Source of the DNA: Nemertoderma westbladi
Lineage: Eukaryota; Animalia; Xenacoelomorpha
Assembly: GCA_032718475.1 (NCBI GenBank)
Contig: JAUCBJ010002701.1
Coordinates: forward strand, 6,047-70,046
Length of the DNA stretch: 64,000 nt
Direction of reading: 5' to 3'
Below, one piece after another: positions 1 to 64,000 of the stretch (positions within the stretch are counted from its first letter, which is position 1; the number at the start of each line of letters is the position of its first letter). The notes beneath the pieces are model-generated. The model searched no databases, was not told where the DNA came from, and saw only the letters and a list, made by a program, of their open reading frames with translations. The position numbers and the translations under genes are program-made.

Positions 1-368
1 CCATAGGACAGCTCTGAACCCTGCCCACTACTACTTACCATAGGACAGCTCTGAACCCTGTCCACTACTACTTACCATAGGACAGCGCTGAACCCTGCCC
101 ACTACTATCCATAGGACAGCTCTGAACCCTGCCCACTACTACTTACCATAGGACAGCTCTGAACCCTGTCCACTACTACTTACCATAGGACAGCTCTGAA
201 CCCTGTCCACTACTACTTACCATAGGACAGCTCTGAACCCTGCCCACTACTACTTACCATAGGACAGCTCTGAACCCTGCCCACTACTACTTACCATAGG
301 ACAGCTCTGAACCCTGCCCACTACTACTTACCATAGGACAGCTCTGAACCCTGCCCACTACTACTTAC
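1..368. repeat. 37-bp intronic minisatellite (~10 copies visible, runs off the window start)
   Basis: Unit CCATAGGACAGCTCTGAACCCTGYCCACTACTACTTA. On the minus strand nearly every unit carries ATG|GTAAGT, and the array starts at the donor of the exon at 369-417. Confidence 0.95.
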
Positions 369-417
369 CTTTATAGATTCCGGAACCTGCTCATCCGTGC
401 TTCTTTTGGATAACGTT
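369..417 (-). CDS. Exon 4 of a putative single-pass membrane protein gene (TLSKRSTDEQVPESIK)
   Basis: Acceptor TAATTTCAG and donor AAG|GTAAGT. The 49 nt join the phase-2 end of exon 828-1015 in frame. Confidence 0.7.
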
Positions 418-827
418 CTGAAATTATAAATAAATTATTATAGGAAATATTCATAAATAGTTATTCCTGAAACGATATATACACTAGGAATGTATGGTCC
501 CGCCAACCTGCTGAATTATTATTAAGGTTTCTACTTATGTGGGGCGAGTCAAAACTGCGAGCCATCAGCGAACTGTTATAATTACACTATGGCCTGTTTC
601 TAAAAGTCGGGGTGTGTGTTAGTGTGTCGGAAGCCGTACCTGTCTGAAGCCAATATCAGAATATATAACTAGCCATAGTATAATTATGATTTTTTTTGTC
701 ATTGTGCTGCACTAAAGGCCCCACTCGTGTTTGAGTTTGATTTAAGTTTTTAACCAAATTGCGCCCCTTGCCCTGTGGCGGGCTAGAGGTGTTGCGTTAA
801 TGAAACAGTATAATGATTGACAGTAAC

Positions 828-1015
828 CTGTGCAGTTTAGACCAGTTTTGTTTCGCTTTCTCTGTGCTTTCTGGAGATACATGCCGGTGATGGTGGTGGT
901 GGTTGTCTGTTGTAGTCCCGATCTCAGCAGTGGCTACCGGCGCATTTGGTATCGGTGATTTCAGTAACATTTGCTTTTCCGAACGATCTTTCTTTTCTTT
1001 TCTGCTCTCTTTGGC
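828..1015 (-). CDS. Exon 3 (AKESRKEKKDRSEK...NHHHHHRH...AKQNWSKLH)
   Basis: Acceptor CTACACAG, donor CAG|GTTACT, 188 nt with no stop; phases are compatible with both neighbouring exons. Confidence 0.7.
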
Positions 1016-1372
1016 CTGTGTAGATAGTAAACTCTCATTAAAAACCTGAATTATCTATTAGGAAATTAAATTGTGCCGAGGTTTCTATTATCTTTATTGG
1101 AATCGATGACCTTGTTTGTTTAATTCTCTCTGCCAAACTCTGCCAGATATAATTATTTCCCTGCAAACCGTCTCGCTAGTCTCTGCGAACCGGTATGTGG
1201 GATGTCCTAAATCGATACCGCCGCAGTGCGGGAAAGAACACTTTAGGAAATTAGATGTCAATGAAATTCCAGTAATTGAGACAGGGATATACAAACAGAC
1301 TGTAAGTCGAGATACTGAAACTACAGAATGATAAAGATAAATTATGTTAGTAGTCGTGGAGTAACACGGTAC

Positions 1373-1462
1373 CTGGGACCATTTTTGTTGTATAAATTTT
1401 ATATCTGAAGAATTTGTATTCTTAAAAATTCTCTTAATTAGCGTTTTAGTGCTTATTTGTAT
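1373..1462 (-). CDS. Exon 2 (IQISTKTLIKRIFKNTNSSDIKFIQQKWSQ)
   Basis: Acceptor GTTATAG, donor CAG|GTACC, 90 nt open, phase 0-0. Confidence 0.55.
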
Positions 1463-1608
1463 CTATAACTTGTACAAATACTAATTCGTTTATGGTTTTG
1501 GTTAGATTGAGCCCTTCTGAAATCTGTGTTCTTAGAGAAAACATGCCTAGTCACCGATACGTTAATGAATAACGCCCACTTACCGTTGTGTTACTGCATA
1601 ACTCTTAC

Positions 1609-2791
1609 AATCCGCCATACACCAATAAACTCCCACAATCCGCCACACCAATATTTTAATAAATAACTCCCACAATCCGCCATACACCAATGTTTTAATA
1701 AATAACTCCCACAATCCGCCACACCAATGTTTTAATAAATAACTCCCACAATCCGCCACACCAATGTTTTAATAAATAACTCCCACAATCCGCCACACCA
1801 ATGTTTTAATAAATAACTCCCACAATCCGCCATGCCAATATTTTAATAAATAACTCCCACAATCCGCCACACCAATATTTTAATAAATAACTCCCACAAT
1901 CCGCCACACCAATATTTTAATAAATAACTCCCACAATCCGCCATGCACCAATCTTTTATTAAATAACGACCACAATCCGCCATACCAATGTTTTAATAAA
2001 TAACTCCCACAATCCGCCACACCAATGTTTTAATAAATAACTCCCACAATCCGCCACACCAATGTTTTAATAAATAACTCCCACAATCCGCCACACACCA
2101 ATGTTTTAATAAATAACTCCCACAATCCGCCACACCAATATTTTTATAAATAACTCCCACAATCCGCCACACCAATATTTTATTAAATAACGACCACAAT
2201 CCGCCATACCAATGTTTTAATAAATAACTCCCACAATCGGCCACACCAATGTTTTAATAAATAACTCCCACAATCAGCCACACCAATGTTTTAATAAATA
2301 ACTCCCACAATCCGCCACACCAATGTTTTAATAAATAACTCCCACAATCCGCCACACCAATGTTTTAATAAATAACTCCCACAATCCGCCACACCAATGT
2401 TTTAATAAATAACTCCCACAATCCGCCACACCAATGTTTTAATAAATAACGACCACAATCCGCCATACCAATGTTTTAATAAATAACTCCCACAATCGGC
2501 CACACCAATGTTTTAATAAATAACTCCCACAATCCGCCACACCAATGTTTTAATAAATAACTCCCACAATCCGCCACACCAATGTTTTAATAAATAACTC
2601 CCACAATCCGCCACACCAATGTTTTAATAAATAACTCCCACAATCCGCCACGCCAATGTTTTAATAAATAACTCCCACAATCCGCCACACCAATGTTTTA
2701 ATAAATAACTCCCACAATCCGCCATGCCAATATTTTAATAAATAACTCCCACAATCCGCCACGCCAATGTTTTAATAAATAACTCCCACAA
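1609..2791. repeat. 37-bp intronic minisatellite (~32 copies)
   Basis: Unit AATAAATAACTCCCACAATCCGCCACACCAATGTTTT; abuts the donor of exon 2794-2967. Confidence 0.95.
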
Positions 2792-2793
2792 AC

Positions 2794-2967
2794 CTTTACA
2801 CAACATTTCAAGAAAAGAAATATAATTCCTCCGATATAGGCAGTAATGGTAACAATAATTAATAACGTGCGAATCTCCCAGGTGCAGACCGCCATTAAGT
2901 GAAGGTCGTCTACCACCAGACCCATCTTGGGTAGATCCTCTGTAAACAGTCGCTCCAGCCCAGCCAT
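2794..2967 (-). CDS. First coding exon of a putative N-terminally anchored membrane protein
   Basis: ATG, 58 codons, a hydrophobic segment LLIIVTITAYIGGIIFLFL followed by KCCVK, then donor AAG|GTTTGT. A TM segment plus juxtamembrane Cys plus basic linker resembles synaptotagmin topology, but no C2 domain is in the window, so the family is not assigned. Confidence 0.65.
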
Positions 2968-3504
2968 TAGTGAAATATAGTAGCTAGTAATATTATATTA
3001 CACAATAAATAGTTCAACGTATCATTTATAAAAAGTAAATAATTACATGAAACATACCAACCCAACTGGGTTGAGACTTTCCTTATTTCTACCTTAAATA
3101 ATTACACTAAAATATAATCGATACCAATAATATATTCAGAATCGTGTATATTGGATTATAATTTATTGATTTCAATATTACCAAATTAGTGAGTCAACTT
3201 GGAATTTATTCAAACTTATGGTATTTATGTCTACTGTATTACTTGGCAAAGTCAATTTGATTAATGTTAAAGTTAAATGTATCTAAAATTCATAAGGCAG
3301 TATACTACTGTATTGTACTGCACAGTTTTGTAATAACATAAATTGAGTTGGGGGGGGGGGGGGGGGTATCCATGTAACAATCAGATGGTGGCTGAGCTAT
3401 CCGATAACAAATAATGTAAAACAGTGTCATACTACAGTATTCATTATTGTATAGGCGGGGGCGAGTGCGGGGGTGTCTTTTTTTATACTTAATGTAAGTC
3501 AACT

Positions 3505-3829
3505 GCGGAATGGTGTCGCAGTGGTTAAATTCGTTGCTTGAACACATATCACTCCTGGAGGTAGTGGGTTCGATCCCCGTGGGGGCCAGGACAGTTTTCG
3601 TTTCGGCACGAATAATTTATAGGGAATAGCCAGAGCGCATCTCTACCTTGCATCCTTAAATGGTAGCTAAATGAGTACTGGAGCTTCCTTTGGGGAGTAT
3701 AGTTCTGGGGGGTCCGCCACCGCACAGGAAATAAGTCGTCGGACTTTGTGGGTAATCCCTGGCCTAACGGCCGAAGAAAAAGTTATATTAATTTACTTAA
3801 CTTTACTTACCTAACTTTACTTTACTTTG
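3505..3829 (+). mobile_element. tRNA-derived SINE, copy 1
   Basis: A-box-like TGGTGTCGCAGTGG, B-box GGTTCGATCCC and a (TTTAC)n tail; homologous to the minus-strand copy at 47974-48246. Confidence 0.85.
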
Positions 3830-4448
3830 CTAAACTCCTCAAACGTTCGTCTACTCTCGGCACCGGAAGTAAGAAAATTGGATGAAGTGCTGGATTGGTG
3901 GATTACAGTTTATTTTTTTCTATGCTGTTGATCTAGGCAATCTAATTGATTAGTAACTAAAATATATATAGAATAGAAAGAAACAGTTTGTTTTATATTA
4001 AAATATATATTATATAAATAATTTCTTAGAATAGAAAATTTGAAAATAAATAGGATGTTACTGAAGGGTTGCAATTTTTGTTGAGTTTGTATTATTACTA
4101 TTGCAGAAGATGCATGTTTGGTAAAAAAAAAATACAATAGAAGCCGCGACACGCCGCGATGCGATGCGTCTTTTGGAACCGCAATATTAGCCCCATCATT
4201 CATTCGAGATGATATTATTTTAACTGCGACGAAATCTACCCCTCCCAGAATCTTCGGATTTGTAATGACATGGTTTTCCATAACACATGGACGTTACTAT
4301 AAGTTTTCATTTTAAGAATCTTGGCTACCAACCATTATGCATGCAACGTTGTTTATATGCAACCACCCCTACCTACCCCTCCCCATCCACCCCCCTTCTT
4401 GATTGCGTCTGGTATACCGTATAATATCATATTTATTAATTATTCATT

Positions 4449-7400
4449 CTTTATTTGGGATGGATATATTTATATCCATTGCATCGATTTGATTTATATA
4501 TAAATGACGTGCATTGTCGTGTTTTGTCTTGCCTTGTCTAACTGCCTAGCCTCCTTTATTTGGGATGAATATATTTATATCCATTGCATCGATTTGATTT
4601 ATATATAAATGACGGGCATTGTCGTGTTTTGTCTTGCCTTGTCTAACTGCCTAGACTCCTTTATTTGGGATGAATATATTTATATCCATTGCATCGATTT
4701 GATTTATATATAAATGACGTGCATTGTCGTGTTTTGTCTTGCCTTGTCTAACTGCCTAGCCTCCTTTATTTGGGATGAATATATTTATATCCATTGCATC
4801 GATTTGATTTATATATAAATGACGTGCATTGTCGTGTTTTGTCTAGCCTTGTTTAACTGCCTAGCCTCCTTTATTTGGGATGGATATATTTATATCCATT
4901 GCATCGATTTGATTTATATATAAATGACGTGCATTGTCGTGTTTTGTCTTGCCTTGTCTAACTGCCTAGCCTCCTTTATTTGGGATGGATATATTTATAT
5001 CCATTGCATCGATTTGATTTATATATAAATGACGTGCATTGTCGTGTTTTGTCTTGCCTTGTCTAACTGCCTAGCCTCCTTTATTTGGGATGGATATATT
5101 TATATCCATTGCATCGATTTGATTTATATATAAATGACGTGCATTGTCGTGTTTTGTCTTGCCTTGTTTAACTGCCTAGCCTCCTTTATTTGGGATGGAT
5201 ATATTTATATCCATTGCATCGATTTGATTTATATATAAATGACGTGCATTGTCGTGTTTTGTCTTGCCTTGTATAACTGCCTAGCCTCCTTTATTTGGGA
5301 TGGATATATTTATATCCATTGCATCGATTTGATTTATATATAAATGACGTGCATTGTCGTGTTTTGTCTTGCCTTGTCTAACTGCCTAGCCTCCTTTATT
5401 TGGGATGGATATATTTATATCCATTGCATCGATTTGATTTATATATAAATGACGTGCATTGTCGTGTTTTGTCTTGCCTTGTCTAACTGCCTAGCCTCCT
5501 TTATTTGGGATGGATATATTTATATCCATTGCATCGATTTGATTTATATATAAATGACGTGCATTGTCGTGTTTTGTCTTGCCTTGTCTAACTGCCTAGC
5601 CTCCTTTATTTGGGATGGATATATTTATATCCATTGCATCGATTTGATTTATATATAAATGACGTGCATTGTCGTGTTTTGTCTTGCCTTGTCTAACTGC
5701 CTAGCCTCCTTTATTTGGGATGGATATATTTATATCCATTGCATCGATTTGATTTATATATAAATGACGTGCATTGTCGTGTTTTGTCTTGCCTTGTCTA
5801 ACTGCCTAGCCTCCTTTATTTGGGATGGATATATTTATATCCATTGCATCGATTTGATTTATATATAAATGACGTGCATTGTCGTGTTTTGTCTTGCCTT
5901 GTTAACTGCCTAGCCTCCTTTATTTGGGATGGATATATTTATATCCATTGCATCGATTTGATTTATATATAAATGACGTGCATTGTCGTGTTTTGTCTTG
6001 CCTTGTCTAACTGCCTAGCCTCCTTTATTTGGGATGGATATATTTATATCCATTGCATCGATTTGATTTATATATAAATGACGTGCATTGTCGTGTTTTG
6101 TCTTGCCTTGTCTAACTGCCTAGCCTCCTTTATTTGGGATGGATATATTTATATCCATTGCATCGATTTGATTTATATATAAATGACGTGCATTGTCGTG
6201 TTTTGTCTTGCCTTGTCTAACTGCCTAGCCTCCTTTATTTGGGATGGATATATTTATATCCATTGCATCGATTTGATTTATATATAAATGACGTGCATTG
6301 TCGTGTTTTGTCTTGCCTTGTCTAACTGCCTAGCCTCCTTTATTTGGGATGGATATATTTATATCCATTGCATCGATTTGATTTATATATAAATGACGTG
6401 CATTGTCGTGTTTTGTCTTGCCTTGTCTAACTGCCTAGCCTCCTTTATTTGGGATGGATATATTTATATCCATTGCATCGATTTGATTTATATATAAATG
6501 ACGTGCATTGTCGTGTTTTGTCTTGCCTTGTCTAACTGCCTAGCCTCCTTTATTTGGGATGGATATATTTATATCCATTGCATCGATTTGATTTATATAT
6601 AAATGACGTGCATTGTCGTGTTTTGTCTTGCCTTGTCTAACTGCCTAGCCTCCTTTATTTGGGATGGATATATTTATATCCATTGCATCGATTTGATTTA
6701 TATATAAATGACGTGCATTGTCGTGTTTTGTCTTGCCTTGTCTAACTGCCTAGCCTCCTTTATTTGGGATGGATATATTTATATCCATTGCATCGATTTG
6801 ATTTATATATAAATGACGTGCATTGTCGTGTTTTGTCTTGCCTTGTCTAACTGCCTAGCCTCCTTTATTTGGGATGGATATATTTATATCCATTGCATCG
6901 ATTTGATTTATATATAAATGACGTGCATTGTCGTGTTTTGTCTTGCCTTGTCTAACTGCCTAGCCTCCTTTATTTGGGATGGATATATTTATATCCATTG
7001 CATCGATTTGATTTATATATAAATGACGTGCATTGTCGTGTTTTGTCTTGCCTTGTCTAACTGCCTAGCCTCCTTTATTTGGGATGGATATATTTATATC
7101 CATTGCATCGATTTGATTTATATATAAATGACGTGCATTGTCGTGTTTTGTCTTGCCTTGTCTAACTGCCTAGCCTCCTTTATTTGGGATGGATATATTT
7201 ATATCCATTGCATCGATTTGATTTATATATAAATGACGTGCATTGTCGTGTTTTGTCTTGCCTTGTCTAACTGCCTAGCCTCCTTTATTTGGGATGGATA
7301 TATTTATATCCATTGCATCGATTTGATTTATATATAAATGACGTGCATTGTCGTGTTTTGTCTTGCCTTGTCTAACTGCCTAGCCTCCTTTATTTGGGAT

Positions 7401-8141
7401 GGATATATTTATATCCATTGCATCGATTTGATTTATATATAAATGACGTGCATTGTCGTGTTTTGTCTTGCCTTGTCTAACTGCCTAGCCTTCTTTATTT
7501 GGGATGGATATATTTATATCCATTGCATCGATTTGATTTATATATAAATGACGTGCATTGTCGTGTTTTGTCTAGCCTTGTCTAACTGCCTAGCCTTCTT
7601 TATTTGGGATGGATATATTTATATCCATTGCATCGATTTGATTTATGTATAAATGACGTGCATTGTCGTGTTTTGTCTAGCCTTGTTTAACTGCCTAGCC
7701 TCCTTTATTTGGGATGGATATATTTATATCCATTGCATCGATTTGATTTATATATAAATGACGTGCATTGTCGTGTTTTGTCTTGCCTTGTCTAACTGCC
7801 TAGCCTCCTTTATTTGGGATGGATATATTTATATCCATTGCATCGATTTGATTTATATATAAATGACGTGCATTGTCGTGTTTTGTCTTGCCTTGTCTAA
7901 CTGCCTAGCCTCCTTTATTTGGGATGGATATATTTATATCCATTGCATCGATTTGATTTATATATAAATGACGTGCATTGTCGTGTTTTGTCTAGCCTTG
8001 TTTAACTGCCTAGCCTCCTTTATTTGGGATGGATATATTTATATCCATTGCATCGATTTGATTTTTATATAAATGACGTGCATTGTCGTGTTTTGTCTTG
8101 CCTTGTCTAACTGCCTAGCCTCCTTTATTTGGGATGGATAT
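4449..8141. repeat. 105-bp satellite, left part (~35 copies)
   Basis: Unit CTTTATTTGGGATGGATATATTTATATCCATTGCATCGATTTGATTTATATATAAATGACGTGCATTGTCGTGTTTTGTCTTGCCTTGTCTAACTGCCTAGCCTC; highly homogeneous. Confidence 0.98.
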
Positions 8142-10339
8142 TGATAAACAACCGCGACCTCTATACTAACAGCAGAACTGTTGAACAGACAAATACCCGT
8201 TAATATCCTTCTGTCAACCTAATAAGTTCTCGTCTATCCAATAAGAGACAAAGACTGCTCTACTGTTAAGTAAAGGGGATCAGGAGCGTGCTATTACTAA
8301 ATTGTAAGGGTTGCTAAATACAAAACCGCTACTTACCGTTGGATGGCGCTAATCTGCCGTCCGCTAATATATTTTACTAAATTTACACAACTCCTGCAAA
8401 ATCGCTTGTTCCTTTCTCTACCGATTGCTCGATAGAGAGCTAACTGTTCGAATCTATGAGCCACGCGGGAATAACCAAAACAATAAACCCGAGTCGGCTC
8501 CCTAAGCTTACTTAAGACGAGTGCGAGAGGCCTTGCACTCAGAGTATTCTTACGCCTAATTCTATCACTATTAAAACACGCTATTGTCTACGTCTTTTCT
8601 AATCGCGAATACTGGGGGTTCTCTAACGTAATGTGTGAATGCGAGAATATTTAAATAATCAAATGATACAGTAATTGTTTCTACGTGGATAGTACCGCTC
8701 TGGGTCTAAACTTGCCTGCCGCTGGCTTTAGGCCAGCAAATTACTAGCGTATTGTGCGTACCGAATAGTGCGATCTAGCTGATTGCCCGCTAATGCAAAT
8801 AACCGCTCAGCGTGAATAGTTTACAGTACTCTAATTATTACCTTAGCTACTCTCCGCTATGCTGCGTACTAATTCTTAATTTTTTACTAATCAATTACAG
8901 TCACAAATATTTAACAGCGTACTAATTACTAAGAGTTCCAGAATGCGTAATTCTAATTTATCACGCAACAGGTTTCACTAGTAATAGCCTAAATTGCCGT
9001 ATTACTTTGACCTAATCAGTAACTAATTGTTGTAACTAAGAAATAGAAATCAATCAAAGAGAAAAGGGCGCCTACCTAAACATTCACAATCATAGGCACA
9101 CTTCAGTAACACACCAATCAGCGTCAACAATCACAGTTCGCAATTATGCAGTTAACTACTGTATGGCCCACAATTATGCGACTCACTATTCGTACTCCAC
9201 ACTCAACGTTGTAATACGCGCAGGCCTCTCCCGGATACATCTAGGTTTCCTAACTAACCCGATTCCTGCCCCCCTAATACTAAATAGAGACAAAACCTGG
9301 ATCATCAGCCCCCTAGTTACTGTATCGGCGAATGGTCTGCGTGTTACAGTGCAATTGCCCGCCCGCAACGGTGACTCCCCGCCAGCGTTGCCCGTCTTTG
9401 AATCCTCCGCTTTCCCTTAGTCGCTCAACCCCCCGATGTGCCCACCGCCCACTGGCACCTTAGCCCTCCATTATGCTAATAGCTACCGTAGCGGCGCATG
9501 CAAATCACAAAGTCTGACAGTCTCAGAAATCCCTTAGGATTATTGCGCAGAAAGGAATCACATAGAATCATTAATCAAAAGGTAGAAATCATAGTTCCAG
9601 TTGTAATTAGCAGTACTCGAAGGAATTAATTGAGAAACACAATCAAGAGTAATCGCACTAGCAAATCATTTCAAGAAATTAATCAAAATTAGCAAAATTG
9701 CAGAAAATACGCTAAAATATCCGTCAAAAGTGAATAGAGACAGCTCAGCAAGTACAAAGGTGATAGCAGTAAGGCTCTACCGGCACACCGCCAATTTATA
9801 GGTGATCCGGATGGGGTGATGCAATAGGGTGACGCAATCGCTCTCCTATTGGCTCTCCAGTCCGCGCTAGCATTAGACCAACCTGGAAGCAGTTAGTCCA
9901 ATAAGGAGGCCGGATTGTAGCCCTATCGCTTGCCCAAACCTCAAATTATTACCATATATGGTAATGGATCATGTCCCTGGCTGCTGAATGGCCAGGACAG
10001 CATCCCTATATGCTAGCCCTATCGATGCTAATATCAGCAAGCACAAAATCCAGGGTCCGACTAAACTTGCTACCCTGGAACTATCTACATATATCCTAAT
10101 GCAAAATTAGGTAGGTAGGGCTACATACTATACAAAATGGATGGATTCAAAATATATGGGCGTTTCGATTTCCCTATCTAAATATCATTACGTTATTATG
10201 CCTTATCTAAATATTATGCTGCATAACGGACTAATATTACATACAGTATAACGGACTAATATTGTGTACAGTATAACGACTAATATTGCATACTGCATAA
10301 TGACTAATATATGTGGATACAGCGCCATATACCGTAACA
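8142..10339 (-). repeat. 3' LTR (2198 bp)
   Basis: Direct repeat of 24871-27059; about 13 substitutions and one 9-bp indel counted by eye. Confidence 0.97.
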
Positions 10340-10348
10340 CCGCTCCAA
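10340..10348 (-). other. Short, weak polypurine tract (TTGGAGCGG) abutting the 3' LTR
   Basis: Expected position; purine-rich but short. Confidence 0.4.
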
Positions 10349-10837
10349 GGGAAATCATACAATGTTTCCCTCCAATTGTAGAAGAGTATAAGGTGATGTA
10401 TACAAAACAAAATAAATTTCTTCCAACTAATCTAAATACTTGATACTATAAATCCTACTATTTACAAAATATTGCTATAGATATTGCATAATGAATTGCA
10501 TACAAATTAAATTTACAAAATATTATCTCTCTCATTGTTAACGATTATTACATACAAATTAAATTTACAAATATTGTTTCTCGTTCGTTCTTACTACATA
10601 ATGATTACTACATACAAAATCAAATATATATAAAAAATTTGCTAGGGCAAGTGAAAGGAGTAAGCCAAACCCGCAGGTTTGTCTCCCCAATCACTTCCTT
10701 CGCCTCTCTCATAATATAAATTCAAAACAACTCAACTAGTGTATATGAGTCTAGTCGAAGATTTCTAAATGCTACAATATACATCAGAGCGACGATGATG
10801 TATATATCTAGAGTCTGTCGCCCTGTGCTATAATGTA

Positions 10838-13800
10838 TTATCGACCCGCTCCTGGGTTCTTTGGGCTCGCTCCTCTCTTTCGCCCTCTTCCCAGATACAC
10901 CAATCGTCCTCCAGTCGACTCCATTGACGGCGTCCGTGAGGCGTCACTCCCCGGAACCGGCGACGACGTTCCCTGAGCCCCGACAGATTCTCGGCTTGTG
11001 CTTCTTCCTCGGCCTCGTCCCAATTGTCGTGCTCCTGTGGTCGCTTCCGCCAACTCTTCCTTATGCAGTTGCACGTGCGCTTTTTCCGACGCTCCCTGCG
11101 CCTTGCGCTGCAACCTTTGCGCTTCTATAATAGAATGATAGTGTTCGTCCTTGACTTGACGCTTGTCTTGGACCCCTCCTCCTGGTTCCTTCCGCGAGCC
11201 TTGAGCTCCAGCGGTCGTCGCTGTGGTCGCTGCGATCCTCTGTTCCTGTATCCTCTCAGCGGTCAATGAACCCACTGGCACATGAGTCAACAAGAATTCG
11301 TTGCGGTATTGTATAGCCGCCATCCTCCAATCACCTCGCGCGCGTACCACTTTTCTAGTCTCCGTAAATACACCCTTCGTGATGCGATCGCAAATAGCAA
11401 CGAAGTTCCAGGTGTACTTGTTATCCATATTCAATTGTCTGAAGTATTCTCGGACTACGATAACTCCAGTGTTCTGTGGAAGGTCTTGAGCAGTTAGGAT
11501 GAGTTCCTGATATTGTGGTAGCGATTGTAGATATGGCTCGTACGCAACATGTGATGGGTCTACCGCCCAAAACCCATATCCCGCCTTAAATGGTAACGAA
11601 CGCATCTGCGCTTGAATATGGTAATCAGCCACACTCTCCCACTTATCTAACATCTCCCGAAGTAAGTTAGCGCTATGGTTTTGAAAGGAATCATCTCGCA
11701 GCTGACATCTCGCGCTACGATGTCCCTTTACCCCACAATATCCACATTGAGAAATGAAGACGGTGCACGTGTGAAACGAATGGTCGGTCTCATTACACCA
11801 ACGACAGACCTTATGCGCTGCCTCTACTACCGCGTCGCACGACTTTAGATTGTGCCTTGTGCTGCCGCACAATTTGCACCTACGCGCTTGTGGAAACCAG
11901 GCCCTCTCGTATATGAGGTCTCCAATCGGTTTCGCACTTCCTTCCTTCCCAATGTCTAATACGATGTCGTCCTCTCCGGTCAACGGTTGTCGATCCGGAA
12001 CAAAGTAAACATCCTCGCCCTTGTCCTCTATCTCCAATATTTCCTCCCGCGTTCGTTTCGGATATGTCTTCTCCACCGGAAGATCTACTCCGAACACCTC
12101 TACTAACGTCTCCGGCCAACCCTCCTTAACAGGTCTATCAGCCTCCGAGTGGAAGGGAGTACCAAACCCGCGGGTTTGATTCCCGAACCACTTCTCCAAA
12201 GCTTCTGGCGTCGGATACTCCATCGACGGTCGGTCTCCCAAATCTCCGATGTTCTGTCGATATACTCCTTCGAATATCGCTAATCCTCTCCTAACCATCG
12301 ACATATTCTCTAACGATTGGTTGAAGAACGGGGTTAAGAAACGCTTCATCACGTCGGATTGGATTCCCCCTTTCGAGCGAACGTATTGATCTCCTCCGAA
12401 TACCAATGGATGACGCTTCAAAACTCGCGCAACGATATCCGCTAATAAACAAGTCACCGTGTTCGACTCAAGCACCAAATAATATTGTAGCGACGCACGG
12501 GGTGGCGCGCAAATGTTCCAATACACTAACGCTTGCCGCTTGAAGTGGGATTTGAACTCCGCTCCCGGTGGGGTGTTGTATTCGCCATACGCCTCCTCGT
12601 ACTTCTTCTGCGTCTTTAACTTAAAGTCCCAATTATACAACAAGTGTGCTATAAAGCCCATACCAGTCTTGGCAGAGTTGGGATACTCCCTATAAATTCC
12701 AATATCCTGTGCCCATAGCAACAATAGCTTGGTGTCGACAAACGGTCTTGGCAATCTATCTTCCAGATCAGTCATGGTGTTGAAGTCGCTCTCCAAATCG
12801 CTCTGGACTCCCGATCCCACCTTGACGTAATCTTGGTTGAGAATAGCCTCTCTAACTTTCTTGGGTAGCATCCTGGCGTCGATACGCTCCGCTCCGTGCA
12901 TACCTCCTCGCCTGCATACCTCCAAAATCTGCTCCCTAGGATCCTTCCCTTTCCGATATTGTGTCGTTATGATGGGCTCCGGTCTCTCTCGATCCGCCCT
13001 CACACGCATAAACACATGAGTCACACCATCGGCCGCACGAATTTGAATACACTTGCTGGTCAAACATTCCTGATGGGACCCTCCTTCATTGTCGTAGAAC
13101 ATCACCCTCCAATCCTGCAGTGATTCCTCCGTTTTCCTCCACTGACGCTGAATCTCGTCTGATGGGGTCCACATGCGCTCGATAGCCTTGTGGTCATCAT
13201 ATCGGGTATAAGAACCCTTCCTCCTCAGCCACGTCTGGTCTACCTCCTCGTCATCTGGGAATGTAGCCACCGCGACCCATACCTTGATGTACTTATCCAA
13301 CCATCCGAATAGTTTGCTCTCCTTCCCCGGAGCTCCAATCTTATCCAATGTGTCGTAATCTGTGATCTGCATTGGGACATCACGCAAGAACTTCGCGCAT
13401 AAAACTTCCCGTAGACAGTCAACGTTCCAATGATCCGCCATTCTTACCATCGGCAAGAATCGTATCGCTTCTCGCGACTCCGGATGATCTACTAATATCG
13501 CAGGTTCGGTGCCGTCGGAATAATACACCGGTCGGGGTTGAGATACGACCTGTGGAACAAATCCGGTCACTCTCCTCGTCTCCTCTTGATGTCTATCCGC
13601 GGTCTTATTATACTCCGCTATCCTGTTCTCAAATAACTCTTTCGCCTTCGCCGCTCGCTCCTCCTGCCGCAACGCGTCTATGTCGTCCTGATGCTCAGGC
13701 GTGAGGCTTCTCGCTCGGTGAGGTGAAGTAAACGCAGTCCAGGGACTCGAGAGCTCCAAACCCGCGGGTTTGGTACCCGAGTCCCGCGCCGCTTCGCGCC

Positions 13801-14545
13801 GCGCCTCTAGATCCTTGTAGGCTCGGTACAGCGAAATGGCCGCTGCCGTCTCTATCAAACTGGGTGTCGAACAGGGTTTAATCTCCATATACGGATCTAA
13901 TGTCGTAACGGTCGGCGTAATGGGTCTCGGAGGTCGCTTTCCGCTAAAGTCGATACTGATCATCGGGTTGCTCATCGGGTAACCTCCCTCGTTGTATCTA
14001 AGGAACTGGTGAGCTGGACATCGCGTTAATATCGGTTCCGGATGTTGCTCGTCTAATCGGTCGGGAATCGCCACGTCTTGCTTATTCATGCATTCACCAC
14101 ACTTGTAGAACAGCTTGTACACGCTGAAGACTTTCGGCGTCTCCTGATCCTCGCCTCGAGTCCTCCGGTATAGATGCATCCCGTCGAACTGATCTCGGAC
14201 TGCAGGTAGAGGTTCTTCGTGTCGTAAATACATATTCATATGGTACAGTCGTGCGATCTCCTCATCCGGATCTGCACTAATGTCACATACGTCCAAAGCG
14301 AAGTCGTAAGGATACCGCGTGCGATATTCTCTCCGCAAAACTTCCATCCGGTCCCCCAACGCTCTCATTCTTTCCCTCCGTAATTCCTTATCATAAGTCG
14401 GCTTATATTTTCCATTTAGCTCCATCACGGACCGCCCATGGTAGTAAACGTTAGAGTCTTTACATCCTGGTCGCGCGAATGGTAGCTCCGCCTCCTCTCT
14501 GGCAGTAAATCCTCTGCGCGGTTGCGCTCTAATATCCCTCTCCAT
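10838..14545 (-). CDS. BEL accessory ORF2, ~1235 aa, triple CCHC zinc-knuckle protein of unknown function
   Basis: Uninterrupted ORF with first ATG at 14545 (the track starts at TTG 14578). Knuckles CKLCGSTRHNLKSC, CRWCNETDHSFHTC and CGYCGVKGHRSARC lie at 11705-11878; basic RG-rich tail; no obvious signal peptide or TM helix. Confidence 0.9.
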   Translation of the reverse strand: MERDIRAQPRRGFTAREEAELPFARPGCKDSNVYYHGRSVMELNGKYKPTYDKELRRERMRALGDRMEVLRREYRTRYPYDFALDVCDISADPDEEIARLYHMNMYLRHEEPLPAVRDQFDGMHLYRRTRGEDQETPKVFSVYKLFYKCGECMNKQDVAIPDRLDEQHPEPILTRCPAHQFLRYNEGGYPMSNPMISIDFSGKRPPRPITPTVTTLDPYMEIKPCSTPSLIETAAAISLYRAYKDLEARREAARDSGTKPAGLELSSPWTAFTSPHRARSLTPEHQDDIDALRQEERAAKAKELFENRIAEYNKTADRHQEETRRVTGFVPQVVSQPRPVYYSDGTEPAILVDHPESREAIRFLPMVRMADHWNVDCLREVLCAKFLRDVPMQITDYDTLDKIGAPGKESKLFGWLDKYIKVWVAVATFPDDEEVDQTWLRRKGSYTRYDDHKAIERMWTPSDEIQRQWRKTEESLQDWRVMFYDNEGGSHQECLTSKCIQIRAADGVTHVFMRVRADRERPEPIITTQYRKGKDPREQILEVCRRGGMHGAERIDARMLPKKVREAILNQDYVKVGSGVQSDLESDFNTMTDLEDRLPRPFVDTKLLLLWAQDIGIYREYPNSAKTGMGFIAHLLYNWDFKLKTQKKYEEAYGEYNTPPGAEFKSHFKRQALVYWNICAPPRASLQYYLVLESNTVTCLLADIVARVLKRHPLVFGGDQYVRSKGGIQSDVMKRFLTPFFNQSLENMSMVRRGLAIFEGVYRQNIGDLGDRPSMEYPTPEALEKWFGNQTRGFGTPFHSEADRPVKEGWPETLVEVFGVDLPVEKTYPKRTREEILEIEDKGEDVYFVPDRQPLTGEDDIVLDIGKEGSAKPIGDLIYERAWFPQARRCKLCGSTRHNLKSCDAVVEAAHKVCRWCNETDHSFHTCTVFISQCGYCGVKGHRSARCQLRDDSFQNHSANLLREMLDKWESVADYHIQAQMRSLPFKAGYGFWAVDPSHVAYEPYLQSLPQYQELILTAQDLPQNTGVIVVREYFRQLNMDNKYTWNFVAICDRITKGVFTETRKVVRARGDWRMAAIQYRNEFLLTHVPVGSLTAERIQEQRIAATTATTAGAQGSRKEPGGGVQDKRQVKDEHYHSIIEAQRLQRKAQGASEKAHVQLHKEELAEATTGARQLGRGRGRSTSRESVGAQGTSSPVPGSDASRTPSMESTGGRLVYLGRGRKRGASPKNPGAGR

Positions 14546-15299
14546 TATGCCTCGCGTATATACATATATATATCCCAATAAGTGCCGTTACGTAACCAAT
14601 TACACTGTGGGTAAATCAGTTAGATGTCGCCGAAAGACAGACCTCCCGAACCCCCCCGCCTTCCAGCAGTTCAGGTTTGACTCTCTAGATCCCGTCTCTT
14701 CCTAACTAACTATCCTCTAACCTATTCCCATGCATAGCGCAAAAACTTTGGAGATAAACTGGCCGTGACCAACTCACTTTTTGATGCCCAAACTACTCCC
14801 ATTACTCGTACTAAACTACAGTAGTTAGAAAGGACCATAGCCACAATACCCAACTATACCAAACCCACAGGTTTGATAATCGAACATCACACATCCTGCA
14901 AACTACTGAGTGGGGTCCATGTACGCCTCTGGTGCTACTAACCTTTAGCACCTTAGTTGCACTGTTGGCACCAATCCGTGGAAGTTGCTAAACTCAATTT
15001 ACACTCCTACGTAATATAGCCGTCACCATGGTTTCTAAATGCTATTTTCCAGGCTTCACGACTTTTCAAATTACTGTTTTCTATAGACGAATTCTAAAAC
15101 GCGTCTATACACAGCGTCTGGAATTGTCTTGGGTTCACTTTTCTAATTTTAAAATTTTCTAATTTTCCAAAATTTTGAAATAAAATTTTGTTTTGATACC
15201 CACTAGACAAAACTCAACGCAAATCACCACAACCCCGCTCCTATGCATTTCCTTGTATTTGCATACGAGGAATGCATACGAAGTGAGTTGCGTCCAATA

Positions 15300-18200
15300 C
15301 TAATTCTGTTTTGAGACAGGAGACAAATTATAATCTCCCGTCTCGATACGTGTCTCCTCTAATAACACAATATCTTGGACCGGTCGGTCCAAGGTGTGCA
15401 AACCATTAGTTTTACACTTTTTTGGGTGCGGACACTTGCACCTAATTTTCACAGTGACTGTGCGCACTATGTTTTGCACGTCTGGGTGTGTGTGCAAGAT
15501 GACACCTGTCTCCCAATACTTTCTCTTGACAATCGGCTCGGTTATCAATACGTAATCTCCCCTTTGGAGACTCCGAACCGTTTTGTACCACTTTGTTCTG
15601 GTGGATATGGTGGGAAGATAATATTCCCGCCAATATTCCCAGAATGTGTACGCTACTAATTGTGTCACCTTCCAGCTTTTACGACTATATAGGTCGGCAC
15701 TAACGGGTTCTGATGCCGGCACAAGAAATGCTGGACTCTGCATTAACAAATGATTCGGCGTTAATGCAACACCGTCTGGCAACATAGCTATCGGCCTCGA
15801 GTTTAGGGTATGCTCGATTTCAATGAAAGCTGTAACCAGTTCGTCGTCGGTAAGTTGTTTATTTACAGGCAATGTTTTGGCAATGGCCTGTTTTACAGAG
15901 CGAACTAAACGCTCCCAACTTCCTCCTCTCCAAGGACTTTCTGGAGTATTAAATCTCCACTCTACTCTTTGCGGCAAAAGTGCTGCAGAAATTTCCTTAT
16001 TCTGTGCTGCTTTATGAGCCGCGTTTAACTCGCTGTTCCCTCCGACAAAGTTTGTACCCTTATCGGAGTAGAACGCCTTTACTAGTCCTCTCCTGGCCAT
16101 AAATCTCTTTAAGGCCAGGAGCAGAGATTTGGTCGACATGTCTGCCACACGCTCAATGTGTATAGCTCTACTAGCCATACATGTCAGTAGCAGACCCCAT
16201 CGCTTGTGGGTCAGCCATCCACTCTTTGCCTCAATCGGACCAAAACAGTCCACCCCTGTGTTCGTAAAGGGTGGGTCATATGCCTGCACTCTCGCTTCCG
16301 GGAGTTCAGCCATCTCCTGTTCCAATACTCTGGCGTTCACCCTCTTGCAAACCAGACAGGCGTCGTACATAGTGCCTACTGCCCTGATTGGCTGCAATAG
16401 AATGAATCGCTGTCTCGCTGCCGACAAACAGTGTAACTTTCCCGCGTGATGCAACCTCTTGTGTATATCCCATAGAATCGCTCTTTGCAATTCTATTGGG
16501 TGACTAGGGATTATCACTGGGAACCGAAACTGTGAGTTTATGTCGACAGTCTGGATTCTCGATCTATGACAAATCAAACCCTTATGGATTAATAGACTCC
16601 ATTTTCTAAGGGGTTTATAGAGAACTGGTCGTTGAGCCGATAATAGATGGAATTCTTTGGGGAAGGCACACATTTGATAATGCTTCAAATGCTTTAATTC
16701 CGCTTGATCAATCTCATCCTCTGTCAGAGGTTGTTTCAATTTCCGAATTCGCTCACTATTGGTGCTCAATGGTTCTCTCAAATGTTCCGAATGTTTTAAA
16801 CAAAGGTACAAAATGTATCGGCTTAACCACGCAGTTCTTTTACAAATTGTCAGCCAAGAGGCAGACGAATTTAGTAATTTGTCATAAACACTGCATGACA
16901 CTAATGCCAGCGACGGTTGTCCGCTAACTAATGGAAGTTTCGAATCCAAACCCGCAGGTTTGGAAACCAAAGGCTCCATTGTGTCGGTCATTTTCTGTCC
17001 GTCACTTACTAACTGTGACTGTCGTCTAGTCTGTAAGGGTGGTTTTATGTCATAACTTACCCTTCCGGACCTAGTAGTCACGTAAGTCTGTTGGTCTGAC
17101 AGGTCTCCGGGCCGCTCCAATGACTCTTCAGGCCGCTCCAATGACTCTTCAGGCCGCTCCAATGACTCTTCAGGCCGCTCCAATGACTTAAGTTTGGCTT
17201 TAGACTTCGACTTAGAGACTTTCTCCACTTTGACTTCTGCATCTTCAGGCATCGGATTGGTCACTATCTTTAGTCGCTCTGGCCAATGTTCCTGTGTCCT
17301 CGTTAGAAAATCAGGTCCATGCAACCAAAACTCCTGCGACTCTTCCTGACAGAATTCCGCCGGCATTGCACCTCTCGAAGTTATGTCGGCCGGGTTCAAC
17401 ACTCCCGGACAATGTCTCCATTGTTCCTTCGTCGAAAAATCAACGATCTGAGCGCGTCTATTGGCCACAAATGTCTTTAGTGCAATATTGTCGGCCGCAA
17501 TGTATACTAACACCAAGGATGCGTCCGTCCAATAGAATAAGGTCAGTGTCGTGTCTAACTCCTCAGTTATCTGCTTACTTACCTCGACCGAAACTACTGC
17601 CGCCTGTAACTCTGCACGAGGGACAGTCATGTATTTGACCGGCATTGTCTTTGATCTAGAAGTCACAAAGGCCGTCTCAAATTTGTCCTGACTTACCTCT
17701 CGGCGAAGGTAGGCTACCATACCAAAGCCGGTGTCACTTGCATCACTAAATAGGTGGAGCTCTAAATCAGCTGGGAATACCAGCTGATTCGGAAAGTAGG
17801 AACGGGGTACATCTATATTTTTCAATAGATGTAACTCGGCTTCCCACTCCCTCCACTGCTTTGCATGTATAGGAGATATTGGTTCGTCCCACTCTAAGTC
17901 GGACAACCAAATTTTCCTCATGCACGCTCGTGCCTGTAATATAACCGGACTGATAAAGTTCATCGGGTCAAATAGTCTACTTAATGTCGATAAGCAAATC
18001 CTCTTAGTCAAAACTTTGTCTGGGCTACTGGGCTCAAATCTAACTCTTACCTGGAACTTATCTGAGTTCGGGTTCCAAGCGAGTCCCAGTACTCGCGCCA
18101 TGGGGATTGGTTCTACCCCCAATTCTATGTCTCCGCTCCCGCGATCTTTCACCGGGAACGATTCTAATAGGGCCTCCGAGTTCGTAGTGAACTTGGTCAG

Positions 18201-21200
18201 AGGAAATCCCCCTGTAGCCAAGCACTCCTGCAGGCCGTGAGCCACTTCTATGGCTTGTTCCGCTGTGTCCTTGGACACCAATCCGTCGTCCATGTAGAAG
18301 TTTCTCAAGATGGACTCGATAACCTCTACTGGATACTTACCAATCTGGGCTGTTGCCGTTTTCTTTAAAACGAACAGCGTGCCATTCGGACTATCGCGGG
18401 CGCCAAATATCCTAACGTACATTTGGTATGTAACCACTGGGCCGGATAAGTCTTCATTCTCGTACCAGAGAAAGCGAAGGCTATCCTGGTCTGCCTTACA
18501 GGCTCTTACCTGGTGGAACATCGCCTCGATGTCACAAGTAAATGCGAATCGCCGCTGTCTAAAACGTAACAATATTCCAATCAAATAGTTATTCAGGTTG
18601 GGACCATCCATCAACTCTGAATTCAGGGACATACCCCTATAGACTGCTGCGCAGTCGTTGACTACTCGGACTTTGTCTGGCTTGTCGGGGTGAGTCACAT
18701 AGTGGTGTGGAAGGTAATAAGTCTGGTCTGTCACTAAGTCAGGGTCCTCTACCTTCCCAGCAAATCCCTTGGCGAAATAGTTGTTGATCTGGGCGCAATA
18801 CTTCTCCCTAATGTCTGGATTCTTCAACAACCGAGCCCTTACTCCGTTCAATCTTTTCAAGGCTAAGTTATAGTTGTTCTCCAACTTAGGTGGTTGTCGA
18901 CGCCACAACATTCCAACTTCAAAATGTCCAGTCGGTAGTAGACGTATGGTGTCTTCCATCATCTCCAACGACCGTTTCTCATCAGTAGACATGGCTAGGT
19001 CATATCCACCGGGTTCCATTGCGTCCCTATCCAGCCATTCGACGGTTCTGGCTCCTGTCTCGAGGTCCTGGCGTATCAATTCCTTCTGTAGTTCCTCCTC
19101 ACTGTATTGGAAAATGTCGAGGTCTCGATATTTAGCCACCTGACCCTCCACTATGTCGGTATAAGTCAAAACGTTAGTCAAATAGGTAGCGTGGGCCGCT
19201 GAACCAGACCCACGGGTCTGATAACAGTAGTCCTCGGGTTCACTATCTGTCCGGTCGTTATGAAGTGGTTCCGACAACCTAACATTATCGGGAATCAACT
19301 CCTCGTCCGACTCGCTAAAGTCACTATAGTGGTCAATACAGGTTCTCCTAAACTCGTCTATGTCTGGTGGTTCTACTAACGGTGGTTGAGTTATAGGCTG
19401 TAGTTCGTCGTATCTGTTCATTGGCTTGTCGCCACCTGTAAACTCATAAGACATGGGTACTCGTGTATACCAACCTAGTATGGTCCTATGGGCATGTGGT
19501 CCATTGACATGCGGCTCAGCTGGTCTCGTTTCCCATATTTGGTGTGCGATCAGCTGTTCTGCACCAATCAACATAGAAACATTCCTATAACCTACCTGGT
19601 GTCTGGGTATCCTGAGCTTGTCAAAATACTCCTGTGCTATGGGACTCATCGGCGGCACCTTACCTAACTGCCTGCCGAATCCCTTCATAGCTAGACACTT
19701 AAATCCGTCCAATGGCAAAGCTTTCCGTTCTTGTCGAGTGTGTTGGTCTCTCGGAAGTAGGGAGTCTAGTTCTACAGATATCCTGTGTCCCTTGAGGTCA
19801 CCTACCCCGTGCATAGACTTCAACTCTATTTGGATCTCCTCGGCGTCCTGGAAGCTAGAAACGGCTCTCACCACTTCCTCGTCGATATACGATAATGTGG
19901 ACGCAGTGTCCAACATCACATATATCCGCTTCGATCCCTTATCGCCAGTGAGTTTCACCGGAATCACGCTGAATATTTCCGACGTGGCCGATGATAAATA
20001 CGTCCGCGCGCTGGTCGATGAACTATCCGCGGTGAAACCTTGGCAGGTCACTTCTCTCGCGCTCGACTCGCCATCCTCATCCGACGAACCTGGTTGGTAA
20101 CCATCGTCCTGGATGCCAGTGTACGTATTCCTCCTTATCGATACGGGTTCTTTGCTCCCCTTCCTGTGAGGATTTCGCTGTAAGTAATGGTCCGTTGGGG
20201 TATGGAAATCCGCATGTAGCAACTTGTGATGTAGTCTGCCGCATTCCATGCATCCGTCCTTGCTGTTTGGGCACTGCCGCCGTACATGACCTGGCGCAAG
20301 ACAAGCCCAACAGGTGTCCAACGTCCGCACTTGAACTCTTCTTTGTTCCGAATTTAATTCTTTGAACCGTCTGCAACTATCTAACTTATGGTCGTCAGAT
20401 CTTACCTCCTTTAGTAAACAGTATTGGCAACCTACAAATCCATCCGGCAACTCCTGTTGCTTTAACCTAGGTCTATCTAACCGCTCACCTGACCATACTC
20501 GCGAGTCTGATCTAAAGGCTGGGGTACTCGAATTATATCTGTCTACTGAGTTAAATGTCACAGTAGTCCTGTCATCGTCAAAACTTACCATAGACTTACC
20601 GGTAACAGGTTTAGACTCCCTCATATTCTCTTCTGAGAAGTTTGATTTCATCTCTGCTACTGCGTCTGTGGCTATCATGTCATGAATATGCTGAAGTGTC
20701 AATACTTTACCTTGGCTCTCCAACTTATTCTCTAATTTGCGCCATTTCTGTCGATAACGCATGTTTAAACGTCTTATTACGCTCTTTAAAACTTCGGCGT
20801 GATCACCATGATGAGGTAGATTCACCGTCCTCAAGATGTCCAATGCGTTCGAAATAGCGTTCGCTAAGTTCAACAGCTCTAACGGAGTTGTAATCCTTCC
20901 GCCCTTACCCAAGTCTTCTACTATCGACTGCGCCATCTTGGTTTTATTCCCGTAGATGTCACTAAGCGTCTTCATCGCTAACTCAAATGCCCTTTCATTG
21001 CCGACGAAGTTATCAGCAATGGCTCTAGGTTCTCGATGGTGCATCTGAAGCAAATAGTTGAACTTCTCGTTGGGAGTAAAGGTGCTGTTGGTTAGCTGCT
21101 CGTCGACATAGGTTTTGAAAGTCCTCCAATGCTTATGGTTGCCCATAAACTTCTGGGGTTGTTGCGTCGGCAGTCCTTGCCTAGCAGCAAACTTACCTAT

Positions 21201-23675
21201 GTCCCTAAGGGTTGCGTCGTTCCGGGTTAACAAATGGTTTAGTTCCGCAGGGTTGTTAAGTCTGGTCCTTTCCCGGTGGTTCCAACTTACCTGCTCCGCG
21301 TCCGTCCTTCTTTCCTTATAGTTTCGGGACTTCTGACGTCTCATGTCTTCCTCTTCATCGCTTGACTCGGTGTCAGTCCTTAGCGCTCGCGATGGTTTGC
21401 GCGCCGAGGCCCTGATCCAAGCCTCCTCAATAAATTTCTCGGCCGAATTTTCGAAATTGGGATTATGGATATTCGGGACAGGCGTCCTTACCTGAGGTCT
21501 ATGTGGTATAGTCTCCTCCGATATGCGTACTCGTTGACTATGCTGGACTTTATCTAACTCAGGCCTGCTAGGATTAGAATTACTTCTTACCTGGGCTGCT
21601 TCCTTTAACCGTAGGTTGCTAAGCATGTCCGTTATAGGTTGGATGTGCGGCGATATAGCTTGCGCTAAACTAGCACTTAACTCATCCCTCGTAATAAATT
21701 CCTGGCTAGGGTTCTGTTGTATAGTCGGCTCTATCTGAGTAATCATCCGCTGTCTCTCATATGATCCCTCTTCCGGTTTAACCCGGAAGTTCTCCGTCGA
21801 ACTGGGTCGGCGCTCCGTCCGCGTATTCCAAACCCGCGGGTTCGGTTCGCCCAATACTCGGCCCGTTGGAGTCTCTTCTCTAAATTCTCCATTGTCGCGT
21901 TCGGTATACAGTGGTGCGGTGTTCCGATGACGTAGATCCTGGGCGATGGGTGAAGCACCAATACCAACTGGCGTGCGATATGTAGAGAACGGTTTAGCGA
22001 TCCGTGTACTCGTAATAGCTGGACCGGGTATAGGAATTCTGGTCGTCGTCGACTCGCGTATGGTCGGAGTTCTCGCTTCCTGTTCGGCCTTCTGCAGTGC
22101 GAACAGTTCTCGCAACTCGGTCCCTACACTCGCCCCACATTCTTCGATCATCCGCATCCCCTTCTCGGCGATTTCATTCGCCTTCCTAGTCCGTTCTTCG
22201 CTCTCTAAACTTAATCTCGCACTTTCCAACTGTGCCAGTTTACGTTCTTCTTCTTCCCTCGCTCGTCGTGCTGCGCTCTCTTCTTCCACTCGCGCCTTCT
22301 CTTCATATAATGCGCGTCTTCTTTTCTCGATCTCGAGTTCGCGTTCCTTGCGCTCGCGTTCGAGTTGAAGCTCGCGTTCCTTCTGTTCCCGCTCGAGTTC
22401 CTTGCGCTCGCGTTCGGCTTGAAGCTCGAGTTCCTTGCGCTCGCGTTCGGCTTGAAGCTCGCGCTCCTTGCGCTCGCGTTCGGCTTGAAGCTCGCGCTCC
22501 CTTTGCTCACGTTCCGCCCGTTCGCGCTTACTTATTTCTTCCAACTCTCGCAACTCCGCATCCAACTTTCGCGTGCGCTCGCGTTCCCGCTCGGCTTCCT
22601 TCCGTGCTTCCGATGCACGCAAAACTTCCGCCTGTTGTTCGTCCAGTCGGCGTCTTCTCTCCTCCGCCGAGTTGTGCGAAACAAGGGATCTAGCACATAT
22701 AACCTTACCTCGCGCGTGACTAACCTGGGAATCGCCGCTGTCTCTGGATGCGTCGTCGGGTGGAGTCAACGTCCTCTGTTGGATGTTCTCCGTCGTCGGT
22801 AGCACCTGGCCTGGTACCACCACTCCATTCTGCATCAGCCAGCTAGTAACTTCCCTTTGATACCGGCGCTCCTCTTTATCTTGGATCTCTTCTCGCTTCA
22901 CTAAGTCTCTCAACTCTGCGTCACTCACTTGAGTCGCCTGCGTTTGTGATGCCCATAGCAGCCAGTTCTCCGTCCTAACTCGTCGGAATCGCTCCGATAA
23001 CTCGCGGTGCTCCAACAAGGCTGCTAAAACCCTGTCGTAAATCCTCGTCGCCACGTCGCTCGACTGAGACTCTACTGCCTTCTTCGCTAGGACTGCAAGC
23101 TCCTCCGTCTGCTTGAATAACGCTGAGTTATATCCTCTTCTAATCTCTGCTAACTCTACCCTCCCGATGTTCGCTGAGTCGGCTAACATTTTCCTTACCT
23201 TGTCCGCCGTCCGGGTTATATGTCCGGCATGCGCGCGAAGTTTCTTCTTTATCGCAATATCAAGTTCTCTCTCGCTTACCTGACTTACACTTGGTGGACT
23301 TGAAGGATTATTTCGGGAACTACGGGTACTCCTTACAGCCGTCGGGACCACGGCACTTACCATACCCACAGGTCTGGAAACCGGGCTCCGGGCTCTCGCT
23401 TCTGCTACACTACCCTCCCTATCACTCACCTCTGTCCGGGCTGCCGTACAGTCCTTCCTTACAGTAGCGGTAGGGGATCCTAATACTATTACTTGAGGTT
23501 GTTCTTCTTCCTCACTAGTCACTGTCTCGTCCTCCTGTTCACTTACGTCAGCGTCACTCGCTGCGTCGTCATAGTCGGCATTGTCGTCAACAGTTATGTT
23601 TACGCTATCGTCAGTCGGCGGTCCAGCCGCCGTCTCGTAGCTGTCCTCTAGTGCCTCCTTGTCTGAGACACTCAT
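15300..23675 (-). CDS. BEL/Pao Gag-Pol polyprotein, 2791 aa
   Basis: Gag core (FMGNHKHWRTF..EKFNYL) and BEL-type triple Cys/His boxes ending CMECGRLHHKLLH; protease LDTAS; RT YLPHH/FYMDD; RNase H LFSDAS/PRAEL/WTD/NPAD; integrase HHCC, VDCFGP, SDKGTNF, GGSWERLV; C-terminal FWEYWREYYL. Confidence 0.98.
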   Translation of the reverse strand: MSVSDKEALEDSYETAAGPPTDDSVNITVDDNADYDDAASDADVSEQEDETVTSEEEEQPQVIVLGSPTATVRKDCTAARTEVSDREGSVAEARARSPVSRPVGMVSAVVPTAVRSTRSSRNNPSSPPSVSQVSERELDIAIKKKLRAHAGHITRTADKVRKMLADSANIGRVELAEIRRGYNSALFKQTEELAVLAKKAVESQSSDVATRIYDRVLAALLEHRELSERFRRVRTENWLLWASQTQATQVSDAELRDLVKREEIQDKEERRYQREVTSWLMQNGVVVPGQVLPTTENIQQRTLTPPDDASRDSGDSQVSHARGKVICARSLVSHNSAEERRRRLDEQQAEVLRASEARKEAERERERTRKLDAELRELEEISKRERAEREQRERELQAERERKERELQAERERKELELQAERERKELEREQKERELQLERERKERELEIEKRRRALYEEKARVEEESAARRAREEEERKLAQLESARLSLESEERTRKANEIAEKGMRMIEECGASVGTELRELFALQKAEQEARTPTIRESTTTRIPIPGPAITSTRIAKPFSTYRTPVGIGASPIAQDLRHRNTAPLYTERDNGEFREETPTGRVLGEPNPRVWNTRTERRPSSTENFRVKPEEGSYERQRMITQIEPTIQQNPSQEFITRDELSASLAQAISPHIQPITDMLSNLRLKEAAQVRSNSNPSRPELDKVQHSQRVRISEETIPHRPQVRTPVPNIHNPNFENSAEKFIEEAWIRASARKPSRALRTDTESSDEEEDMRRQKSRNYKERRTDAEQVSWNHRERTRLNNPAELNHLLTRNDATLRDIGKFAARQGLPTQQPQKFMGNHKHWRTFKTYVDEQLTNSTFTPNEKFNYLLQMHHREPRAIADNFVGNERAFELAMKTLSDIYGNKTKMAQSIVEDLGKGGRITTPLELLNLANAISNALDILRTVNLPHHGDHAEVLKSVIRRLNMRYRQKWRKLENKLESQGKVLTLQHIHDMIATDAVAEMKSNFSEENMRESKPVTGKSMVSFDDDRTTVTFNSVDRYNSSTPAFRSDSRVWSGERLDRPRLKQQELPDGFVGCQYCLLKEVRSDDHKLDSCRRFKELNSEQRRVQVRTLDTCWACLAPGHVRRQCPNSKDGCMECGRLHHKLLHADFHTPTDHYLQRNPHRKGSKEPVSIRRNTYTGIQDDGYQPGSSDEDGESSAREVTCQGFTADSSSTSARTYLSSATSEIFSVIPVKLTGDKGSKRIYVMLDTASTLSYIDEEVVRAVSSFQDAEEIQIELKSMHGVGDLKGHRISVELDSLLPRDQHTRQERKALPLDGFKCLAMKGFGRQLGKVPPMSPIAQEYFDKLRIPRHQVGYRNVSMLIGAEQLIAHQIWETRPAEPHVNGPHAHRTILGWYTRVPMSYEFTGGDKPMNRYDELQPITQPPLVEPPDIDEFRRTCIDHYSDFSESDEELIPDNVRLSEPLHNDRTDSEPEDYCYQTRGSGSAAHATYLTNVLTYTDIVEGQVAKYRDLDIFQYSEEELQKELIRQDLETGARTVEWLDRDAMEPGGYDLAMSTDEKRSLEMMEDTIRLLPTGHFEVGMLWRRQPPKLENNYNLALKRLNGVRARLLKNPDIREKYCAQINNYFAKGFAGKVEDPDLVTDQTYYLPHHYVTHPDKPDKVRVVNDCAAVYRGMSLNSELMDGPNLNNYLIGILLRFRQRRFAFTCDIEAMFHQVRACKADQDSLRFLWYENEDLSGPVVTYQMYVRIFGARDSPNGTLFVLKKTATAQIGKYPVEVIESILRNFYMDDGLVSKDTAEQAIEVAHGLQECLATGGFPLTKFTTNSEALLESFPVKDRGSGDIELGVEPIPMARVLGLAWNPNSDKFQVRVRFEPSSPDKVLTKRICLSTLSRLFDPMNFISPVILQARACMRKIWLSDLEWDEPISPIHAKQWREWEAELHLLKNIDVPRSYFPNQLVFPADLELHLFSDASDTGFGMVAYLRREVSQDKFETAFVTSRSKTMPVKYMTVPRAELQAAVVSVEVSKQITEELDTTLTLFYWTDASLVLVYIAADNIALKTFVANRRAQIVDFSTKEQWRHCPGVLNPADITSRGAMPAEFCQEESQEFWLHGPDFLTRTQEHWPERLKIVTNPMPEDAEVKVEKVSKSKSKAKLKSLERPEESLERPEESLERPEESLERPGDLSDQQTYVTTRSGRVSYDIKPPLQTRRQSQLVSDGQKMTDTMEPLVSKPAGLDSKLPLVSGQPSLALVSCSVYDKLLNSSASWLTICKRTAWLSRYILYLCLKHSEHLREPLSTNSERIRKLKQPLTEDEIDQAELKHLKHYQMCAFPKEFHLLSAQRPVLYKPLRKWSLLIHKGLICHRSRIQTVDINSQFRFPVIIPSHPIELQRAILWDIHKRLHHAGKLHCLSAARQRFILLQPIRAVGTMYDACLVCKRVNARVLEQEMAELPEARVQAYDPPFTNTGVDCFGPIEAKSGWLTHKRWGLLLTCMASRAIHIERVADMSTKSLLLALKRFMARRGLVKAFYSDKGTNFVGGNSELNAAHKAAQNKEISAALLPQRVEWRFNTPESPWRGGSWERLVRSVKQAIAKTLPVNKQLTDDELVTAFIEIEHTLNSRPIAMLPDGVALTPNHLLMQSPAFLVPASEPVSADLYSRKSWKVTQLVAYTFWEYWREYYLPTISTRTKWYKTVRSLQRGDYVLITEPIVKRKYWETGVILHTHPDVQNIVRTVTVKIRCKCPHPKKCKTNGLHTLDRPVQDIVLLEETRIETGDYNLSPVSKQN
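17110..17188. repeat. In-frame 21-bp tandem repeat (LERPEES x~4) in the RH-IN linker
   Basis: Tandem GGCCGCTCCAATGACTCTTCA. Confidence 0.9.
22335..22500. repeat. In-frame ~33-bp repeats (ERERKERELQA) in the Gag coiled coil
   Basis: Repeated CCTTGCGCTCGCGTTCGGCTTGAAGCTCG. Confidence 0.85.
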
Positions 23676-24858
23676 AGTCTAAATAATGTTTTGCTTTCCG
23701 GCAAAATATATCTCGCAAAGTTCGAGATATAATTATAATTTAACCGAAAATACGGTCAAATTATTTGTCTAATAATCAGTTAGTCCAAATGTCAAAATAA
23801 ATTCGCAATGCAATATTGTGAATTTAATGGGGTATATAGTTATAGCAAATACTAGCAGAATATTTAAACAAAAATATTATTATTTAGCTACTATATAGCA
23901 TTAAATACCGGTATGACACAAAATAACTTTGAATCTAATACAAAATATTCAAAATATACTTGCCGCCCGAATATTTCTAATTTCATATATATATAGCTCT
24001 AATCAACGTAATTTTAATTTCAAATATTATATGTATCCACTAGCGCGTGGCTACATCTTCGGGTTGCGACTCTCTCTAACTCTCTCTCTAACTTGAGCGA
24101 TTCAAAAAACCATGGCCGGCTAAACCTAAATATCCTAACTAATAAATTGAGTTCAGCTTCGCAGTTAAACAACCGATAATTTTTTACTGCTTCCACAAAC
24201 ACACTGGCGCCAACAGAACAACTAACCTTGTTTGCTGTGAGATTCCACATCCGCGTCCAAAGATTCAGGCCCTTCGCTGATTGCAAACCGAACCCGCAGA
24301 CCCACACGAACCCCAAACTCAGAAGTTCCGTCTTGCCATGTATCTCCAGATGGTATAAAATAACTAAGCGGTTACCTAACATACCGGTACAAAACTCTAG
24401 AATTTTACAAATAATTTTGACCGAAACTGAATTCTCGCAAACCTAGCTAATAATTTTCAAAAAACTTACTAATTACAGTTTGCCCTAAGGCCTAAGGAAC
24501 TGCTGTATTCGCAATTAGCAAAAACGCACTACCGTACATTCACTGTATGCAGTACAGTAAGTAAAACAGTACACCAACTTAACAGCCTAATGATACTGTG
24601 TGTGGTACGGCAAAACAAATGTCCCTTCTACCGTACGCAGTAACAGCAATCAGCCTAATGTACTACTGTACTATTGTACGCAGCCAGTGAATACAGTAAT
24701 CTAAACTAACAGCCTAAAAATACACTATGTGTTCTACCGTACGCTAGCCTATAGCCTACAGCAGACGATCACGTGCTCCAACTTATTACTTAATACTGTG
24801 ATACTACTAATCAGCCTAAGAATACTCTATTACTGTACGCTACAGCCTACAGCAACAA

Positions 24859-24870
24859 TGCGCGTATTAC
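24859..24870 (-). other. Non-tRNA primer-binding-site position (GTAATACGCGCA), complementary to an LTR 12-mer
   Basis: Directly follows the 5' LTR and lacks TGG; perfect inverted repeat with 25940-25951 (and 9211-9222). Confidence 0.6.
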
Positions 24871-27059
24871 TGATAAACAACCGCGACCTCTATACTAACA
24901 GCAGAACTGTTGAACAGACAAATACCCGTTAATATCCTTCTGTCAACCTAATAAGTTCTCGTCTAACCAATAAGACACAAAGACTGCTCTACTGTTAAGT
25001 AAAGGGGATCAGGAGCGTGCTATTACTAAATTGTAAGGGTTGCTAAATACAAAACCGCTACTTACCTTTGGATGGCGCTAATCTGCCGTCCGCTAATATA
25101 TTTTACTAAATTTACACAACTCCTGCAAAATCGCTTGTTCCTTTCTCTACCGATTGCTCGATAGAGAGCTAACTGTTCGAATCTATGAGCCACGCGGGAA
25201 TAACCAAAACAATAAACCCGAGTCGGCTCCCTAAGCTTACTTAAGACGAGTGCGAGAGGCCTTGCACTCAGAGTATTCTTACGCCTAATTCTATCACTAT
25301 TAAAACACGCTATTGTCTACGTCTTTTCTAATCGCGAATACTGGGGGTTCTCTAACGTAATGTGTGAATGCGAGAATATTTAAATAATCAAATGATACAG
25401 TAATTGTTTCTACGTGGATAGTACCGCTCTGGGTCTAAACTTGCCTGCCGCTGGCTTTAGGCCAGCAAATTACTAGCGTATTGTGCGTACCGAATAGTGC
25501 GATCTAGCTGATTGCCCGCTAATGCAAATAACCGCTCAGCGTGGATTGTTTACAGTACTCTAATTATTACCTTAGCTACTCTCCGCTATGCTGCGTACTA
25601 ATTCTTAATTTTTTACTAATCAATTACAGTCACAAATATTTAACAGCGTACTAATTACTAAGAGTTCCAGAATGCGTAATTCTAATTTATCACGCAACAG
25701 GTTTCACTAGTAATAGCCTAAATTGCCGTATTACTTTGACCTAATCAGTAACTAATTGTTGTAACTAAGAAATAGAAATCAATCAAAGAGAAAAGGGCGC
25801 CTACCTAAACATTCACAATCATAGGCACACTTCAGTAACACACCAATCAGCGTCAACAATCACAGTTCGCAATTATGCAGTTAACTACTGTATGGCCCAC
25901 AATTATGCGACTCACTATTCGTACTCCACACTCAACGTTGTAATACGCGCAGGCCTCTCCCGGATACATCTAGGTTTCCTAACTAACCCGATTCCTGCCC
26001 CCCTAATACTAAATAGAGACAAAACCTGGATCATCAGCCCCCTAGTTACTGTATCGGCGAATGGTCTGCGTGTTACAGTGCAATTGCCCGCCCACAACGG
26101 TGACTCCCCGCCAGCGTTGCCCGTCTTTGAATCCTCCGCTTTCCCTTAGTCGCTCAACCCCCCGATGTGCCCACCGCCCACTGGCACCTTAGCCCTCCAT
26201 TATGCTAATAGCTACCGTAGCGGCGCATGCAAATCACAAAGTCTGACAGTCTCAGAAATCCCTTAGGATTATTGCGCAGAAAGGAATCACATAGAACCAT
26301 TAATCAAAAGGTAGAAATCATAGTAATTAGCAGTAATCGAAGGAATTAATTGAGAAACACAATCAAGAGTAATCGCACTAGCAAATCATTTCAAGAAATT
26401 AATCAAAATTAGCAAAATTGCAGAAAATACGCTAAAATATCCGTCAAAAGTGAATAGAGACAGCTCAGCAAGTACAAAGGTGATAGCAGTAAGGCTCTAC
26501 CGGCACACCGCCAATTTATAGGTGATCCGGATGGGGTGATGCAATAGGGTGACGCAATCGCTCTCCTATTGGCTCTCCAGTCCGCGCTAGCATTAGACCA
26601 ACCTGGAAGCAGTTAGTCCAATAAGGAGGCCGGATTGTAGCCCTATTGCCTGCCCAAACCTCAAATTATTACCATATATGGTAATGGATCATGTCCCTGG
26701 CTGCTGAATGGCCAGGACAGCGTCCCTATATGCTAGCCCTATCGATGCTAATATCAGCAAGCACAAAATCCAGGGTCCGACTAAACTTGCTACCCTGGAA
26801 CTATCTACATATATCCTAATACAAAATTACGTAGGTAGGGCTACATACTATACAAAATGGATGGATTCAAAATATATGGGCGTTTCGATTTCCCTATCTA
26901 AATATCATTACGTTATTATGCCTTATCTAAATATTATGCTGCATAACGGACTAATATTACATACAGTATAACGGACTAATATTGTGTACAGTATAACGAC
27001 TAATATTGCATACTGCATAATGACTAATATATGTGGATACAGCGCCATATACCGTAACA
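24871..27059 (-). repeat. 5' LTR (2189 bp)
   Basis: Direct repeat of 8142-10339. Confidence 0.97.
26487..26625 (-). promoter_or_regulatory. Candidate LTR Pol II promoter
   Basis: TATAAAT at 26520-26514, Inr-like TTACT with A at 26490 (30 nt downstream), and CCAAT boxes near 26570 and 26620. Confidence 0.5.
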
Positions 27060-30000
27060 GATATATTTATATCCATTGCATCGATTTGATTTATATATAA
27101 ATGACGTGCATTGTCGTGTTTTGTCTTGCCTTGTCTAACTGCCTAGCCTCCTTTATTTGGGATGGATATATTTATATCCATTGCATCGATTTGATTTATA
27201 TATAAATGATGTGCATTGTCGTGTTTTGTCTTGCCTTGTCTAACTGCCTAGCCTCCTTTATTTTGGATGGATATATTTATATCCATTGCATCGATTTGAT
27301 TTATATATAAATGACGTGCATTGTCGTGTTTTGTCTTGCCTTGTCTAACTGCCTAGCCTCCTTTATTTGGGATGGATATATTTATATCCATTGCATCGAT
27401 TTGATTTATATATAAATGATGTGCATTGTCGTGTTTTGTCTTGCCTTGTCTAACTGCCTAGCCTCCTTTATTTGGGATGGATATATTTATATCCATTGCA
27501 TCGATTTGATTTATATATAAATGACGTGCATTGTCGTGTTTTGTCTAGCCTTGTTTAACTGCCTAGCCTTCTTTATTTGGGATGGATATATTTATATCCA
27601 TTGCATCGATTTGATTTATATATAAATGACGTGCATTGTCGTGTTTTGTCTAGCCTTGTTTAACTGCCTAGCCTTCTTTATTTGGGATGGATATATTTAT
27701 ATCCATTGCATCGATTTGATTTATATATAAATGACGTGCATTGTCGTGTTTTGTCTAGCCTTGTTTAACTGCCTAGCCTCCTTTATTTTGGATGGATATA
27801 TTTATATCCATTGCATCGATTTGATTTATGTATAAATGACGTGCATTGTCGTGTTTTGTCTTGCCTTGTTTAACTGCCTAGCCTCCTTTATTTGGGATGG
27901 ATATATTTATATCCATTGCATCGATTTGATTTATATATATAAATGACGTGCATTGTCGTGTTTTGTCTTGCCTTGTTTAACTGCCTAGCCTCCTTTATTT
28001 TGGATAGATATATTTATATCCATTGCATCGATTTGATTTATATATAAATGACGTGCATTGTCGTGTTTTGTCTTGCCTTGTCTAACTGCCTAGCCTCCTT
28101 TATTTGGGATGGATATATTTATATCCATTGCATCGATTTGATTTATATATAAATGACGTGCATTGTCGTGTTTTGTCTTGCCTTGTCTAACTACCTAGCC
28201 TCCTTTATTTGGGATGGATATATTTATATCCATTGCATCGATTTGATTTATATATAAATGACGTGCATTGTCATGTTTTGTCTAGCCTTGTCTAACTGCC
28301 TAGCCTCCTTTATTTGGGATGGATATATTTATATCCATTGCATCGATTTGATTTATATATAAATGACGTGCATTGTCGTGTTTTGTCTTGCCTTGTCTAA
28401 CTGCCTAGCCTCCTTTATTTGGGATGGATATATTTATATCCATTGCATCGATTTGATTTATGTATAAATGACGTGCATTGTCGTGTTTTGTCTTGCCTTG
28501 TTTAACTGCCTAGCCTCCTTTATTTTGGATGGATATATTTATATCCATTGCATCGATTTGATTTATATATAAATGACGTGCATTGTCGTGTTTTGTCTTG
28601 CCTTGTCTAACTGCCTAGCCTCCTTTATTTGGGATGGATATATTTATATCCATTGCATCGATTTGATTTATATATAAATGACGTGCATTGTCGTGTTTTG
28701 TCTTGCCTTGTCTAACTGCCTAGCCTCCTTTATTTGGGATGGATATATTTATATCCATTGCATCGATTTGATTTATATATAAATGACGTGCATTGTCGTG
28801 TTTTGTCTTGCCTTGTCTAACTGCCTAGCCTCCTTTATTTGGGATGGATATATTTATATCCATTGCATCGATTTGATTTATATATAAATGACGTGCATTG
28901 TCGTGTTTTGTCTTGCCTTGTCTAACTACCTAGCCTCCTTTATTTGGGATGGATATATTTATATCCATTGCATCGATTTGATTTATATATAAATGACGTG
29001 CATTGTCATGTTTTGTCTAGCCTTGTCTAACTGCCTAGCCTCCTTTATTTGGGATGGATATATTTATATCCATTGCATCGATTTGATTTATATATAAATG
29101 ACGTGCATTGTCGTGTTTTGTCTTGCCTTGTCTAACTGCCTAGCCTCCTTTATTTGGGATGGATATATTTATATCCATTGCATCGATTTGATTTATATAT
29201 AAATGACGTGCATTGTCGTGTTTTGTCTTGCCTTGTCTAACTGCCTAGCCTTCTTTATTTGGGATGGATATATTTATATCCATTGCATCGATTTGATTTA
29301 TGTATAAATGACGTGCATTGTCGTGTTTTGTCTAGCCTTGTTTAACTGCCTAGCCTTCTTTATTTGGGATGGATATATTTTTTCCATTGCATCGATTTGA
29401 TTTATATATAAATGACGTGCATTGTCGTGTTTTGTCTAGCCTTGTTTAACTGCCTAGCCTTCTTTATTTGGGATGGATATATTTTTTCCATTGCATCGAT
29501 TTGATTTATATATAAATGACGTGCATTGTCGTGTTTTGTCTTGCCTTGTCTAACTACCTAGCCTCCTTTATTTGGGATGGATATATTTATATCCATTGCA
29601 TCGATTTGATTTATATATAAATGACGTGCATTGTCGTGTTTTGTCTTGCCTTGTCTAATTGCCTAGCCTTCTTTATTTGGGATGGATATATTTATATCCA
29701 GTGCATCGATTTGATTTATATATAAATGACGTGCATTGTCGTGTTTTGTCTTGCCTTGTCTAACTACCTAGCCTCCTTTATTTGGGATGGATATATTTAT
29801 ATCCAGTGCATCGATTTGATTTATATATAAATGACGTGCATTGTCGTGTTTTGTCTTGCCTTGTTTAACTGCCTAGCCTCCTTTATTTGGGATGGATATA
29901 TTTATATCCATTGCATCGATTTGATTTATATATAAATGACGTGCATTGTCGTGTTTTGTCTTGCCTTGTCTAACTGCCTAGCCTCCTTTATTTGGGATGG

Positions 30001-33000
30001 ATATATTTATATCCATTGCATTGCATCGATTTGATTTATATATAAATGACGTGCATTGTCGTGTTTTGTCTAGCCTTGTTTAACTACCTAGCCTCCTTTA
30101 TTTGGGATGGATATATTTATATCCATTGCATCGATTTGATTTATATATAAATGACGTGCATTGTCGTGTTTTGTCTTGCCTTGTCTAACTGCCTAGCATC
30201 CTTTATTTGGGATGGATATATTTATATCCATTGCATCGATTTGATTTATATATAAATGACGTGCATTGTCGTGTTTTGTCTTGCCTTGTCTAACTGCCTA
30301 GCCTCCTTTATTTGGGATGGATATATTTATATCCAGTGCATCGATTTGATTTATATATAAATGACGTGCATTGTCGTGTTTTGTCTTGCCTTGTCTAACT
30401 GCCTAGCCTCCTTTATTTGGGATGGATATATTTATATCCATTGCATCGATTTGATTTATATATAAATGACGTGCATTGTCGTGTTTTGTCTTGCCTTGTC
30501 TAACTGCCTAGCCTCCTTTATTTGGGATGGATATATTTATATCCATTGCATTGCATCGATTTGATTTATATATAAATGACGTGCATTGTCGTGTTTTGTC
30601 TAGCCTTGTTTAACTACCTAGCCTCCTTTATTTGGGATGGATATATTTATATCCATTGCATCGATTTGATTTATATATAAATGACGTGCATTGTCGTGTT
30701 TTGTCTTGCCTTGTCTAACTGCCTAGCCTCCTTTATTTGGGATGGATATATTTATATCCATTGCATCGATTTGATTTATATATAAATGACTTGCATTGTC
30801 GTGTTTTGTCTTGCCTTGTCTAACTGCCTAGCCTCCTTTATTTGGGATGGATATATTTATATCCATTGCATTGCATCGATTTGATTTATATATAAATGAC
30901 GTGCATTGTCGTGTTTTGTCTTGCCTTGTCTAACTGCCTAGCCTCCTTTATTTGGGATGGATATATTTATATCCATTGCATTGCATCGATTTGATTTATA
31001 TATAAATGACGTGCATTGTCGTGTTTTGTCTAGCCTTGTTTAACTACCTAGCCTCCTTTATTTGGGATGGATATATTTATATCCATTGCATCGATTTGAT
31101 TTATATATAAATGACGTGCATTGTCGTGTTTTGTCTTGCCTTGTCTAACTGCCTAGCCTCCTTTATTTGGGATGGATATATTTATATCCATTGCATCGAT
31201 TTGATTTATATATAAATGACGTGCATTGTCGTGTTTTGTCTTGCCTTGTCTAACTGCCTAGCCTCCTTTATTTGGGATGGATATATTTATATCCAGTGCA
31301 TCGATTTGATTTATATATAAATGACGTGCATTGTCGTGTTTTGTCTTGCCTTGTCTAACTGCCTAGCCTCCTTTATTTGGGATGGATATATTTATATCCA
31401 TTGCATCGATTTGATTTATATATAAATGACGTGCATTGTCGTGTTTTGTCTTGCCTTGTCTAACTGCCTAGCCTCCTTTATTTGGGATGGATATATTTAT
31501 ATCCATTGCATTGCATCGATTTGATTTATATATAAATGACGTGCATTGTCGTGTTTTGTCTAGCCTTGTTTAACTACCTAGCCTCCTTTATTTGGGATGG
31601 ATATATTTATATCCATTGCATCGATTTGATTTATATATAAATGACGTGCATTGTCGTGTTTTGTCTTGCCTTGTCTAACTGCCTAGCCTCCTTTATTTGG
31701 GATGGATATATTTATATCCATTGCATCGATTTGATTTATATATAAATGACTTGCATTGTCGTGTTTTGTCTTGCCTTGTCTAACTGCCTAGCCTCCTTTA
31801 TTTGGGATGGATATATTTATATCCATTGCATCGATTTGATTTATATATAAATGACGTGCATTGTCGTGTTTTGTCTTGCCTTGTCTAACTGCCTAGCCTT
31901 CTTTATTTGGGATGGATATATTTATATCCAGTGCATCGATTTGATTTATATATAAATGACGTGCATTGTCGTGTTTTGTCTTGCCTTGTCTAACTGCCTA
32001 GCCTTCTTTATTTGGGATGGATATATTTATATCCATTGCATCGATTTGATTTATGTATAAATGACGTGCATTGTCGTGTTTTGTCTAGCCTTGTTTAACT
32101 GCCTAGCCTTCTTTATTTGGGATGGATATATTTTTTCCATTGCATCGATTTGATTTATATATAAATGACGTGCATTGTCGTGTTTTGTCTAGCCTTGTTT
32201 AACTGCCTAGCCTCCTTTATTTGGGATGGATATATTTATATCCATTGCATCGATTTGATTTATATATAAATGACGTGCATTGTCGTGTTTTGTCTTGACT
32301 TGTTTAACTGCCTAGCCTTCTTTATTTGGGATGGATATATTTATATCCATTGCATCGATTTGATTTATATATAAATGACGTGCATTGTCGTGTTTTGTCT
32401 TGCCTTGTCTAACTACCTAGCCTCCTTTATTTGGGATGGATATATTTATATCCATTGCATCGATTTGATTTATATATAAATGACGTGCATTGTCATGTTT
32501 TGTCTAGCCTTGTCTAACTGCCTAGCCTCCTTTATTTGGGATGGATATATTTATATCCATTGCATCGATTTGATTTATATATAAATGACGTGCATTGTCG
32601 TGTTTTGTCTTGCCTTGTCTAACTGCCTAGCCTCCTTTATTTGGGATGGATATATTTATATCCATTGCATCGATTTGATTTATATATAAATGACGTGCAT
32701 TGTCGTGTTTTGTCTTGCCTTGTCTAACTGCCTAGCCTTCTTTATTTGGGATGGATATATTTATATCCATTGCATCGATTTGATTTATATATAAATGACG
32801 TGCATTGTCGTGTTTTGTCTTGCCTTGTCTAACTGCCTAGCCTTCTTTATTTGGGATGGATATATTTATATCCATTGCATCGATTTGATTTATGTATAAA
32901 TGACGTGCATTGTCGTGTTTTGTCTAGCCTTGTTTAACTGCCTAGCCTTCTTTATTTGGGATGGATATATTTTTTCCATTGCATCGATTTGATTTATATA

Positions 33001-35081
33001 TAAATGACGTGCATTGTCGTGTTTTGTCTAGCCTTGTTTAACTGCCTAGCCTTCTTTATTTGGGATGGATATATTTTTTCCATTGCATCGATTTGATTTA
33101 TATATAAATGACGTGCATTGTCGTGTTTTGTCTTGCCTTGTCTAACTACCTAGCCTCCTTTATTTGGGATGGATATATTTATATCCATTGCATCGATTTG
33201 ATTTATATATAAATGACGTGCATTGTCGTGTTTTGTCTAGCCTTGTTTAACTGCCTAGCCTCCTTTATTTGGGATGGATATATTTATATCCATTGCATCG
33301 ATTTGATTTATATATAAATGACGTGCATTGTCGTGTTTTGTCTTGCCTTGTCTAATTGCCTAGCCTTCTTTATTTGGGATGGATATATTTATATCCAGTG
33401 CATCGATTTGATTTATATATAAATGACGTGCATTGTCGTGTTTTGTCTTGCCTTGTCTAACTACCTAGCCTCCTTTATTTGGGATGGATATATTTATATC
33501 CAGTGCATCGATTTGATTTATATATAAATGACGTGCATTGTCGTGTTTTGTCTTGCCTTGTTTAACTGCCTAGCCTCCTTTATTTGGGATGGATATATTT
33601 ATATCCATTGCATCGATTTGATTTATATATAAATGACGTGCATTGTCGTGTTTTGTCTTGCCTTGTCTAACTGCCTAGCCTCCTTTATTTGGGATGGATA
33701 TATTTATATCCATTGCATTGCATCGATTTGATTTATATATAAATGACGTGCATTGTCGTGTTTTGTCTAGCCTTGTTTAACTACCTAGCCTCCTTTATTT
33801 GGGATGGATATATTTATATCCATTGCATCGATTTGATTTATATATAAATGACGTGCATTGTCGTGTTTTGTCTTGCCTTGTCTAACTGCCTAGCCTCCTT
33901 TATTTGGGATGGATATATTTATATCCAGTGCATCGATTTGATTTATATATAAATGACTTGCATTGTCGTGTTTTGTCTTGCCTTGTCTAACTACCTAGCC
34001 TCCTTTATTTGGGATGGATATATTTATATCCAGTGCATCGATTTGATTTATATATAAATGACGTGCATTGTCGTGTTTTGTCTTGCCTTGTTTAACTGCC
34101 TAGCCTCCTTTATTTGGGATGGATATATTTATATCCATTGCATCGATTTGATTTATATATAAATGACGTGCATTGTCGTGTTTTGTCTTGCCTTGTCTAA
34201 CTGCCTAGCCTCCTTTATTTGGGATGGATATATTTATATCCATTGCATTGCATCGATTTGATTTATATATAAATGACGTGCATTGTCGTGTTTTGTCTAG
34301 CCTTGTTTAACTACCTAGCCTCCTTTATTTGGGATGGATATATTTATATCCATTGCATCGATTTGATTTATATATAAATGACGTGCATTGTCGTGTTTTG
34401 TCTTGCCTTGTCTAACTGCCTAGCCTCCTTTATTTGGGATGGATATATTTATATCCAGTGCATCGATTTGATTTATATATAAATGACTTGCATTGTCGTG
34501 TTTTGTCTTGCCTTGTCTAACTGCCTAGCCTCCTTTATTTGGGATGGATATATTTATATCCATTGCATCGATTTGATTTATATATAAATGACGTGCATTG
34601 TCGTGTTTTGTCTTGCCTTGTCTAACTGCCTAGCCTTCTTTATTTGGGATGGATATATTTATATCCAGTGCATCGATTTGATTTATATATAAATGACGTG
34701 CATTGTCGTGTTTTGTCTTGCCTTGTCTAACTGCCTAGCCTTCTTTATTTGGGATGGATATATTTATATCCATTGCATCGATTTGATTTATGTATAAATG
34801 ACGTGCATTGTCGTGTTTTGTCTAGCCTTGTTTAACTGCCTAGCCTTCTTTATTTGGGATGGATATATTTTTTCCATTGCATCGATTTGATTTATATATA
34901 AATGACGTGCATTGTCGTGTTTTGTCTAGCCTTGTTTAACTGCCTAGCCTCCTTTATTTGGGATGGATATATTTATATCCATTGCATCGATTTGATTTAT
35001 ATATAAATGACGTGCATTGTCGTGTTTTGTCTTGACTTGTTTAACTGCCTAGCCTTCTTTATTTGGGATGGATATATTTAT
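27060..35081. repeat. 105-bp satellite, right part (~76 copies)
   Basis: Same unit with more variants (TTGCA duplication, TTTTTT variant, CCAGTG variant). Confidence 0.98.
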
Positions 35082-35907
35082 TATTAATAATTTTATTTTT
35101 ATGCATTACTAATAATTATAATTTTGATTAACATATATTTTATGAACTCCGAACTTAACAATTTTATCGCCAGTTATAATAATTTCGGAATGGATATTTT
35201 CCGATGTACTTTTAATTATTATGTGGCTCTGTGCAATTAACATTTATATGGTCTCTCTTGAGATTTTTAATATAGGCGCTAAAGCGCACTGAAACTGAAC
35301 TGAACTGATTGCGTCTGGTTCACCCCCACCACCCCTTGGGATTGTGATTGGTCCACCTCTGTTCTGTTGACGTTGAGTTACTGTTATATAATATTTAGTT
35401 CATTATATTATGTTAATGAGCTATGGTGTAGGCCTTCGCTCCACTGGTCATCTGCAACGATGTTAACAAACTTATAATTAACTCCTCCCTTGTACTACAT
35501 TACTTGCATTAATTATAATGTAAACGAAAACCTGTTTGTCGGATGGGGTGGTGATAGGATTGGTAATGTTCTTTCAAAAAAAAATGAATTTGTTAAATAC
35601 AGTATTAAGCAAGGAAAGATCACGTTTAAGTTGTTTTCCAACTTAAATTCAGTAATGGTACTTAAAAAAAACTCGATAGGTAAGGTGCGGAGATTTTATA
35701 ATAGAGATTCAATACAATTAATTATTTAATTATTAATTAATTAATTAATTTATTATTATATCAAAGTGAGATAATCGTAAGTTCATGTAATGTAGATGTA
35801 GCCTAAGTTATTTATTACAGTTATTTATTACACATTGTTTTAATTCATGTGCATAATAGGCTTGACCAATCCTAAAATTCGGCCCCCAGCCCCCCCCCCC
35901 CCCCCCC

Positions 35908-37938
35908 CACAGTGGGCCAGAAACCCTGTTTTGTGGCCAAAATTAATTTTTTTGAAAAATATTCTTAGTTTGGATACTATTTTTCACCTTTCCGGGTTTT
36001 CGAAGCGGCGAATCTCCAAAATTGGCATATTTGGCAAACAAAATAAACACAGACATAATGGCGCAGATTTCGGTTCTACATGGTTTAACAGGAAGCTAAA
36101 GCGTTAAAAAATGGTTTCAAATTATCTAGTAGCACTGAAGTGCCACTTTATAGCATGTGGCACATGGTACACGTGTTTAGCATGGCACAAAATATCAAAA
36201 TCGCTATAAAGCTTCCTAGAAATGTGCCATTTTCGCTTTATTTAGGTTTTCAAAGGTGCTGATACGATTACAAATGGTTTCGAATTCTCTAGTGGAACAG
36301 AGGTGCCACTTTTTAGCACGTGGCACATTTGTTTAGCATGGCACAAAATATCAAAATTGCTAAAGCTTTATAGAAATGTGCCATTTTCGGTTTATTCAGG
36401 TTTTCAAAGGTGCTGATTCGATTACAAATGGTTTTGAATTCTATAGTGGCACAGAGGTGCCACTCTTTAGCATGTGGCATATTCGTTTACCATGGCACAA
36501 AATATCAAAATTGCTAAAGCTCTATAGAAATGTGCCATTTTCGGTTTATTCAGGTTTTCAAAGGTGCTGATTCGATTACAAATGGTTTTGAATTCTAGAG
36601 TGGCACAGATGTGCCACTCTTTAGCATGTGCCACATTCGTATTCGTATTTTTGACATGTTCAATAAGTGGCACAATTTCCTGCAACCTTTATCATTATTA
36701 ACTTAGATATGAAATTATTAATACGTTCATTAGGTCTATGGTAACTCGATTAAATGCACAATTAGCACAATACTGACTAGGTTAATAATGTAATGGTTTT
36801 GGATTCTATATTATGGATGGCTTTGTCTTGGCCGAGCCCCGCATCGTCCCCGAAACCAAGTCCACGCCAGCTACGTCTACTTCCACGGAGGCACAGCGAA
36901 CTGGACCGGAGGATTTCCTGCAATCTTAGTTAACTGAAGTAAATTTGTAATCCTGTTTACCGTTGATCTAAAACCGTAACACCAAGCACCTCATTTCCCG
37001 CCTGTCTGTTTCTATTTTATCACAATTAAACGGAATTTTTGCTCGTGGGAGAACAACAATGAAATATGTAGACTGCATCAGGTAAGTTTGATTGTTCTTT
37101 GGTTTATACTCCAGTATGATATCCATCAGTCAGTACTGGGGGTTGCAAACCGCACTGTTCGATACTAGCGGTATATATTCCTCATAAACTGCCGACTGAG
37201 GTTTGTGAGGAATAATTTGGGGGAAAAGACGACTAGTACTGTAGTAGTCTCAATTGTTAATAATAACATTATTGACTTATTTTCCAGATTATAATTACAA
37301 AAAACACAGATTATCAAACAAGCACACAATACAGCATTAGGTACACAACACTACAGTAGTTGGTTTGGTATAGGCCTACATATAGCAGATTTGTAGAAAA
37401 TCATACCTGCATACCCAAAAACAATTCAAATTTCCCACTGAAGGCGCAGCTAGGCGCAGCCTTTCCATTTGCTTCAAACAAAACACTACAATAGTGGTAG
37501 AAAGTGATCCCAAGGGTTTTGGGACAGGATATCAGGGGATTGGGATTTGCCGGCTTCCGAAATTTGGAAATTCAATATTTTTACTGTGGTCAAAGCGTTT
37601 ATTTGTCAGCTGAAACCATTCGATTGCTTTCTACAGTATAGAACTTGGTGTTAATGGATAGATCTCATTGTATAGAACATTTTTAAAAAAAAATTCAAAT
37701 TCTGACTAGTAGAAAAATTTTGCTGATTATTTTGTGCATTTTTTTAATGAAAATTTTTGTTCTAGAATATTTCAAAAAAAGTGAAAAATAACGAACTTTA
37801 AAACATTAAAAATTAAATTTTTTCGAATTGTTTTTTTTAATTATATCTTTCAAAATATTGGCAATTAGATATGATATGTGTAAAATAAAAATAAAAAAAT
37901 TTATTTTAGGGTATTTTGGCCACCATTTGCCCACTGTG
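35908..37938. mobile_element. Non-autonomous Transib-like DNA transposon
   Basis: Termini CACAGTGGGC...GCCCACTGTG; a second inverted block GTGGCCAAAAT; flanked by C runs on both sides (compatible with a 5-bp CCCCC TSD); no transposase ORF. Confidence 0.7.
36105..36640. repeat. ~155-bp tandem repeat (~3.5 copies) inside the Transib-like element
   Basis: CAAAATATCAAAA recurs near 36189, 36344 and 36498. Confidence 0.85.
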
Positions 37939-38578
37939 CCCCCCCTCTTGGCCAAAACTTAGATACGCCACTACTAGCCCATGAAGAAATAATAATTAAT
38001 TAAAGGAATTCTGCGTCTGATGGTTTTGTTTCCGCTTTCTACAACATCATCGGAAAAAGCCCCAGTCGCCGTTATAATTGCTAGCAGAAGATTTATATCA
38101 GAAAATTATTCTTCCATTGACTTAAATATATAACGAGCTTAGTGTTCGTGATGTTGCTGTTACTGTATGTCACGGTTGATGTTGCGTCTTAAACAGAGAA
38201 AAATAAGGAATATATATTGTATCCTCCATTTGGCCAAATTCACACGTTCTTGTCTCAATGCAGATTTGGCTCACCCCTCTTCTACTATTTCTGACCAATA
38301 GGCCTAGTGATTTTATTTGTCTTTCAATTGGTTTAGTCACTGGCCAATGAGAGAAATTCTTACTTTACCAAGTTTTCTGTATATTTTACTTGTTTTGTGT
38401 GATTTTATTTCTTTATCACATTGTAAATCCATCTAATCATTATAAACTTTAACTTTATTTTACATTTTCTGACTCTATTTCGTCCGTAGTTTACGATTTA
38501 GGCGCCACACTACCGGTATCTCTACTAATATTTTATGAAGTTAACTGCAGTATTGTTTTTATATTTTCAACTATATTG

Positions 38579-39080
38579 TTAAAGGGGGGGGGGGTGGGTG
38601 GGGGGTCAATTTGGGGGTGCTACCCCCACCCCCAAATTGAACCTCACATTTTTGTGTCTCTGGACCATAAAATTGGGTGAAAATTATTTTTTCTGCTACT
38701 AAACTTCGTCTGGACTGTCTGAGAATAGCTAAACCAAATATTTTTAAAATTGGCTCAAAATGGCTCCGTAATGGCCAAAAGGGCCTTTTTGCGCCAAGGG
38801 CTATTTCTCCACCAATATTTGTTGAAAATTGTCGAAATTTGGAAATAGGTTCAGAAGAACCTTGCATCCAATTCTTCTTAACAAATTTTGCCTCAATTGC
38901 TCTGGAGCCTTTTTAGAACAAAAAGGCCCCAAAAAGGGCTTTTTGTTTGGGCCTTTTTGATATAAAAGGCTTCAGGGCATTTCCAACCAAATTTGTTAAG
39001 AAGAAGTATGGAGAAGGGTAATCTTAACAATTGTACCAAATTTCAACTCATTTCAGTTAAAATTAGCGGAGAAATAGCCT
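38579..39080. mobile_element. MITE-like or DNA-transposon remnant with a long imperfect inverted repeat
   Basis: 38799-38914 (GGCTATTTCTCC...TTCTTCTTAACAAATTT...GCCTTTT) mirrors 38964-39080 (AAAAGGC...AAATTTGTTAAGAAGAA...GGAGAAATAGCC); also a G/C hairpin near 38605-38638. Confidence 0.5.
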
Positions 39081-39176
39081 TTTTCATGAAAAAACGTCAT
39101 TCTGAGATAAAAAGATGTTTAATGTTTAAGGAACAATTTAAGACATCCCGCTATTTTAGATAATACCAATTTTTCT

Positions 39177-39402
39177 ATGTTCAATCTTGTACTTTGGCAG
39201 CCTCATGGAGTGAATAAGCATGGTGGACAGCCCATGACTTTCTTGAGACGCATCTTAAAGGACACTGGCCTTGAAGATGCGGATGATCTAGCAACTGTCA
39301 TGGGTGATAGGGAGTTGTGCCGGCGCAATTTTGCCGACAAGCCGGAACAGCATTTTTTAAAATTCAGCTGCAATGCAGCATGCCGATCCTAGTAGTAGTA
39401 GT
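39177..39402 (+). mobile_element. 3' fragment of an RTE-family LINE
   Basis: LVLWQP..G.P.T....L.DTGL resembles the C-terminus of the adjacent RTE (LLLWQP..GRPAIT..LERDTEL); (TAG)n tail. Confidence 0.7.
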
Positions 39403-39605
39403 GGGATCGAGACCGTGGCCTTCTTAATGAAACCTTATAAAAGTATTTACATATCATTACAATTTTCCATAGAAATGGCTAAATTAATAAATAAATAATA
39501 TCAATAAATAAAAATAAATAAATAAATAATAAATAAAATAAATATATAAATATTAAATGAAATAAATAATTAAATAATAAATGACCAAATTCATTAACCA
39601 AATCA

Positions 39606-42600
39606 TTACTACTACTACTACTAGGTCGAGCGAACTCGGACAGTGGAAATGAGATCCTTCCAGGCTTCCCGATTCTCCATAGTTGTCGCAGTTTCGTTTC
39701 TCCCAAGTTCAGTATCCCTTTCAAGTTGCTCTATATATGTTATGGCCGGTCGTCCACGACTACGCTTTCCATGAGATGGTTGCCAGAGAAGTAGATCTGG
39801 TATGACCTCGTCTTTACTTCGCCAGCAGTGCCCACTGAATCTTAATCTGCGTTCACGGAGGGTGGTTGATACAGGTGGTATTGTACCATAAAGCTCGGCG
39901 TTTGTCATGTGTTGTCTCCAGCTGATGTTTAGGGCTGCCCTTAGTAGTCTTGTGTAGCAACCATCATTTCGTTGTTCAAGTGATTTAGTCAGTGTCCAGG
40001 TCTCACCCCCGTATAAAAATACACTTTCCACTGTGGCTCGAAAGAACTTAGTCTTCAGGTGCCTGGAGAGATCTGATTTCCAGATGGTATCCATTTTTGA
40101 TAGAGCTACCCAAGCCTTTGCTTTCCTAACTTCTATGTCCTTTTTGCTACTCTCTACCAATGATCCTAGGTACTAGAAGTCGTCAACCTTCCTTAGTTGA
40201 TTATTATCAATGGTTGTCAAGTTTCCATGAACATTAAAAGTCATGAATTCGGTCTTTGTAGCATTTATATGCAATCCAACCTCCTTAGCAGCCCTCTCCA
40301 CTTTATTTAGTAGGAGCTGTGCATCTGCTAGTGTATTAGAGAGCAGGGCGATGTCATCCGCAAAGTCTGTGTCTGTGACTGTAGTTGCCGGATATCTACT
40401 ACTTCTGCGTTCTTGAAGTGTGAATCCCAGGTCTTCACCCTTTGTGGCCGTCCTCATTGCGTAATCCAGCACAATTACAAATAGTAATGGTGCTAATGTG
40501 TCACCTTGCAGTACGCCAGCCAGGATTGAGAAAAACTCAGTTTCACCATCTGGTGAGAGTACCTGCGCTTCTGTGTCACAATATAACAATCCAATGCCAG
40601 CAACAATTACTTCTGGTATTCCATAAGCTCTTAGGATTTCAAGCATTTTACCTCTATGGATGGAGTCGAATGCCTTCTTGAAGTCCACAAAAGTCATGAC
40701 TGCGGGGAGATTCTTTGACTTAATTCCTTCAATCAGTCTCCGTAGTGCAAGTATCTGAGCTATTGTTGATCTACTTGGTCGAAATCCGTTTTGGCTCTTA
40801 CGCAGTAGTTTCTCTATGTGAGGCCTAATCCTATATAGAATCATTGTATATTTTGGCAGCAACCACAAGCAGACAGATCCCATGATAGTTTGTTGATATG
40901 CCGAGGTCTCCTTTCTTGGGGAGAGGCTTTAGTTGAAGTTCCCAAATTGGTGGTGGCTTTTCCCCTTTTAACATCCGGTTGCAAACATTCAATAATGGTC
41001 TGCTTAGCACTCCGGTTTTCCATACCTCCGCTGGGATTTCATCTAATCCACTCGCTTTATTATTGGACATGCTTTTAATGCTTCTTTGGAGTTCGGCAGG
41101 TGTGAAGTCCCCTGTTTCTATAGGTAGTGTCTTGTCATATATTTTCCTTGTAGGGCTGACCTCGATGTTTGGTGGCTGCCCAAGCAAGTTGCTGAAGTGA
41201 TTTTTCCACTTCCCAACACGTTCTTCAGGACTATCGGCTTTGAGGCGCCCCTTTGCACAACTTTTCCGACCAGATACTTCATTTACAGTTTGCCAGGTAA
41301 GTCTTGATTGTTGCTGTATGTGAGCAGTTGTAATTGCTAATTTGCTTGCTTGTCCTGGGTTTGCTGGCTCTCAAACTGAGTCTGATCTCTGCAGTCACAA
41401 TTCTGTGGTCCGAACCAATTAGGCTGAACGAGCTGTATGCCTCGCAGTTGATCATGCTGTTTCTCCACTTTTTGTTTATAAGGATGTAATCCAATTGCGA
41501 TTTGGTTCCATTGGGGTATTGAAAGGTCTATAGCTTCCCCTTACTCTTTTCGAATGTGTTGTTTGTTGGTATCAATTCACATTCTTCCATTTGGTCTAAA
41601 AGTAAGTACCCATTTCTGTTAGAACTGGTGTTATAGGTGAAACCCTTGATGTCTTCTGGGCCAATTTGCGCATTCAGGTCACCAGCAATGACTTTAACAT
41701 TGTGTTTCGGAATGTCCTTTATAAGTCCAGTCAGTTCTTCATAAAACTTGACTGCTTGTTCTGGCTCTGAGGCATTGGTTGGACTGTAGCAACATATAAC
41801 TGTTGCCTTGGGATTCCCATCAAATGTTGCGATCATAAGCCTGGAATTTATAGATTCGATGTTGTTAAGGGTTTTAAGTGCAAATGGGTTTAGCAGAATT
41901 CCTACTCCAACAATTGATGCATTGGCCGAGTTTCTTACTGCTGAGCTTGTTACTAACGTCCATCCATTTCCAGTGTCTTGCATGACAAATCCGATGTTCT
42001 TGGATGCAGATGATGTCGATGTTATATTCCATTGCCAGAGCGACCATGTCACCCTGTTTGGTATGTGCTTTCAGCGTGCGTGCGTTCATTGTAGCAATCT
42101 TTAGTGTCTTTTTACATTTCAACAGGTTGGTTCTTCTTTCTTCTCTGTCTTCTGTTCCAGTAGCCAATTTATCGACCCCAGCCTGGTGTACCACTGAGGG
42201 ACGCGGTTGTTGACCCGGGCGACGACCGAGCCGGTATTTCTCCTGGAGGGTTCTCATACTCATATCTTTCAGTTGCGGGAGTAAACCGCTTGTGGTCGCA
42301 ACTCCTACAAGCGTCTTCGCAGTAGGTCGCCGTTGGTTGATTACCTTCCGCCACCTTGTCAGCATGTCTAACCGTAGGTTGATTACCTTCCGCCTATCCA
42401 TGGCCTACAGCCCTGCTGCCGACTGTAGGGGTCCATTTGTTACACCCTGAACCAAGTGTGCCTCCTGGGTTAGGTTAGCTAACTCTGGTAGAGGAGCATC
42501 CAGTATAGACAGGGCGGGGCGTGTATCATCTCTAATGCAGATGCGTATCAAGCCTTTGCCTTCAATGGTGCCCTAGGCGCTATAGCCCTCAATGACTTAT

Positions 42601-42740
42601 TTAGTTGACGGGGCTAAACCAACCCACTCTTGATCAACTAAATAATGAATTGCTTATCGGGCCTGCCCTACTGGGCTGACAGCTACAGGTAGTACCACAT
42701 TACTGCCATAGTGGAAGCAGGATCTGTGGACCTGACCTGA
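39606..42740 (-). mobile_element. Near full-length RTE-clade LINE, decayed
   Basis: APE motifs (IATMNARTL, CIQEHR, YSPTN, GDLNA, DYIL, SDH); RT motifs (QNGFR, FVDFKKAFDS, QGDTLAP, FADD); C-terminal RRLRFSGH/GRP; (TAG)n tail; several stops and frameshifts. The 5' boundary is approximate. Confidence 0.9.
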
Positions 42741-43356
42741 CCATTCAAATATATAATAATTTAATTAAATAAATAAAAATTATAAATGAAATAAATTAAT
42801 AAATAATAATTGAAATAAATAAATAAATAATAATTGATATAAATAAATAAATAAATAAATAAAATGAATAAATAAATAATTGAAATAAAGATATAAAATA
42901 TGTTGTAGTTATCTTCATTAATCATATTTTGTTGTCTTTTTCCAACATTATAATTTGTTTGACGTTTGAATTGAATTTTAGGGTACCTGTTTCTGATAAA
43001 AAGTAAAAAAAAAATAATTTTTTTAACTGATTCTGGATCACCATTTAATCGCGATTTCACAACTAAAATCGAAATTGCAAGATCTCTTTTAGTACTCGAG
43101 TTATAGCTGATGCCTGTCTGTCAAAATCCGACAAAATTAATAATCCCACGCATTGTACAGTTTTCGCTATAAGATTTTGAAGTGAAATTTCATTTCTAAT
43201 GTATGTTTAAATGTACATAATAGTAAAATTTATTAGAGACTTACTGAACTATTAGTTTACATTACTCAGTATTCAATAATGAATTGAGTCCAGTAAAAGT
43301 TTTATTTTATACTTTTGGAATTTGAACTTTAATGAAGGAGCAGAATAATTGATATC

Positions 43357-44135
43357 ATGGAATATCTTTCTGGAATCGCCCGAGATTCAAAACATGACGA
43401 TTATGAGCAACATTTCGCGAAACCGATTTCGAGCAATCCGGCCAATTCCTCCGGTAACTGGTTCGCTACATACGACGCGATACCACCAACTACAGATAAC
43501 TGTATGTACGACATGTTCGATGTGGGAACAGCTGGCTATGAATGCTCCCCACTCTTCCTAATATCCTACCTCGCTTACAACTGCATCGCCGATCTCGAAT
43601 ACATCCAACTGTCGTTCGTTGCTATCCTCGTTCCTTTCGCTGCTCTCAGTAACATCATCGTCCTTTGGATTATAGCTTCAGACAGGTCGATGTGGTCATC
43701 TACAATCGTGTTTCTTAGCAACATGGCCGTCTCAGACCTCATCAAGGCCACGCTTCATACGCCGTTAACCAGTTTCCAAACTGTCTACAAGATTTGGCCT
43801 TTCGGTATTTCCACTCTGTCGCACAATCTGTGTTTTTTCACCGTGTTTATCGGCACTTGGAGCACCTGCGTTACTGCGCTAACCGTTCTAACCGCGGCAC
43901 TCGAGCGGTTTGTCGCAGTCCAGTGGCCGTTTAAGCCGCATATGAGTGGTCGCAAGTGTGTCGTAGTGGTAGTAGCGACCTGGGTTATAGCGGTTGTCTC
44001 TGGTGGTGTGGCTGTAAGTGACACGGATTTGACAACGGATCCCTCAACGGAGTGCATAACAGTTTGTGGCTTCGCCTACCAAGTTAACCAAACACTAGAT
44101 GATATTGAAGAACACATTGAAAGCAGACGAGCTCT
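43357..44135 (+). CDS. Class A (rhodopsin-like) neuropeptide GPCR, exon 1 (N-terminus to ECL2); tachykinin/NPY-receptor-like
   Basis: TM1 SNIIV, TM2 NMAVSDL, ECL1 WPFG..LC, TM3 ALERFVAV..P, TM4 W; donor CT|GTGAGT (phase 2). Confidence 0.9.
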
Positions 44136-44148
44136 GTGAGTACCGGTA

Positions 44149-44640
44149 TTAAACATAATTAATTAAACACAATTAATTAAACATAATTAATTAAACATAA
44201 TTAATTAAACATAATTAATTAAACATAATTAATTAAATATAATTAATTAAACATAATTAATTAAACATAATTAATTAAACATAATTAATTAAACATAATT
44301 AATTAAACATAATTAATTAAACATAATTAATTAAACATAATTAATTAAACATAATTAATTAAACATAATTAATTAAACATAATTAATTAAACATAATTAA
44401 TTAAACATAATTAATTAAACATAATTAGTTAAACATAATTAATTAAACATAATTAATTAAACATAATTAATTAAACATAATTAATTAAACATAATTAATT
44501 AAACATAATTAATTAAACATAATTAATTAAACATAATTAATTAAACATAATTAATTAAACATAATTAATTAAACATAATTAATTAAACATAATTAATTAA
44601 ACATAATTAATTAATCATAATTAATTAAACATAATTAATA
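44149..44640. repeat. 14-bp AT-rich minisatellite (AAACATAATTAATT, ~35 copies)
   Basis: Begins ~13 nt after the GPCR exon 1 donor. Confidence 0.95.
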
Positions 44641-44756
44641 TACGTAACTTTGTTTAATTAAGTTTACTGGTTTAATTATTATTTTTCATGTTGATCTTCC
44701 ATAATTACTGTTTACTGATACGATGAATCGATATAATAACCGCTCTATGTAGATAT

Positions 44757-45430
44757 TACGGCGCCCCTAAGGGGACATTAAAAATAAAAAAAAATTCTAA
44801 CACGAACTTCGTCTTACTAACACGAAGTTCGTGTTAGTAACACGAACTTCGTCTTACTAACACGAAGTTCGTGTTAGTAACACGAACTTCGTCTTACTAA
44901 CACGAAGTTCGTGTTAGGTAGGAGGGAAATTCAAATTACAAGGGTGGTATATTGCAATCCAATCATGTAGGTAGTGGTAGTACTGTACTGTATAAGGACT
45001 GTCTTATAGTTCATTATCTTACAATACTGATAGTATTGGTAATTGTGGTACCGGTTTCCTTCTCAGTTTCTTTATTAATTTTATTAGGTTCCAATAGGTC
45101 GTAGGTCATTATTTTGTCGCAAATAATGGAACGCAACGAAGTCATCAAAACGTACTTCGATTTATCATATACTTACAAGGAAATTAGTTTTGTGTTGGAG
45201 AAGGATCATAATATCCTTATAGGAGTTCGCCAAATTAAACGCGTTTTAATGCTATGGGGCTTTCGCGTCGTGTATATGACGACTTAGACGATGTTTATTC
45301 ATTTATTCAACATGAATTGAATGGGTCTGGAAGACTTTTGGGCTATCGTATGATGCATGCAAAGTGTAGGCTACATGGTCTCAGGGTTCGCAAGGAAGAC
45401 GTGCGAGTGATACTTAAGGATTTGGATGGA
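44757..45430 (+). mobile_element. 5' fragment of an IS3EU-like DNA transposon
   Basis: TACGG terminus; alternating 20-bp subterminal palindromic repeats at 44798-44917; frameshifted ORF from 45126 (MERNEVIKTYF...; GSGRLLGYRMM...VR.ILKDLD) resembling the region before the integrase core of these transposases. Confidence 0.6.
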
Positions 45431-45432
45431 GG

Positions 45433-45592
45433 ATGGTGGATCGGATACGGCCGCATGGTGGATCGGATACGGCCGCATGGTGGATCGGATACGGCCGCAT
45501 GGTGGATCGGATACGGCCGCATGGTGGATCGGATATGGCCGCAAGGTGGATCGGATACGGCCGCATGGCGGATCGGATACGGCCGCATGGCG
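45433..45592. repeat. 22-bp minisatellite (~7 copies)
   Basis: ATGGTGGATCGGATACGGCCGC, located at the point where the transposase fragment is truncated. Confidence 0.9.
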
Positions 45593-45795
45593 GACCTGAG
45601 CGACCAAACGCTTTTTAAACGTTTATCAAATTTTTTTGCTATAATTTGTACTATAATAACTAAAATTAACAAAATAATTCCCTTTACGCACGAATATTAT
45701 AAACCAAAGATAATATACAGTAGAATAATCCCGAGCGTTATTAGGTTCCACCCCTCATGTTCCTTAATAAGTTAATAGTTATCCCCAAGATGGAA

Positions 45796-45918
45796 ACCAC
45801 GAAGACCGGCCCCATCGCTAAACCCGAGTGCCGCCATGGACAGCGTCCGCCCCTCGACACCACAAAGACCGGCCCCATCGCTAAACCCGAGTGCCGCCCT
45901 AGACAGCGTCCGCCCCTC
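45796..45918. repeat. 60-bp tandem duplication
   Basis: ACCAC(G/A)AAGACCGGCCCCATCGCTAAACCCGAGTGCCGCC...CGTCCGCCCCTC x2. Confidence 0.85.
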
Positions 45919-47440
45919 AAGCAGAGCGAATTGGTAAACGATTATAAGTTACTTAAATCAAAAAATGGAATCATAAACTCAAATCGTTTGCAGTACTGGT
46001 TTAAAATATAAATAACTGTTTTATATACTTTTTAATATGCCTTTTGTGCACACTTGATAGGCCTTCAATAAATTGAGATAATGTTGGTAGCATCTGCTAA
46101 AATTTTACTACCATTTGAGCTACCTCTTGATAGATCTATCTGATTGGTAGCGTAAGGTGATTCATTACCTACCGCATTATAATATCGGGGACATCGATTC
46201 TAGAAGTGGACCGGTGGCCGTGATCTAATTCATGTAGATCACAAATCCAAATAGAAGAGCAAATGCATCTAACGATGTGGGTTGCGCCGGCGGTGAATAT
46301 CCAAATTTTAAATTATCTTGCAAATATAAGCGCTATCATTTTACATCCTGAGTAGTAAAACACACCATTAGGAGCCAACTATTTATTTGTATTGGATGGG
46401 AGGGGGGGGGGGGGGGGGGGGTGGGAGGAAGGAAACAGCTTGTAGGGACGAGGAACGGATATAAAACCAAGCAATTAACGGGGCGTGGAGAGGAGGAAAT
46501 GGGATTGGGACCTGGGATTTAACTAAGTAAAGTTCAAGGAAGCGTAGCAAATTCACTCAACTACATTGTAGTAGTAAACTAGGATTATATTGAAATCTTA
46601 TTCTCAAAGAGAAACCATATGTTACCAGATTTAATCATGCGCGCTGAGCTACTTGGATAACAGAAAGTATTAATCATCGAGGATTCTCAAGGACTGCACA
46701 GCCTCTGTGTGGTTTGATCATCTCCCGTCCATAAAGCCTTACTTAAGGTTTCTTTAGAACGCCCATCCCGGACCAATTACCTCTTCGACCCCCGGCGAAT
46801 ATCCTCATCTTTCGTTGACATCCAATTGTAAATTTATTCATGAAAGATAAATGTTTGAAAGAAACTCGTTCTTGCCCCCCTTGTGGAAGTTAAATTAGAA
46901 GGTAGGGGGTAACTGCAAAGCTCCAGGAGAAATTAAAAGTTCAGTTTGATAGAAACCCAATGAGTGCGGTGGGGTGCTAAGCCGTCATTAACCGTAGAAC
47001 GTTACTTAGATAACTTACCATAAACCCTCACAAATACTTGTGGCAAAGTGCTCTACAGTCATCTTTATTTCCACTTATTCGACCTCCGATTGTGTTAAGT
47101 TAGGTGGAACTATTTCATAGTAGATCTTCATTTTAAAAGACGATCATGTTCGTGCTATATATATATTTATTCGTTTCAAACTTTATAAATTACTAAGTCA
47201 ATAAAGTTCCCCGACCATTTAATATGATTTGCAATGCCATAGTTATTTTTACCAACCCAGACACACACTCGTTTCAGAAGCATGTCCTGTCCACTTACAG
47301 TTTAGCAGATCAGTTATCTATACAGATATATTAAGATATAATAGATACAATACTGTTCCTCTATATGACTATATGGTGGATAAGTCTGTCTACAGTCTGC
47401 GACGTGTCGATAAATCTGTTTAATACTAGCCCAATAATAT

Positions 47441-47627
47441 TGGGAAACTTTACACACATCTTAACAAACACACTGGGAAACTTTACACACATCTTAACAA
47501 ACGCACTGGGAAACTTTACACACATCTTAACAAACACACTGGAAACTTTACACACATCTTAACAAACACACTGGAAACTTTACACACATCTCAACACACT
47601 GGGAAACTTTACACACATCTTAACAAG
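47441..47627. repeat. 32-33-bp minisatellite (~6 copies)
   Basis: CTGGGAAACTTTACACACATCTTAACAAACACA. Confidence 0.9.
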
Positions 47628-47973
47628 CACATTTGCTTATTTTTGAATTCATGTGCAGCGGTAAAGATCATGATACACACCAGGAGCGGCGTGCGGCATC
47701 GGCGGGCGGCCGCGGCGAGATATATTATGTAAATATAAATAGATAATAAATACATTGATGAGTGACCCTTTCATCCTGGCATCTTTATCGCTTTAGCAAA
47801 CCCAATTGATATAATTTACATTGGGTTTATATAGTCCAGTGAAACTAGGCAAATTAAAGGATAACCCAAAACTAATTCGCGATTTATCCGAACTACTTTT
47901 TTATCCTACATAATTATTTTCTAATAATCCCAAAATGTTTATAGATGTTACCATTAATTCCATGTTTTTCCCT

Positions 47974-48246
47974 AAAAGTAAAAGTAAAGTAAATGTTCTT
48001 TGGCCGCTAGGCCATTGATTACGCACAAAGTCTGACGACTTATTTCCAGTGCGGTCCCCCCAGAACTTTACTCCCCAGAGGAAACTCCAGTACTCATTTA
48101 GCTACCACTTAAGGATGCATGCAAGGCAGAGATGCGCCCTGGTCCCTTTAAAGCATTCGTGCCGAAACGAAAACTGCCCTGACCCATGTGAGGATCGCAC
48201 CCACGACCTAGGGGAGATGTGAATTCAATGCGACCACTACACCAAG
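47974..48246 (-). mobile_element. tRNA-derived SINE, copy 2
   Basis: Reverse complement aligns with 3505-3829 (GTTTTCGTTTCGGCACGAAT, GGTAGCTAAATGAGTACTGGAG, GGAAATAAGTCGTC, TTTAC tail). Confidence 0.85.
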
Positions 48247-48336
48247 GTGGAACAAGGTACAAGCAACAAGGAATTTAGAACACAATAATTTTATTGAATG
48301 GGATAATCTTTTAGGCTCGTAAGGCCAAGGAACGCG

Positions 48337-51300
48337 TGTTCACCACCATGAGTGATCTTCTACAGTAAAACCTTCCACTCTGTTTCCTAAAGGAATGCCT
48401 GTTCTCCACCATGGGTGATCTTCCGCAGTAAAACCCTTCCACTCTGTTTCCTAAAGGAATGCCTGTTCACCACCATGGGTGATCTTCCACAGTAAACCAT
48501 TCCACTCTGTTTCCTAAAGGAATGCCTGTTCACCACCATGGGTGATCTTAACAGTTAACACTTCCACTCTGTTTCATAAAGGAATGCCTGTTCTCCACCA
48601 TGGGTGATCTTCCGCAGTAAACCCTTCCACTCTGTTTCCTAAAGGAATGCCTGTTCACCACCAAGGGTGATCTTCCACAGTAAACCCTTCCACTCTGTTT
48701 CATAAAGGAATACCTGTTCACCACCATGAGTGATCTTCTACAGTAAACCCTTCCACTCGGTTTCCTAAAGGAATGCCTGTTCACAACCATGGGTGATCTT
48801 AACAGTTAACACTTCCACTCTGTTTCATAAAGGAATGCCTGTTCTCCACCATGGGTGATCTTCCACAGTAAACCCTACCACTCTGTTTCCTAAAGGAATG
48901 CCTGTTCACCACCATGAGTGATCTTCTACAGTAAACCCTTCCACTCTGTTTCATAAAGGAATACCTGTTCACCACCATGAGTGATCTTCTACAGTAAACC
49001 CTTCCACTCGGTTTCCTAAAGGAATGCCTGTTCACAACCATGGGTGATCTTCCACAGTAAACCCTTCCATTCTGTTTCCTAAAGGAATGCCTGTTCAACA
49101 CCATGGGTGATCTTAACAGTTAACACTTCCACTCTGTTTCATAAAGGAATGCCTGTTCTCCACCATGGGTGATCTTCCACAGTAAACCCTTCCACTCGGT
49201 TTCCTAAAGGAATGCCTGTTCACAACCATGGGCGATCTTCCACAGTAAACCCTTCCACTCTGTTTCATAAAGGAATACCTGTTCTCCGCCATGGGTGATC
49301 TTCCATAGTAAACCCTTCCACTCTGTTTCCTAAAGGAATGCTTATACACCACCATGGGTGATCTTAACAGTAAACCCTTCCACTCTGTTTCCTAAAGGAA
49401 TGCCTGTTCACCACCATGGTTGATATTCCACAGTAAACCCTTCCACTCTGTTTCCTAAAGGAATGCCTGTTCACCACCATGAGTGATCTTCTACAGTAAA
49501 CCCTTCCACTCTGTTTCCCAAAGGAATGCCTGTTCACCACCATGAGTGATCTTCTACAGTAAACCCACGTCCACTCTGTTTCCCAAAGGAATGCCTGTTC
49601 ACCACCATGGTTGATATTCCACAGTAAACCCTTCCACTCTGTTTCCTAAAGGAATGCCTGTTCACCACCATGAGTGATCTTCTACAGTAAACCCTTCCAC
49701 TCTGTTTCCCAAAGGAATGCCTGTTCACCACCATGAGTGATCTTCTACAGTAAACCCACGTCCACTCTGTTTCCCAAAGGAATGCCTGTTCACCACCATG
49801 AGTGATCTTCTACAGTAAACCCTTCCACTCTGTTTCATAAAGGAATACCTGTTCACCACCATGAGTGATCTTCCGCAGTAAACCCTTCCACTCTGTTTCC
49901 TAAAGGAATGCCTGTTCACCACCATGAGTGATCTTCTACAGTAAACCCTTCCACTCTGTTTCATAAAGGAATACCTGTTCACCACCATGAGTGATCTTCC
50001 GCAGTAAACCCTTCCACTCTGTTTCATAAAGGAATGCCTGTTCTCCACCATGGGTGATCTTCCACAGTAAACCCTTCCACTCTGTTTCATAAAGGAATGC
50101 CTGTTCTCCACCATGGGTGATCTTCCACAGTAAACCCTACCACTCTGTTTCCTAAAGGAATGCCTGTTCACCACCATGAGTGATCTTCTACAGTAAACCC
50201 TTCCACTCTGTTTCATAAAGGAATACCTGTTCACCACCATGAGTGATCTTCTACAGTAAACCCTTCCACTCGGTTTCCTAAAGGAATGCCTGTTCACAAC
50301 CATGGGTGATCTTCCACAGTAAACCCTTCCATTCTGTTTCCTAAAGGAATGCCTGTTCACCACCATGGGTGATCTTAACAGTTAACACTTCCACTCTGTT
50401 TCATAAAGGAATGCCTGTTCTCCACCATGGGTGATCTTCCATAGTAAACCCTTCCATTCTGTTTCCTAAAGGAATGCCTGTTCACCACCATGGGTGATCT
50501 TAACAGTTAACACTTCCACTCTGTTTCATAAAGGAATGCCTGTTCTCCACCATGGGTGATCTTCCGCAGTAAACCCTTCCACTCTGTTTCCTAAAGGAAT
50601 GCCTGTTCACGACCATGGGTGATCATCCACAGTAAACCCTTCCACTCTGTTTCATAAAGGAATGCCTGTTCTCCACCATGGGTGATCTTTCACAGTAAAC
50701 CCTTCCACTCTGTTTCATAAAGGAATGCCTGTTCTCCACCATGGGTGATCTTCCACAGTAAACCCTTCCACTCGGTTTCCTAAAGGAATGCCTGTTCACA
50801 ACCATGGGCGATCTTCCACAGTAAACCCTTCCACTCTGTTTCATAAAGGAATACCTGTTCTCCGCCATGGGTGATCTTCCATAGTAAACCCTTCCACTCT
50901 GTTTCCTAAAGGAATGCTTATACACCACCATGGGTGATCTTAACAGTAAACCCTTCCACTCTGTTTCATAAAGGAATGCCTGTTCTCCACCATGGGTGAT
51001 CTTACACAGTTATCCCTTCCATTATGTTTCATAAAAGAATGCCTGTTCACCACCATGGGTGATCGTCCACAGTAAACCCTTCCACTCTGTTTCATAAAGG
51101 AATGCCTGTTCTCCACCATGGGTAATCTTCAACAGTAAACCCTTCCACTCTGTTTCCTAAAGGAATGCATGTTCACTACTATATGGTTGATCTTCAACAG
51201 TAAACCCTTCCACTCTGTTTCCTAAAGGAATGCCTGTTCTCCACCATGGGTGATTTTCCATAGTAAACCCTTCCATTCTGTTTCCTAAAGGAATGCCTGT

Positions 51301-54000
51301 TCACCACCATGGGTGATCTTAACAGTTAACACTTCCACTCTGTTTCATAAAGGAATGCCTGTTCTCCACCATGGGTGATCTTCCGCAGTAAACCCTTCCA
51401 CTCTGTTTCCTAAAGGAATGCCTGTTCACCACCAAGGGTGATCTTCCACAGTAAACCCTTCCACTCTGTTTCATAAAGGAATACCTGTTCACCACCATGA
51501 GTGATCTTCTACAGTAAACCCTTCCACTCGGTTTCCTAAAGGAATGCCTGTTCACCACCATGGGTGATCTTAACAGTTAACACTTCCACTCTGTTTCATA
51601 AAGGAATGCCTGTTCTCCACCATGGGTGATCTTCCACAGTAAACCCTACCACTCTGTTTCCTAAAGGAATGCCTGTTCACCACCATGAGTGATCTTCTAC
51701 AGTAAACCCTTCCACTCTGTTTCATAAAGGAATACCTGTTCACCACCATGAGTGATCTTCCGCAGTAAACCCTTCCACTCTGTTTCATAAAGGAATGCCT
51801 GTTCTCCACCATGGGTGATCTTCCACAGTAAACCCTTCCACTCTGTTTCATAAAGGAATGCCTGTTCACAACCATGGGCGATCTTCCACAGTAAACCCTT
51901 CCACTCTGTTTCATAAAGGAATGCCTGTTCTCCACCATGGGTGATCTTCCACAGTAAACCCTACCACTCTGTTTCCTAAAGGAATGCCTGTTCACCACCA
52001 TGAGTGATCTTCTACAGTAAACCCTTCCACTCTGTTTCATAAAGGAATACCTGTTCACCACCATGAGTGATCTTCTACAGTAAACCCTTCCACTCTGTTT
52101 CATAAAGGAATACCTGTTCACCACCATGAGTGATCTTCCACAGTAAACCACTCCACTGTTTCCTAAAGGAATGCCTGTTCTCCACCATGGGTGATCTTCC
52201 ACAGTAAACCCTTCCACTCTGTTTCATAAAGGAATGCCTGTTCTCCACCATGGGTGATCTTCCACAGTAAACCCTACCACTCTGTTTCCTAAAGGAATGC
52301 CTGTTCACCACCATGAGTGATCTTCTACAGTAAACCCTTCCACTCTGTTTCATAAAGGAATACCTGTTCACCACCATGAGTGATCTTCCACAGTAAACCA
52401 CTCCACTGTTTCCTAAAGGAATGCCTGTTCTCCACCATGGGTGATCTTCCACAGTAAACCCTTCCACTCTGTTTCATAAAGGAATGCCTGTTCTCCACCA
52501 TGGGTGATCTTCCACAGTAAACCCTACCACTCTGTTTCCTAAAGGAATGCCTGTTCACCACCATGAGTGATCTTCTACAGTAAACCCTTCCACTCTGTTT
52601 CATAAAGGAATACCTGTTCACCACCATGAGTGATCTTCTACAGTAAACCCTTCCACTCGGTTTCCTAAAGGAATGCCTGTTCACAACCATGGGTGATCTT
52701 CCACAGTAAACCCTTCCATTCTGTTTCCTAAAGGAATGCCTGTTCACCACCATGGGTGATCTTAACAGTTAACACTTCCACTCTGTTTCATAAAGGAATG
52801 CCTGTTCTCCACCATGGGTGATCTTCCATAGTAAACCCTTCCATTCTGTTTCCTAAAGGAATGCCTGTTCACCACCATGGGTGATCTTAACAGTTAACAC
52901 TTCCACTCTGTTTCATAAAGGAATGCCTGTTCTCCACCATGGGTGATCTTCCGCAGTAAACCCTTCCACTCTGTTTCCTAAAGGAATGCCTGTTCACGAC
53001 CATGGGTGATCATCCACAGTAAACCCTTCCACTCTGTTTCATAAAGGAATGCCTGTTCTCCACCATGGGTGATCTTTCACAGTAAACCCTTCCACTCTGT
53101 TTCATAAAGGAATGCCTGTTCTCCACCATGGGTGATCTTCCACAGTAAACCCTTCCACTCGGTTTCCTAAAGGAATGCCTGTTCACAACCATGGGCGATC
53201 TTCCACAGTAAACCCTTCCACTCTGTTTCATAAAGGAATACCTGTTCTCCGCCATGGGTGATCTTCCATAGTAAACCCTTCCACTCTGCTTCCTAAAGGA
53301 ATGCTTATACACCACCATGGGTGATCTTAACAGTAAACCCTTCCACTCTGTTTCATAAAGGAATGCCTGTTCTCCACCATGGGTGATCTTACACAGTTAT
53401 CCCTTCCATTATGTTTCATTAAGGAATGCCTGTTCACCACCATGGGTGATCGTCCACAGTAAACCCTTCCACTCTGTTTCATAAAGGAATGCCTGTTCTC
53501 CACCATGGGTAATCTTCAACAGTAAACCCTTCCACTCTGTTTCCTAAAGGAATGCATGTTCACTACTATATGGTTGATCTTCAACAGTAAACCCTTCCAC
53601 TCTGTTTCCTAAAGGAATGCATGTTCACTACTATATGGTTGATCTTCCACAGTAAACCCTTACACTCTGTTTCCTAAAGGAATGCCTGTTCACCACCATG
53701 GGTGATCTACCACAGTAAACCCTTCCACTCTGTTTCCTAAAGGTATGCCTGTTCACCACCATTTTGATCTTCCACAGTAAACCCTTCCACTCTGTTTCCT
53801 AAAGGAATGCCTGTTCACCACCATGGCTGATCTTCAACAGTAAACCCGTCCACCCCGTTTCCTAAAGGAATGCCTGTTCACCACCATCGGTGATCTTCCA
53901 CAGTAAACCCTTCCACTCTGTTTCCTATAAGAATGCCTGTTCACCACCATGGGTGATCTTCCACAGTAAACCCTTCCACTCTGTTTCCTATAAAAATGCC
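48337..54000. repeat. 63-bp intronic satellite (~90 copies); last unit completed at 58110-58134
   Basis: Unit TGTTCACCACCATGGGTGATCTTCCACAGTAAACCCTTCCACTCTGTTTCCTAAAGGAATGCC. Confidence 0.97.
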
Positions 54001-54388
54001 AAATAATATGTAACGGCTATCATCATAAACTGTGTGATCGGCAGAAATGCTGGAGACCCACGGAATCATGTGTCTGTTGGGTCTGTGACTGCCCGGCAAC
54101 AACCAAGGAACACTATTAATCCTGCACCAAAATCACACAATGCAACTCGGTCCTTCACTATGCCCTATTTTTAAATAGTTTTTATCGTGATACTCATAAT
54201 TAGTAATTATTATTATTTTTTTTTTTAAAACTGCGCCCCCACGCGGGGCAAATGGAGACCTTTATTTCGATTCATTCAAATATTTACATAAGATACTCAA
54301 TAAAATAAAACAATTTATATTATACATTCATATAAAAAATCTGTTAACATTTTGCGTAACCTTAGGCCTTTATCTTTATTGTAGACTA

Positions 54389-57196
54389 TTATTGTGCCGC
54401 TAGAGATGAAAGTTCAGGTGAGCTCGAGCATTCTAGAACATGGTAAAGGTCCTCGGCGCTGTTACCGCAATATTTGCACGTGCAAGTTTGCATTCTTTCA
54501 TGAAACGGGGTTGTTGTGGAGCAAATTATATGGTGGAAACCATGCGCGGTTGTTCTTGTTATTATGTGGCGATTCCTTTGATTAGTGGATCTCCAGACGT
54601 TAGACTTGAAGGCTGGCCCCAATATATACCCTTGACCTGAGAAGTTATTATCCCTTTCCGTTCGAAAATTGCGGTAGAGTTCTAATGCGGCTGGGTTGAT
54701 AATATTGGGATACTGCTCACATATATCTTCGGTGAGGGTTTTGCAGTTGGTAAGGTTGTGAGCCAGGGTAGACGATGCGTTTGTCGGAAGTGATAATAGG
54801 CGTTTTAGAAAGGTAGATTTAATTTTATCCAGTTCTTTAAGATTTGAGACTGTCAAATGTGGAGCTATTTCCGGGAAAGCGTAAGTTACGGCGGGGTATA
54901 TTTTCATTTTGAAGATTTTTACACCAGTTTTGATAGAGACGAGGTTCAGATTTCTCAAGCAGCCTATTAGAGTGTAAGACCGTTGTTTTTTATTCTCAAT
55001 GTGTTGGGTAAAGCACAATGTAGGTTGTAGAGTGACCCCTAGGTAGGTGTACCGGTTAGTTATTTCTATTGGGAGGCCCCCGTATTTGAACACATCAGCC
55101 TTAGCCAGTCTTCCACCACGCCGGAATTTGATAACTTTTGTTTTATCTAAATTTACATGCATTTTATTTAGTTTACACCATTCATATAGTTGATCTAGCC
55201 CAGCTTGGATAGCTTCTTTTTCTGTAGAATAGAGAACAAGATCATCTGCGAAAAATATAAATAGTAGTGCCGATCCTATACGTCGGAGTAAAGTCGAGAG
55301 ATCCGCAATAAACATGATGAAACCAGTTGGTGAAAAACAGTCACCTTGTAGTATTCCACGTAATTGGACTATTGGTGAAGAGTATTTAATACCATCATAG
55401 ATTTTAACAGAGTTATTAAAGATTGCCCGAATAAGTTGAAATAACTTCCCTTTTATTCCAAATTGTGTGTACATCTTATACAGCAATATATTTCTATCGA
55501 CCAAGTCGAACGCCTTTCTGAAGTCAACAAAGACGGCATATACCGGTTTGGAGTTAGTATTATGCACAGTGACATTTACAAACTCTATGAATTTCTTAAG
55601 TGCCTGCCTCGTCGACCGCCCGGTAATGAACCCATATTGCTCTGTGGGTAACATAGTCTTTATCTTGGATATAACACGTGCATTTATCATTGATGTAAAT
55701 ATCTTCAAAAGTACACATATCATGGCCACCCCCCTATAGTTTCCGGGGTCGATGTAGCTACCCTTGCCTTTATATAATATTTTTATAATGCTGGTCTTCC
55801 AAATCTGGGGAATGTAACTCACATTCAGACATGTGTTGAACAATAACACTAGGATGGTGATCATGTAAGGTATCACTTGCTTGAAATGTTCATAGAACAG
55901 ACCATCTGTGCCGCAAGCTTTCCCATTTGCTGTTCTGTTGATGGCGTTGTTCACCTCTGTTTCACCGAATGGCTGATTATACCAATCGTCCGATTCGTTT
56001 TCACCTGGTACCGGTGTGAAAAATGGTTGATTTGGTGGTGATTCTGGTGATGTTTCGTTTTGGCCGATAAGAGTTTCAAAATGCTGTTCTAGAATTTTCA
56101 GATCTATTGGAGCTACAGTTGCGACCCTTGCATCTTTCCACAATGACCAAGGGGTTATCTCGGATTGGCGGAGTCTGTTTAGTAGAAGCTCTTCTTTATG
56201 TGCTAACATTTTAACTTTGATAAGACGCTTATATTCTTTCCGAAGAGACCAATAACCTGTAACATTATTGGAGTAGACACGCTGTTCATGCAGGATTGAC
56301 ATGAGTTCACGTTTCCTCGACTTGCACTCGTCATCGTACCAGGGTTGATGATGAGAGCGGGATTTATGGTGCTTCTGTGAAGCTGCTGAGATTGTGTTGT
56401 TGATATTATCAACCGCTGTATCTATTTCACCTTCGAGCAGATAGGAAATGATATCATTTTTTCGGAGTTCTTCTTCTAGGATATTAGTGTTTAACTTTCG
56501 TGATAGTTGAGGAGCTGGTTTATCAATATACTCGTTGTTAAAGGCTATAACAATGTGTAAATCAACCCGTTGGTGTTTACGAATTGGGTGTAATCTAATA
56601 GTTACAGACGACGCACGCACCTCAATGCCTGAGGGGACGCGTGTGTAATAGAGATCGATGGTGCTCGTTCCTTGTGGAGAATAGTAAGTACACTCTGAAG
56701 ATTTGTTTTGCACCGTAAATCCCAGGATTTGCAGGTTGGTCCTGAGGTCAGTTCCGCGGGTTCCAGTTGCTCTGTCGTCGATTCGACAATTAAAATCACC
56801 TCCAAGTATAATCGGTACTTAAGGATTAGTGAAGGTAAGCGCCTCGCTGATAGAAAGCAGAATATCCTCTATACTTGTCTCAGGGTTAAAGTAAAAAGCT
56901 AGTATGTATGCAGCATTCGTTCTAAGAACTAAGTAATTGTCAGTTACGGCGATTTCTTTTGGAGAGAGTTCAGGTTTAGCAAGGATTACTAGTCCGCCCT
57001 GAGGTCGGCCCCTTCCTGAGTTCCGAGCAGGTTGCACGTAAGAGTAAAATCCAGGGAATGAAAACTCTTTTTTGCAATAGAATGTCTCAGTTAACAAAAG
57101 TAGGTCTGCCTCCCCAACTACTTCCCGATTACTTAGTGTTTCATGAACATAATTCAACCCTTCTACATTCCAAAGCGCGAGTTTTAGTGATCGCAT
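54389..57196 (-). pseudogene. LINE ORF2 (endonuclease-RT-zinc finger) with one in-frame stop
   Basis: WNVEGL, LTETF, GGDFN, TIDL, FVDFRKAFD, QGD, FADD and CKYC..H...C are all in one frame; TAA at 56819-56821. Confidence 0.88.
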
Positions 57197-57475
57197 CGGT
57201 GTTTGTTCGGAGTCTGAGGTACATTGCACATCGGAAACTTCGGTAAGGGGGGATGAACCCGTAGCTTCTACATTCCATAAGCCGATAGGGAGTTGCCGTC
57301 AATCATTTTGCTCGACTGCGGCAGATTGTTGAACATTGCGTGAGGGTCGACTTCTGTAGCCAAATTGGGCGCGTTCCAGATTGCTGAGATGGTAGTTCTT
57401 TATTAGTATCCCATCATCCCATATCTCAGGATTCATTAAAGCGGTGCGGTGCTCCTGACTGCAGATTAAATGAAA

Positions 57476-58013
57476 TGATTTGGTGGATGCGTCGTCGCTG
57501 ATTGGGAGTGGGATGATTTGGTGGATGCGTCGTCGCTGATTGGGAGTGGGATGATTTGGTGGATGCGTCGTCGCTGATTGGGAGTGGGATGATTTGGTGG
57601 ATGCGTCGTCGCTGATTGGGAGTGGGATGATTTGGTGGATGCGTCGTCGCTGATTGGGAGTGGGATGATTTGGTGGATGCGTCGTCGCTGATTGGGAGTG
57701 GGATGATTTGGTGGATGCGTCGTCGCTGATTGGGAGTGGGATGATTTGGTGGATGCGTCGTCGCTGATTGGGAGTGGGATGATTTGGTGGATGCGTCGTC
57801 GCTGATTGGGAGTGGGATGATTTGGTGGATGCGTCGTCGCTGATTGGGAGTGGGATGATTTGGTGGATGCGTCGTCGCTGATTGGGAGTGGGATGATTTG
57901 GTGGATGCGTCGTCGCTGATTGGGAGTGGGATGATTTGGTGGATGCGTCGTCGCTGATTGGGAGTGGGATGATTTGGTGGATGCGTCGTCGCTGATTGGG
58001 AGTGGGATGATTT
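57476..58013. repeat. 38-bp minisatellite (~14 near-identical copies) derived from LINE ORF1
   Basis: GATTTGGTGGATGCGTCGTCGCTGATTGGGAGTGGGAT; the last unit reads IIPLPISDDASTK in frame into KSFHL. Confidence 0.93.
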
Positions 58014-59588
58014 GATCGATAATTAGTAATTACAATAATTCATTTATTTTATTTATAGACCGCCTAAATTACTCCATATGTATGGATATGAAATTAAATT
58101 ATATTATATTATAAAAATGCCTGTTCACCACCATTAATTAACCATTTTTATTACCATTTTGGCTTACTCGTTACACAACTTCTCTACGAAGGGGGCACTT
58201 AAGTAACCCCACTTCCACTTATCCTATCATTAATAAATTGTCTAATTGTTTGAATCAGTAACAGTACCGGTTCCTCATCTATTGTGCAGTTTTTTATGCT
58301 TTTACAAATTTTCTGTTCCGATCTGTCTTCCAACAACGTAGCTATTAGCGACAGCCCGGTGTAAATTGTATTCATTTACCGATGAATCTCAACTTAATTT
58401 ATGTAAATGTGTACCTTTTTAAGGATGATGGTGTGGGGGATTTGAGACTTCTGCTATGTTCGTTGCCCCGGGCGCGCGTTCGATATTTCGCTTCCACTGC
58501 AAGACAGAAAGTAATTGCATCATCCGGTGCAAACTAGAGACATTTTGGCATAAAATAAAAAAGTAAAAAAGTAATTTATTTCACATATCGGAATAATTTA
58601 CAATGTCTTGCTGCCGTTTGATGATCCCAAAAATATAAATTTCTTTCAGCGAAAATCGAAGACAACAATTTACTGAAAGACACAACTTAGGCTGGAGAAG
58701 CACTAAATGAAATTATTATTAAGGAAGTGGTAATGGTACCGGTGACTTGTTTATTGGAACTGGTGTGAGATTTCTTCCAGATTTAAACCAGGCGCCTTCC
58801 CATTCGCCTTGCGTCGATTTCTAATTAACTGGAAGTGATTCAGCACTGAGGGGAGCTGTAGGGAGTTAGTTTGTCTGGCAATATCCGATGACAATTAGGG
58901 AAAACACCAACTGAACATAATAATATTGTAAGGTGAAGCCGAAACCCGAGTTTATAAAAGCCAAAGTTCATATAATTATCTGAACTAATTTTAATTGGAT
59001 TAAAGGTCTCTCTACACACAACTCAGCAGCATTAATTTCCAAGAAAATGAGTTAAGAATTTCCAAGAAGAGAGAGTCATGTTACCGCAGCTAACAATTCA
59101 GTAAATATGACACATTGTTTCTGCAGGGTGATGATCGAGTTTATCTTAGTAGGCCATACGCTTATTAAATCCCAGCTGAATGCTTCTTCCTAGCAAATTT
59201 GATTGAGTTTGTGATGTCGAAAATTGCCAGCATGGAAAGCAGAAACAAATGATAAAAAGGTTTTAAATTTAGCATCACTAGTAGAATACAAAACTACAAA
59301 TCACAAACATCACACACATCGCACACACTGTGTAGTTGCATTTCATTTTCTTTATATTTATTACTAAGTGCACTAATTTTAAACTAAATCATTTTAATTA
59401 TTAAACAGATTATCTGCTCTTGGGATGTATATTCTCTAAAAATTATTAACATTATAAATCTATAAATTTAGTCCGGAGTGGGATCATTAGATTTGAAACC
59501 AGATTTGATTTTTATTTTTTATGAAGTTAAATGTATGTAATTAATTTGTAAGTTTACTATAAATTGCACTCTATTTATATTGTTTCAG

Positions 59589-59733
59589 AGAAATCACATT
59601 GTTCGCTATATTCTCATGTTTTATACCTTTGACAATCGTATTCGTCTGTTACACCATAATAGCATATACATTGTGCCGTCCACCTGAGTTGGAGCATACC
59701 TGGAGTTCGGAGCAGGCTATTGGACGACGTAAG
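59589..59733 (+). CDS. GPCR exon 2 (TM5 and ICL3)
   Basis: Acceptor TGTTTCAG, phase-compatible with exon 1; FIPLTIVFVCYTIIAYTL; ends GRRK at AAG|GTAAGT. TM6-7 are not in the window. Confidence 0.88.
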
Positions 59734-62700
59734 GTAAGTAATATGTGGGCTACCAAGCAGGCTATTGGACGACGCAAAGTAAGTGATATGTGGACTAGCA
59801 AGCAGGCTATTGGACGACCCAAAGTAAGTGATATGTGGACTACCAAGCAGGCTATTGGACGACGTAAGGTAAGTAATATGTGGACTACCAAGCAGGCTAT
59901 TGGACGACCCAAAGTAAGTGATATGTGGACTAGCAAGCAGGCTATTGGACTACCCAAAGTAAGTGATATGTGACTACCAAATTGGACGACGCAAGGTAAG
60001 TGATATGTGGACTAGCAAGGAGGCTATTGGACGATCCAAAGTAAGTGATATGTGGACTACCAAGCAGGCTATTGGACGACGCAAAGTAAGTGATATGTGG
60101 ACTAGCAAGCAGGCTATTGGACGACCCAAAGTAAGTGATATGTGGACTACCAAGCAGGCTATTGGACGACGTAAGGTAAGTAATATGTGGACTACCAAGC
60201 AGGCTATTGGACGACCCAAAGTAAGTGATATGTGGACTAGCAAGCAGGCTATTGGACTACCCAAAGTAAGTGATATGTGACTACCAAATTGGACGACGCA
60301 AGGTAAGTGATATGTGGACTAGCAAGGAGGCTATTGGACGATCCAAAGTAAGTGATATGTGGACTACCAAGCAGGCTATTGGACGACGCAAAGTAAGTGA
60401 TATGTGGACTAGCAAGGAGGCTATTGGACGATCCAAAGTAAGTGATATGTGGACTACCAAGCAGGCTATTGGACGACGCAAAGTAAGTGATATGTGGACT
60501 ACCAAGCAGGCTATTGGACGACCCAAAGTAAGTGATATGTGGACTAGCAAGCAGGCTATTGGACTACCCAAAGTAAGTGATATGTGACTACCAAATTGGA
60601 CGACGCAAGGTAAGTGATATGTGGACTAGCAAGGAGGCTATTGGACGATCCAAAGTAAGTGATATGTGGACTACCAAGCAGGCTATTGGACGACGCAAGG
60701 TAAGTAATATGTGGACTACCAAGCAGGCTATTGGACGACGTAAGGTAAGTAATATGTGGACTACCAAGCAGGCTATTGGACGACCCAAAGTAAGTGATAT
60801 GTGGACTACCAAGCAGGCTATTGGACGACGCAAAGTAAGTGATATGTGGACTAGCAAGCAGGCTATTGGACGACCCAAAGTAAGTGATATGTGGATTAGC
60901 AAGCAGGCTATTGGACGACCCAAAGTAAGTGATATGTGGACTAGCAAGCAGGCTATTGGACTACCCAAAGTAAGTGATATGTGACTACCAAATTGGACGA
61001 CGCAAGGTAAGTGATATGTGGACTAGCAAGGAGGCTATTGGACGATCCAAAGTAAGTGATATGTGGACTACCAAGCAGGCTATTGGACGACGCAAAGTAA
61101 GTGATATGTGGACTAGCAAGCAGGCTATTGGACGACCCAAAGTAAGTGATATGTGGACTAGCAAGCAGGCTATTGGACGACCCAAAGTAAGTGATATGTG
61201 GACTACCAAGCAGGCTATTGGACGACGCAAAGTAAGTGATATGTGGACTAGCAAGCAGGCTATTGGACGACCCAAAGTAAGTGATATGTGGACTAGCAAG
61301 CAGGCTATTGGACGACCCAAAGTAAGTGATATGTGGACTAGCAAGCAGGCTATTGGACGACCCAAAGTAAGTGATATGTGGACTACCAAGCAGGCTATTG
61401 GACGACGCAAAGTAAGTGATATGTGGACTACCAAGCAGGCTATTGGACGACGCAAAGTAAGTGATATGTGGACTAGCAAGCAGGCTATTGGACGACCCAA
61501 AGTAAGTGATATGTGGACTACCAAGCAGGCTATTGGACGACCCAAAGTAAGTGATATGTGGACTAGCAAGCAGGCTATTGGACTACCCAAAGTAAGTGAT
61601 ATGTGACTACCAAATTGGACGACGCAAGGTAAGTGATATGTGGACTAGCAAGGAGGCTATTGGACGATCCAAAGTAAGTGATATGTGGACTACCAAGCAG
61701 GCTATTGGACGACGCAAAGTAAGTGATATGTGGACTAGCAAGGAGGCTATTGGACGATCCAAAGTAAGTGATATGTGGACTACCAAGCAGGCTATTGGAC
61801 GACGCAAAGTAAGTGATATGTGGACTACCAAGCAGGCTATTGGACGACCCAAAGTAAGTGATATGTGGACTAGCAAGCAGGCTATTGGACTACCCAAAGT
61901 AAGTGATATGTGACTACCAAATTGGACGACGCAAGGTAAGTGATATGTGGACTAGCAAGGAGGCTATTGGACGATCCAAAGTAAGTGATATGTGGACTAC
62001 CAAGCAGGCTATTGGACGACGCAAGGTAAGTAATATGTGGACTACCAAGCAGGCTATTGGACGACGTAAGGTAAGTAATATGTGGACTACCAAGCAGGCT
62101 ATTGGACGACCCAAAGTAAGTGATATGTGGACTACCAAGCAGGCTATTGGACGACGCAAAGTAAGTGATATGTGGACTAGCAAGCAGGCTATTGGACGAC
62201 CCAAAGTAAGTGATATGTGGATTAGCAAGCAGGCTATTGGACGACCCAAAGTAAGTGATATGTGGACTAGCAAGCAGGCTATTGGACTACCCAAAGTAAG
62301 TGATATGTGACTACCAAATTGGACGACGCAAGGTAAGTGATATGTGGACTAGCAAGGAGGCTATTGGACGATCCAAAGTAAGTGATATGTGGACTACCAA
62401 GCAGGCTATTGGACGACGCAAAGTAAGTGATATGTGGACTAGCAAGCAGGCTATTGGACGACCCAAAGTAAGTGATATGTGGACTAGCAAGCAGGCTATT
62501 GGACGACCCAAAGTAAGTGATATGTGGACTACCAAGCAGGCTATTGGACGACGCAAAGTAAGTGATATGTGGACTAGCAAGCAGGCTATTGGACGACCCA
62601 AAGTAAGTGATATGTGGACTAGCAAGCAGGCTATTGGACTACCCAAAGTAAGTGATATGTGACTACCAAATTGGACGACGCAAGGTAAGTGATATGTGGA

Positions 62701-64000
62701 CTAGCAAGGAGGCTATTGGACGATCCAAAGTAAGTAATATGTGTACTACCAAGCAGGCTATTGGACGACGCAAAGTAAGTGATATGTGGACTAGCAAGCA
62801 GGCTATTGGACGACCCAAAGTAAGTGATATGTGGACTAGCAAGCAGGCTATTGGACGACCCAAAGTAAGTGATATGTGGACTACCAAGCAGGCTATTGGA
62901 CGACGCAAAGTAAGTGATATGTGGACTAGCAAGCAGGCTATTGGACGACCCAAAGTAAGTGATATGTGGACTAGCAAGCAGGCTATTGGACGACCCAAAG
63001 TAAGTGATATGTGACTACCAAATTGGACGACGCAAGATAAGTGATATGTGGACTAGCAAGCAGGCTATTGGACGATCCAAAGTAAGTAATATGTGGACTA
63101 CCAAGCAGGCTATTGGACGACGCAAAGTAAGTGATATGTGGACTAGCAAGCAGGCTATTGGACGACCCAAAGTAAGTGATATGTGGACTAGCAAGCAGGC
63201 TATTGGACGACCCAAAGTAAGTGATATGTGACTACCAAGCGGCTATTGGACGACGCAAAGTAAGTGATATGTGGACTAGCAAGCAGGCTATTGGACGATC
63301 CAAAGTAAGTGATATGTGGACTACCAAGCAGGCTATTGGACGACGCAAGGTAAGTAATATGTGGACTACCAAGCAGGCTATTGGACGACCCAAGGTAAGT
63401 AATATGTGGACTACCAAGCAGGCTATTGGACGACCCAAAGTAAGTGATATGTGGACTACCAAGCAGGCTATTGGACGACGCAAAGTAAGTGATATGTGGA
63501 CTAGCAAGCAGGCTATTGGACGACCCAAAGTAAGTGATATGTGGATTAGCAAGCAGGCTATTGGACGACCCAAAGTAAGTGATATGTGGACTAGCAAGCA
63601 GGCTATTGGACTACCCAAAGTAAGTGATATGTGACTACCAAATTGGACGACGCAAGGTAAGTGATATGTGGACTAGCAAGGAGGCTATTGGACGATCCAA
63701 AGTAAGTGATATGTGGACTACCAAGCAGGCTATTGGACGACGCAAAGTAAGTGATATGTGGACTAGCAAGCAGGCTATTGGACGACCCAAAGTAAGTGAT
63801 ATGTGGACTAGCAAGCAGGCTATTGGACGACCCAAAGTAAGTGATATGTGGACTACCAAGCAGGCTATTGGACGACGCAAAGTAAGTGATATGTGGACTA
63901 GCAAGCAGGCTATTGGACGACCCAAAGTAAGTGATATGTGGACTAGCAAGCAGGCTATTGGACTACCCAAAGTAAGTGATATGTGACTACCAAATTGGAC
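59711..64000. repeat. 45-bp minisatellite spanning the exon-intron junction (~95 copies, runs off the window end)
   Basis: Unit AGCAGGCTATTGGACGAC(G/C)CAAA|GTAAGTGATATGTGGACTA(C/G)CA, with a periodic 37-bp deletion variant. Confidence 0.97.

Follow-up and report, generated by a model that had tools for sequence, protein, structure and literature searches.

Evidence for a selected array of sense-strand hairpins along a BEL/Pao retrotransposon of Nemertoderma westbladi

An intact BEL/Pao LTR retrotransposon on the minus strand of Nemertoderma westbladi contig JAUCBJ010002701.1 carries ten related hairpin sites along its internal region. Compensatory base changes, an asymmetry of wobble pairs between the strands, even spacing and conservation in sister families support a selected, sense-strand, single-stranded hairpin code. 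The RNA recognition code proposed in the first-pass annotation of this DNA is thus upheld as far as selected sense-strand hairpins are concerned, and is partly supported as a whole. All positions refer to the window, the whole 64-kb stretch of DNA that was analysed, in which the element is laid out as follows:

24871-27059, minus strand: 5′ LTR, 2189 nt, with TG...CA ends and no hairpin site
24859-24870, minus strand: primer-binding position, no TGG, 12 nt exactly complementary to LTR positions 1109-1120
15300-23678, minus strand: intact Gag-Pol ORF of BEL/Pao type, 2792 aa stop to stop
14605-14623, minus strand: putative branch point with splice acceptor, located 60 nt before the ATG of ORF2, consensus match only
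10838-14545, minus strand: ORF2, 1235 aa from ATG
12407-13123, minus strand: EXD2/WRN-like exonuclease-homology domain of ORF2, remote homology
about 11708-11878, minus strand: three CX2CX4HX4C knuckles of ORF2, with a conserved domain behind them
8142-10339, minus strand: 3′ LTR

Gag-Pol is of Pao type and shows the protease, RT, RNase H and integrase order of BEL/Pao elements (Belpaoviridae), with BEL-specific Pfam domains; its Pfam matches are Peptidase_A17 (E 6e-39), DUF5641, DUF1759 and Integrase_H2C2. PF05380 is present in 71/71 homologues at E 1e-50 or better, and the element forms a long branch within a clade of marine-invertebrate and fish elements. The TG...CA LTRs are flanked by the 5-bp target-site duplication typical of BEL/Pao ends (27060-27064 and 8137-8141). 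The LTR pair is 98.96% identical and the element is young. The 12-nt complement of the primer-binding position lies at 25940-25951 and 9211-9222 in the LTRs (~5e-4 expected by chance), which, as read from the DNA, is a self-priming geometry. The Tf1 primer is the first 11 nt of the transcript, whereas here ~570 nt separate the complement from the single TATA-like box found upstream of it, in a BEL/Pao element. Common to both are the lack of a tRNA-type primer-binding site and a complementarity to the own LTR that is flush with the LTR end, as described for Tf1/sushi self-priming (PMC6317226).

Eight hairpin copies had been reported in the first-pass annotation, and all eight sequences were recovered at the coordinates given, with coding copies in the frames and peptides given there (RPVGM, PNPRVW, QTRG, KPAGL, KPAGL, QTRG). 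The count was too low, since 20493-20510 and the degenerate 24288-24305 bring the total to ten. All ten lie within the internal region, in untranslated parts or inter-domain linkers:

Site 1, 24288-24305, minus strand: in the 5′ untranslated region; degenerate copy that retains its loop and 3′ arm
Site 2, 23360-23377, minus strand: Gag aa 101; internal G-A mismatch; 3′ end overlaps a GGTAAG
Site 3, 21828-21845, minus strand: Gag aa 612; G-U pair; alternative fold predicted
Site 4, 20493-20510, minus strand: newly found, aa 1057, between capsid-like domain and knuckles
Site 5, 19204-19221, minus strand: aa 1486, protease-RT linker; A-U to G-C
Site 6, 16946-16963, minus strand: aa 2239, RNase H-integrase linker
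Site 7, 14859-14876, minus strand: inter-ORF spacer; sense-strand prediction gives a long lower stem rich in G-U pairs, antisense prediction does not
Site 8, 13756-13773, minus strand: ORF2, ahead of the exonuclease-like domain; perfect palindrome with a strong lower stem
Site 9, 12162-12179, minus strand: ORF2 linker from exonuclease-like domain to knuckles; flanks resemble site 10
Site 10, core 10665-10682 in a ~70-nt rod at 10641-10710, minus strand: 3′ untranslated region

The sites share a YGYG loop, and the eight original cores are invariant at 12/18 positions. All nine asymmetric sites share one orientation, and G9, G11 and G18 are invariant on the sense strand. The new site at 20493 scores E 0.064 and PWM 16.1, against PWM 10.0 for the best match outside the element; its closing pair has changed from C-G to U-A and it contains a G-A mismatch. 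No copy was found in the LTRs or outside the element, including the other 49 kb of the 64-kb window, as had been claimed. A search of Rfam gave no family match, its two matches (E 2.9 and 4) being far below the gathering threshold.

The pattern CCA.ACCC.C.GGT.[TC]G has exactly eight matches in 64 kb, the eight original copies. This frequency is far above shuffled expectation, the comparison suggested in the first-pass annotation: over 1000 shuffles that preserved codons in ORFs and dinucleotides elsewhere, the full motif averaged 0.018 occurrences with a maximum of 1. A motif-blind statistic, the largest family of dispersed 16-mers with up to 3 mismatches, likewise gave 8, compared with 3-5 in 63 shuffles. 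The intervals between sites are regular (0.9-2.3 kb, typically ~1.5 kb), and the eight original sites are spaced more evenly than under uniform placement (CV 0.29, P=0.0014), also when the hand-bounded protein domains are excluded (P=0.00025). Sites 12162 and 10665 share flanks and are probably of common origin, as might be expected if the array consisted of neutral remnants left by internal duplication or gene conversion. Such an origin, or chance matching, is hardly credible for the family and already contradicted by the shuffle and spacing nulls, by the occurrence of copies in three reading frames with unrelated flanks, and by the conserved island described below.

Base pairing is better preserved on the sense strand, where 66/70 pair cells are pairing, than on the antisense strand (57/70). 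Three pairs are altered on both sides, a number reached in 4/500 shuffles, and each of the three 3′-arm transitions has its compensating change. One-sided changes yield G-U nine times on the sense strand and never on the antisense strand; four of these nine cells belong to the degenerate site 24288, where G-U makes up four of the six pairs and does so only on the sense strand, and four of the nine occupy a single position. Chance matches to the loop and 3′ arm elsewhere never complete six pairs (0/12), whereas those in the element always do (10/10). The A-U to G-C swap at 19204 and the four sense-strand G-U pairs of the first-pass annotation are present. Its stem in every copy needs correction: at 23360 the stem is interrupted by a G-A, and when 21828 is folded in its native context the predicted ensemble lacks the core (pair probability at most 0.02). 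The ‘UNCG-type’ loop does not explain the family: the UNCG rule leaves the second loop position free, while here the second G is invariant and U occupies the third position in 3/10 loops.

By folding z-score the sense strand has no advantage (means of -1.5 sense and -1.8 antisense over 10 sites), and the scores are near 0 at sites 24288, 21828 and 20493. The lower stems exceed both nulls modestly, on both strands. This lack of strand preference would suit a palindrome bound as double-stranded DNA by a dimeric protein, with incidental hairpins, as would the near-perfect 18-bp palindrome of the core (exact at 13756) and the two-sided changes, which also preserve the dyad. We nevertheless consider a DNA site very improbable. 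A symmetric site would be expected in both orientations, yet the nine asymmetric sites all face one way; an asymmetric site needs no compensation, yet every 3′-arm transition is matched. Moreover, the conserved unit is a 70-nt rod whose lower stems are diverse in sequence, and no site lies in the LTRs, where DNA regulators usually act.

The hairpin of the 3′ UTR is kept as a conserved island in divergent sister families, so that neither result named as refuting in the first-pass annotation, a shuffled-level frequency or a lack of conservation in sister copies, was observed. Within the rod, variants at 1% or more are confined to the loop Y (10675) and one A-U to G-U change (10695). All 12 indels listed for sister sequences fall outside the rod, and in 5 divergent contigs among those listed the match is limited to about 10638-10711. 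BEL elements do not generally carry the motif: among 80 distant BEL loci (34-43% Pol identity, many partial), none carries the motif and none carries ORF2. The largest word families in these relatives consist of a tandem duplicate (6), an AT-rich word (6) and a sequence that forms no hairpin (5). The hairpins, ORF2 and the splice-donor excess described below were seen together in a single lineage.

These distributions bear on the possibility that a host RNA-binding protein reads the hairpins (Egalitarian, Staufen or a zinc-knuckle adaptor for export or localisation), as with the CTE or the I-factor signal, with ORF2 in another role. Several sites are predicted to form rods in which a bulge or internal loop separates an upper from a lower helix, matching the layout of Egalitarian targets including the I-factor signal (PMC13186709). 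A host reader nonetheless seems quite unlikely. Egalitarian targets are described as lacking overt sequence patterns, in contrast to the invariant positions of the cores; a host code would also be expected in other families, yet it is missing from the 80 distant loci, from the other 49 kb of the window and from Rfam families.

ORF2 has no Pfam match. Six remote homologues were found (E 1e-9 to 8e-4), all six with knuckles and five with a clear exonuclease-like region, and profile matches include EXD2 (E 0.001 and 0.0033), WRN (E 0.65) and the knuckles of HIV NC and Lin28. For a putative DnaQ-like fold, the Atlas score of 0.85 is a lead only; the nearest Atlas clusters include an EXD1-like family (0.77). 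In alignments of 20-26% identity, the acidic catalytic residues do not all appear intact: where four homologues have the ExoI D-x-E, ORF2 shows Arg, while it keeps the ExoII D and an ExoIII-like Y...E. ORF2 would appear to belong to a remote EXD2/WRN-like exonuclease and triple-CCHC family with two catalytic residues replaced by arginine; the prediction is of a nuclease that has been disabled and that carries three zinc knuckles. The DEDDy exonuclease ORF3 of the bdelloid-rotifer LTR retrotransposons Juno and Vesta is also an additional ORF behind pol, and has the DEDD-type fold that is putative in ORF2 (PMC5408684). However, these elements are gypsy-type and their catalytic residues are described as intact (PMC5408684), and the words ‘hairpin’ and ‘stem-loop’ are absent from that text; here the element is BEL/Pao, ExoI is apparently replaced, three knuckles follow and an array of RNA targets is present. 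A precedent is Egalitarian, whose exonuclease-homology domain binds bulged RNA stem-loops, including the I-factor signal, with dispensable catalytic residues (PMC13186709). Egalitarian is a host dynein adaptor that, in that account, reads shape with little sequence, whereas ORF2 is element-encoded and its candidate sites are sequence-conserved.

Of all hexamers in gag-pol, GGTAAG, a match to the splice-donor consensus, shows the strongest enrichment, with 19 copies between 17056 and 23361 against 5.0 +/- 2.1 expected (maximum 13 in 500 shuffles), a fourfold excess. One further copy lies in ORF2 and one on the antisense strand, and in 62 related ORFs the hexamer is depleted (27 vs 75 expected). 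Intact 5′ splice-site motifs are known to hold mRNA in human nuclei (PMC11629677).

We tentatively favour a lock and key resembling Rev/RRE, in which ORF2 would bind the hairpins, likely folded in the element RNA, and so license the unspliced full-length RNA for survival and nuclear export, letting it evade nuclear quality control. ORF2 would be translated from a spliced message, and the unused 5′ splice sites would by default keep the unspliced RNA in the nucleus, or lead to its splicing or decay. The two guanines that never vary in the loop may be recognised by the ORF2 knuckles, with the stem held by the catalytically degenerate exonuclease fold. At a density of one site per 1-2 kb, ORF2 could coat the 14.5-kb internal region from end to end and override the default, as Rev/RRE or CERV do; the splice donors would then be the lock and hairpin-bound ORF2 the key, both specific to the family. 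Circumstantial observations tilt us towards ORF2 and control of unspliced RNA, namely the pseudo-exonuclease and knuckle layout, the donor excess and the joint absence in relatives; Gag, with its own knuckles, could be an alternative reader.

Export of unspliced RNA with unused splice sites by an accessory protein from a spliced message has been shown for HIV-1 Rev/RRE and CERV and is what we infer here. The RRE is a single structured region within the intron; the present element instead has ten dispersed, sequence-conserved hairpins, three of them in the predicted ORF2 exon. Seven of the ten lie upstream of the predicted ORF2 acceptor and three downstream; the latter would also be in the spliced message, unlike the RRE, so the cis element would not be confined to intron-retaining RNAs. 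CERV is required to export the unspliced genomic RNA of Cer1, a gypsy-type rather than BEL LTR retrotransposon of C. elegans (PMC10309623). A word search of PMC10309623 gave no stem-loop or response element for CERV, and the domains described for CERV are unlike the predicted exonuclease fold and triple knuckle of ORF2, the candidate reader.

The hairpins might instead be dispersed packaging signals read by the nucleocapsid knuckles of Gag, their spacing letting Gag co-assemble along a long genome and compact it; this is the main rival reading, and we consider it unlikely. Packaging signals of ssRNA viruses are short, degenerate and read by capsid protein, whereas this array has an 18-nt conserved core, 0.9-2.3 kb spacing and a dedicated candidate reader, and belongs to a retrotransposon. 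The two are alike in having multiple dispersed, related stem-loops with a shared loop motif along genome RNA, coding regions included, and packaging-signal-mediated assembly of RNA viruses and HBV provides a precedent (PMC6281560). Even spacing over the whole internal region fits packaging, as do three Cys/His motifs read from the Gag translation at aa 1085-1157, one of them canonical CCHC; three such knuckles are a BEL/Pao trait (10.64898/2026.03.22.711591). At ~16.7 kb from LTR start to LTR start, compared with 6.1-7.4 kb in 12 relatives with both LTRs, the element may also need extra compaction. In SL3, loop residues G2 and G4 contact the NC knuckles. Its GGAG tetraloop illustrates a G-rich loop as an NC site (PMC12789967). 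Yet relatives with Gag knuckles have no comparable family (0/80), the spliced ORF2 message, with three of the sites, would be marked for packaging as well, and the splice-donor excess is left unexplained.

The donor excess is equally unaccounted for if ORF2 binds the hairpins as a family-specific anti-silencing factor against piRNA processing, exosome decay or methylation of the locus, which we regard as decidedly unlikely. Plant VANC proteins offer a parallel for such a function. The EXD1-like cluster near ORF2 would fit, since EXD1 and Maelstrom, pseudo-nucleases of the piRNA pathway, are described as inactive DEDD derivatives that retain RNA binding (PMC5408684). The family is also highly repeated (23,847 contigs of run X1), and the element is not CpG-depleted (o/e 1.07 vs 0.69 in the window's distal 37 kb), although this level may merely reflect youth, and satellite makes up much of the comparison DNA.

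Taken further, the lock and key between ORF2 and the hairpins could amount to a self-contained licence, which we put forward as a doubtful extension. By default the genomic RNA would be silenced by the splice-donor (U1) sites loaded into gag-pol, and an Egalitarian-like pseudo-nuclease would read a private hairpin code, about once per 1.5 kb, to unlock it. Literature searches yielded no description of such a hairpin array with an ORF2-type protein in a retroelement. If true, the element would possess a family-specific self-recognition system with a built-in ruler and no retroelement counterpart in the literature searched, and hairpin-coded transposon RNAs might form a broader class that has been overlooked, with this element as one case.

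The hairpins lie in an intact BEL/Pao LTR retrotransposon, whose RNA strand is taken here as the sense strand:

27059 to 8142, minus strand: element with LTRs of 2.2 kb that are 98.96% identical, and a 5-bp target-site duplication
15300..23678, minus strand: Gag-Pol, 2792 aa, with BEL/Pao Pfam domains
10838..14545, minus strand: ORF2, 1235 aa, after Gag-Pol

The eight 18-nt stem-loops with a YGYG loop reported in the first-pass annotation (starting at 23360, 21828, 19204, 16946, 14859, 13756, 12162 and 10665) are all present and are absent from the rest of the window. When synonymous codons were shuffled inside both ORFs of the internal region and dinucleotides elsewhere in it, the full motif appeared 0.018 times on average and at most once (1000 shuffles), compared with eight observed copies. 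Because the motif had been chosen post hoc, we also sized, without reference to the motif, the largest 16-mer family with ≤3 mismatches and members at least 200 nt apart. This family counted 8 in the element versus 3–5 in 63 shuffles. The looser pattern ACCN4GGT alone was marginal (9 versus a mean of 3.3 and a maximum of 9 in shuffles). A neutral origin of the hairpin copies is scarcely credible.

The total of eight did not hold. Searches with a weight matrix and a covariance model, both built on the original eight, added a ninth site at 20493 (E 0.064; weight-matrix score 16.1, the top score outside the element being 10.0), and a degenerate tenth starts at 24288. The half-pattern of loop plus 3' arm has exactly 10 sense-strand matches in the 64 kb, the degenerate site among them. 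All 10 fall within the internal region, as expected from the claim that the LTRs and the surroundings carry no copies. At least six of the seven pairs form at 10/10 of these element sites; in 112 other loci, the same half-pattern gave 12 chance matches, of which 0/12 reached six pairs. IMG/VR had no BEL relatives and 32 exact motif matches, every one single-copy, and Rfam contained no family matching the hairpin. The enriched words CGA[AG]CGC and ACGCGAG were set aside, as they derive partly or mostly from a repeated coiled-coil stretch of Gag.

Pairing distinguishes the two strands. On the sense strand 66/70 pair cells are able to pair, versus 57/70 on the antisense strand. The proposed covariation was recovered, with three pairs altered on both sides, a number matched in 4/500 shuffles under a control that ignores relatedness. 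The sense-only G-U pairs were likewise confirmed: nine one-sided changes yield G-U on the sense strand and 0 on the antisense strand, although the degenerate site supplies four of these and another grouping of four lies at a shared outer pair. We rejected CpG decay as the source of the loop pyrimidines, because every change falls on a single strand and CpG is not depleted in the element. Were the recognised unit instead a double-stranded DNA palindrome, a symmetric site would leave orientation free, yet all nine asymmetric copies face one way; an asymmetric site would need no 5'-arm match for each 3'-arm transition. Only a sense-strand hairpin explains both the orientation and the matched transitions, and we consider the palindrome very unlikely.

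Most cores stand on longer rods, in which a lower stem of differing sequence extends the core. These lower stems pair better than at random core placements in 4/8 cases at p≤0.02 (combined 3e-5) and weakly better than shuffles of their own flanks (0.014). Antisense lower stems score alike (5e-4 and 0.018, respectively). Folding z-scores, taken as a strand test, do not favour the sense strand, which counts against the hairpin reading; three sites have z near 0, and an alternative fold is predicted for the core at 21828. On balance, we are highly confident that selection maintains this unit as a sense-strand hairpin.

Neighbouring sites are separated by 928 to 2258 nt. The original eight are spaced more evenly than expected under random placement (CV 0.29, P=0.0014), and more strongly so when protein domains, bounded by hand, are excluded (P=0.00025). 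The seven coding sites do occur in all three reading frames, as had been noted, and all lie outside recognised protein domains. Even spacing of protein-binding sites over a 14.5-kb RNA would be unusual in itself and implies a coverage rule.

Conservation in sister copies, read fully for the site at 10665, is borne out there. We compared 10605-10745 with contigs of four runs from three studies, one of which possibly supplied the window. Variation of ≥1% occurs at four places, two of them outside the rod (10641..10710); the two within it are a loop pyrimidine (10675) and a change of A-U to sense-strand G-U (10695). The 12 listed indels fall at 10619-10632 and 10722-10727. Among the 26 of 337 pieces listed, five contigs (133–281 nt) match only about 10638-10711, with 4–7 differences and several with unrelated flanks; these divergent contigs were judged by match extent and difference counts rather than by letters, and an edge effect accounts for part of the depth peak. 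Given the few internal variants, the outside indels and the rod-only matches, we regard this rod as a conserved island. Variant places elsewhere come from 40 listed of 1138. At 14850, a base found in sister copies of three runs converts a sense-strand U-G in the lower stem of the site at 14859 to U-A. Sister joints ending at rods (11332 to 13739 and 14285 to 19189) were set aside as evidence, the intervening sequence being unread.

Gag-Pol has 71 database homologues (28–41% identical) and forms a long branch amid marine-invertebrate and fish elements in a tree of a chosen subset. In public runs the family is highly repeated and variable, summed depth not being equal to copy number. The scan of related BEL families that the first-pass annotation had proposed was negative: in the 80 top-ranking loci (34–43% identity) among 478 that a metagenome scan of limited coverage yielded, the motif was absent (0/80), as were any dispersed hairpin family of comparable kind (0/80) and any match to the ORF2 profile. 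As far as this sample shows, the hairpin code appears lineage-specific. The LTR-to-LTR span is 6.1–7.4 kb in the twelve relatives with both LTRs. That the hairpins are Gag packaging signals serving an unusually long genome is a possible but doubtful reading.

The element also lacks a tRNA-type primer-binding site. Instead, the 12 nt directly abutting the 5' LTR (24859-24870) are complementary to LTR positions 1109-1120:

25940-25951 and 9211-9222: LTR complement of 24859-24870

Among seven relatives checked, one (L052) has a 10-nt flush complement (~7e-4 expected), another (L029) an 8-nt one (0.024), and five are unremarkable. BEL elements may self-prime; the passages on self-priming consulted concern other groups, not BEL. 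The element sits in a homogeneous 105-bp satellite array (4449-8141, 35 copies; 27060-35081, 76 copies). Elsewhere in the window are a rhodopsin-family GPCR exon (43336-44139, plus strand; neuropeptide FF and tachykinin receptors nearest among solved structures), which marks the host as an animal, a tandem 20/40-bp unit, itself palindromic (44797-44917), and a LINE-type ORF for endonuclease and reverse transcriptase (54389-58039, minus strand), upstream of which lies a perfect 38-bp tandem array.

ORF2 has no Pfam domain match and no matches in word-based protein searches; a full HMMER search gave six remote homologues. Zinc knuckles followed by a conserved domain occur in 6/6, and a clear DEDD-like exonuclease region (D-x-E where present, KVGS...D, TGLG, Y...D/E) in 5/6. 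In one homologue, P0072, the module of three knuckles and conserved domain occurs twice, and the exonuclease-like region is degenerate. The family profile matches human EXD2 (E 0.001), NC and Lin28 knuckles, and entry 7c45, presumably trypanosome RNase D (E 4.6e-5, mainly via its knuckles); the exonuclease part alone matches EXD2 at E 0.0033. Matches to Rotavirus VP4 and Roquin were treated as chance, and two AlphaFold2 models of ORF2 have a mean pLDDT of 33.0 and 35.7. A sister variant in three runs lacks 335 nt at 14070-14406, with 8 other letters instead, and keeps the ORF2 frame. Because the ExoI acidic pair aligns to arginines in the window's ORF2 protein, the alignment suggests that this ORF2 is a pseudo-nuclease. 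Zinc knuckles can read GNG loops, and the two unvarying guanines of YGYG (G2 and G4) would fit such a reading. The exonuclease-homology domain of Egalitarian is described as binding bulged stem-loops without its catalytic residues (in the part of PMC13186709 consulted). A host protein as the hairpin reader is unlikely.

The 5' splice-site consensus GGTAAG shows the strongest enrichment of any hexamer in gag-pol, with 19 copies versus 5.0 ± 2.1 and a maximum of 13 in 500 codon shuffles:

17056-23361, minus strand: 19 GGTAAG hexamers in gag-pol

Elsewhere, one occurs in ORF2 and one on the antisense strand. The hexamer is depleted overall in 62 related ORFs of at least 3 kb (27 versus 75 expected), although one relative, L071, has 7 versus 1.8. 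A branch point and acceptor match consensus 60 nt upstream of the ORF2 ATG. One run, conceivably of RNA, showed no joint, which speaks neither for nor against expression or splicing. A possible short intron lies inside the LTR (24992-25067, minus strand), with a consensus donor followed by a branch point and acceptor ~75 nt downstream. Nuclear retention and decay are described in human cells as consequences of intact 5' splice-site motifs (PMC11629677, consulted in part).

We infer both the hairpin's reader and its function, and tentatively favour a Rev-like licence for unspliced RNA with ORF2 as the predicted reader, which uses all the parts. Splice donors would silence unspliced RNA by default; ORF2, translated from a spliced message, would bind hairpins over the entire RNA, and the bound unspliced RNA would survive and exit the nucleus. 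CERV, the accessory protein of Cer1, offers a retrotransposon precedent (PMC10309623, as far as consulted). The weak point of the Rev-like licence is that the ORF2 message would carry three sites too. Anti-silencing mediated by ORF2 is quite improbable.

The literature, with few subscription journals covered, gave no account of dispersed conserved hairpins in BEL/Pao elements, in keeping with the first-pass annotation, or in other LTR retrotransposons, and none of such hairpins paired with an exonuclease ORF. Exonuclease ORFs are known in rotifer gypsy-type elements, and function is described as not demonstrated for such extra retrotransposon ORFs (PMC5408684, consulted in part). Viral RNA tags with cognate readers are known already, and the hairpins with their candidate reader would be a variant of such kinds.

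How LTR retrotransposons choose their own genomic RNA and bring it unspliced out of the nucleus is understood for few elements. Here one intact element carries a sharply defined short RNA motif together with candidates for its cognate protein and for a retention signal. A 70-nt RNA and a single protein domain would thereby suffice to test both RNA selection and export and the role of the exonuclease ORF. Should ORF2 bind the hairpin, the two would constitute a new eukaryotic module of RNA tag and reader.

Follow-up and report, generated by a model that had tools for sequence, protein, structure and literature searches.

What does a retrotransposon of Nemertoderma westbladi carry in the env position, if not an envelope gene? 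The window, which is the whole 64,000-nucleotide stretch of contig JAUCBJ010002701.1 that was analysed, holds a large open reading frame (ORF2) at this position. Our tentative answer is that ORF2 is an intact, selected accessory gene whose protein may trim the element's own RNA, the maturation of a self-encoded primer being its most likely task.

An outsized BEL/Pao element

8142..27059, minus strand: complete BEL/Pao LTR retrotransposon of 18,918 bp, inserted into an array of a 105-bp satellite
24871..27059, minus strand: 5' LTR, 2189 bp, TG...CA
8142..10339, minus strand: 3' LTR, 2198 bp, TG...CA
15300..23675, minus strand: gag-pol ORF, 2791 aa, encoding Gag (PF03564), which has knuckles of its own, a protease (LDTAS), RT (YMDD), an RNase H region of the Pao type (PF05380) and motifs of an integrase, along with PF18701
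10340..10372, minus strand: PPT position, holding a short purine run only, which follows an imperfect hairpin whose fold is not significant (z -1.4)
25060..25068, minus strand: AG/GTRAG splice-donor consensus, candidate donor for an ORF2 message and the sole one in the LTR and 5' UTR
14605..14625, minus strand: putative branch point with a CAG acceptor, 59 nt ahead of the ATG of ORF2, one of six candidates in the spacer

The element is BEL/Pao, as seen from LTRs bounded by TG...CA and a short target site duplication (5 bp, GATAT, at 8137-8141 and 27060-27064), from the domain order of gag-pol (Gag with knuckles, then PR-RT-RH-IN) and from Pao-type Pfam domains (PF05380 at E 6e-39). At E<=1e-30 there were 560 relatives of pol, and PF05380 was present in all of the 120 listed. 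The element belongs to a young, multi-copy family, and its LTRs, called near-identical in the preliminary description, are 99% identical (13 substitutions, 9 gap columns). At 18.9 kb it is about twice the usual BEL/Pao size of 4.2-10 kb (PMC3118150).

The 5' LTR has a putative promoter, consisting of a CCAAT-like box near 26570 and the sole TATAAA of the LTR at 26520. AATAAA and ATTAAA are both absent from the LTR sequence, and neither a tRNA gene nor an Rfam family was found within the element.

ORF2 lacks Env hallmarks and is under purifying selection

10838..14545, minus strand: accessory ORF (ORF2), 1235 aa, on the same strand as gag-pol, downstream of it and between the LTRs
13136..14545, minus strand: N-terminal ~470 aa, with a C-x2-C-x23-C-x2-H motif at residue 149 and without a usable family match
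12386..13135, minus strand: predicted DEDDy-type 3'-5' exonuclease domain, residues 471-720 (D485, E487, D583, Y689, E693)
11705..11878, minus strand: three CX2CX4HX4C zinc knuckles, residues 890-947, starting at residues 890, 914 and 934
11567..11704, minus strand: family-conserved block after the knuckles, a helix and an aromatic-G-F motif, common to all six homologues
10871..11020, minus strand: RG/basic low-complexity tail, GRGRGR at 1176 and GRGRKR at 1219

As the preliminary description had stated, about 1235 codons without an internal stop lie here on the pol strand and end in an RG/basic tail. It had also placed three knuckles near the C-terminus; the knuckles themselves are present, but they lie ~290 aa before it, separated from the predicted exonuclease domain by a ~170-aa linker. 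We found that the Env hallmarks of a signal peptide and a C-terminal TM anchor, which were already reported as missing, could not be detected by hydropathy or at the N-terminus: the Kyte-Doolittle mean over 19 residues peaks at 1.34, where ~1.6 is the usual membrane-helix level, and the N-terminus is charged. The modelled parts of ORF2 gave no Env or Gag match, and the domain preceding the knuckles, where a second Gag would be expected to have a capsid-like one, has the predicted fold of an exonuclease. Env-bearing BEL/Pao elements such as roo, Tas and Cer7 have an extra ORF at the same position; ORF2 differs from these in having neither signal peptide nor TM helix and in its predicted fold, that of a nuclease and not a glycoprotein. 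Few BEL/Pao elements carry env (PMC3118150).

Of 49 variants among family copies in ORF2, the 40 listed comprise 35 synonymous against 5 non-synonymous changes, where a synonymous fraction of ~0.2-0.28 would be expected, and none of the non-synonymous changes listed falls within residues 481-503. We conclude from this synonymous excess that ORF2 is under purifying selection among copies. Its evolution in the family is thus not neutral, and the earlier proposal of a non-Env, nucleic-acid-binding accessory gene is supported.

A predicted exonuclease domain precedes the zinc knuckles

The ~900 aa upstream of the knuckles had been described as free of recognisable motifs. This was not borne out, as profiles and structural modelling indicate that residues 471-720 are very probably a DEDDy-type 3'-5' exonuclease domain. 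ORF2 alone gave no exonuclease match in Pfam, NCBIfam or PDB sequences (the best PDB sequence match was a Lin28 knuckle, E 0.59) and no match in the viral contigs searched; word-index searches gave 0 of 6762 candidates with ORF2 and 0 of 7997 with the family alignment, and the N-terminal 460 aa had no usable Atlas match and no family match. A search of 1.84 billion representatives returned six homologues matching the same two regions of ORF2 (E 1e-9 to 8.5e-4), and a profile from these six alone matched ORF2 at E 2.5e-40. The domain profile search matched EXD2 (E 0.002), Egalitarian and WRN.

In an AF2 model of the domain (mean pLDDT 63), the three N-terminal strands are ordered as in RNase H-like folds. 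Foldseek with this model matched NrnC, EXD2, RNase D and Nibbler (best E 5.9e-4), and DnaQ-like exonuclease domains occupied 50 of 50 rows of a VIA fold search (best Z 11.5, rmsd 3.8, 158 aligned). EXD2, WRN-exo, Nibbler (mut-7), Egalitarian and NrnC are thereby the best profile and fold matches; sequence identity between ORF2 and its fold neighbours is 8-16%, and no DEDDy subfamily could be assigned because the top fold rows were tied. The top Atlas match, taken as a lead only, was a euglenozoan cluster with PF01612 and zf-CCHC (0.85). An earlier AF2 model of 601 aa, made from an untrimmed alignment, reached pLDDT 39.6, and its Foldseek search returned nothing at E<=0.001.

In the model the ExoI D-x-E corresponds to D485/E487 on strand 1. 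It is kept in four of the five homologues that reach ExoI and, if the alignment start is ungapped, aligns with Asp80/Glu82 of trypanosome RNase D (TbRND), which are catalytic (PMC7797062), and with RRP6 D313. By sequence the ExoI register is ambiguous: in untrimmed alignments, including three of nine trials, residues at this position are not acidic, a block-profile test gave no information, and support from the AF2 model is partly circular because its alignment was trimmed to the acidic register. The ExoII Asp, D583, is invariant in all six alignment rows (ORF2 and five homologues). At ExoIII, Y689 is present and the fourth acid is E693, a site occupied by Glu in three rows, two of them homologues, and by Asp in the other three; in TbRND, efficient cleavage depends on the corresponding Asp230 (PMC7797062). 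With D485, E487, D583 and Y689 in place and Glu693 instead of Asp as the last acid, the predicted enzyme is probably active.

A motif-based DNA scan gave 123 loci, three of which encode the knuckle block (homologues P0001 and P0005 and one new); no pol was seen on these three sequences, each only 0.6-1.1 kb long. The exonuclease-knuckle protein family, unnamed so far, has at least seven members besides ORF2 in public data.

DEDDy ORF3s occur in the bdelloid rotifer LTR elements Juno and Vesta and in Athena/Terminon, in a study that considers the activity of retroelement DEDDy exonucleases as yet to be shown (Rodriguez, Kenefick, Arkhipova 2017, PMC5408684). Like the ORF3s of Juno, Vesta and Athena, ORF2 follows pol in place of env, has an RNase D-like DEDDy domain with an altered catalytic motif (DEED in rotifers) and no TM domain, and is a protein whose function is predicted. 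However, ORF2 is carried by a BEL/Pao element and has 1235 aa with three CCHC knuckles, a 470-aa N-terminus and an RG tail, and neither BEL nor a CCHC or zinc knuckle is mentioned in the available text of PMC5408684. The ORF2 change is also at the fourth acid, and ORF2 co-occurs with a self-complementary PBS. Enzyme-type ORF3s are in this way extended to BEL/Pao, where an additional ORF is generally regarded as env; neither an exonuclease ORF nor self-priming was reported for BEL/Pao in the literature searched, which covered subscription journals and Repbase reports thinly.

In combining nuclease and knuckles, ORF2 resembles TbRND (PDB 7c42; VIA Z 8.7, rmsd 4.2, 173 aligned), in which several zinc fingers come after the DEDD exonuclease, bind the RNA and enhance 3' trimming (PMC7797062). 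TbRND is, however, a cellular enzyme of ~380 aa with 4 fingers and a U-rich preference, and is 16% identical to ORF2, which has the ~170-aa linker and large extensions.

The PBS position pairs with the LTR, and hairpins are dispersed along the element

24859..24870, minus strand: PBS position, the 12 nt adjoining the LTR end, whose first bases are not TGG
25940..25951, minus strand: 12-nt site in the 5' LTR, exact complement of the PBS position and candidate self-primer; repeated in the 3' LTR at 9211-9222
10665..23377, minus strand: eight hairpins of 18 nt with a YGYG loop, dispersed along the element, with starts at 23377, 21845, 19221, 16963, 14876, 13773, 12179 and 10682

The atypical PBS and the dispersed hairpins of the preliminary description are both real. 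A tRNA-type PBS starting with TGG, which is typical but not obligatory for BEL/Pao, is absent after the LTR; a match to the interior of a tRNA is conceivable. The complementarity to the LTR ends exactly at the LTR boundary; the duplex has an energy of -20.6 kcal/mol, and a 12-nt match turned up in one of 2000 shuffled LTRs and in none of 2043 mock sites. Tf1 and Tj1 likewise have a PBS complementary to their own LTR and not to a tRNA (12 of 12 nt here), their primer being the 5' end of the mRNA (PMC4600332). In the present element, a BEL/Pao carrier, the complement sits ~570 nt downstream of the sole LTR TATAAA, and Tf1-type 5'-end priming is therefore no simple fit. Tf1 is not known to encode an extra exonuclease. 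No tRNA-like fold is supported upstream of the LTR primer site (z -0.22), and a splice-junction primer was rejected, since the LTR complement is contiguous and no AG precedes the site.

The hairpins lie on the sense strand, 1.1-2.6 kb apart and in all three codon phases, across the whole internal region, and two of the eight are inside ORF2. They could equally be Gag sites.

Possible roles of the ORF2 protein

Primer processing was among the functions suggested in the preliminary description, which had overlooked the nuclease domain itself and its precedent in rotifer LTR elements; this option is strengthened by the combination of a 3'-5' exonuclease fold with a PBS that pairs with the element's own LTR. 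We infer four steps. ORF2 would be translated from a spliced message, and its knuckles and RG tail would hold element RNA, perhaps at the YGYG hairpins. An RNA end derived from the LTR would then anneal to the 12-nt PBS, and the exonuclease would trim the unpaired 3' tail back to the duplex, leaving a 3'-OH exactly at the LTR end from which reverse transcriptase could start. That element RNA ends are the nuclease substrate, with primer trimming as its main job, is doubtful, although trimming of the element's own RNA is still the mechanism we favour.

What ties ORF2, PBS and hairpins together, which the preliminary description suggested could act as one system, is their co-occurrence in one family. 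It is unlikely, taken as a whole, that they make up a three-part, tRNA-free replication kit of an LTR-encoded primer, evenly spaced hairpin tags on a 17-kb RNA and an exonuclease, guided by its knuckles, that cuts the primer back precisely to the LTR boundary. Such a kit would explain what retroelement-borne DEDDy nucleases do and would prime in a way that differs from tRNA priming and from Tf1. In this family a nuclease gene that is intact and selected occurs alongside a well-defined candidate substrate (the 12-nt LTR-PBS duplex) and candidate binding sites (the eight hairpins), so that the role of retroelement DEDDy nucleases becomes directly addressable in vitro.

An alternative explanation, though a rather unlikely one, is that the active nuclease degrades or mis-trims host piRNA/siRNA, or element RNA that triggers silencing, and so shields the element. 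Nibbler, which trims small RNAs, is among the fold neighbours of ORF2 together with EXD1 and Egalitarian, and the large N-terminus of ORF2, which has no family match, would be in line with this view. A silencing-related role was raised by Rodriguez et al. (PMC5408684), and TbRND degrades small guide RNAs (PMC7797062). However, such shielding would leave the odd PBS unaccounted for, and the dispersed hairpins suggest cis-recognition of the element's own RNA.

Those same eight sense-strand hairpins over the whole internal region, along with the RG tail, would also suit a dead or weak domain that, like Egalitarian or EXD1, binds them to export, localise or package the ~17-kb RNA, and Egalitarian-BicD structures with stem-loop RNAs were among the Foldseek matches. 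The Asp-to-Glu change at the fourth site and the alternative register without ExoI acids point the same way. Against this, D485, E487, D583 and Y689 are all in place, the D-x-E is retained in most homologues that reach it, residues 481-503 are free of non-synonymous variants among the 40 listed of 49, and the hairpins may serve Gag; we regard such an adaptor role as unlikely.

It is less probable again that the nuclease edits cDNA, removing 3' nucleotides that are mismatched or non-templated, as proofreading or as clean-up ahead of strand transfer and integration, to the benefit of an outsized element (18.9 kb against 4.2-10 kb; PMC3118150). In family A polymerases, which were found among the VIA matches, this fold serves in proofreading, and DEDDy genes are also present in 40-kb Terminons; however, ORF2 is separate and not fused to RT, and its knuckles and RG tail suggest RNA.

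ORF2 as a captured gene or nested element

That ORF2 is a recently captured host gene or a nested element without a role for its carrier is very improbable and largely refuted by the synonymous excess: its homologues could be cellular genes and some family copies have a 335-bp deletion within it, but it is intronless and intact, family contigs span all of it, and its GC3 is near that of gag-pol (0.55 versus 0.50-0.52). Terminal repeats or a TSD marking ORF2 as an element of its own, an outcome that the preliminary description had allowed for, were not found around it. Among flank matches the shared 17-nt hairpin ranks first, and a 13-nt AT-rich match well inside both spacers comes next; two copies of the dispersed hairpins lie within ORF2 itself.

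Contig depth over ORF2 was below that over pol; as depth is not copy number, it was not used. One sequencing run, guessed to be RNA, has contigs over parts of ORF2 and was weighed neither way.

An intact accessory gene in an oversized BEL/Pao element

The BEL/Pao LTR retrotransposon that carries ORF2 (8142..27059, minus strand) is 18,918 bp long, has TG...CA termini and a GATAT target duplication, and splits a 105-bp satellite into which it has inserted; arrays of this satellite flank it at 4449-8141 and 27060-35081 (35 and 76 copies, 96-99% matches). With LTRs of 2189 and 2198 bp, it lies above the usual ranges of 4.2-10 kb for BEL/Pao elements and 0.2-1.2 kb for their LTRs as described in PMC3118150. 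Pao-type Pfam domains are present in Gag-Pol, its PR, RT, RH and IN motifs look intact, and its closest relatives among the matches listed are BEL/Pao proteins (~42% identical), of which those that are named come from marine invertebrates. Two repeats lengthen the polyprotein to 2791 aa: in Gag a long coiled-coil repeat rich in E/R (22336-22517, minus strand), and in Pol a 7-aa tandem repeat between RNase H and integrase (17110-17188, minus strand).

The preliminary description of ORF2 as a large frame downstream of pol between near-identical LTRs was accurate. ORF2 (14545..10838, minus strand, 1235 aa) begins 755 bp past the gag-pol ORF on the same strand, and an alignment of the two LTRs shows 13 substitutions and 9 gap columns. 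The three CX2CX4HX4C zinc knuckles are found at residues 890-947, the RG tail is present and there is no TM helix. Gag carries knuckles of its own, so those of ORF2 are additional.

It had been left possible that ORF2 was a separate nested element, or that its homologues evolved neutrally. No nested-element termini were found at its flanks, and public DNA runs of the host contain the whole element, ORF2 included, as a repeat family with a synonymous excess. Among the best-supported 40 of 49 variants in residues 449-528, 35 were synonymous, the fraction expected under neutrality being 0.20-0.28 (rough dN/dS 0.04-0.06, p<1e-14); this test used assembled contigs over one ~100-codon stretch picked for its coverage by divergent contigs. 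Of the 40 near-fixed differences listed for the whole element (of 777), seven fall in ORF2, five non-synonymous and two synonymous, as drift in this single copy would give, and none of the 40 touches the five active-site positions or the knuckle ligands. No indel in ORF2 occurs among the 12 listed of 107, and some copies carry a 335-bp deletion within it.

ORF2 contains a predicted DEDDy exonuclease domain

Used by itself as query, ORF2 gave no family or structure match in Pfam, PDB sequences or a word-index search. When residues 1-1120 were compared by a full HMMER scan with 1.84 billion representatives, six unnamed proteins, 514-715 aa long, came up at E 1e-9 to 8.5e-4. They align with two stretches, residues 557-723 and residues 833-1034, and a profile built from these six alone recovered ORF2 in both regions (E 2.5e-40). 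DEDDy motifs lie in their N-terminal domain, and in a PDB search the domain profile matched EXD2 at E 0.002, Egalitarian at 0.04 and WRN at 1.0. An AlphaFold model of residues 471-720, aligned with five homologues (pLDDT 63, pTM 0.61), gave Foldseek matches to NrnC, EXD2, RNase D, Nibbler, Egalitarian and Klenow (best E 5.9e-4), and a VIA structure search of 48,161 chains gave only DnaQ-like exonuclease domains among the 50 matches listed (best Z 11.5, rmsd 3.8, 158 aligned). The top Atlas match, a euglenozoan PF01612 plus zf-CCHC cluster (0.85), is consistent with an exonuclease-knuckle identity but is only a lead. The earlier statement that no recognisable motif lies upstream of the knuckles fails for residues 471-720; residues 1-470 had no usable match in Pfam, PDB sequences or Atlas. 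In one homologue, P0001, the knuckle-plus-aromatic block is duplicated and the exonuclease domain is degenerate, with D-x-K at ExoI (the D-x-E motif position).

In the model, strand 1 carries D485 and E487, which, provided that the VIA alignments start without a gap, coincide with Asp80/Glu82 of Trypanosoma brucei RNase D (TbRND), reported as catalytic (PMC7797062), and with D313 of RRP6 (per entry title). D583 is invariant in all six rows of the homologue alignment; Y689 is followed by E693 where the canonical residue is Asp, Glu being present in three of the six rows. In untrimmed alignments, and in three of nine trials of one test, ExoI is displaced by 28 residues to positions without acidic letters, and a block-profile test favours neither register. 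Because the alignment behind the pLDDT-63 model had been trimmed to the acidic register, the model's support for that register is partly circular. Two results nevertheless speak for the acidic register: a model on the other failed at pLDDT 39.6, though over a longer sequence, and in a more distant family the long contigs match over 12957-13102 alone, a stretch starting at the D-x-E motif. From the acid positions in the model, tempered by the register shift and the partial circularity, we consider that the predicted domain is likely to be catalytically active.

Retroelement-borne DEDDy ORFs are already known, since DEDDy ORF3s are described in the rotifer LTR elements Juno and Vesta and in Athena/Terminons (PMC5408684, PMC5718144, PMC6431247), with an altered motif and activity undemonstrated according to PMC5408684, and some Dada transposases have a DEDDy domain (PMC3706591). 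What is new is the BEL/Pao carrier, the triple-knuckle architecture, which also occurs in the six unnamed proteins and in an additional fragment, and the candidate self-primer and hairpins together with an exonuclease ORF. No published BEL/Pao case of such an ORF or of self-priming was found in a mostly open-access literature.

Self-complementary primer-binding site and dispersed hairpins

Both cis features in the preliminary description, an atypical PBS and dispersed hairpins, were recovered. Immediately past the 5' LTR, the first 12 nt lack an initial TGG and are exactly complementary to LTR positions 25951-25940, the pairing reaching the LTR end (chance: 1/2000 shuffles, 0/2043 mock sites). 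Tf1 and Tj1 are described as priming from the 5' end of their mRNA (PMC4600332), whereas here the complement lies ~570 nt downstream of the sole TATAAA in the LTR.

Eight 18-nt YGYG-loop hairpins are spaced 1.1-2.6 kb apart through the internal region, in all three codon phases, with none in the LTRs or the remaining 45 kb of the window (mean expected by chance 0.02, for a pattern itself derived from these hairpins); fold z is below -2 for six. A compensatory pair in one hairpin, sense-strand G-U pairs in four and loop changes from CGCG that are all C-to-T on the sense strand (7/7) fit a hairpin formed in RNA better than a palindrome in DNA. A 6-codon upstream ORF (14565-14545, minus strand) overlaps the ORF2 start codon as TAATG, which resembles a stop-restart signal. 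Four strong local RNA folds (z within -5 to -6.6, 25 shuffles) are possible packaging or translation signals:

24560-24860, minus strand, leader
23700-23780, minus strand, just before the gag ATG
15221-15300, minus strand, just after the pol stop
10759-10838, minus strand, just after the ORF2 stop

A tentative role in primer formation

The element holds an intact, selected gene whose product joins a predicted exonuclease fold to knuckles, along with hairpins and a PBS complementary to the LTR. TbRND, whose zinc fingers are reported to provide RNA binding and raise 3' trimming (PMC7797062), offers an analogy for this pairing of fold and knuckles. In the mechanism proposed, splicing between a candidate donor near 25065 and a candidate acceptor at 14605 would yield the RNA for ORF2 translation, and the protein would bind element RNA and trim an LTR-derived RNA end back to the PBS duplex, making the primer. 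We regard this as the leading but still doubtful reading; its main weakness is that enzyme and PBS are tied by co-occurrence only, and they may be independent traits. Counter-silencing by ORF2 is rather unlikely, and an RNA adaptor with a dead nuclease, working through the hairpins, slightly more so. Editing of cDNA for the long genome seems improbable, and ORF2 as passive cargo, set beside its synonymous excess, very improbable indeed.

Other features of the window

54389-58039, minus strand, broken non-LTR retrotransposon
39621-42404, minus strand, second broken non-LTR retrotransposon
43336-44139, plus strand, rhodopsin-family GPCR reading frame (PF00001, E 4e-20)
1-369, satellite of 37-bp units
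1628-2791, satellite of 37-bp units
48327-53990, satellite of 63-bp units
59711-63989, satellite of 45-bp units

The non-LTR pair has RT and AP-endonuclease matches, and the first contains a perfect 38-bp repeat in 14 copies (57475-58014). A 14-bp array (44148-44639) adjoins the GPCR frame, and a short tandem array of self-complementary 20/40-bp units lies at 44797-44917.

What the first reader, a model, noticed from the sequence alone, without database searches (positions are those of the whole stretch)
24859..25951. No tRNA PBS: 12 nt abutting the 5' LTR pair perfectly with an LTR 12-mer (candidate self-priming in a BEL element)
Seen: after the LTR end (...GTTTATCA) the sense strand reads GTAATACGCGCA with no TGG. 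The LTR sense strand contains its exact complement TGCGCGTATTAC (25951-25940; 9222-9211 in the 3' LTR). The duplex ends exactly at the LTR boundary, with the 3' C placed to extend into U5. A rough chance estimate is 2200/4^12, about 1e-4. Established: Tf1/Tf2 of fission yeast self-prime using the first 11 nt of their mRNA, whereas BEL/Pao elements normally carry tRNA PBSs. Caveat: the best TATA/Inr predicts a start near 26490, about 540 nt upstream. The primer may therefore be an internal cleavage product, a short LTR transcript or the RNA 3' end, which would be a different mechanism from Tf1.
Basis: partly seen in the sequence, partly recalled or inferred. Interest (0 to 1): 0.88.

Follow-up and report, generated by a model that had tools for sequence, protein, structure and literature searches.

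The report
Self-priming signature in BEL/Pao retrotransposon
An intact, recently inserted BEL/Pao jumping gene has no tRNA landing site; the 12 bases there instead match its own terminal repeat, as in most distant relatives that could be checked, so it likely starts copying itself with a piece cut from its own RNA.

Summary
Observation confirmed. An 18.9-kb BEL/Pao element (LTRs 2189/2198 nt, 99.3% alike, 5-bp target duplication) has no TGG until +91 after the 5' LTR. The 12 nt abutting the LTR are the exact complement of LTR nt 1109-1120; chance is about 2e-4 per position.

In 19 distant BEL/Pao families (about 40% RT identity) whose LTR end could be set, 15 show a 10-15 nt perfect complement with different letters. 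Eleven of these form only across a GT-AG splice junction inside the LTR; four are contiguous. One family holds both the intron-bearing and the precisely intron-less form. This element is contiguous.

Best reading: Tf1-like self-priming with an internal primer released by cleavage, possibly a fossil splice joint. Against it: the primer end lies 1069 nt from the LTR end (relatives 44-203), the LTR has no AATAAA/ATTAAA, there are no close relatives, and there is no RNA evidence. ORF2 is an EXD2-like 3'-5' exonuclease-fold protein with zinc knuckles, not env.

The scan had noted BEL/Pao self-priming on other genomes, and the splice lead came from those notes. Ten literature searches found self-priming only for Ty3/gypsy and Ty1/copia.

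The parts
24871..27059 (-). 5' LTR, 2189 nt, TGTT...ATCA
   Evidence: 98.96% repeat; ends; 15 substitutions and one 9-nt indel versus the 3' LTR
8142..10339 (-). 3' LTR, 2198 nt
27060..27064 (+). target site duplication GATAT (other copy 8137-8141); insertion into a 105-bp satellite array
24859..24870 (-). 12-nt primer-binding site abutting the 5' LTR, no TGG
25940..25951 (-). candidate self-primer, LTR nt 1109-1120; predicted cleavage after nt 1120 (between 25940 and 25939)
   Evidence: duplex -18.1 kcal/mol; cleavage site inferred
9211..9222 (-). same 12-mer in the 3' LTR, identical
26515..26520 (-). only TATAAA of the LTR (nt 540), with CCAAT at nt 488; start site near 26490 is a prediction
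25960..26260 (-). GC-rich stretch with two GGGCGG boxes (LTR nt 881, 967) just upstream of the primer; possible second, TATA-less promoter (inferred)
25270..25281 (-). LTR arm of a second long-range helix (exact 12-mer, LTR nt 1779-1790; extends to 20 bp with bulges)
   Evidence: -23.5 kcal/mol
24817..24828 (-). leader arm of the second helix (+43 to +54)
24992..25065 (-). consensus splice donor (LTR nt 1995) and pyrimidine-rich acceptor (nt 2068), a possible 74-nt intron; its joint does not complement the PBS
   Evidence: splicing untested
15300..23678 (-). ORF1, gag-pol, 2792 codons open: DUF1759, protease LDTAS, RT YMDD, Peptidase_A17/RNase H, integrase, DUF5641
10838..14587 (-). ORF2, 1249 codons open: EXD2/RNase D-like 3'-5' exonuclease-fold region (about aa 480-720) and three CCHC knuckles (aa 904-961); not env-like
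10340..10347 (-). short, imperfect purine tract before the 3' LTR, preceded by a small inverted repeat

Best explanation
The 12 bases next to the 5' LTR are an exact complement of LTR nt 1109-1120 and likely serve as a primer-binding site for a primer cut from the element's own RNA rather than for a tRNA. Shown: boundaries, complement, no TGG, intact gag-pol, and the same arrangement in most relatives that could be scored. Inferred steps: (1) RNA starts upstream of nt 1109, near the TATA at nt 540 or at the GC-rich stretch. (2) Nt 1109-1120 pair with the PBS, in the same RNA or its packaged partner, helped by nucleocapsid chaperoning. (3) The element's RNase H, as in Tf1, cuts after nt 1120 and leaves a 3' end exactly at the LTR edge. 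(4) RT copies about 1070 nt back to the cut, which defines the start of R; the DNA then jumps to the 3' R, whose poly(A) site must lie downstream of nt 1120. The contiguous 12-mer may be the fossil of a splice joint that relatives still have to make by removing an intron.
For: Exact 12/12 match at offset 0, p about 2e-4 per position. No TGG until +91. Both LTR copies keep it. 15 of 19 related families with a set LTR end have a 10-15 nt perfect complement starting 0-5 nt after the LTR (one at 9), each matched by at most 5 of 300 random positions. Their sites differ in sequence, and sister families L045/L066 differ on both sides of the duplex. In 13 of those 15 an AATAAA/ATTAAA follows the primer end by 0-97 nt, the order needed for R to begin at the cut. 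L052 has a 536-nt GT-AG intron inside the primer, and L044's 3' LTR, same family, has the exact joined form. With RNA ending just after the PBS, the primer helix folds with mean probability 0.98. Placing this element with the 17-row clade that holds most self-complementary families is not rejected (p-AU 0.45; group chosen after seeing the tree).
Against: The primer end is 1069 nt from the LTR end versus 44-203 nt in the 15 families. The LTR has no AATAAA or ATTAAA; only weaker variants lie 248-837 nt downstream. When 100-300 nt of leader are included, nested folding drops the primer helix to probability 0.01 or less in favour of the crossing second helix. Both helices could coexist only as a pseudoknot; a rough sum gives -356.8 vs -344.6 kcal/mol from nt 1109 but only -518.4 vs -518.1 from nt 570, loop costs ignored. 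The element sits on a long branch with at most 44% identity to any row and unresolved placement, so the family evidence is by analogy. 4 of 19 families fail: L042 and L069 have TGG sites, L009 has one mismatch, and L059's end is uncertain. A single 12-mer at p about 1e-3 can arise by chance in a large scan.
Confidence: 0.6

Rival explanations
1. The primer is the element's own sequence but comes from a different RNA end. A short LTR transcript or the 3' R copy pairs with the PBS, and its unpaired 3' tail is trimmed back to nt 1120 by a 3'-5' exonuclease, possibly ORF2.
For: An alignment of ORF2 with its five homologues matches human EXD2 (E 4.6e-5) and CCHC knuckles. All ten best family-bearing ESM Atlas hits share the family or clan of the top hit, PF01612 (score 0.88, a lead only). 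DEDDy enzymes process 3' ends of structured RNA (PMC5408684, passages). The 12-mer is present in the 3' LTR too.
Against: No ORF2-like sequence was found in any of the 93 related loci, which include the self-complementary families (many contigs are short), so self-priming does not need it. In the local alignment the first acidic motif of the homologues falls opposite non-acidic residues in ORF2, so activity is uncertain. In intron-bearing relatives a spliced 3' copy would lose the intron in progeny, which favours a 5' source (inference). DEDDy ORF3s occur in bdelloid elements with no stated link to priming.
Confidence: 0.15
2. The match is chance, and the element is primed by a host RNA without a CCA end (a tRNA fragment or other small RNA) or by a mechanism unrelated to the 12-mer.
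For: p is about 1e-3 with offsets, in a scan of many windows. The geometry differs from relatives. Half-tRNA primers are known in Ty1/copia (PMC6317226, passages). The host's tRNA set could not be searched. Both fetched TGG-type families fall, with this element, in one 25-row group of the FastTree tree.
Against: 15 of the 17 non-TGG families have a self-complement, so the prior for function is high. The match starts exactly at the LTR edge. The family nearest by tree path (L039/046) has a 14-nt splice-junction complement. For a half-tRNA ending near position 39-40, the invariant anticodon-loop U preceded by a pyrimidine does not fit that register of the 12-mer (own knowledge, not a database test).
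Confidence: 0.17
3. The pairing is real but structural, for packaging, dimerisation or a switch with the second LTR-leader helix, and priming happens otherwise.
For: Several long-range LTR-leader helices exist and the second helix outcompetes the first in nested folding. A conserved hairpin of unknown role replaces the PBS in fungal GalEa elements (PMC5445492, passages).
Against: The duplex ends at the LTR edge here and within 0-5 nt in 14 of 15 families, which is what a primer needs and a packaging helix does not. No other primer source is evident. The extra helices are only weakly above chance (1 of 60 shuffles for the best 24-nt duplex).
Confidence: 0.08

Closest known systems
Tf1/Tf2 (Schizosaccharomyces pombe), Tj1 (S. 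japonicus) and the Tf1/sushi and Tcn1 groups of Ty3/gypsy
   Same: No tRNA site; an 11-12 nt PBS at the LTR edge complementary to the element's own LTR. In Tf1, RNase H cuts between bases 11 and 12 (PMC7175516 and PMC4600332, passages).
   Different: Different superfamily. In Tf1 the primer is the first 11 nt of the RNA, whereas here it is predicted to be internal, up to about 540 nt after the start. R-U5 would be about 1070 nt. Many relatives form the primer only across a splice junction. Cleavage is shown for Tf1 and untested here.
TAR lineage (Houba, Osr-1) of plant Ty1/copia
   Same: Self-priming predicted from the same kind of evidence: 10 or more nt complementary to the LTR, starting 0-5 nt after it (PMC6317226, passages). 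This element meets that criterion.
   Different: Different superfamily and host kingdom; also prediction only.
Belpaoviridae (BEL/Pao, Semotivirus) as described by ICTV
   Same: Gag-PR-RT-RH-IN order, Pao peptidase and DUF1759/DUF5641 domains, TG...CA LTRs, 5-bp duplication, best named hits in animals.
   Different: ICTV gives an 18-nt PBS for tRNA-Arg or tRNA-Gly, LTRs of 0.2-1.2 kb and genomes of 4.2-10 kb (PMC8742986, whole text). Here there is no tRNA site, LTRs are 2.2 kb, the element is 18.9 kb, and the extra ORF is exonuclease-like instead of env.
DEDDy-exonuclease ORF3 of bdelloid rotifer Juno/Vesta elements; trypanosome RNase D (DEDD domain plus CCHC fingers)
   Same: Extra ORF downstream of pol with an RNase D/EXD-like domain (PMC5408684, passages). 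A nuclease joined to CCHC fingers trims guide-RNA tails in trypanosomes (PMC9181182, passages).
   Different: Those ORF3s are in other LTR lineages. ORF2 here is 1249 codons with three knuckles, has only 5 distant homologues, and has an uncertain active site.

Membership tests
BEL/Pao (Belpaoviridae) | Pol of BEL/Pao type, order PR-RT-RH-IN | tested here: met
   Peptidase_A17 E 6e-39, DUF1759, DUF5641; motifs in order; top homologues all carry PF05380
BEL/Pao (Belpaoviridae) | LTRs with TG...CA and target duplication | tested here: met
BEL/Pao (Belpaoviridae) | 18-nt PBS complementary to a host tRNA 3' end (ICTV description) | tested here: not met
   No TGG until +91. This is a descriptive trait; 17 of 19 related families also lack a TGG-type site as their best reading, so assignment by pol stands.
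BEL/Pao (Belpaoviridae) | named clade (Sailor, Suzu, Sinbad, BEL, Pao, Tas, Dan, Flow; names partly recalled) | not testable with these tools
   No named reference elements available; long branch, placement unresolved
Tf1-type self-priming (works like) | 10 or more nt at 0-5 nt after the 5' LTR complementary to the LTR, no tRNA site | tested here: met
   12 nt at offset 0; criterion from PMC6317226
Tf1-type self-priming (works like) | primer is the very 5' end of the transcript | tested here: inconclusive
   Only TATAAA is 569 nt upstream; a GC-box stretch lies just upstream of the primer; no RNA ends available
Tf1-type self-priming (works like) | RNase H cleavage at the primer's 3' end; primer found on strong-stop DNA | not testable with these tools
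   needs experiment
Tf1-type self-priming (works like) | supporting U5/leader RNA structure around the PBS (recalled from Lin and Levin 1997, 1998; the 1998 paper is not held) | tested here: inconclusive
   A 20-bp LTR-leader helix flanks the PBS but competes with the primer helix in nested folding
Tf1/sushi group (membership) | Ty3/gypsy chromovirus pol | tested here: not met
   pol is BEL/Pao
Splice-junction self-priming BEL/Pao (earlier scan notes; 11 families here) | primer formed only after removing a GT-AG intron in the LTR | tested here: not met
   Best spliced match 9 nt, reached by 36 of 200 random positions; the contiguous match is 12 nt
DEDDy 3'-5' exonuclease (ORF2) | homology to the EXD2/RNase D fold | tested here: met
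   Profile of ORF2 plus homologues vs EXD2 E 4.6e-5; P0186 aligns to ORF2 at E 2e-13 over this region; Atlas lead; no direct Pfam hit
DEDDy 3'-5' exonuclease (ORF2) | four catalytic acidic residues | tested here: inconclusive
   Second and third motifs present (D and Y-x-x-x-E). The first D-x-E aligns to non-acidic residues, though a D-x-E lies about 17 residues upstream. Structure model pLDDT 38.5 is unusable.

The most novel reading that the evidence does not exclude
A large branch of BEL/Pao elements primes reverse transcription with its own RNA, usually by letting the host spliceosome build the primer. This giant element is an intron-less descendant that carries its own 3'-5' exonuclease with zinc knuckles to trim an LTR-derived RNA back to the 12-bp duplex, making its primer without tRNA, splicing or RNase H cleavage.
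Probability: 0.12. Interest if true: 0.9.

Novelty: new variant of a known kind. Interest (0 to 1): 0.66.

Why it matters
BEL/Pao elements are described as tRNA-primed and their replication is called poorly understood (ICTV profile). Self-priming is proven only for Tf1 and predicted for some gypsy and copia groups. If true, a third LTR superfamily uses it, apparently in many families from aquatic-animal samples, and with an internal primer. The relatives add a testable twist: splicing would switch reverse transcription on, while the intron must survive in the 3' LTR copy. One family shows both states in DNA. This would also explain why PBS searches fail for such elements and would give a simple annotation rule. 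The work names exact RNA ends to look for: a 5' end at LTR nt 1121 and the 12-mer on strong-stop DNA.

Tried and rejected
Host genome and host tRNAs: none held. ARAGORN found 0 tRNA genes in the window and Rfam found 0 matches at E up to 1 in 8000-27200, so there is no sign of an element-encoded tRNA-like primer. Such a primer is recalled for C. elegans Cer7; one search did not confirm it.

Close relatives: none found. Best identity over the RT-RNase H region was 41-42% in two protein searches, apart from short fragments. Viral contigs gave no relative in 2 scans.

Expression: no RNA holder listed. One run guessed to be RNA gave 20 scattered contigs, which cannot show ends or strand.

Within-family variation: none of the 40 variant rows shown falls in either 12-mer, but 315 rows were hidden, so conservation and covariation within this family remain open.

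Splice-junction primer in this element: rejected (9 nt, 36 of 200). A simple inverted duplication between LTR and leader: rejected, because the paired segments are not on one anti-diagonal. ORF2 as env: rejected (no Pfam hit; exonuclease and knuckle matches).

ORF2 structure: pLDDT 38.5, so no fold search was run. Supplement search of PMC13524379 for PBS words: 0 hits, but the control motif also missed, so uninformative. AU tests for two other placements did not finish.

The blind LTR-end scan of 10 loci had no null. It gave plausible splice-junction primers in L036, L054, L080, L085 and L072/076, unclear results in L011, L038 and L084, and nothing in L059. It is a lead only and is not counted.

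Full report
The element. The window holds an 18.9-kb LTR element on the minus strand, 27059 to 8142, inserted in a 105-bp satellite. The LTRs are 2189 and 2198 nt, begin TGTT and end ATCA, differ by 15 substitutions and one 9-nt indel, and are flanked by the duplication GATAT. The ends are therefore exact, and the 0.7% divergence marks a young insertion. A contig in another sequencing run leaves the reference at the same inner LTR edge (loose end at 24870). ORF1 is an open 2792-codon gag-pol with BEL/Pao domains. ORF2 is open for 1249 codons. The host was not identified. No genome is held; the best named pol hits are corals, molluscs, sea urchins and a tunicate at about 40% identity. DNA contigs of one organism in three studies hold the sequence, many and varied.

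The observation. It is as reported: 12 of 12 bases, offset 0, both LTR copies intact, no TGG until +91. Chance is about 2e-4 per position and 1-1.5e-3 over six offsets. Only 2 of 14531 internal positions reach 12 nt. The other is a second helix between leader +43..+54 and LTR nt 1779-1790, extending to 20 bp. Alone this is suggestive, not decisive, in a scan of many windows.

Relatives. Most are short. I scored 22 rows, which I group into 19 families by tree and LTR identity, where the 3' end of the LTR could be set from a repeat that diverges. The other loci lacked a definable end or duplicated a family. For L013, L025 and L066 I set the end by hand; for L059 it is uncertain. Earlier scan notes suggested looking across splice junctions, so I scored contiguous and GT-AG-spliced complements.

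Fifteen of 19 families have a perfect 10-15 nt complement, each equalled by at most 5 of 300 random coding positions. Eleven are spliced, mostly with GTAAG or GTGAG donors and pyrimidine-rich acceptors, introns 76-536 nt: L003/004, L008, L013/024, L020, L026, L025, L039/046, L044/052, L053, L063, L082. Four are contiguous: L007, L045, L066, L093. The misses are L009 (8 nt; a spliced 11-mer with one mismatch), L042 and L069 (TGG sites; tRNA identity not tested) and L059. The PBS letters differ between families, so the pairing is kept rather than the sequence. In 13 of the 15 a canonical poly(A) signal follows the primer end by 0-97 nt, and the primer end lies 44-203 nt from the LTR end. L052 carries a 536-nt intron inside its primer, and L044's 3' LTR, 98.5% alike upstream, has the exact joined form. 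This shows in DNA that the intron is real and that a contiguous primer can arise by intron loss. These are metagenome contigs and may mix copies.

This element against that pattern. It is the contiguous type; the best spliced alternative is chance-level. It shares the order TATA, primer, LTR end, PBS, but departs in two ways: 1069 nt between primer end and LTR end, and no AATAAA or ATTAAA anywhere in the LTR. The model needs a poly(A) site after nt 1120; the candidates are weak hexamers at +248 to +837. In nested folding the primer helix forms (0.98) only when the RNA stops just after the PBS. With more leader the crossing second helix wins, so the two are alternatives or a pseudoknot. On trees the element is a long branch. 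FastTree groups it with the two TGG families, L039 and arthropod rows. The mixture model leaves it in an open fork. A place with the main self-complementary clade is not rejected. The family evidence is therefore analogy, not inheritance shown.

ORF2. It is not env. Five distant homologues were found among 1.84 billion representatives. A profile of all six matches EXD2 (E 4.6e-5) and CCHC knuckles, and Atlas features point to the same exonuclease family (lead only). The first catalytic motif is uncertain and the fold model failed. DEDDy-type extra ORFs are known in bdelloid LTR elements (PMC5408684). A trimming role in primer maturation is attractive but unsupported: none of the 93 loci shows such an ORF.

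Mechanism. Most likely (0.60): Tf1-like priming with an internal primer released by RNase H after nt 1120. Rivals: own-sequence primer made by 3' trimming (0.15), chance match with a host primer (0.17), structural pairing only (0.08). Self-priming of either kind totals about 0.75. No step of priming itself was observed.

Literature. Ten full-text searches listed no paper on self-priming or splice-built primers in BEL/Pao. The term 'bel pao' matched nothing in the rows listed, and the library lacks most subscription papers, Repbase and GyDB entries. Read whole: PMC8742986. Passages only: PMC6317226, PMC4600332, PMC7175516, PMC8220671, PMC13524379, PMC3601003, PMC6934838, PMC5445492, PMC9181182, PMC5408684, PMC4580426 (a BEL/Pao-type element with a tRNA-Tyr site), PMC3286476, and PMC3118150, whose main text has no occurrence of primer, PBS or tRNA. 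Supplements of these surveys were not read except one uninformative search and may bear on prior description. The Levin papers on Tf1 structure are recalled, not seen.

Earlier scan notes. Seven notes on other genomes report the same signature; none concerns this sequence. They are unchecked and I count them as leads, not evidence. The splice-junction idea came from them and was tested here on different DNA.

Verdict. The feature is real and best read as self-priming in a superfamily described as tRNA-primed: a new variant of a known kind. The case for BEL/Pao relatives is strong on sequence grounds. The case for this element is good but weakened by its odd geometry and the lack of close kin and RNA data. 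Interest 0.66.

Noticed in passing
L052:123-672 and L044:6909-6950: Same BEL/Pao family with and without a 536-nt GT-AG intron inside the candidate primer; the loss is precise to the base.
   Followed up: yes
L003, L004, L008, L013, L020, L024, L025, L026, L039/L046, L053, L063, L082 (LTRs): PBS complement formed only across a predicted splice junction in the LTR, 11-15 nt; probably also L036, L054, L080, L085, L072/076 (no null).
   Followed up: partly
window 14587-10838 (-): ORF2: EXD2/RNase D-like exonuclease-fold region plus three CCHC knuckles in a BEL/Pao element; only five distant, unnamed homologues; no such ORF in 93 related loci.
   Followed up: partly
window 24835-24817 (-): 37 nt after the LTR end the leader repeats the boundary letters CA followed by GTAATA, and these run into the arm of the second LTR helix; possibly a relic second PBS-like unit within degenerate leader repeats.
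   Followed up: no
window 25065-24992 (-): Consensus donor and acceptor spaced 74 nt apart near the LTR end, the size and place of the primer-forming introns in three related families, but the joint does not complement the PBS.
   Followed up: partly
window 10340-10375 (-): Weak polypurine tract preceded by a small inverted repeat; relatives have a clear G-rich tract.
   Followed up: no
window 4449-8141 and 27060-35081: 105-bp satellite array (about 35 and 76 copies) split by the insertion; several other tandem arrays (37, 63, 45, 38, 14 bp) in the window.
   Followed up: no
window 24870-23679 (-): Long leader of 1195 nt before the first ATG of ORF1, ending in a very AT-rich stretch; ORF1 has a long acidic and coiled-coil-like N-terminus and short internal repeats.
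   Followed up: no
window 43336-44139 (+); 54389-56818 (-); 40173-40928 (-): A rhodopsin-type GPCR exon (best solved relative neuropeptide FF receptor 2, E 9e-12) and two non-LTR reverse transcriptase ORFs.
   Followed up: no
L001-L013: Thirteen animal BEL/Pao loci sit in contigs of bacterial genome bins in GTDB, i.e. probable host DNA contamination of those bins.
   Followed up: no
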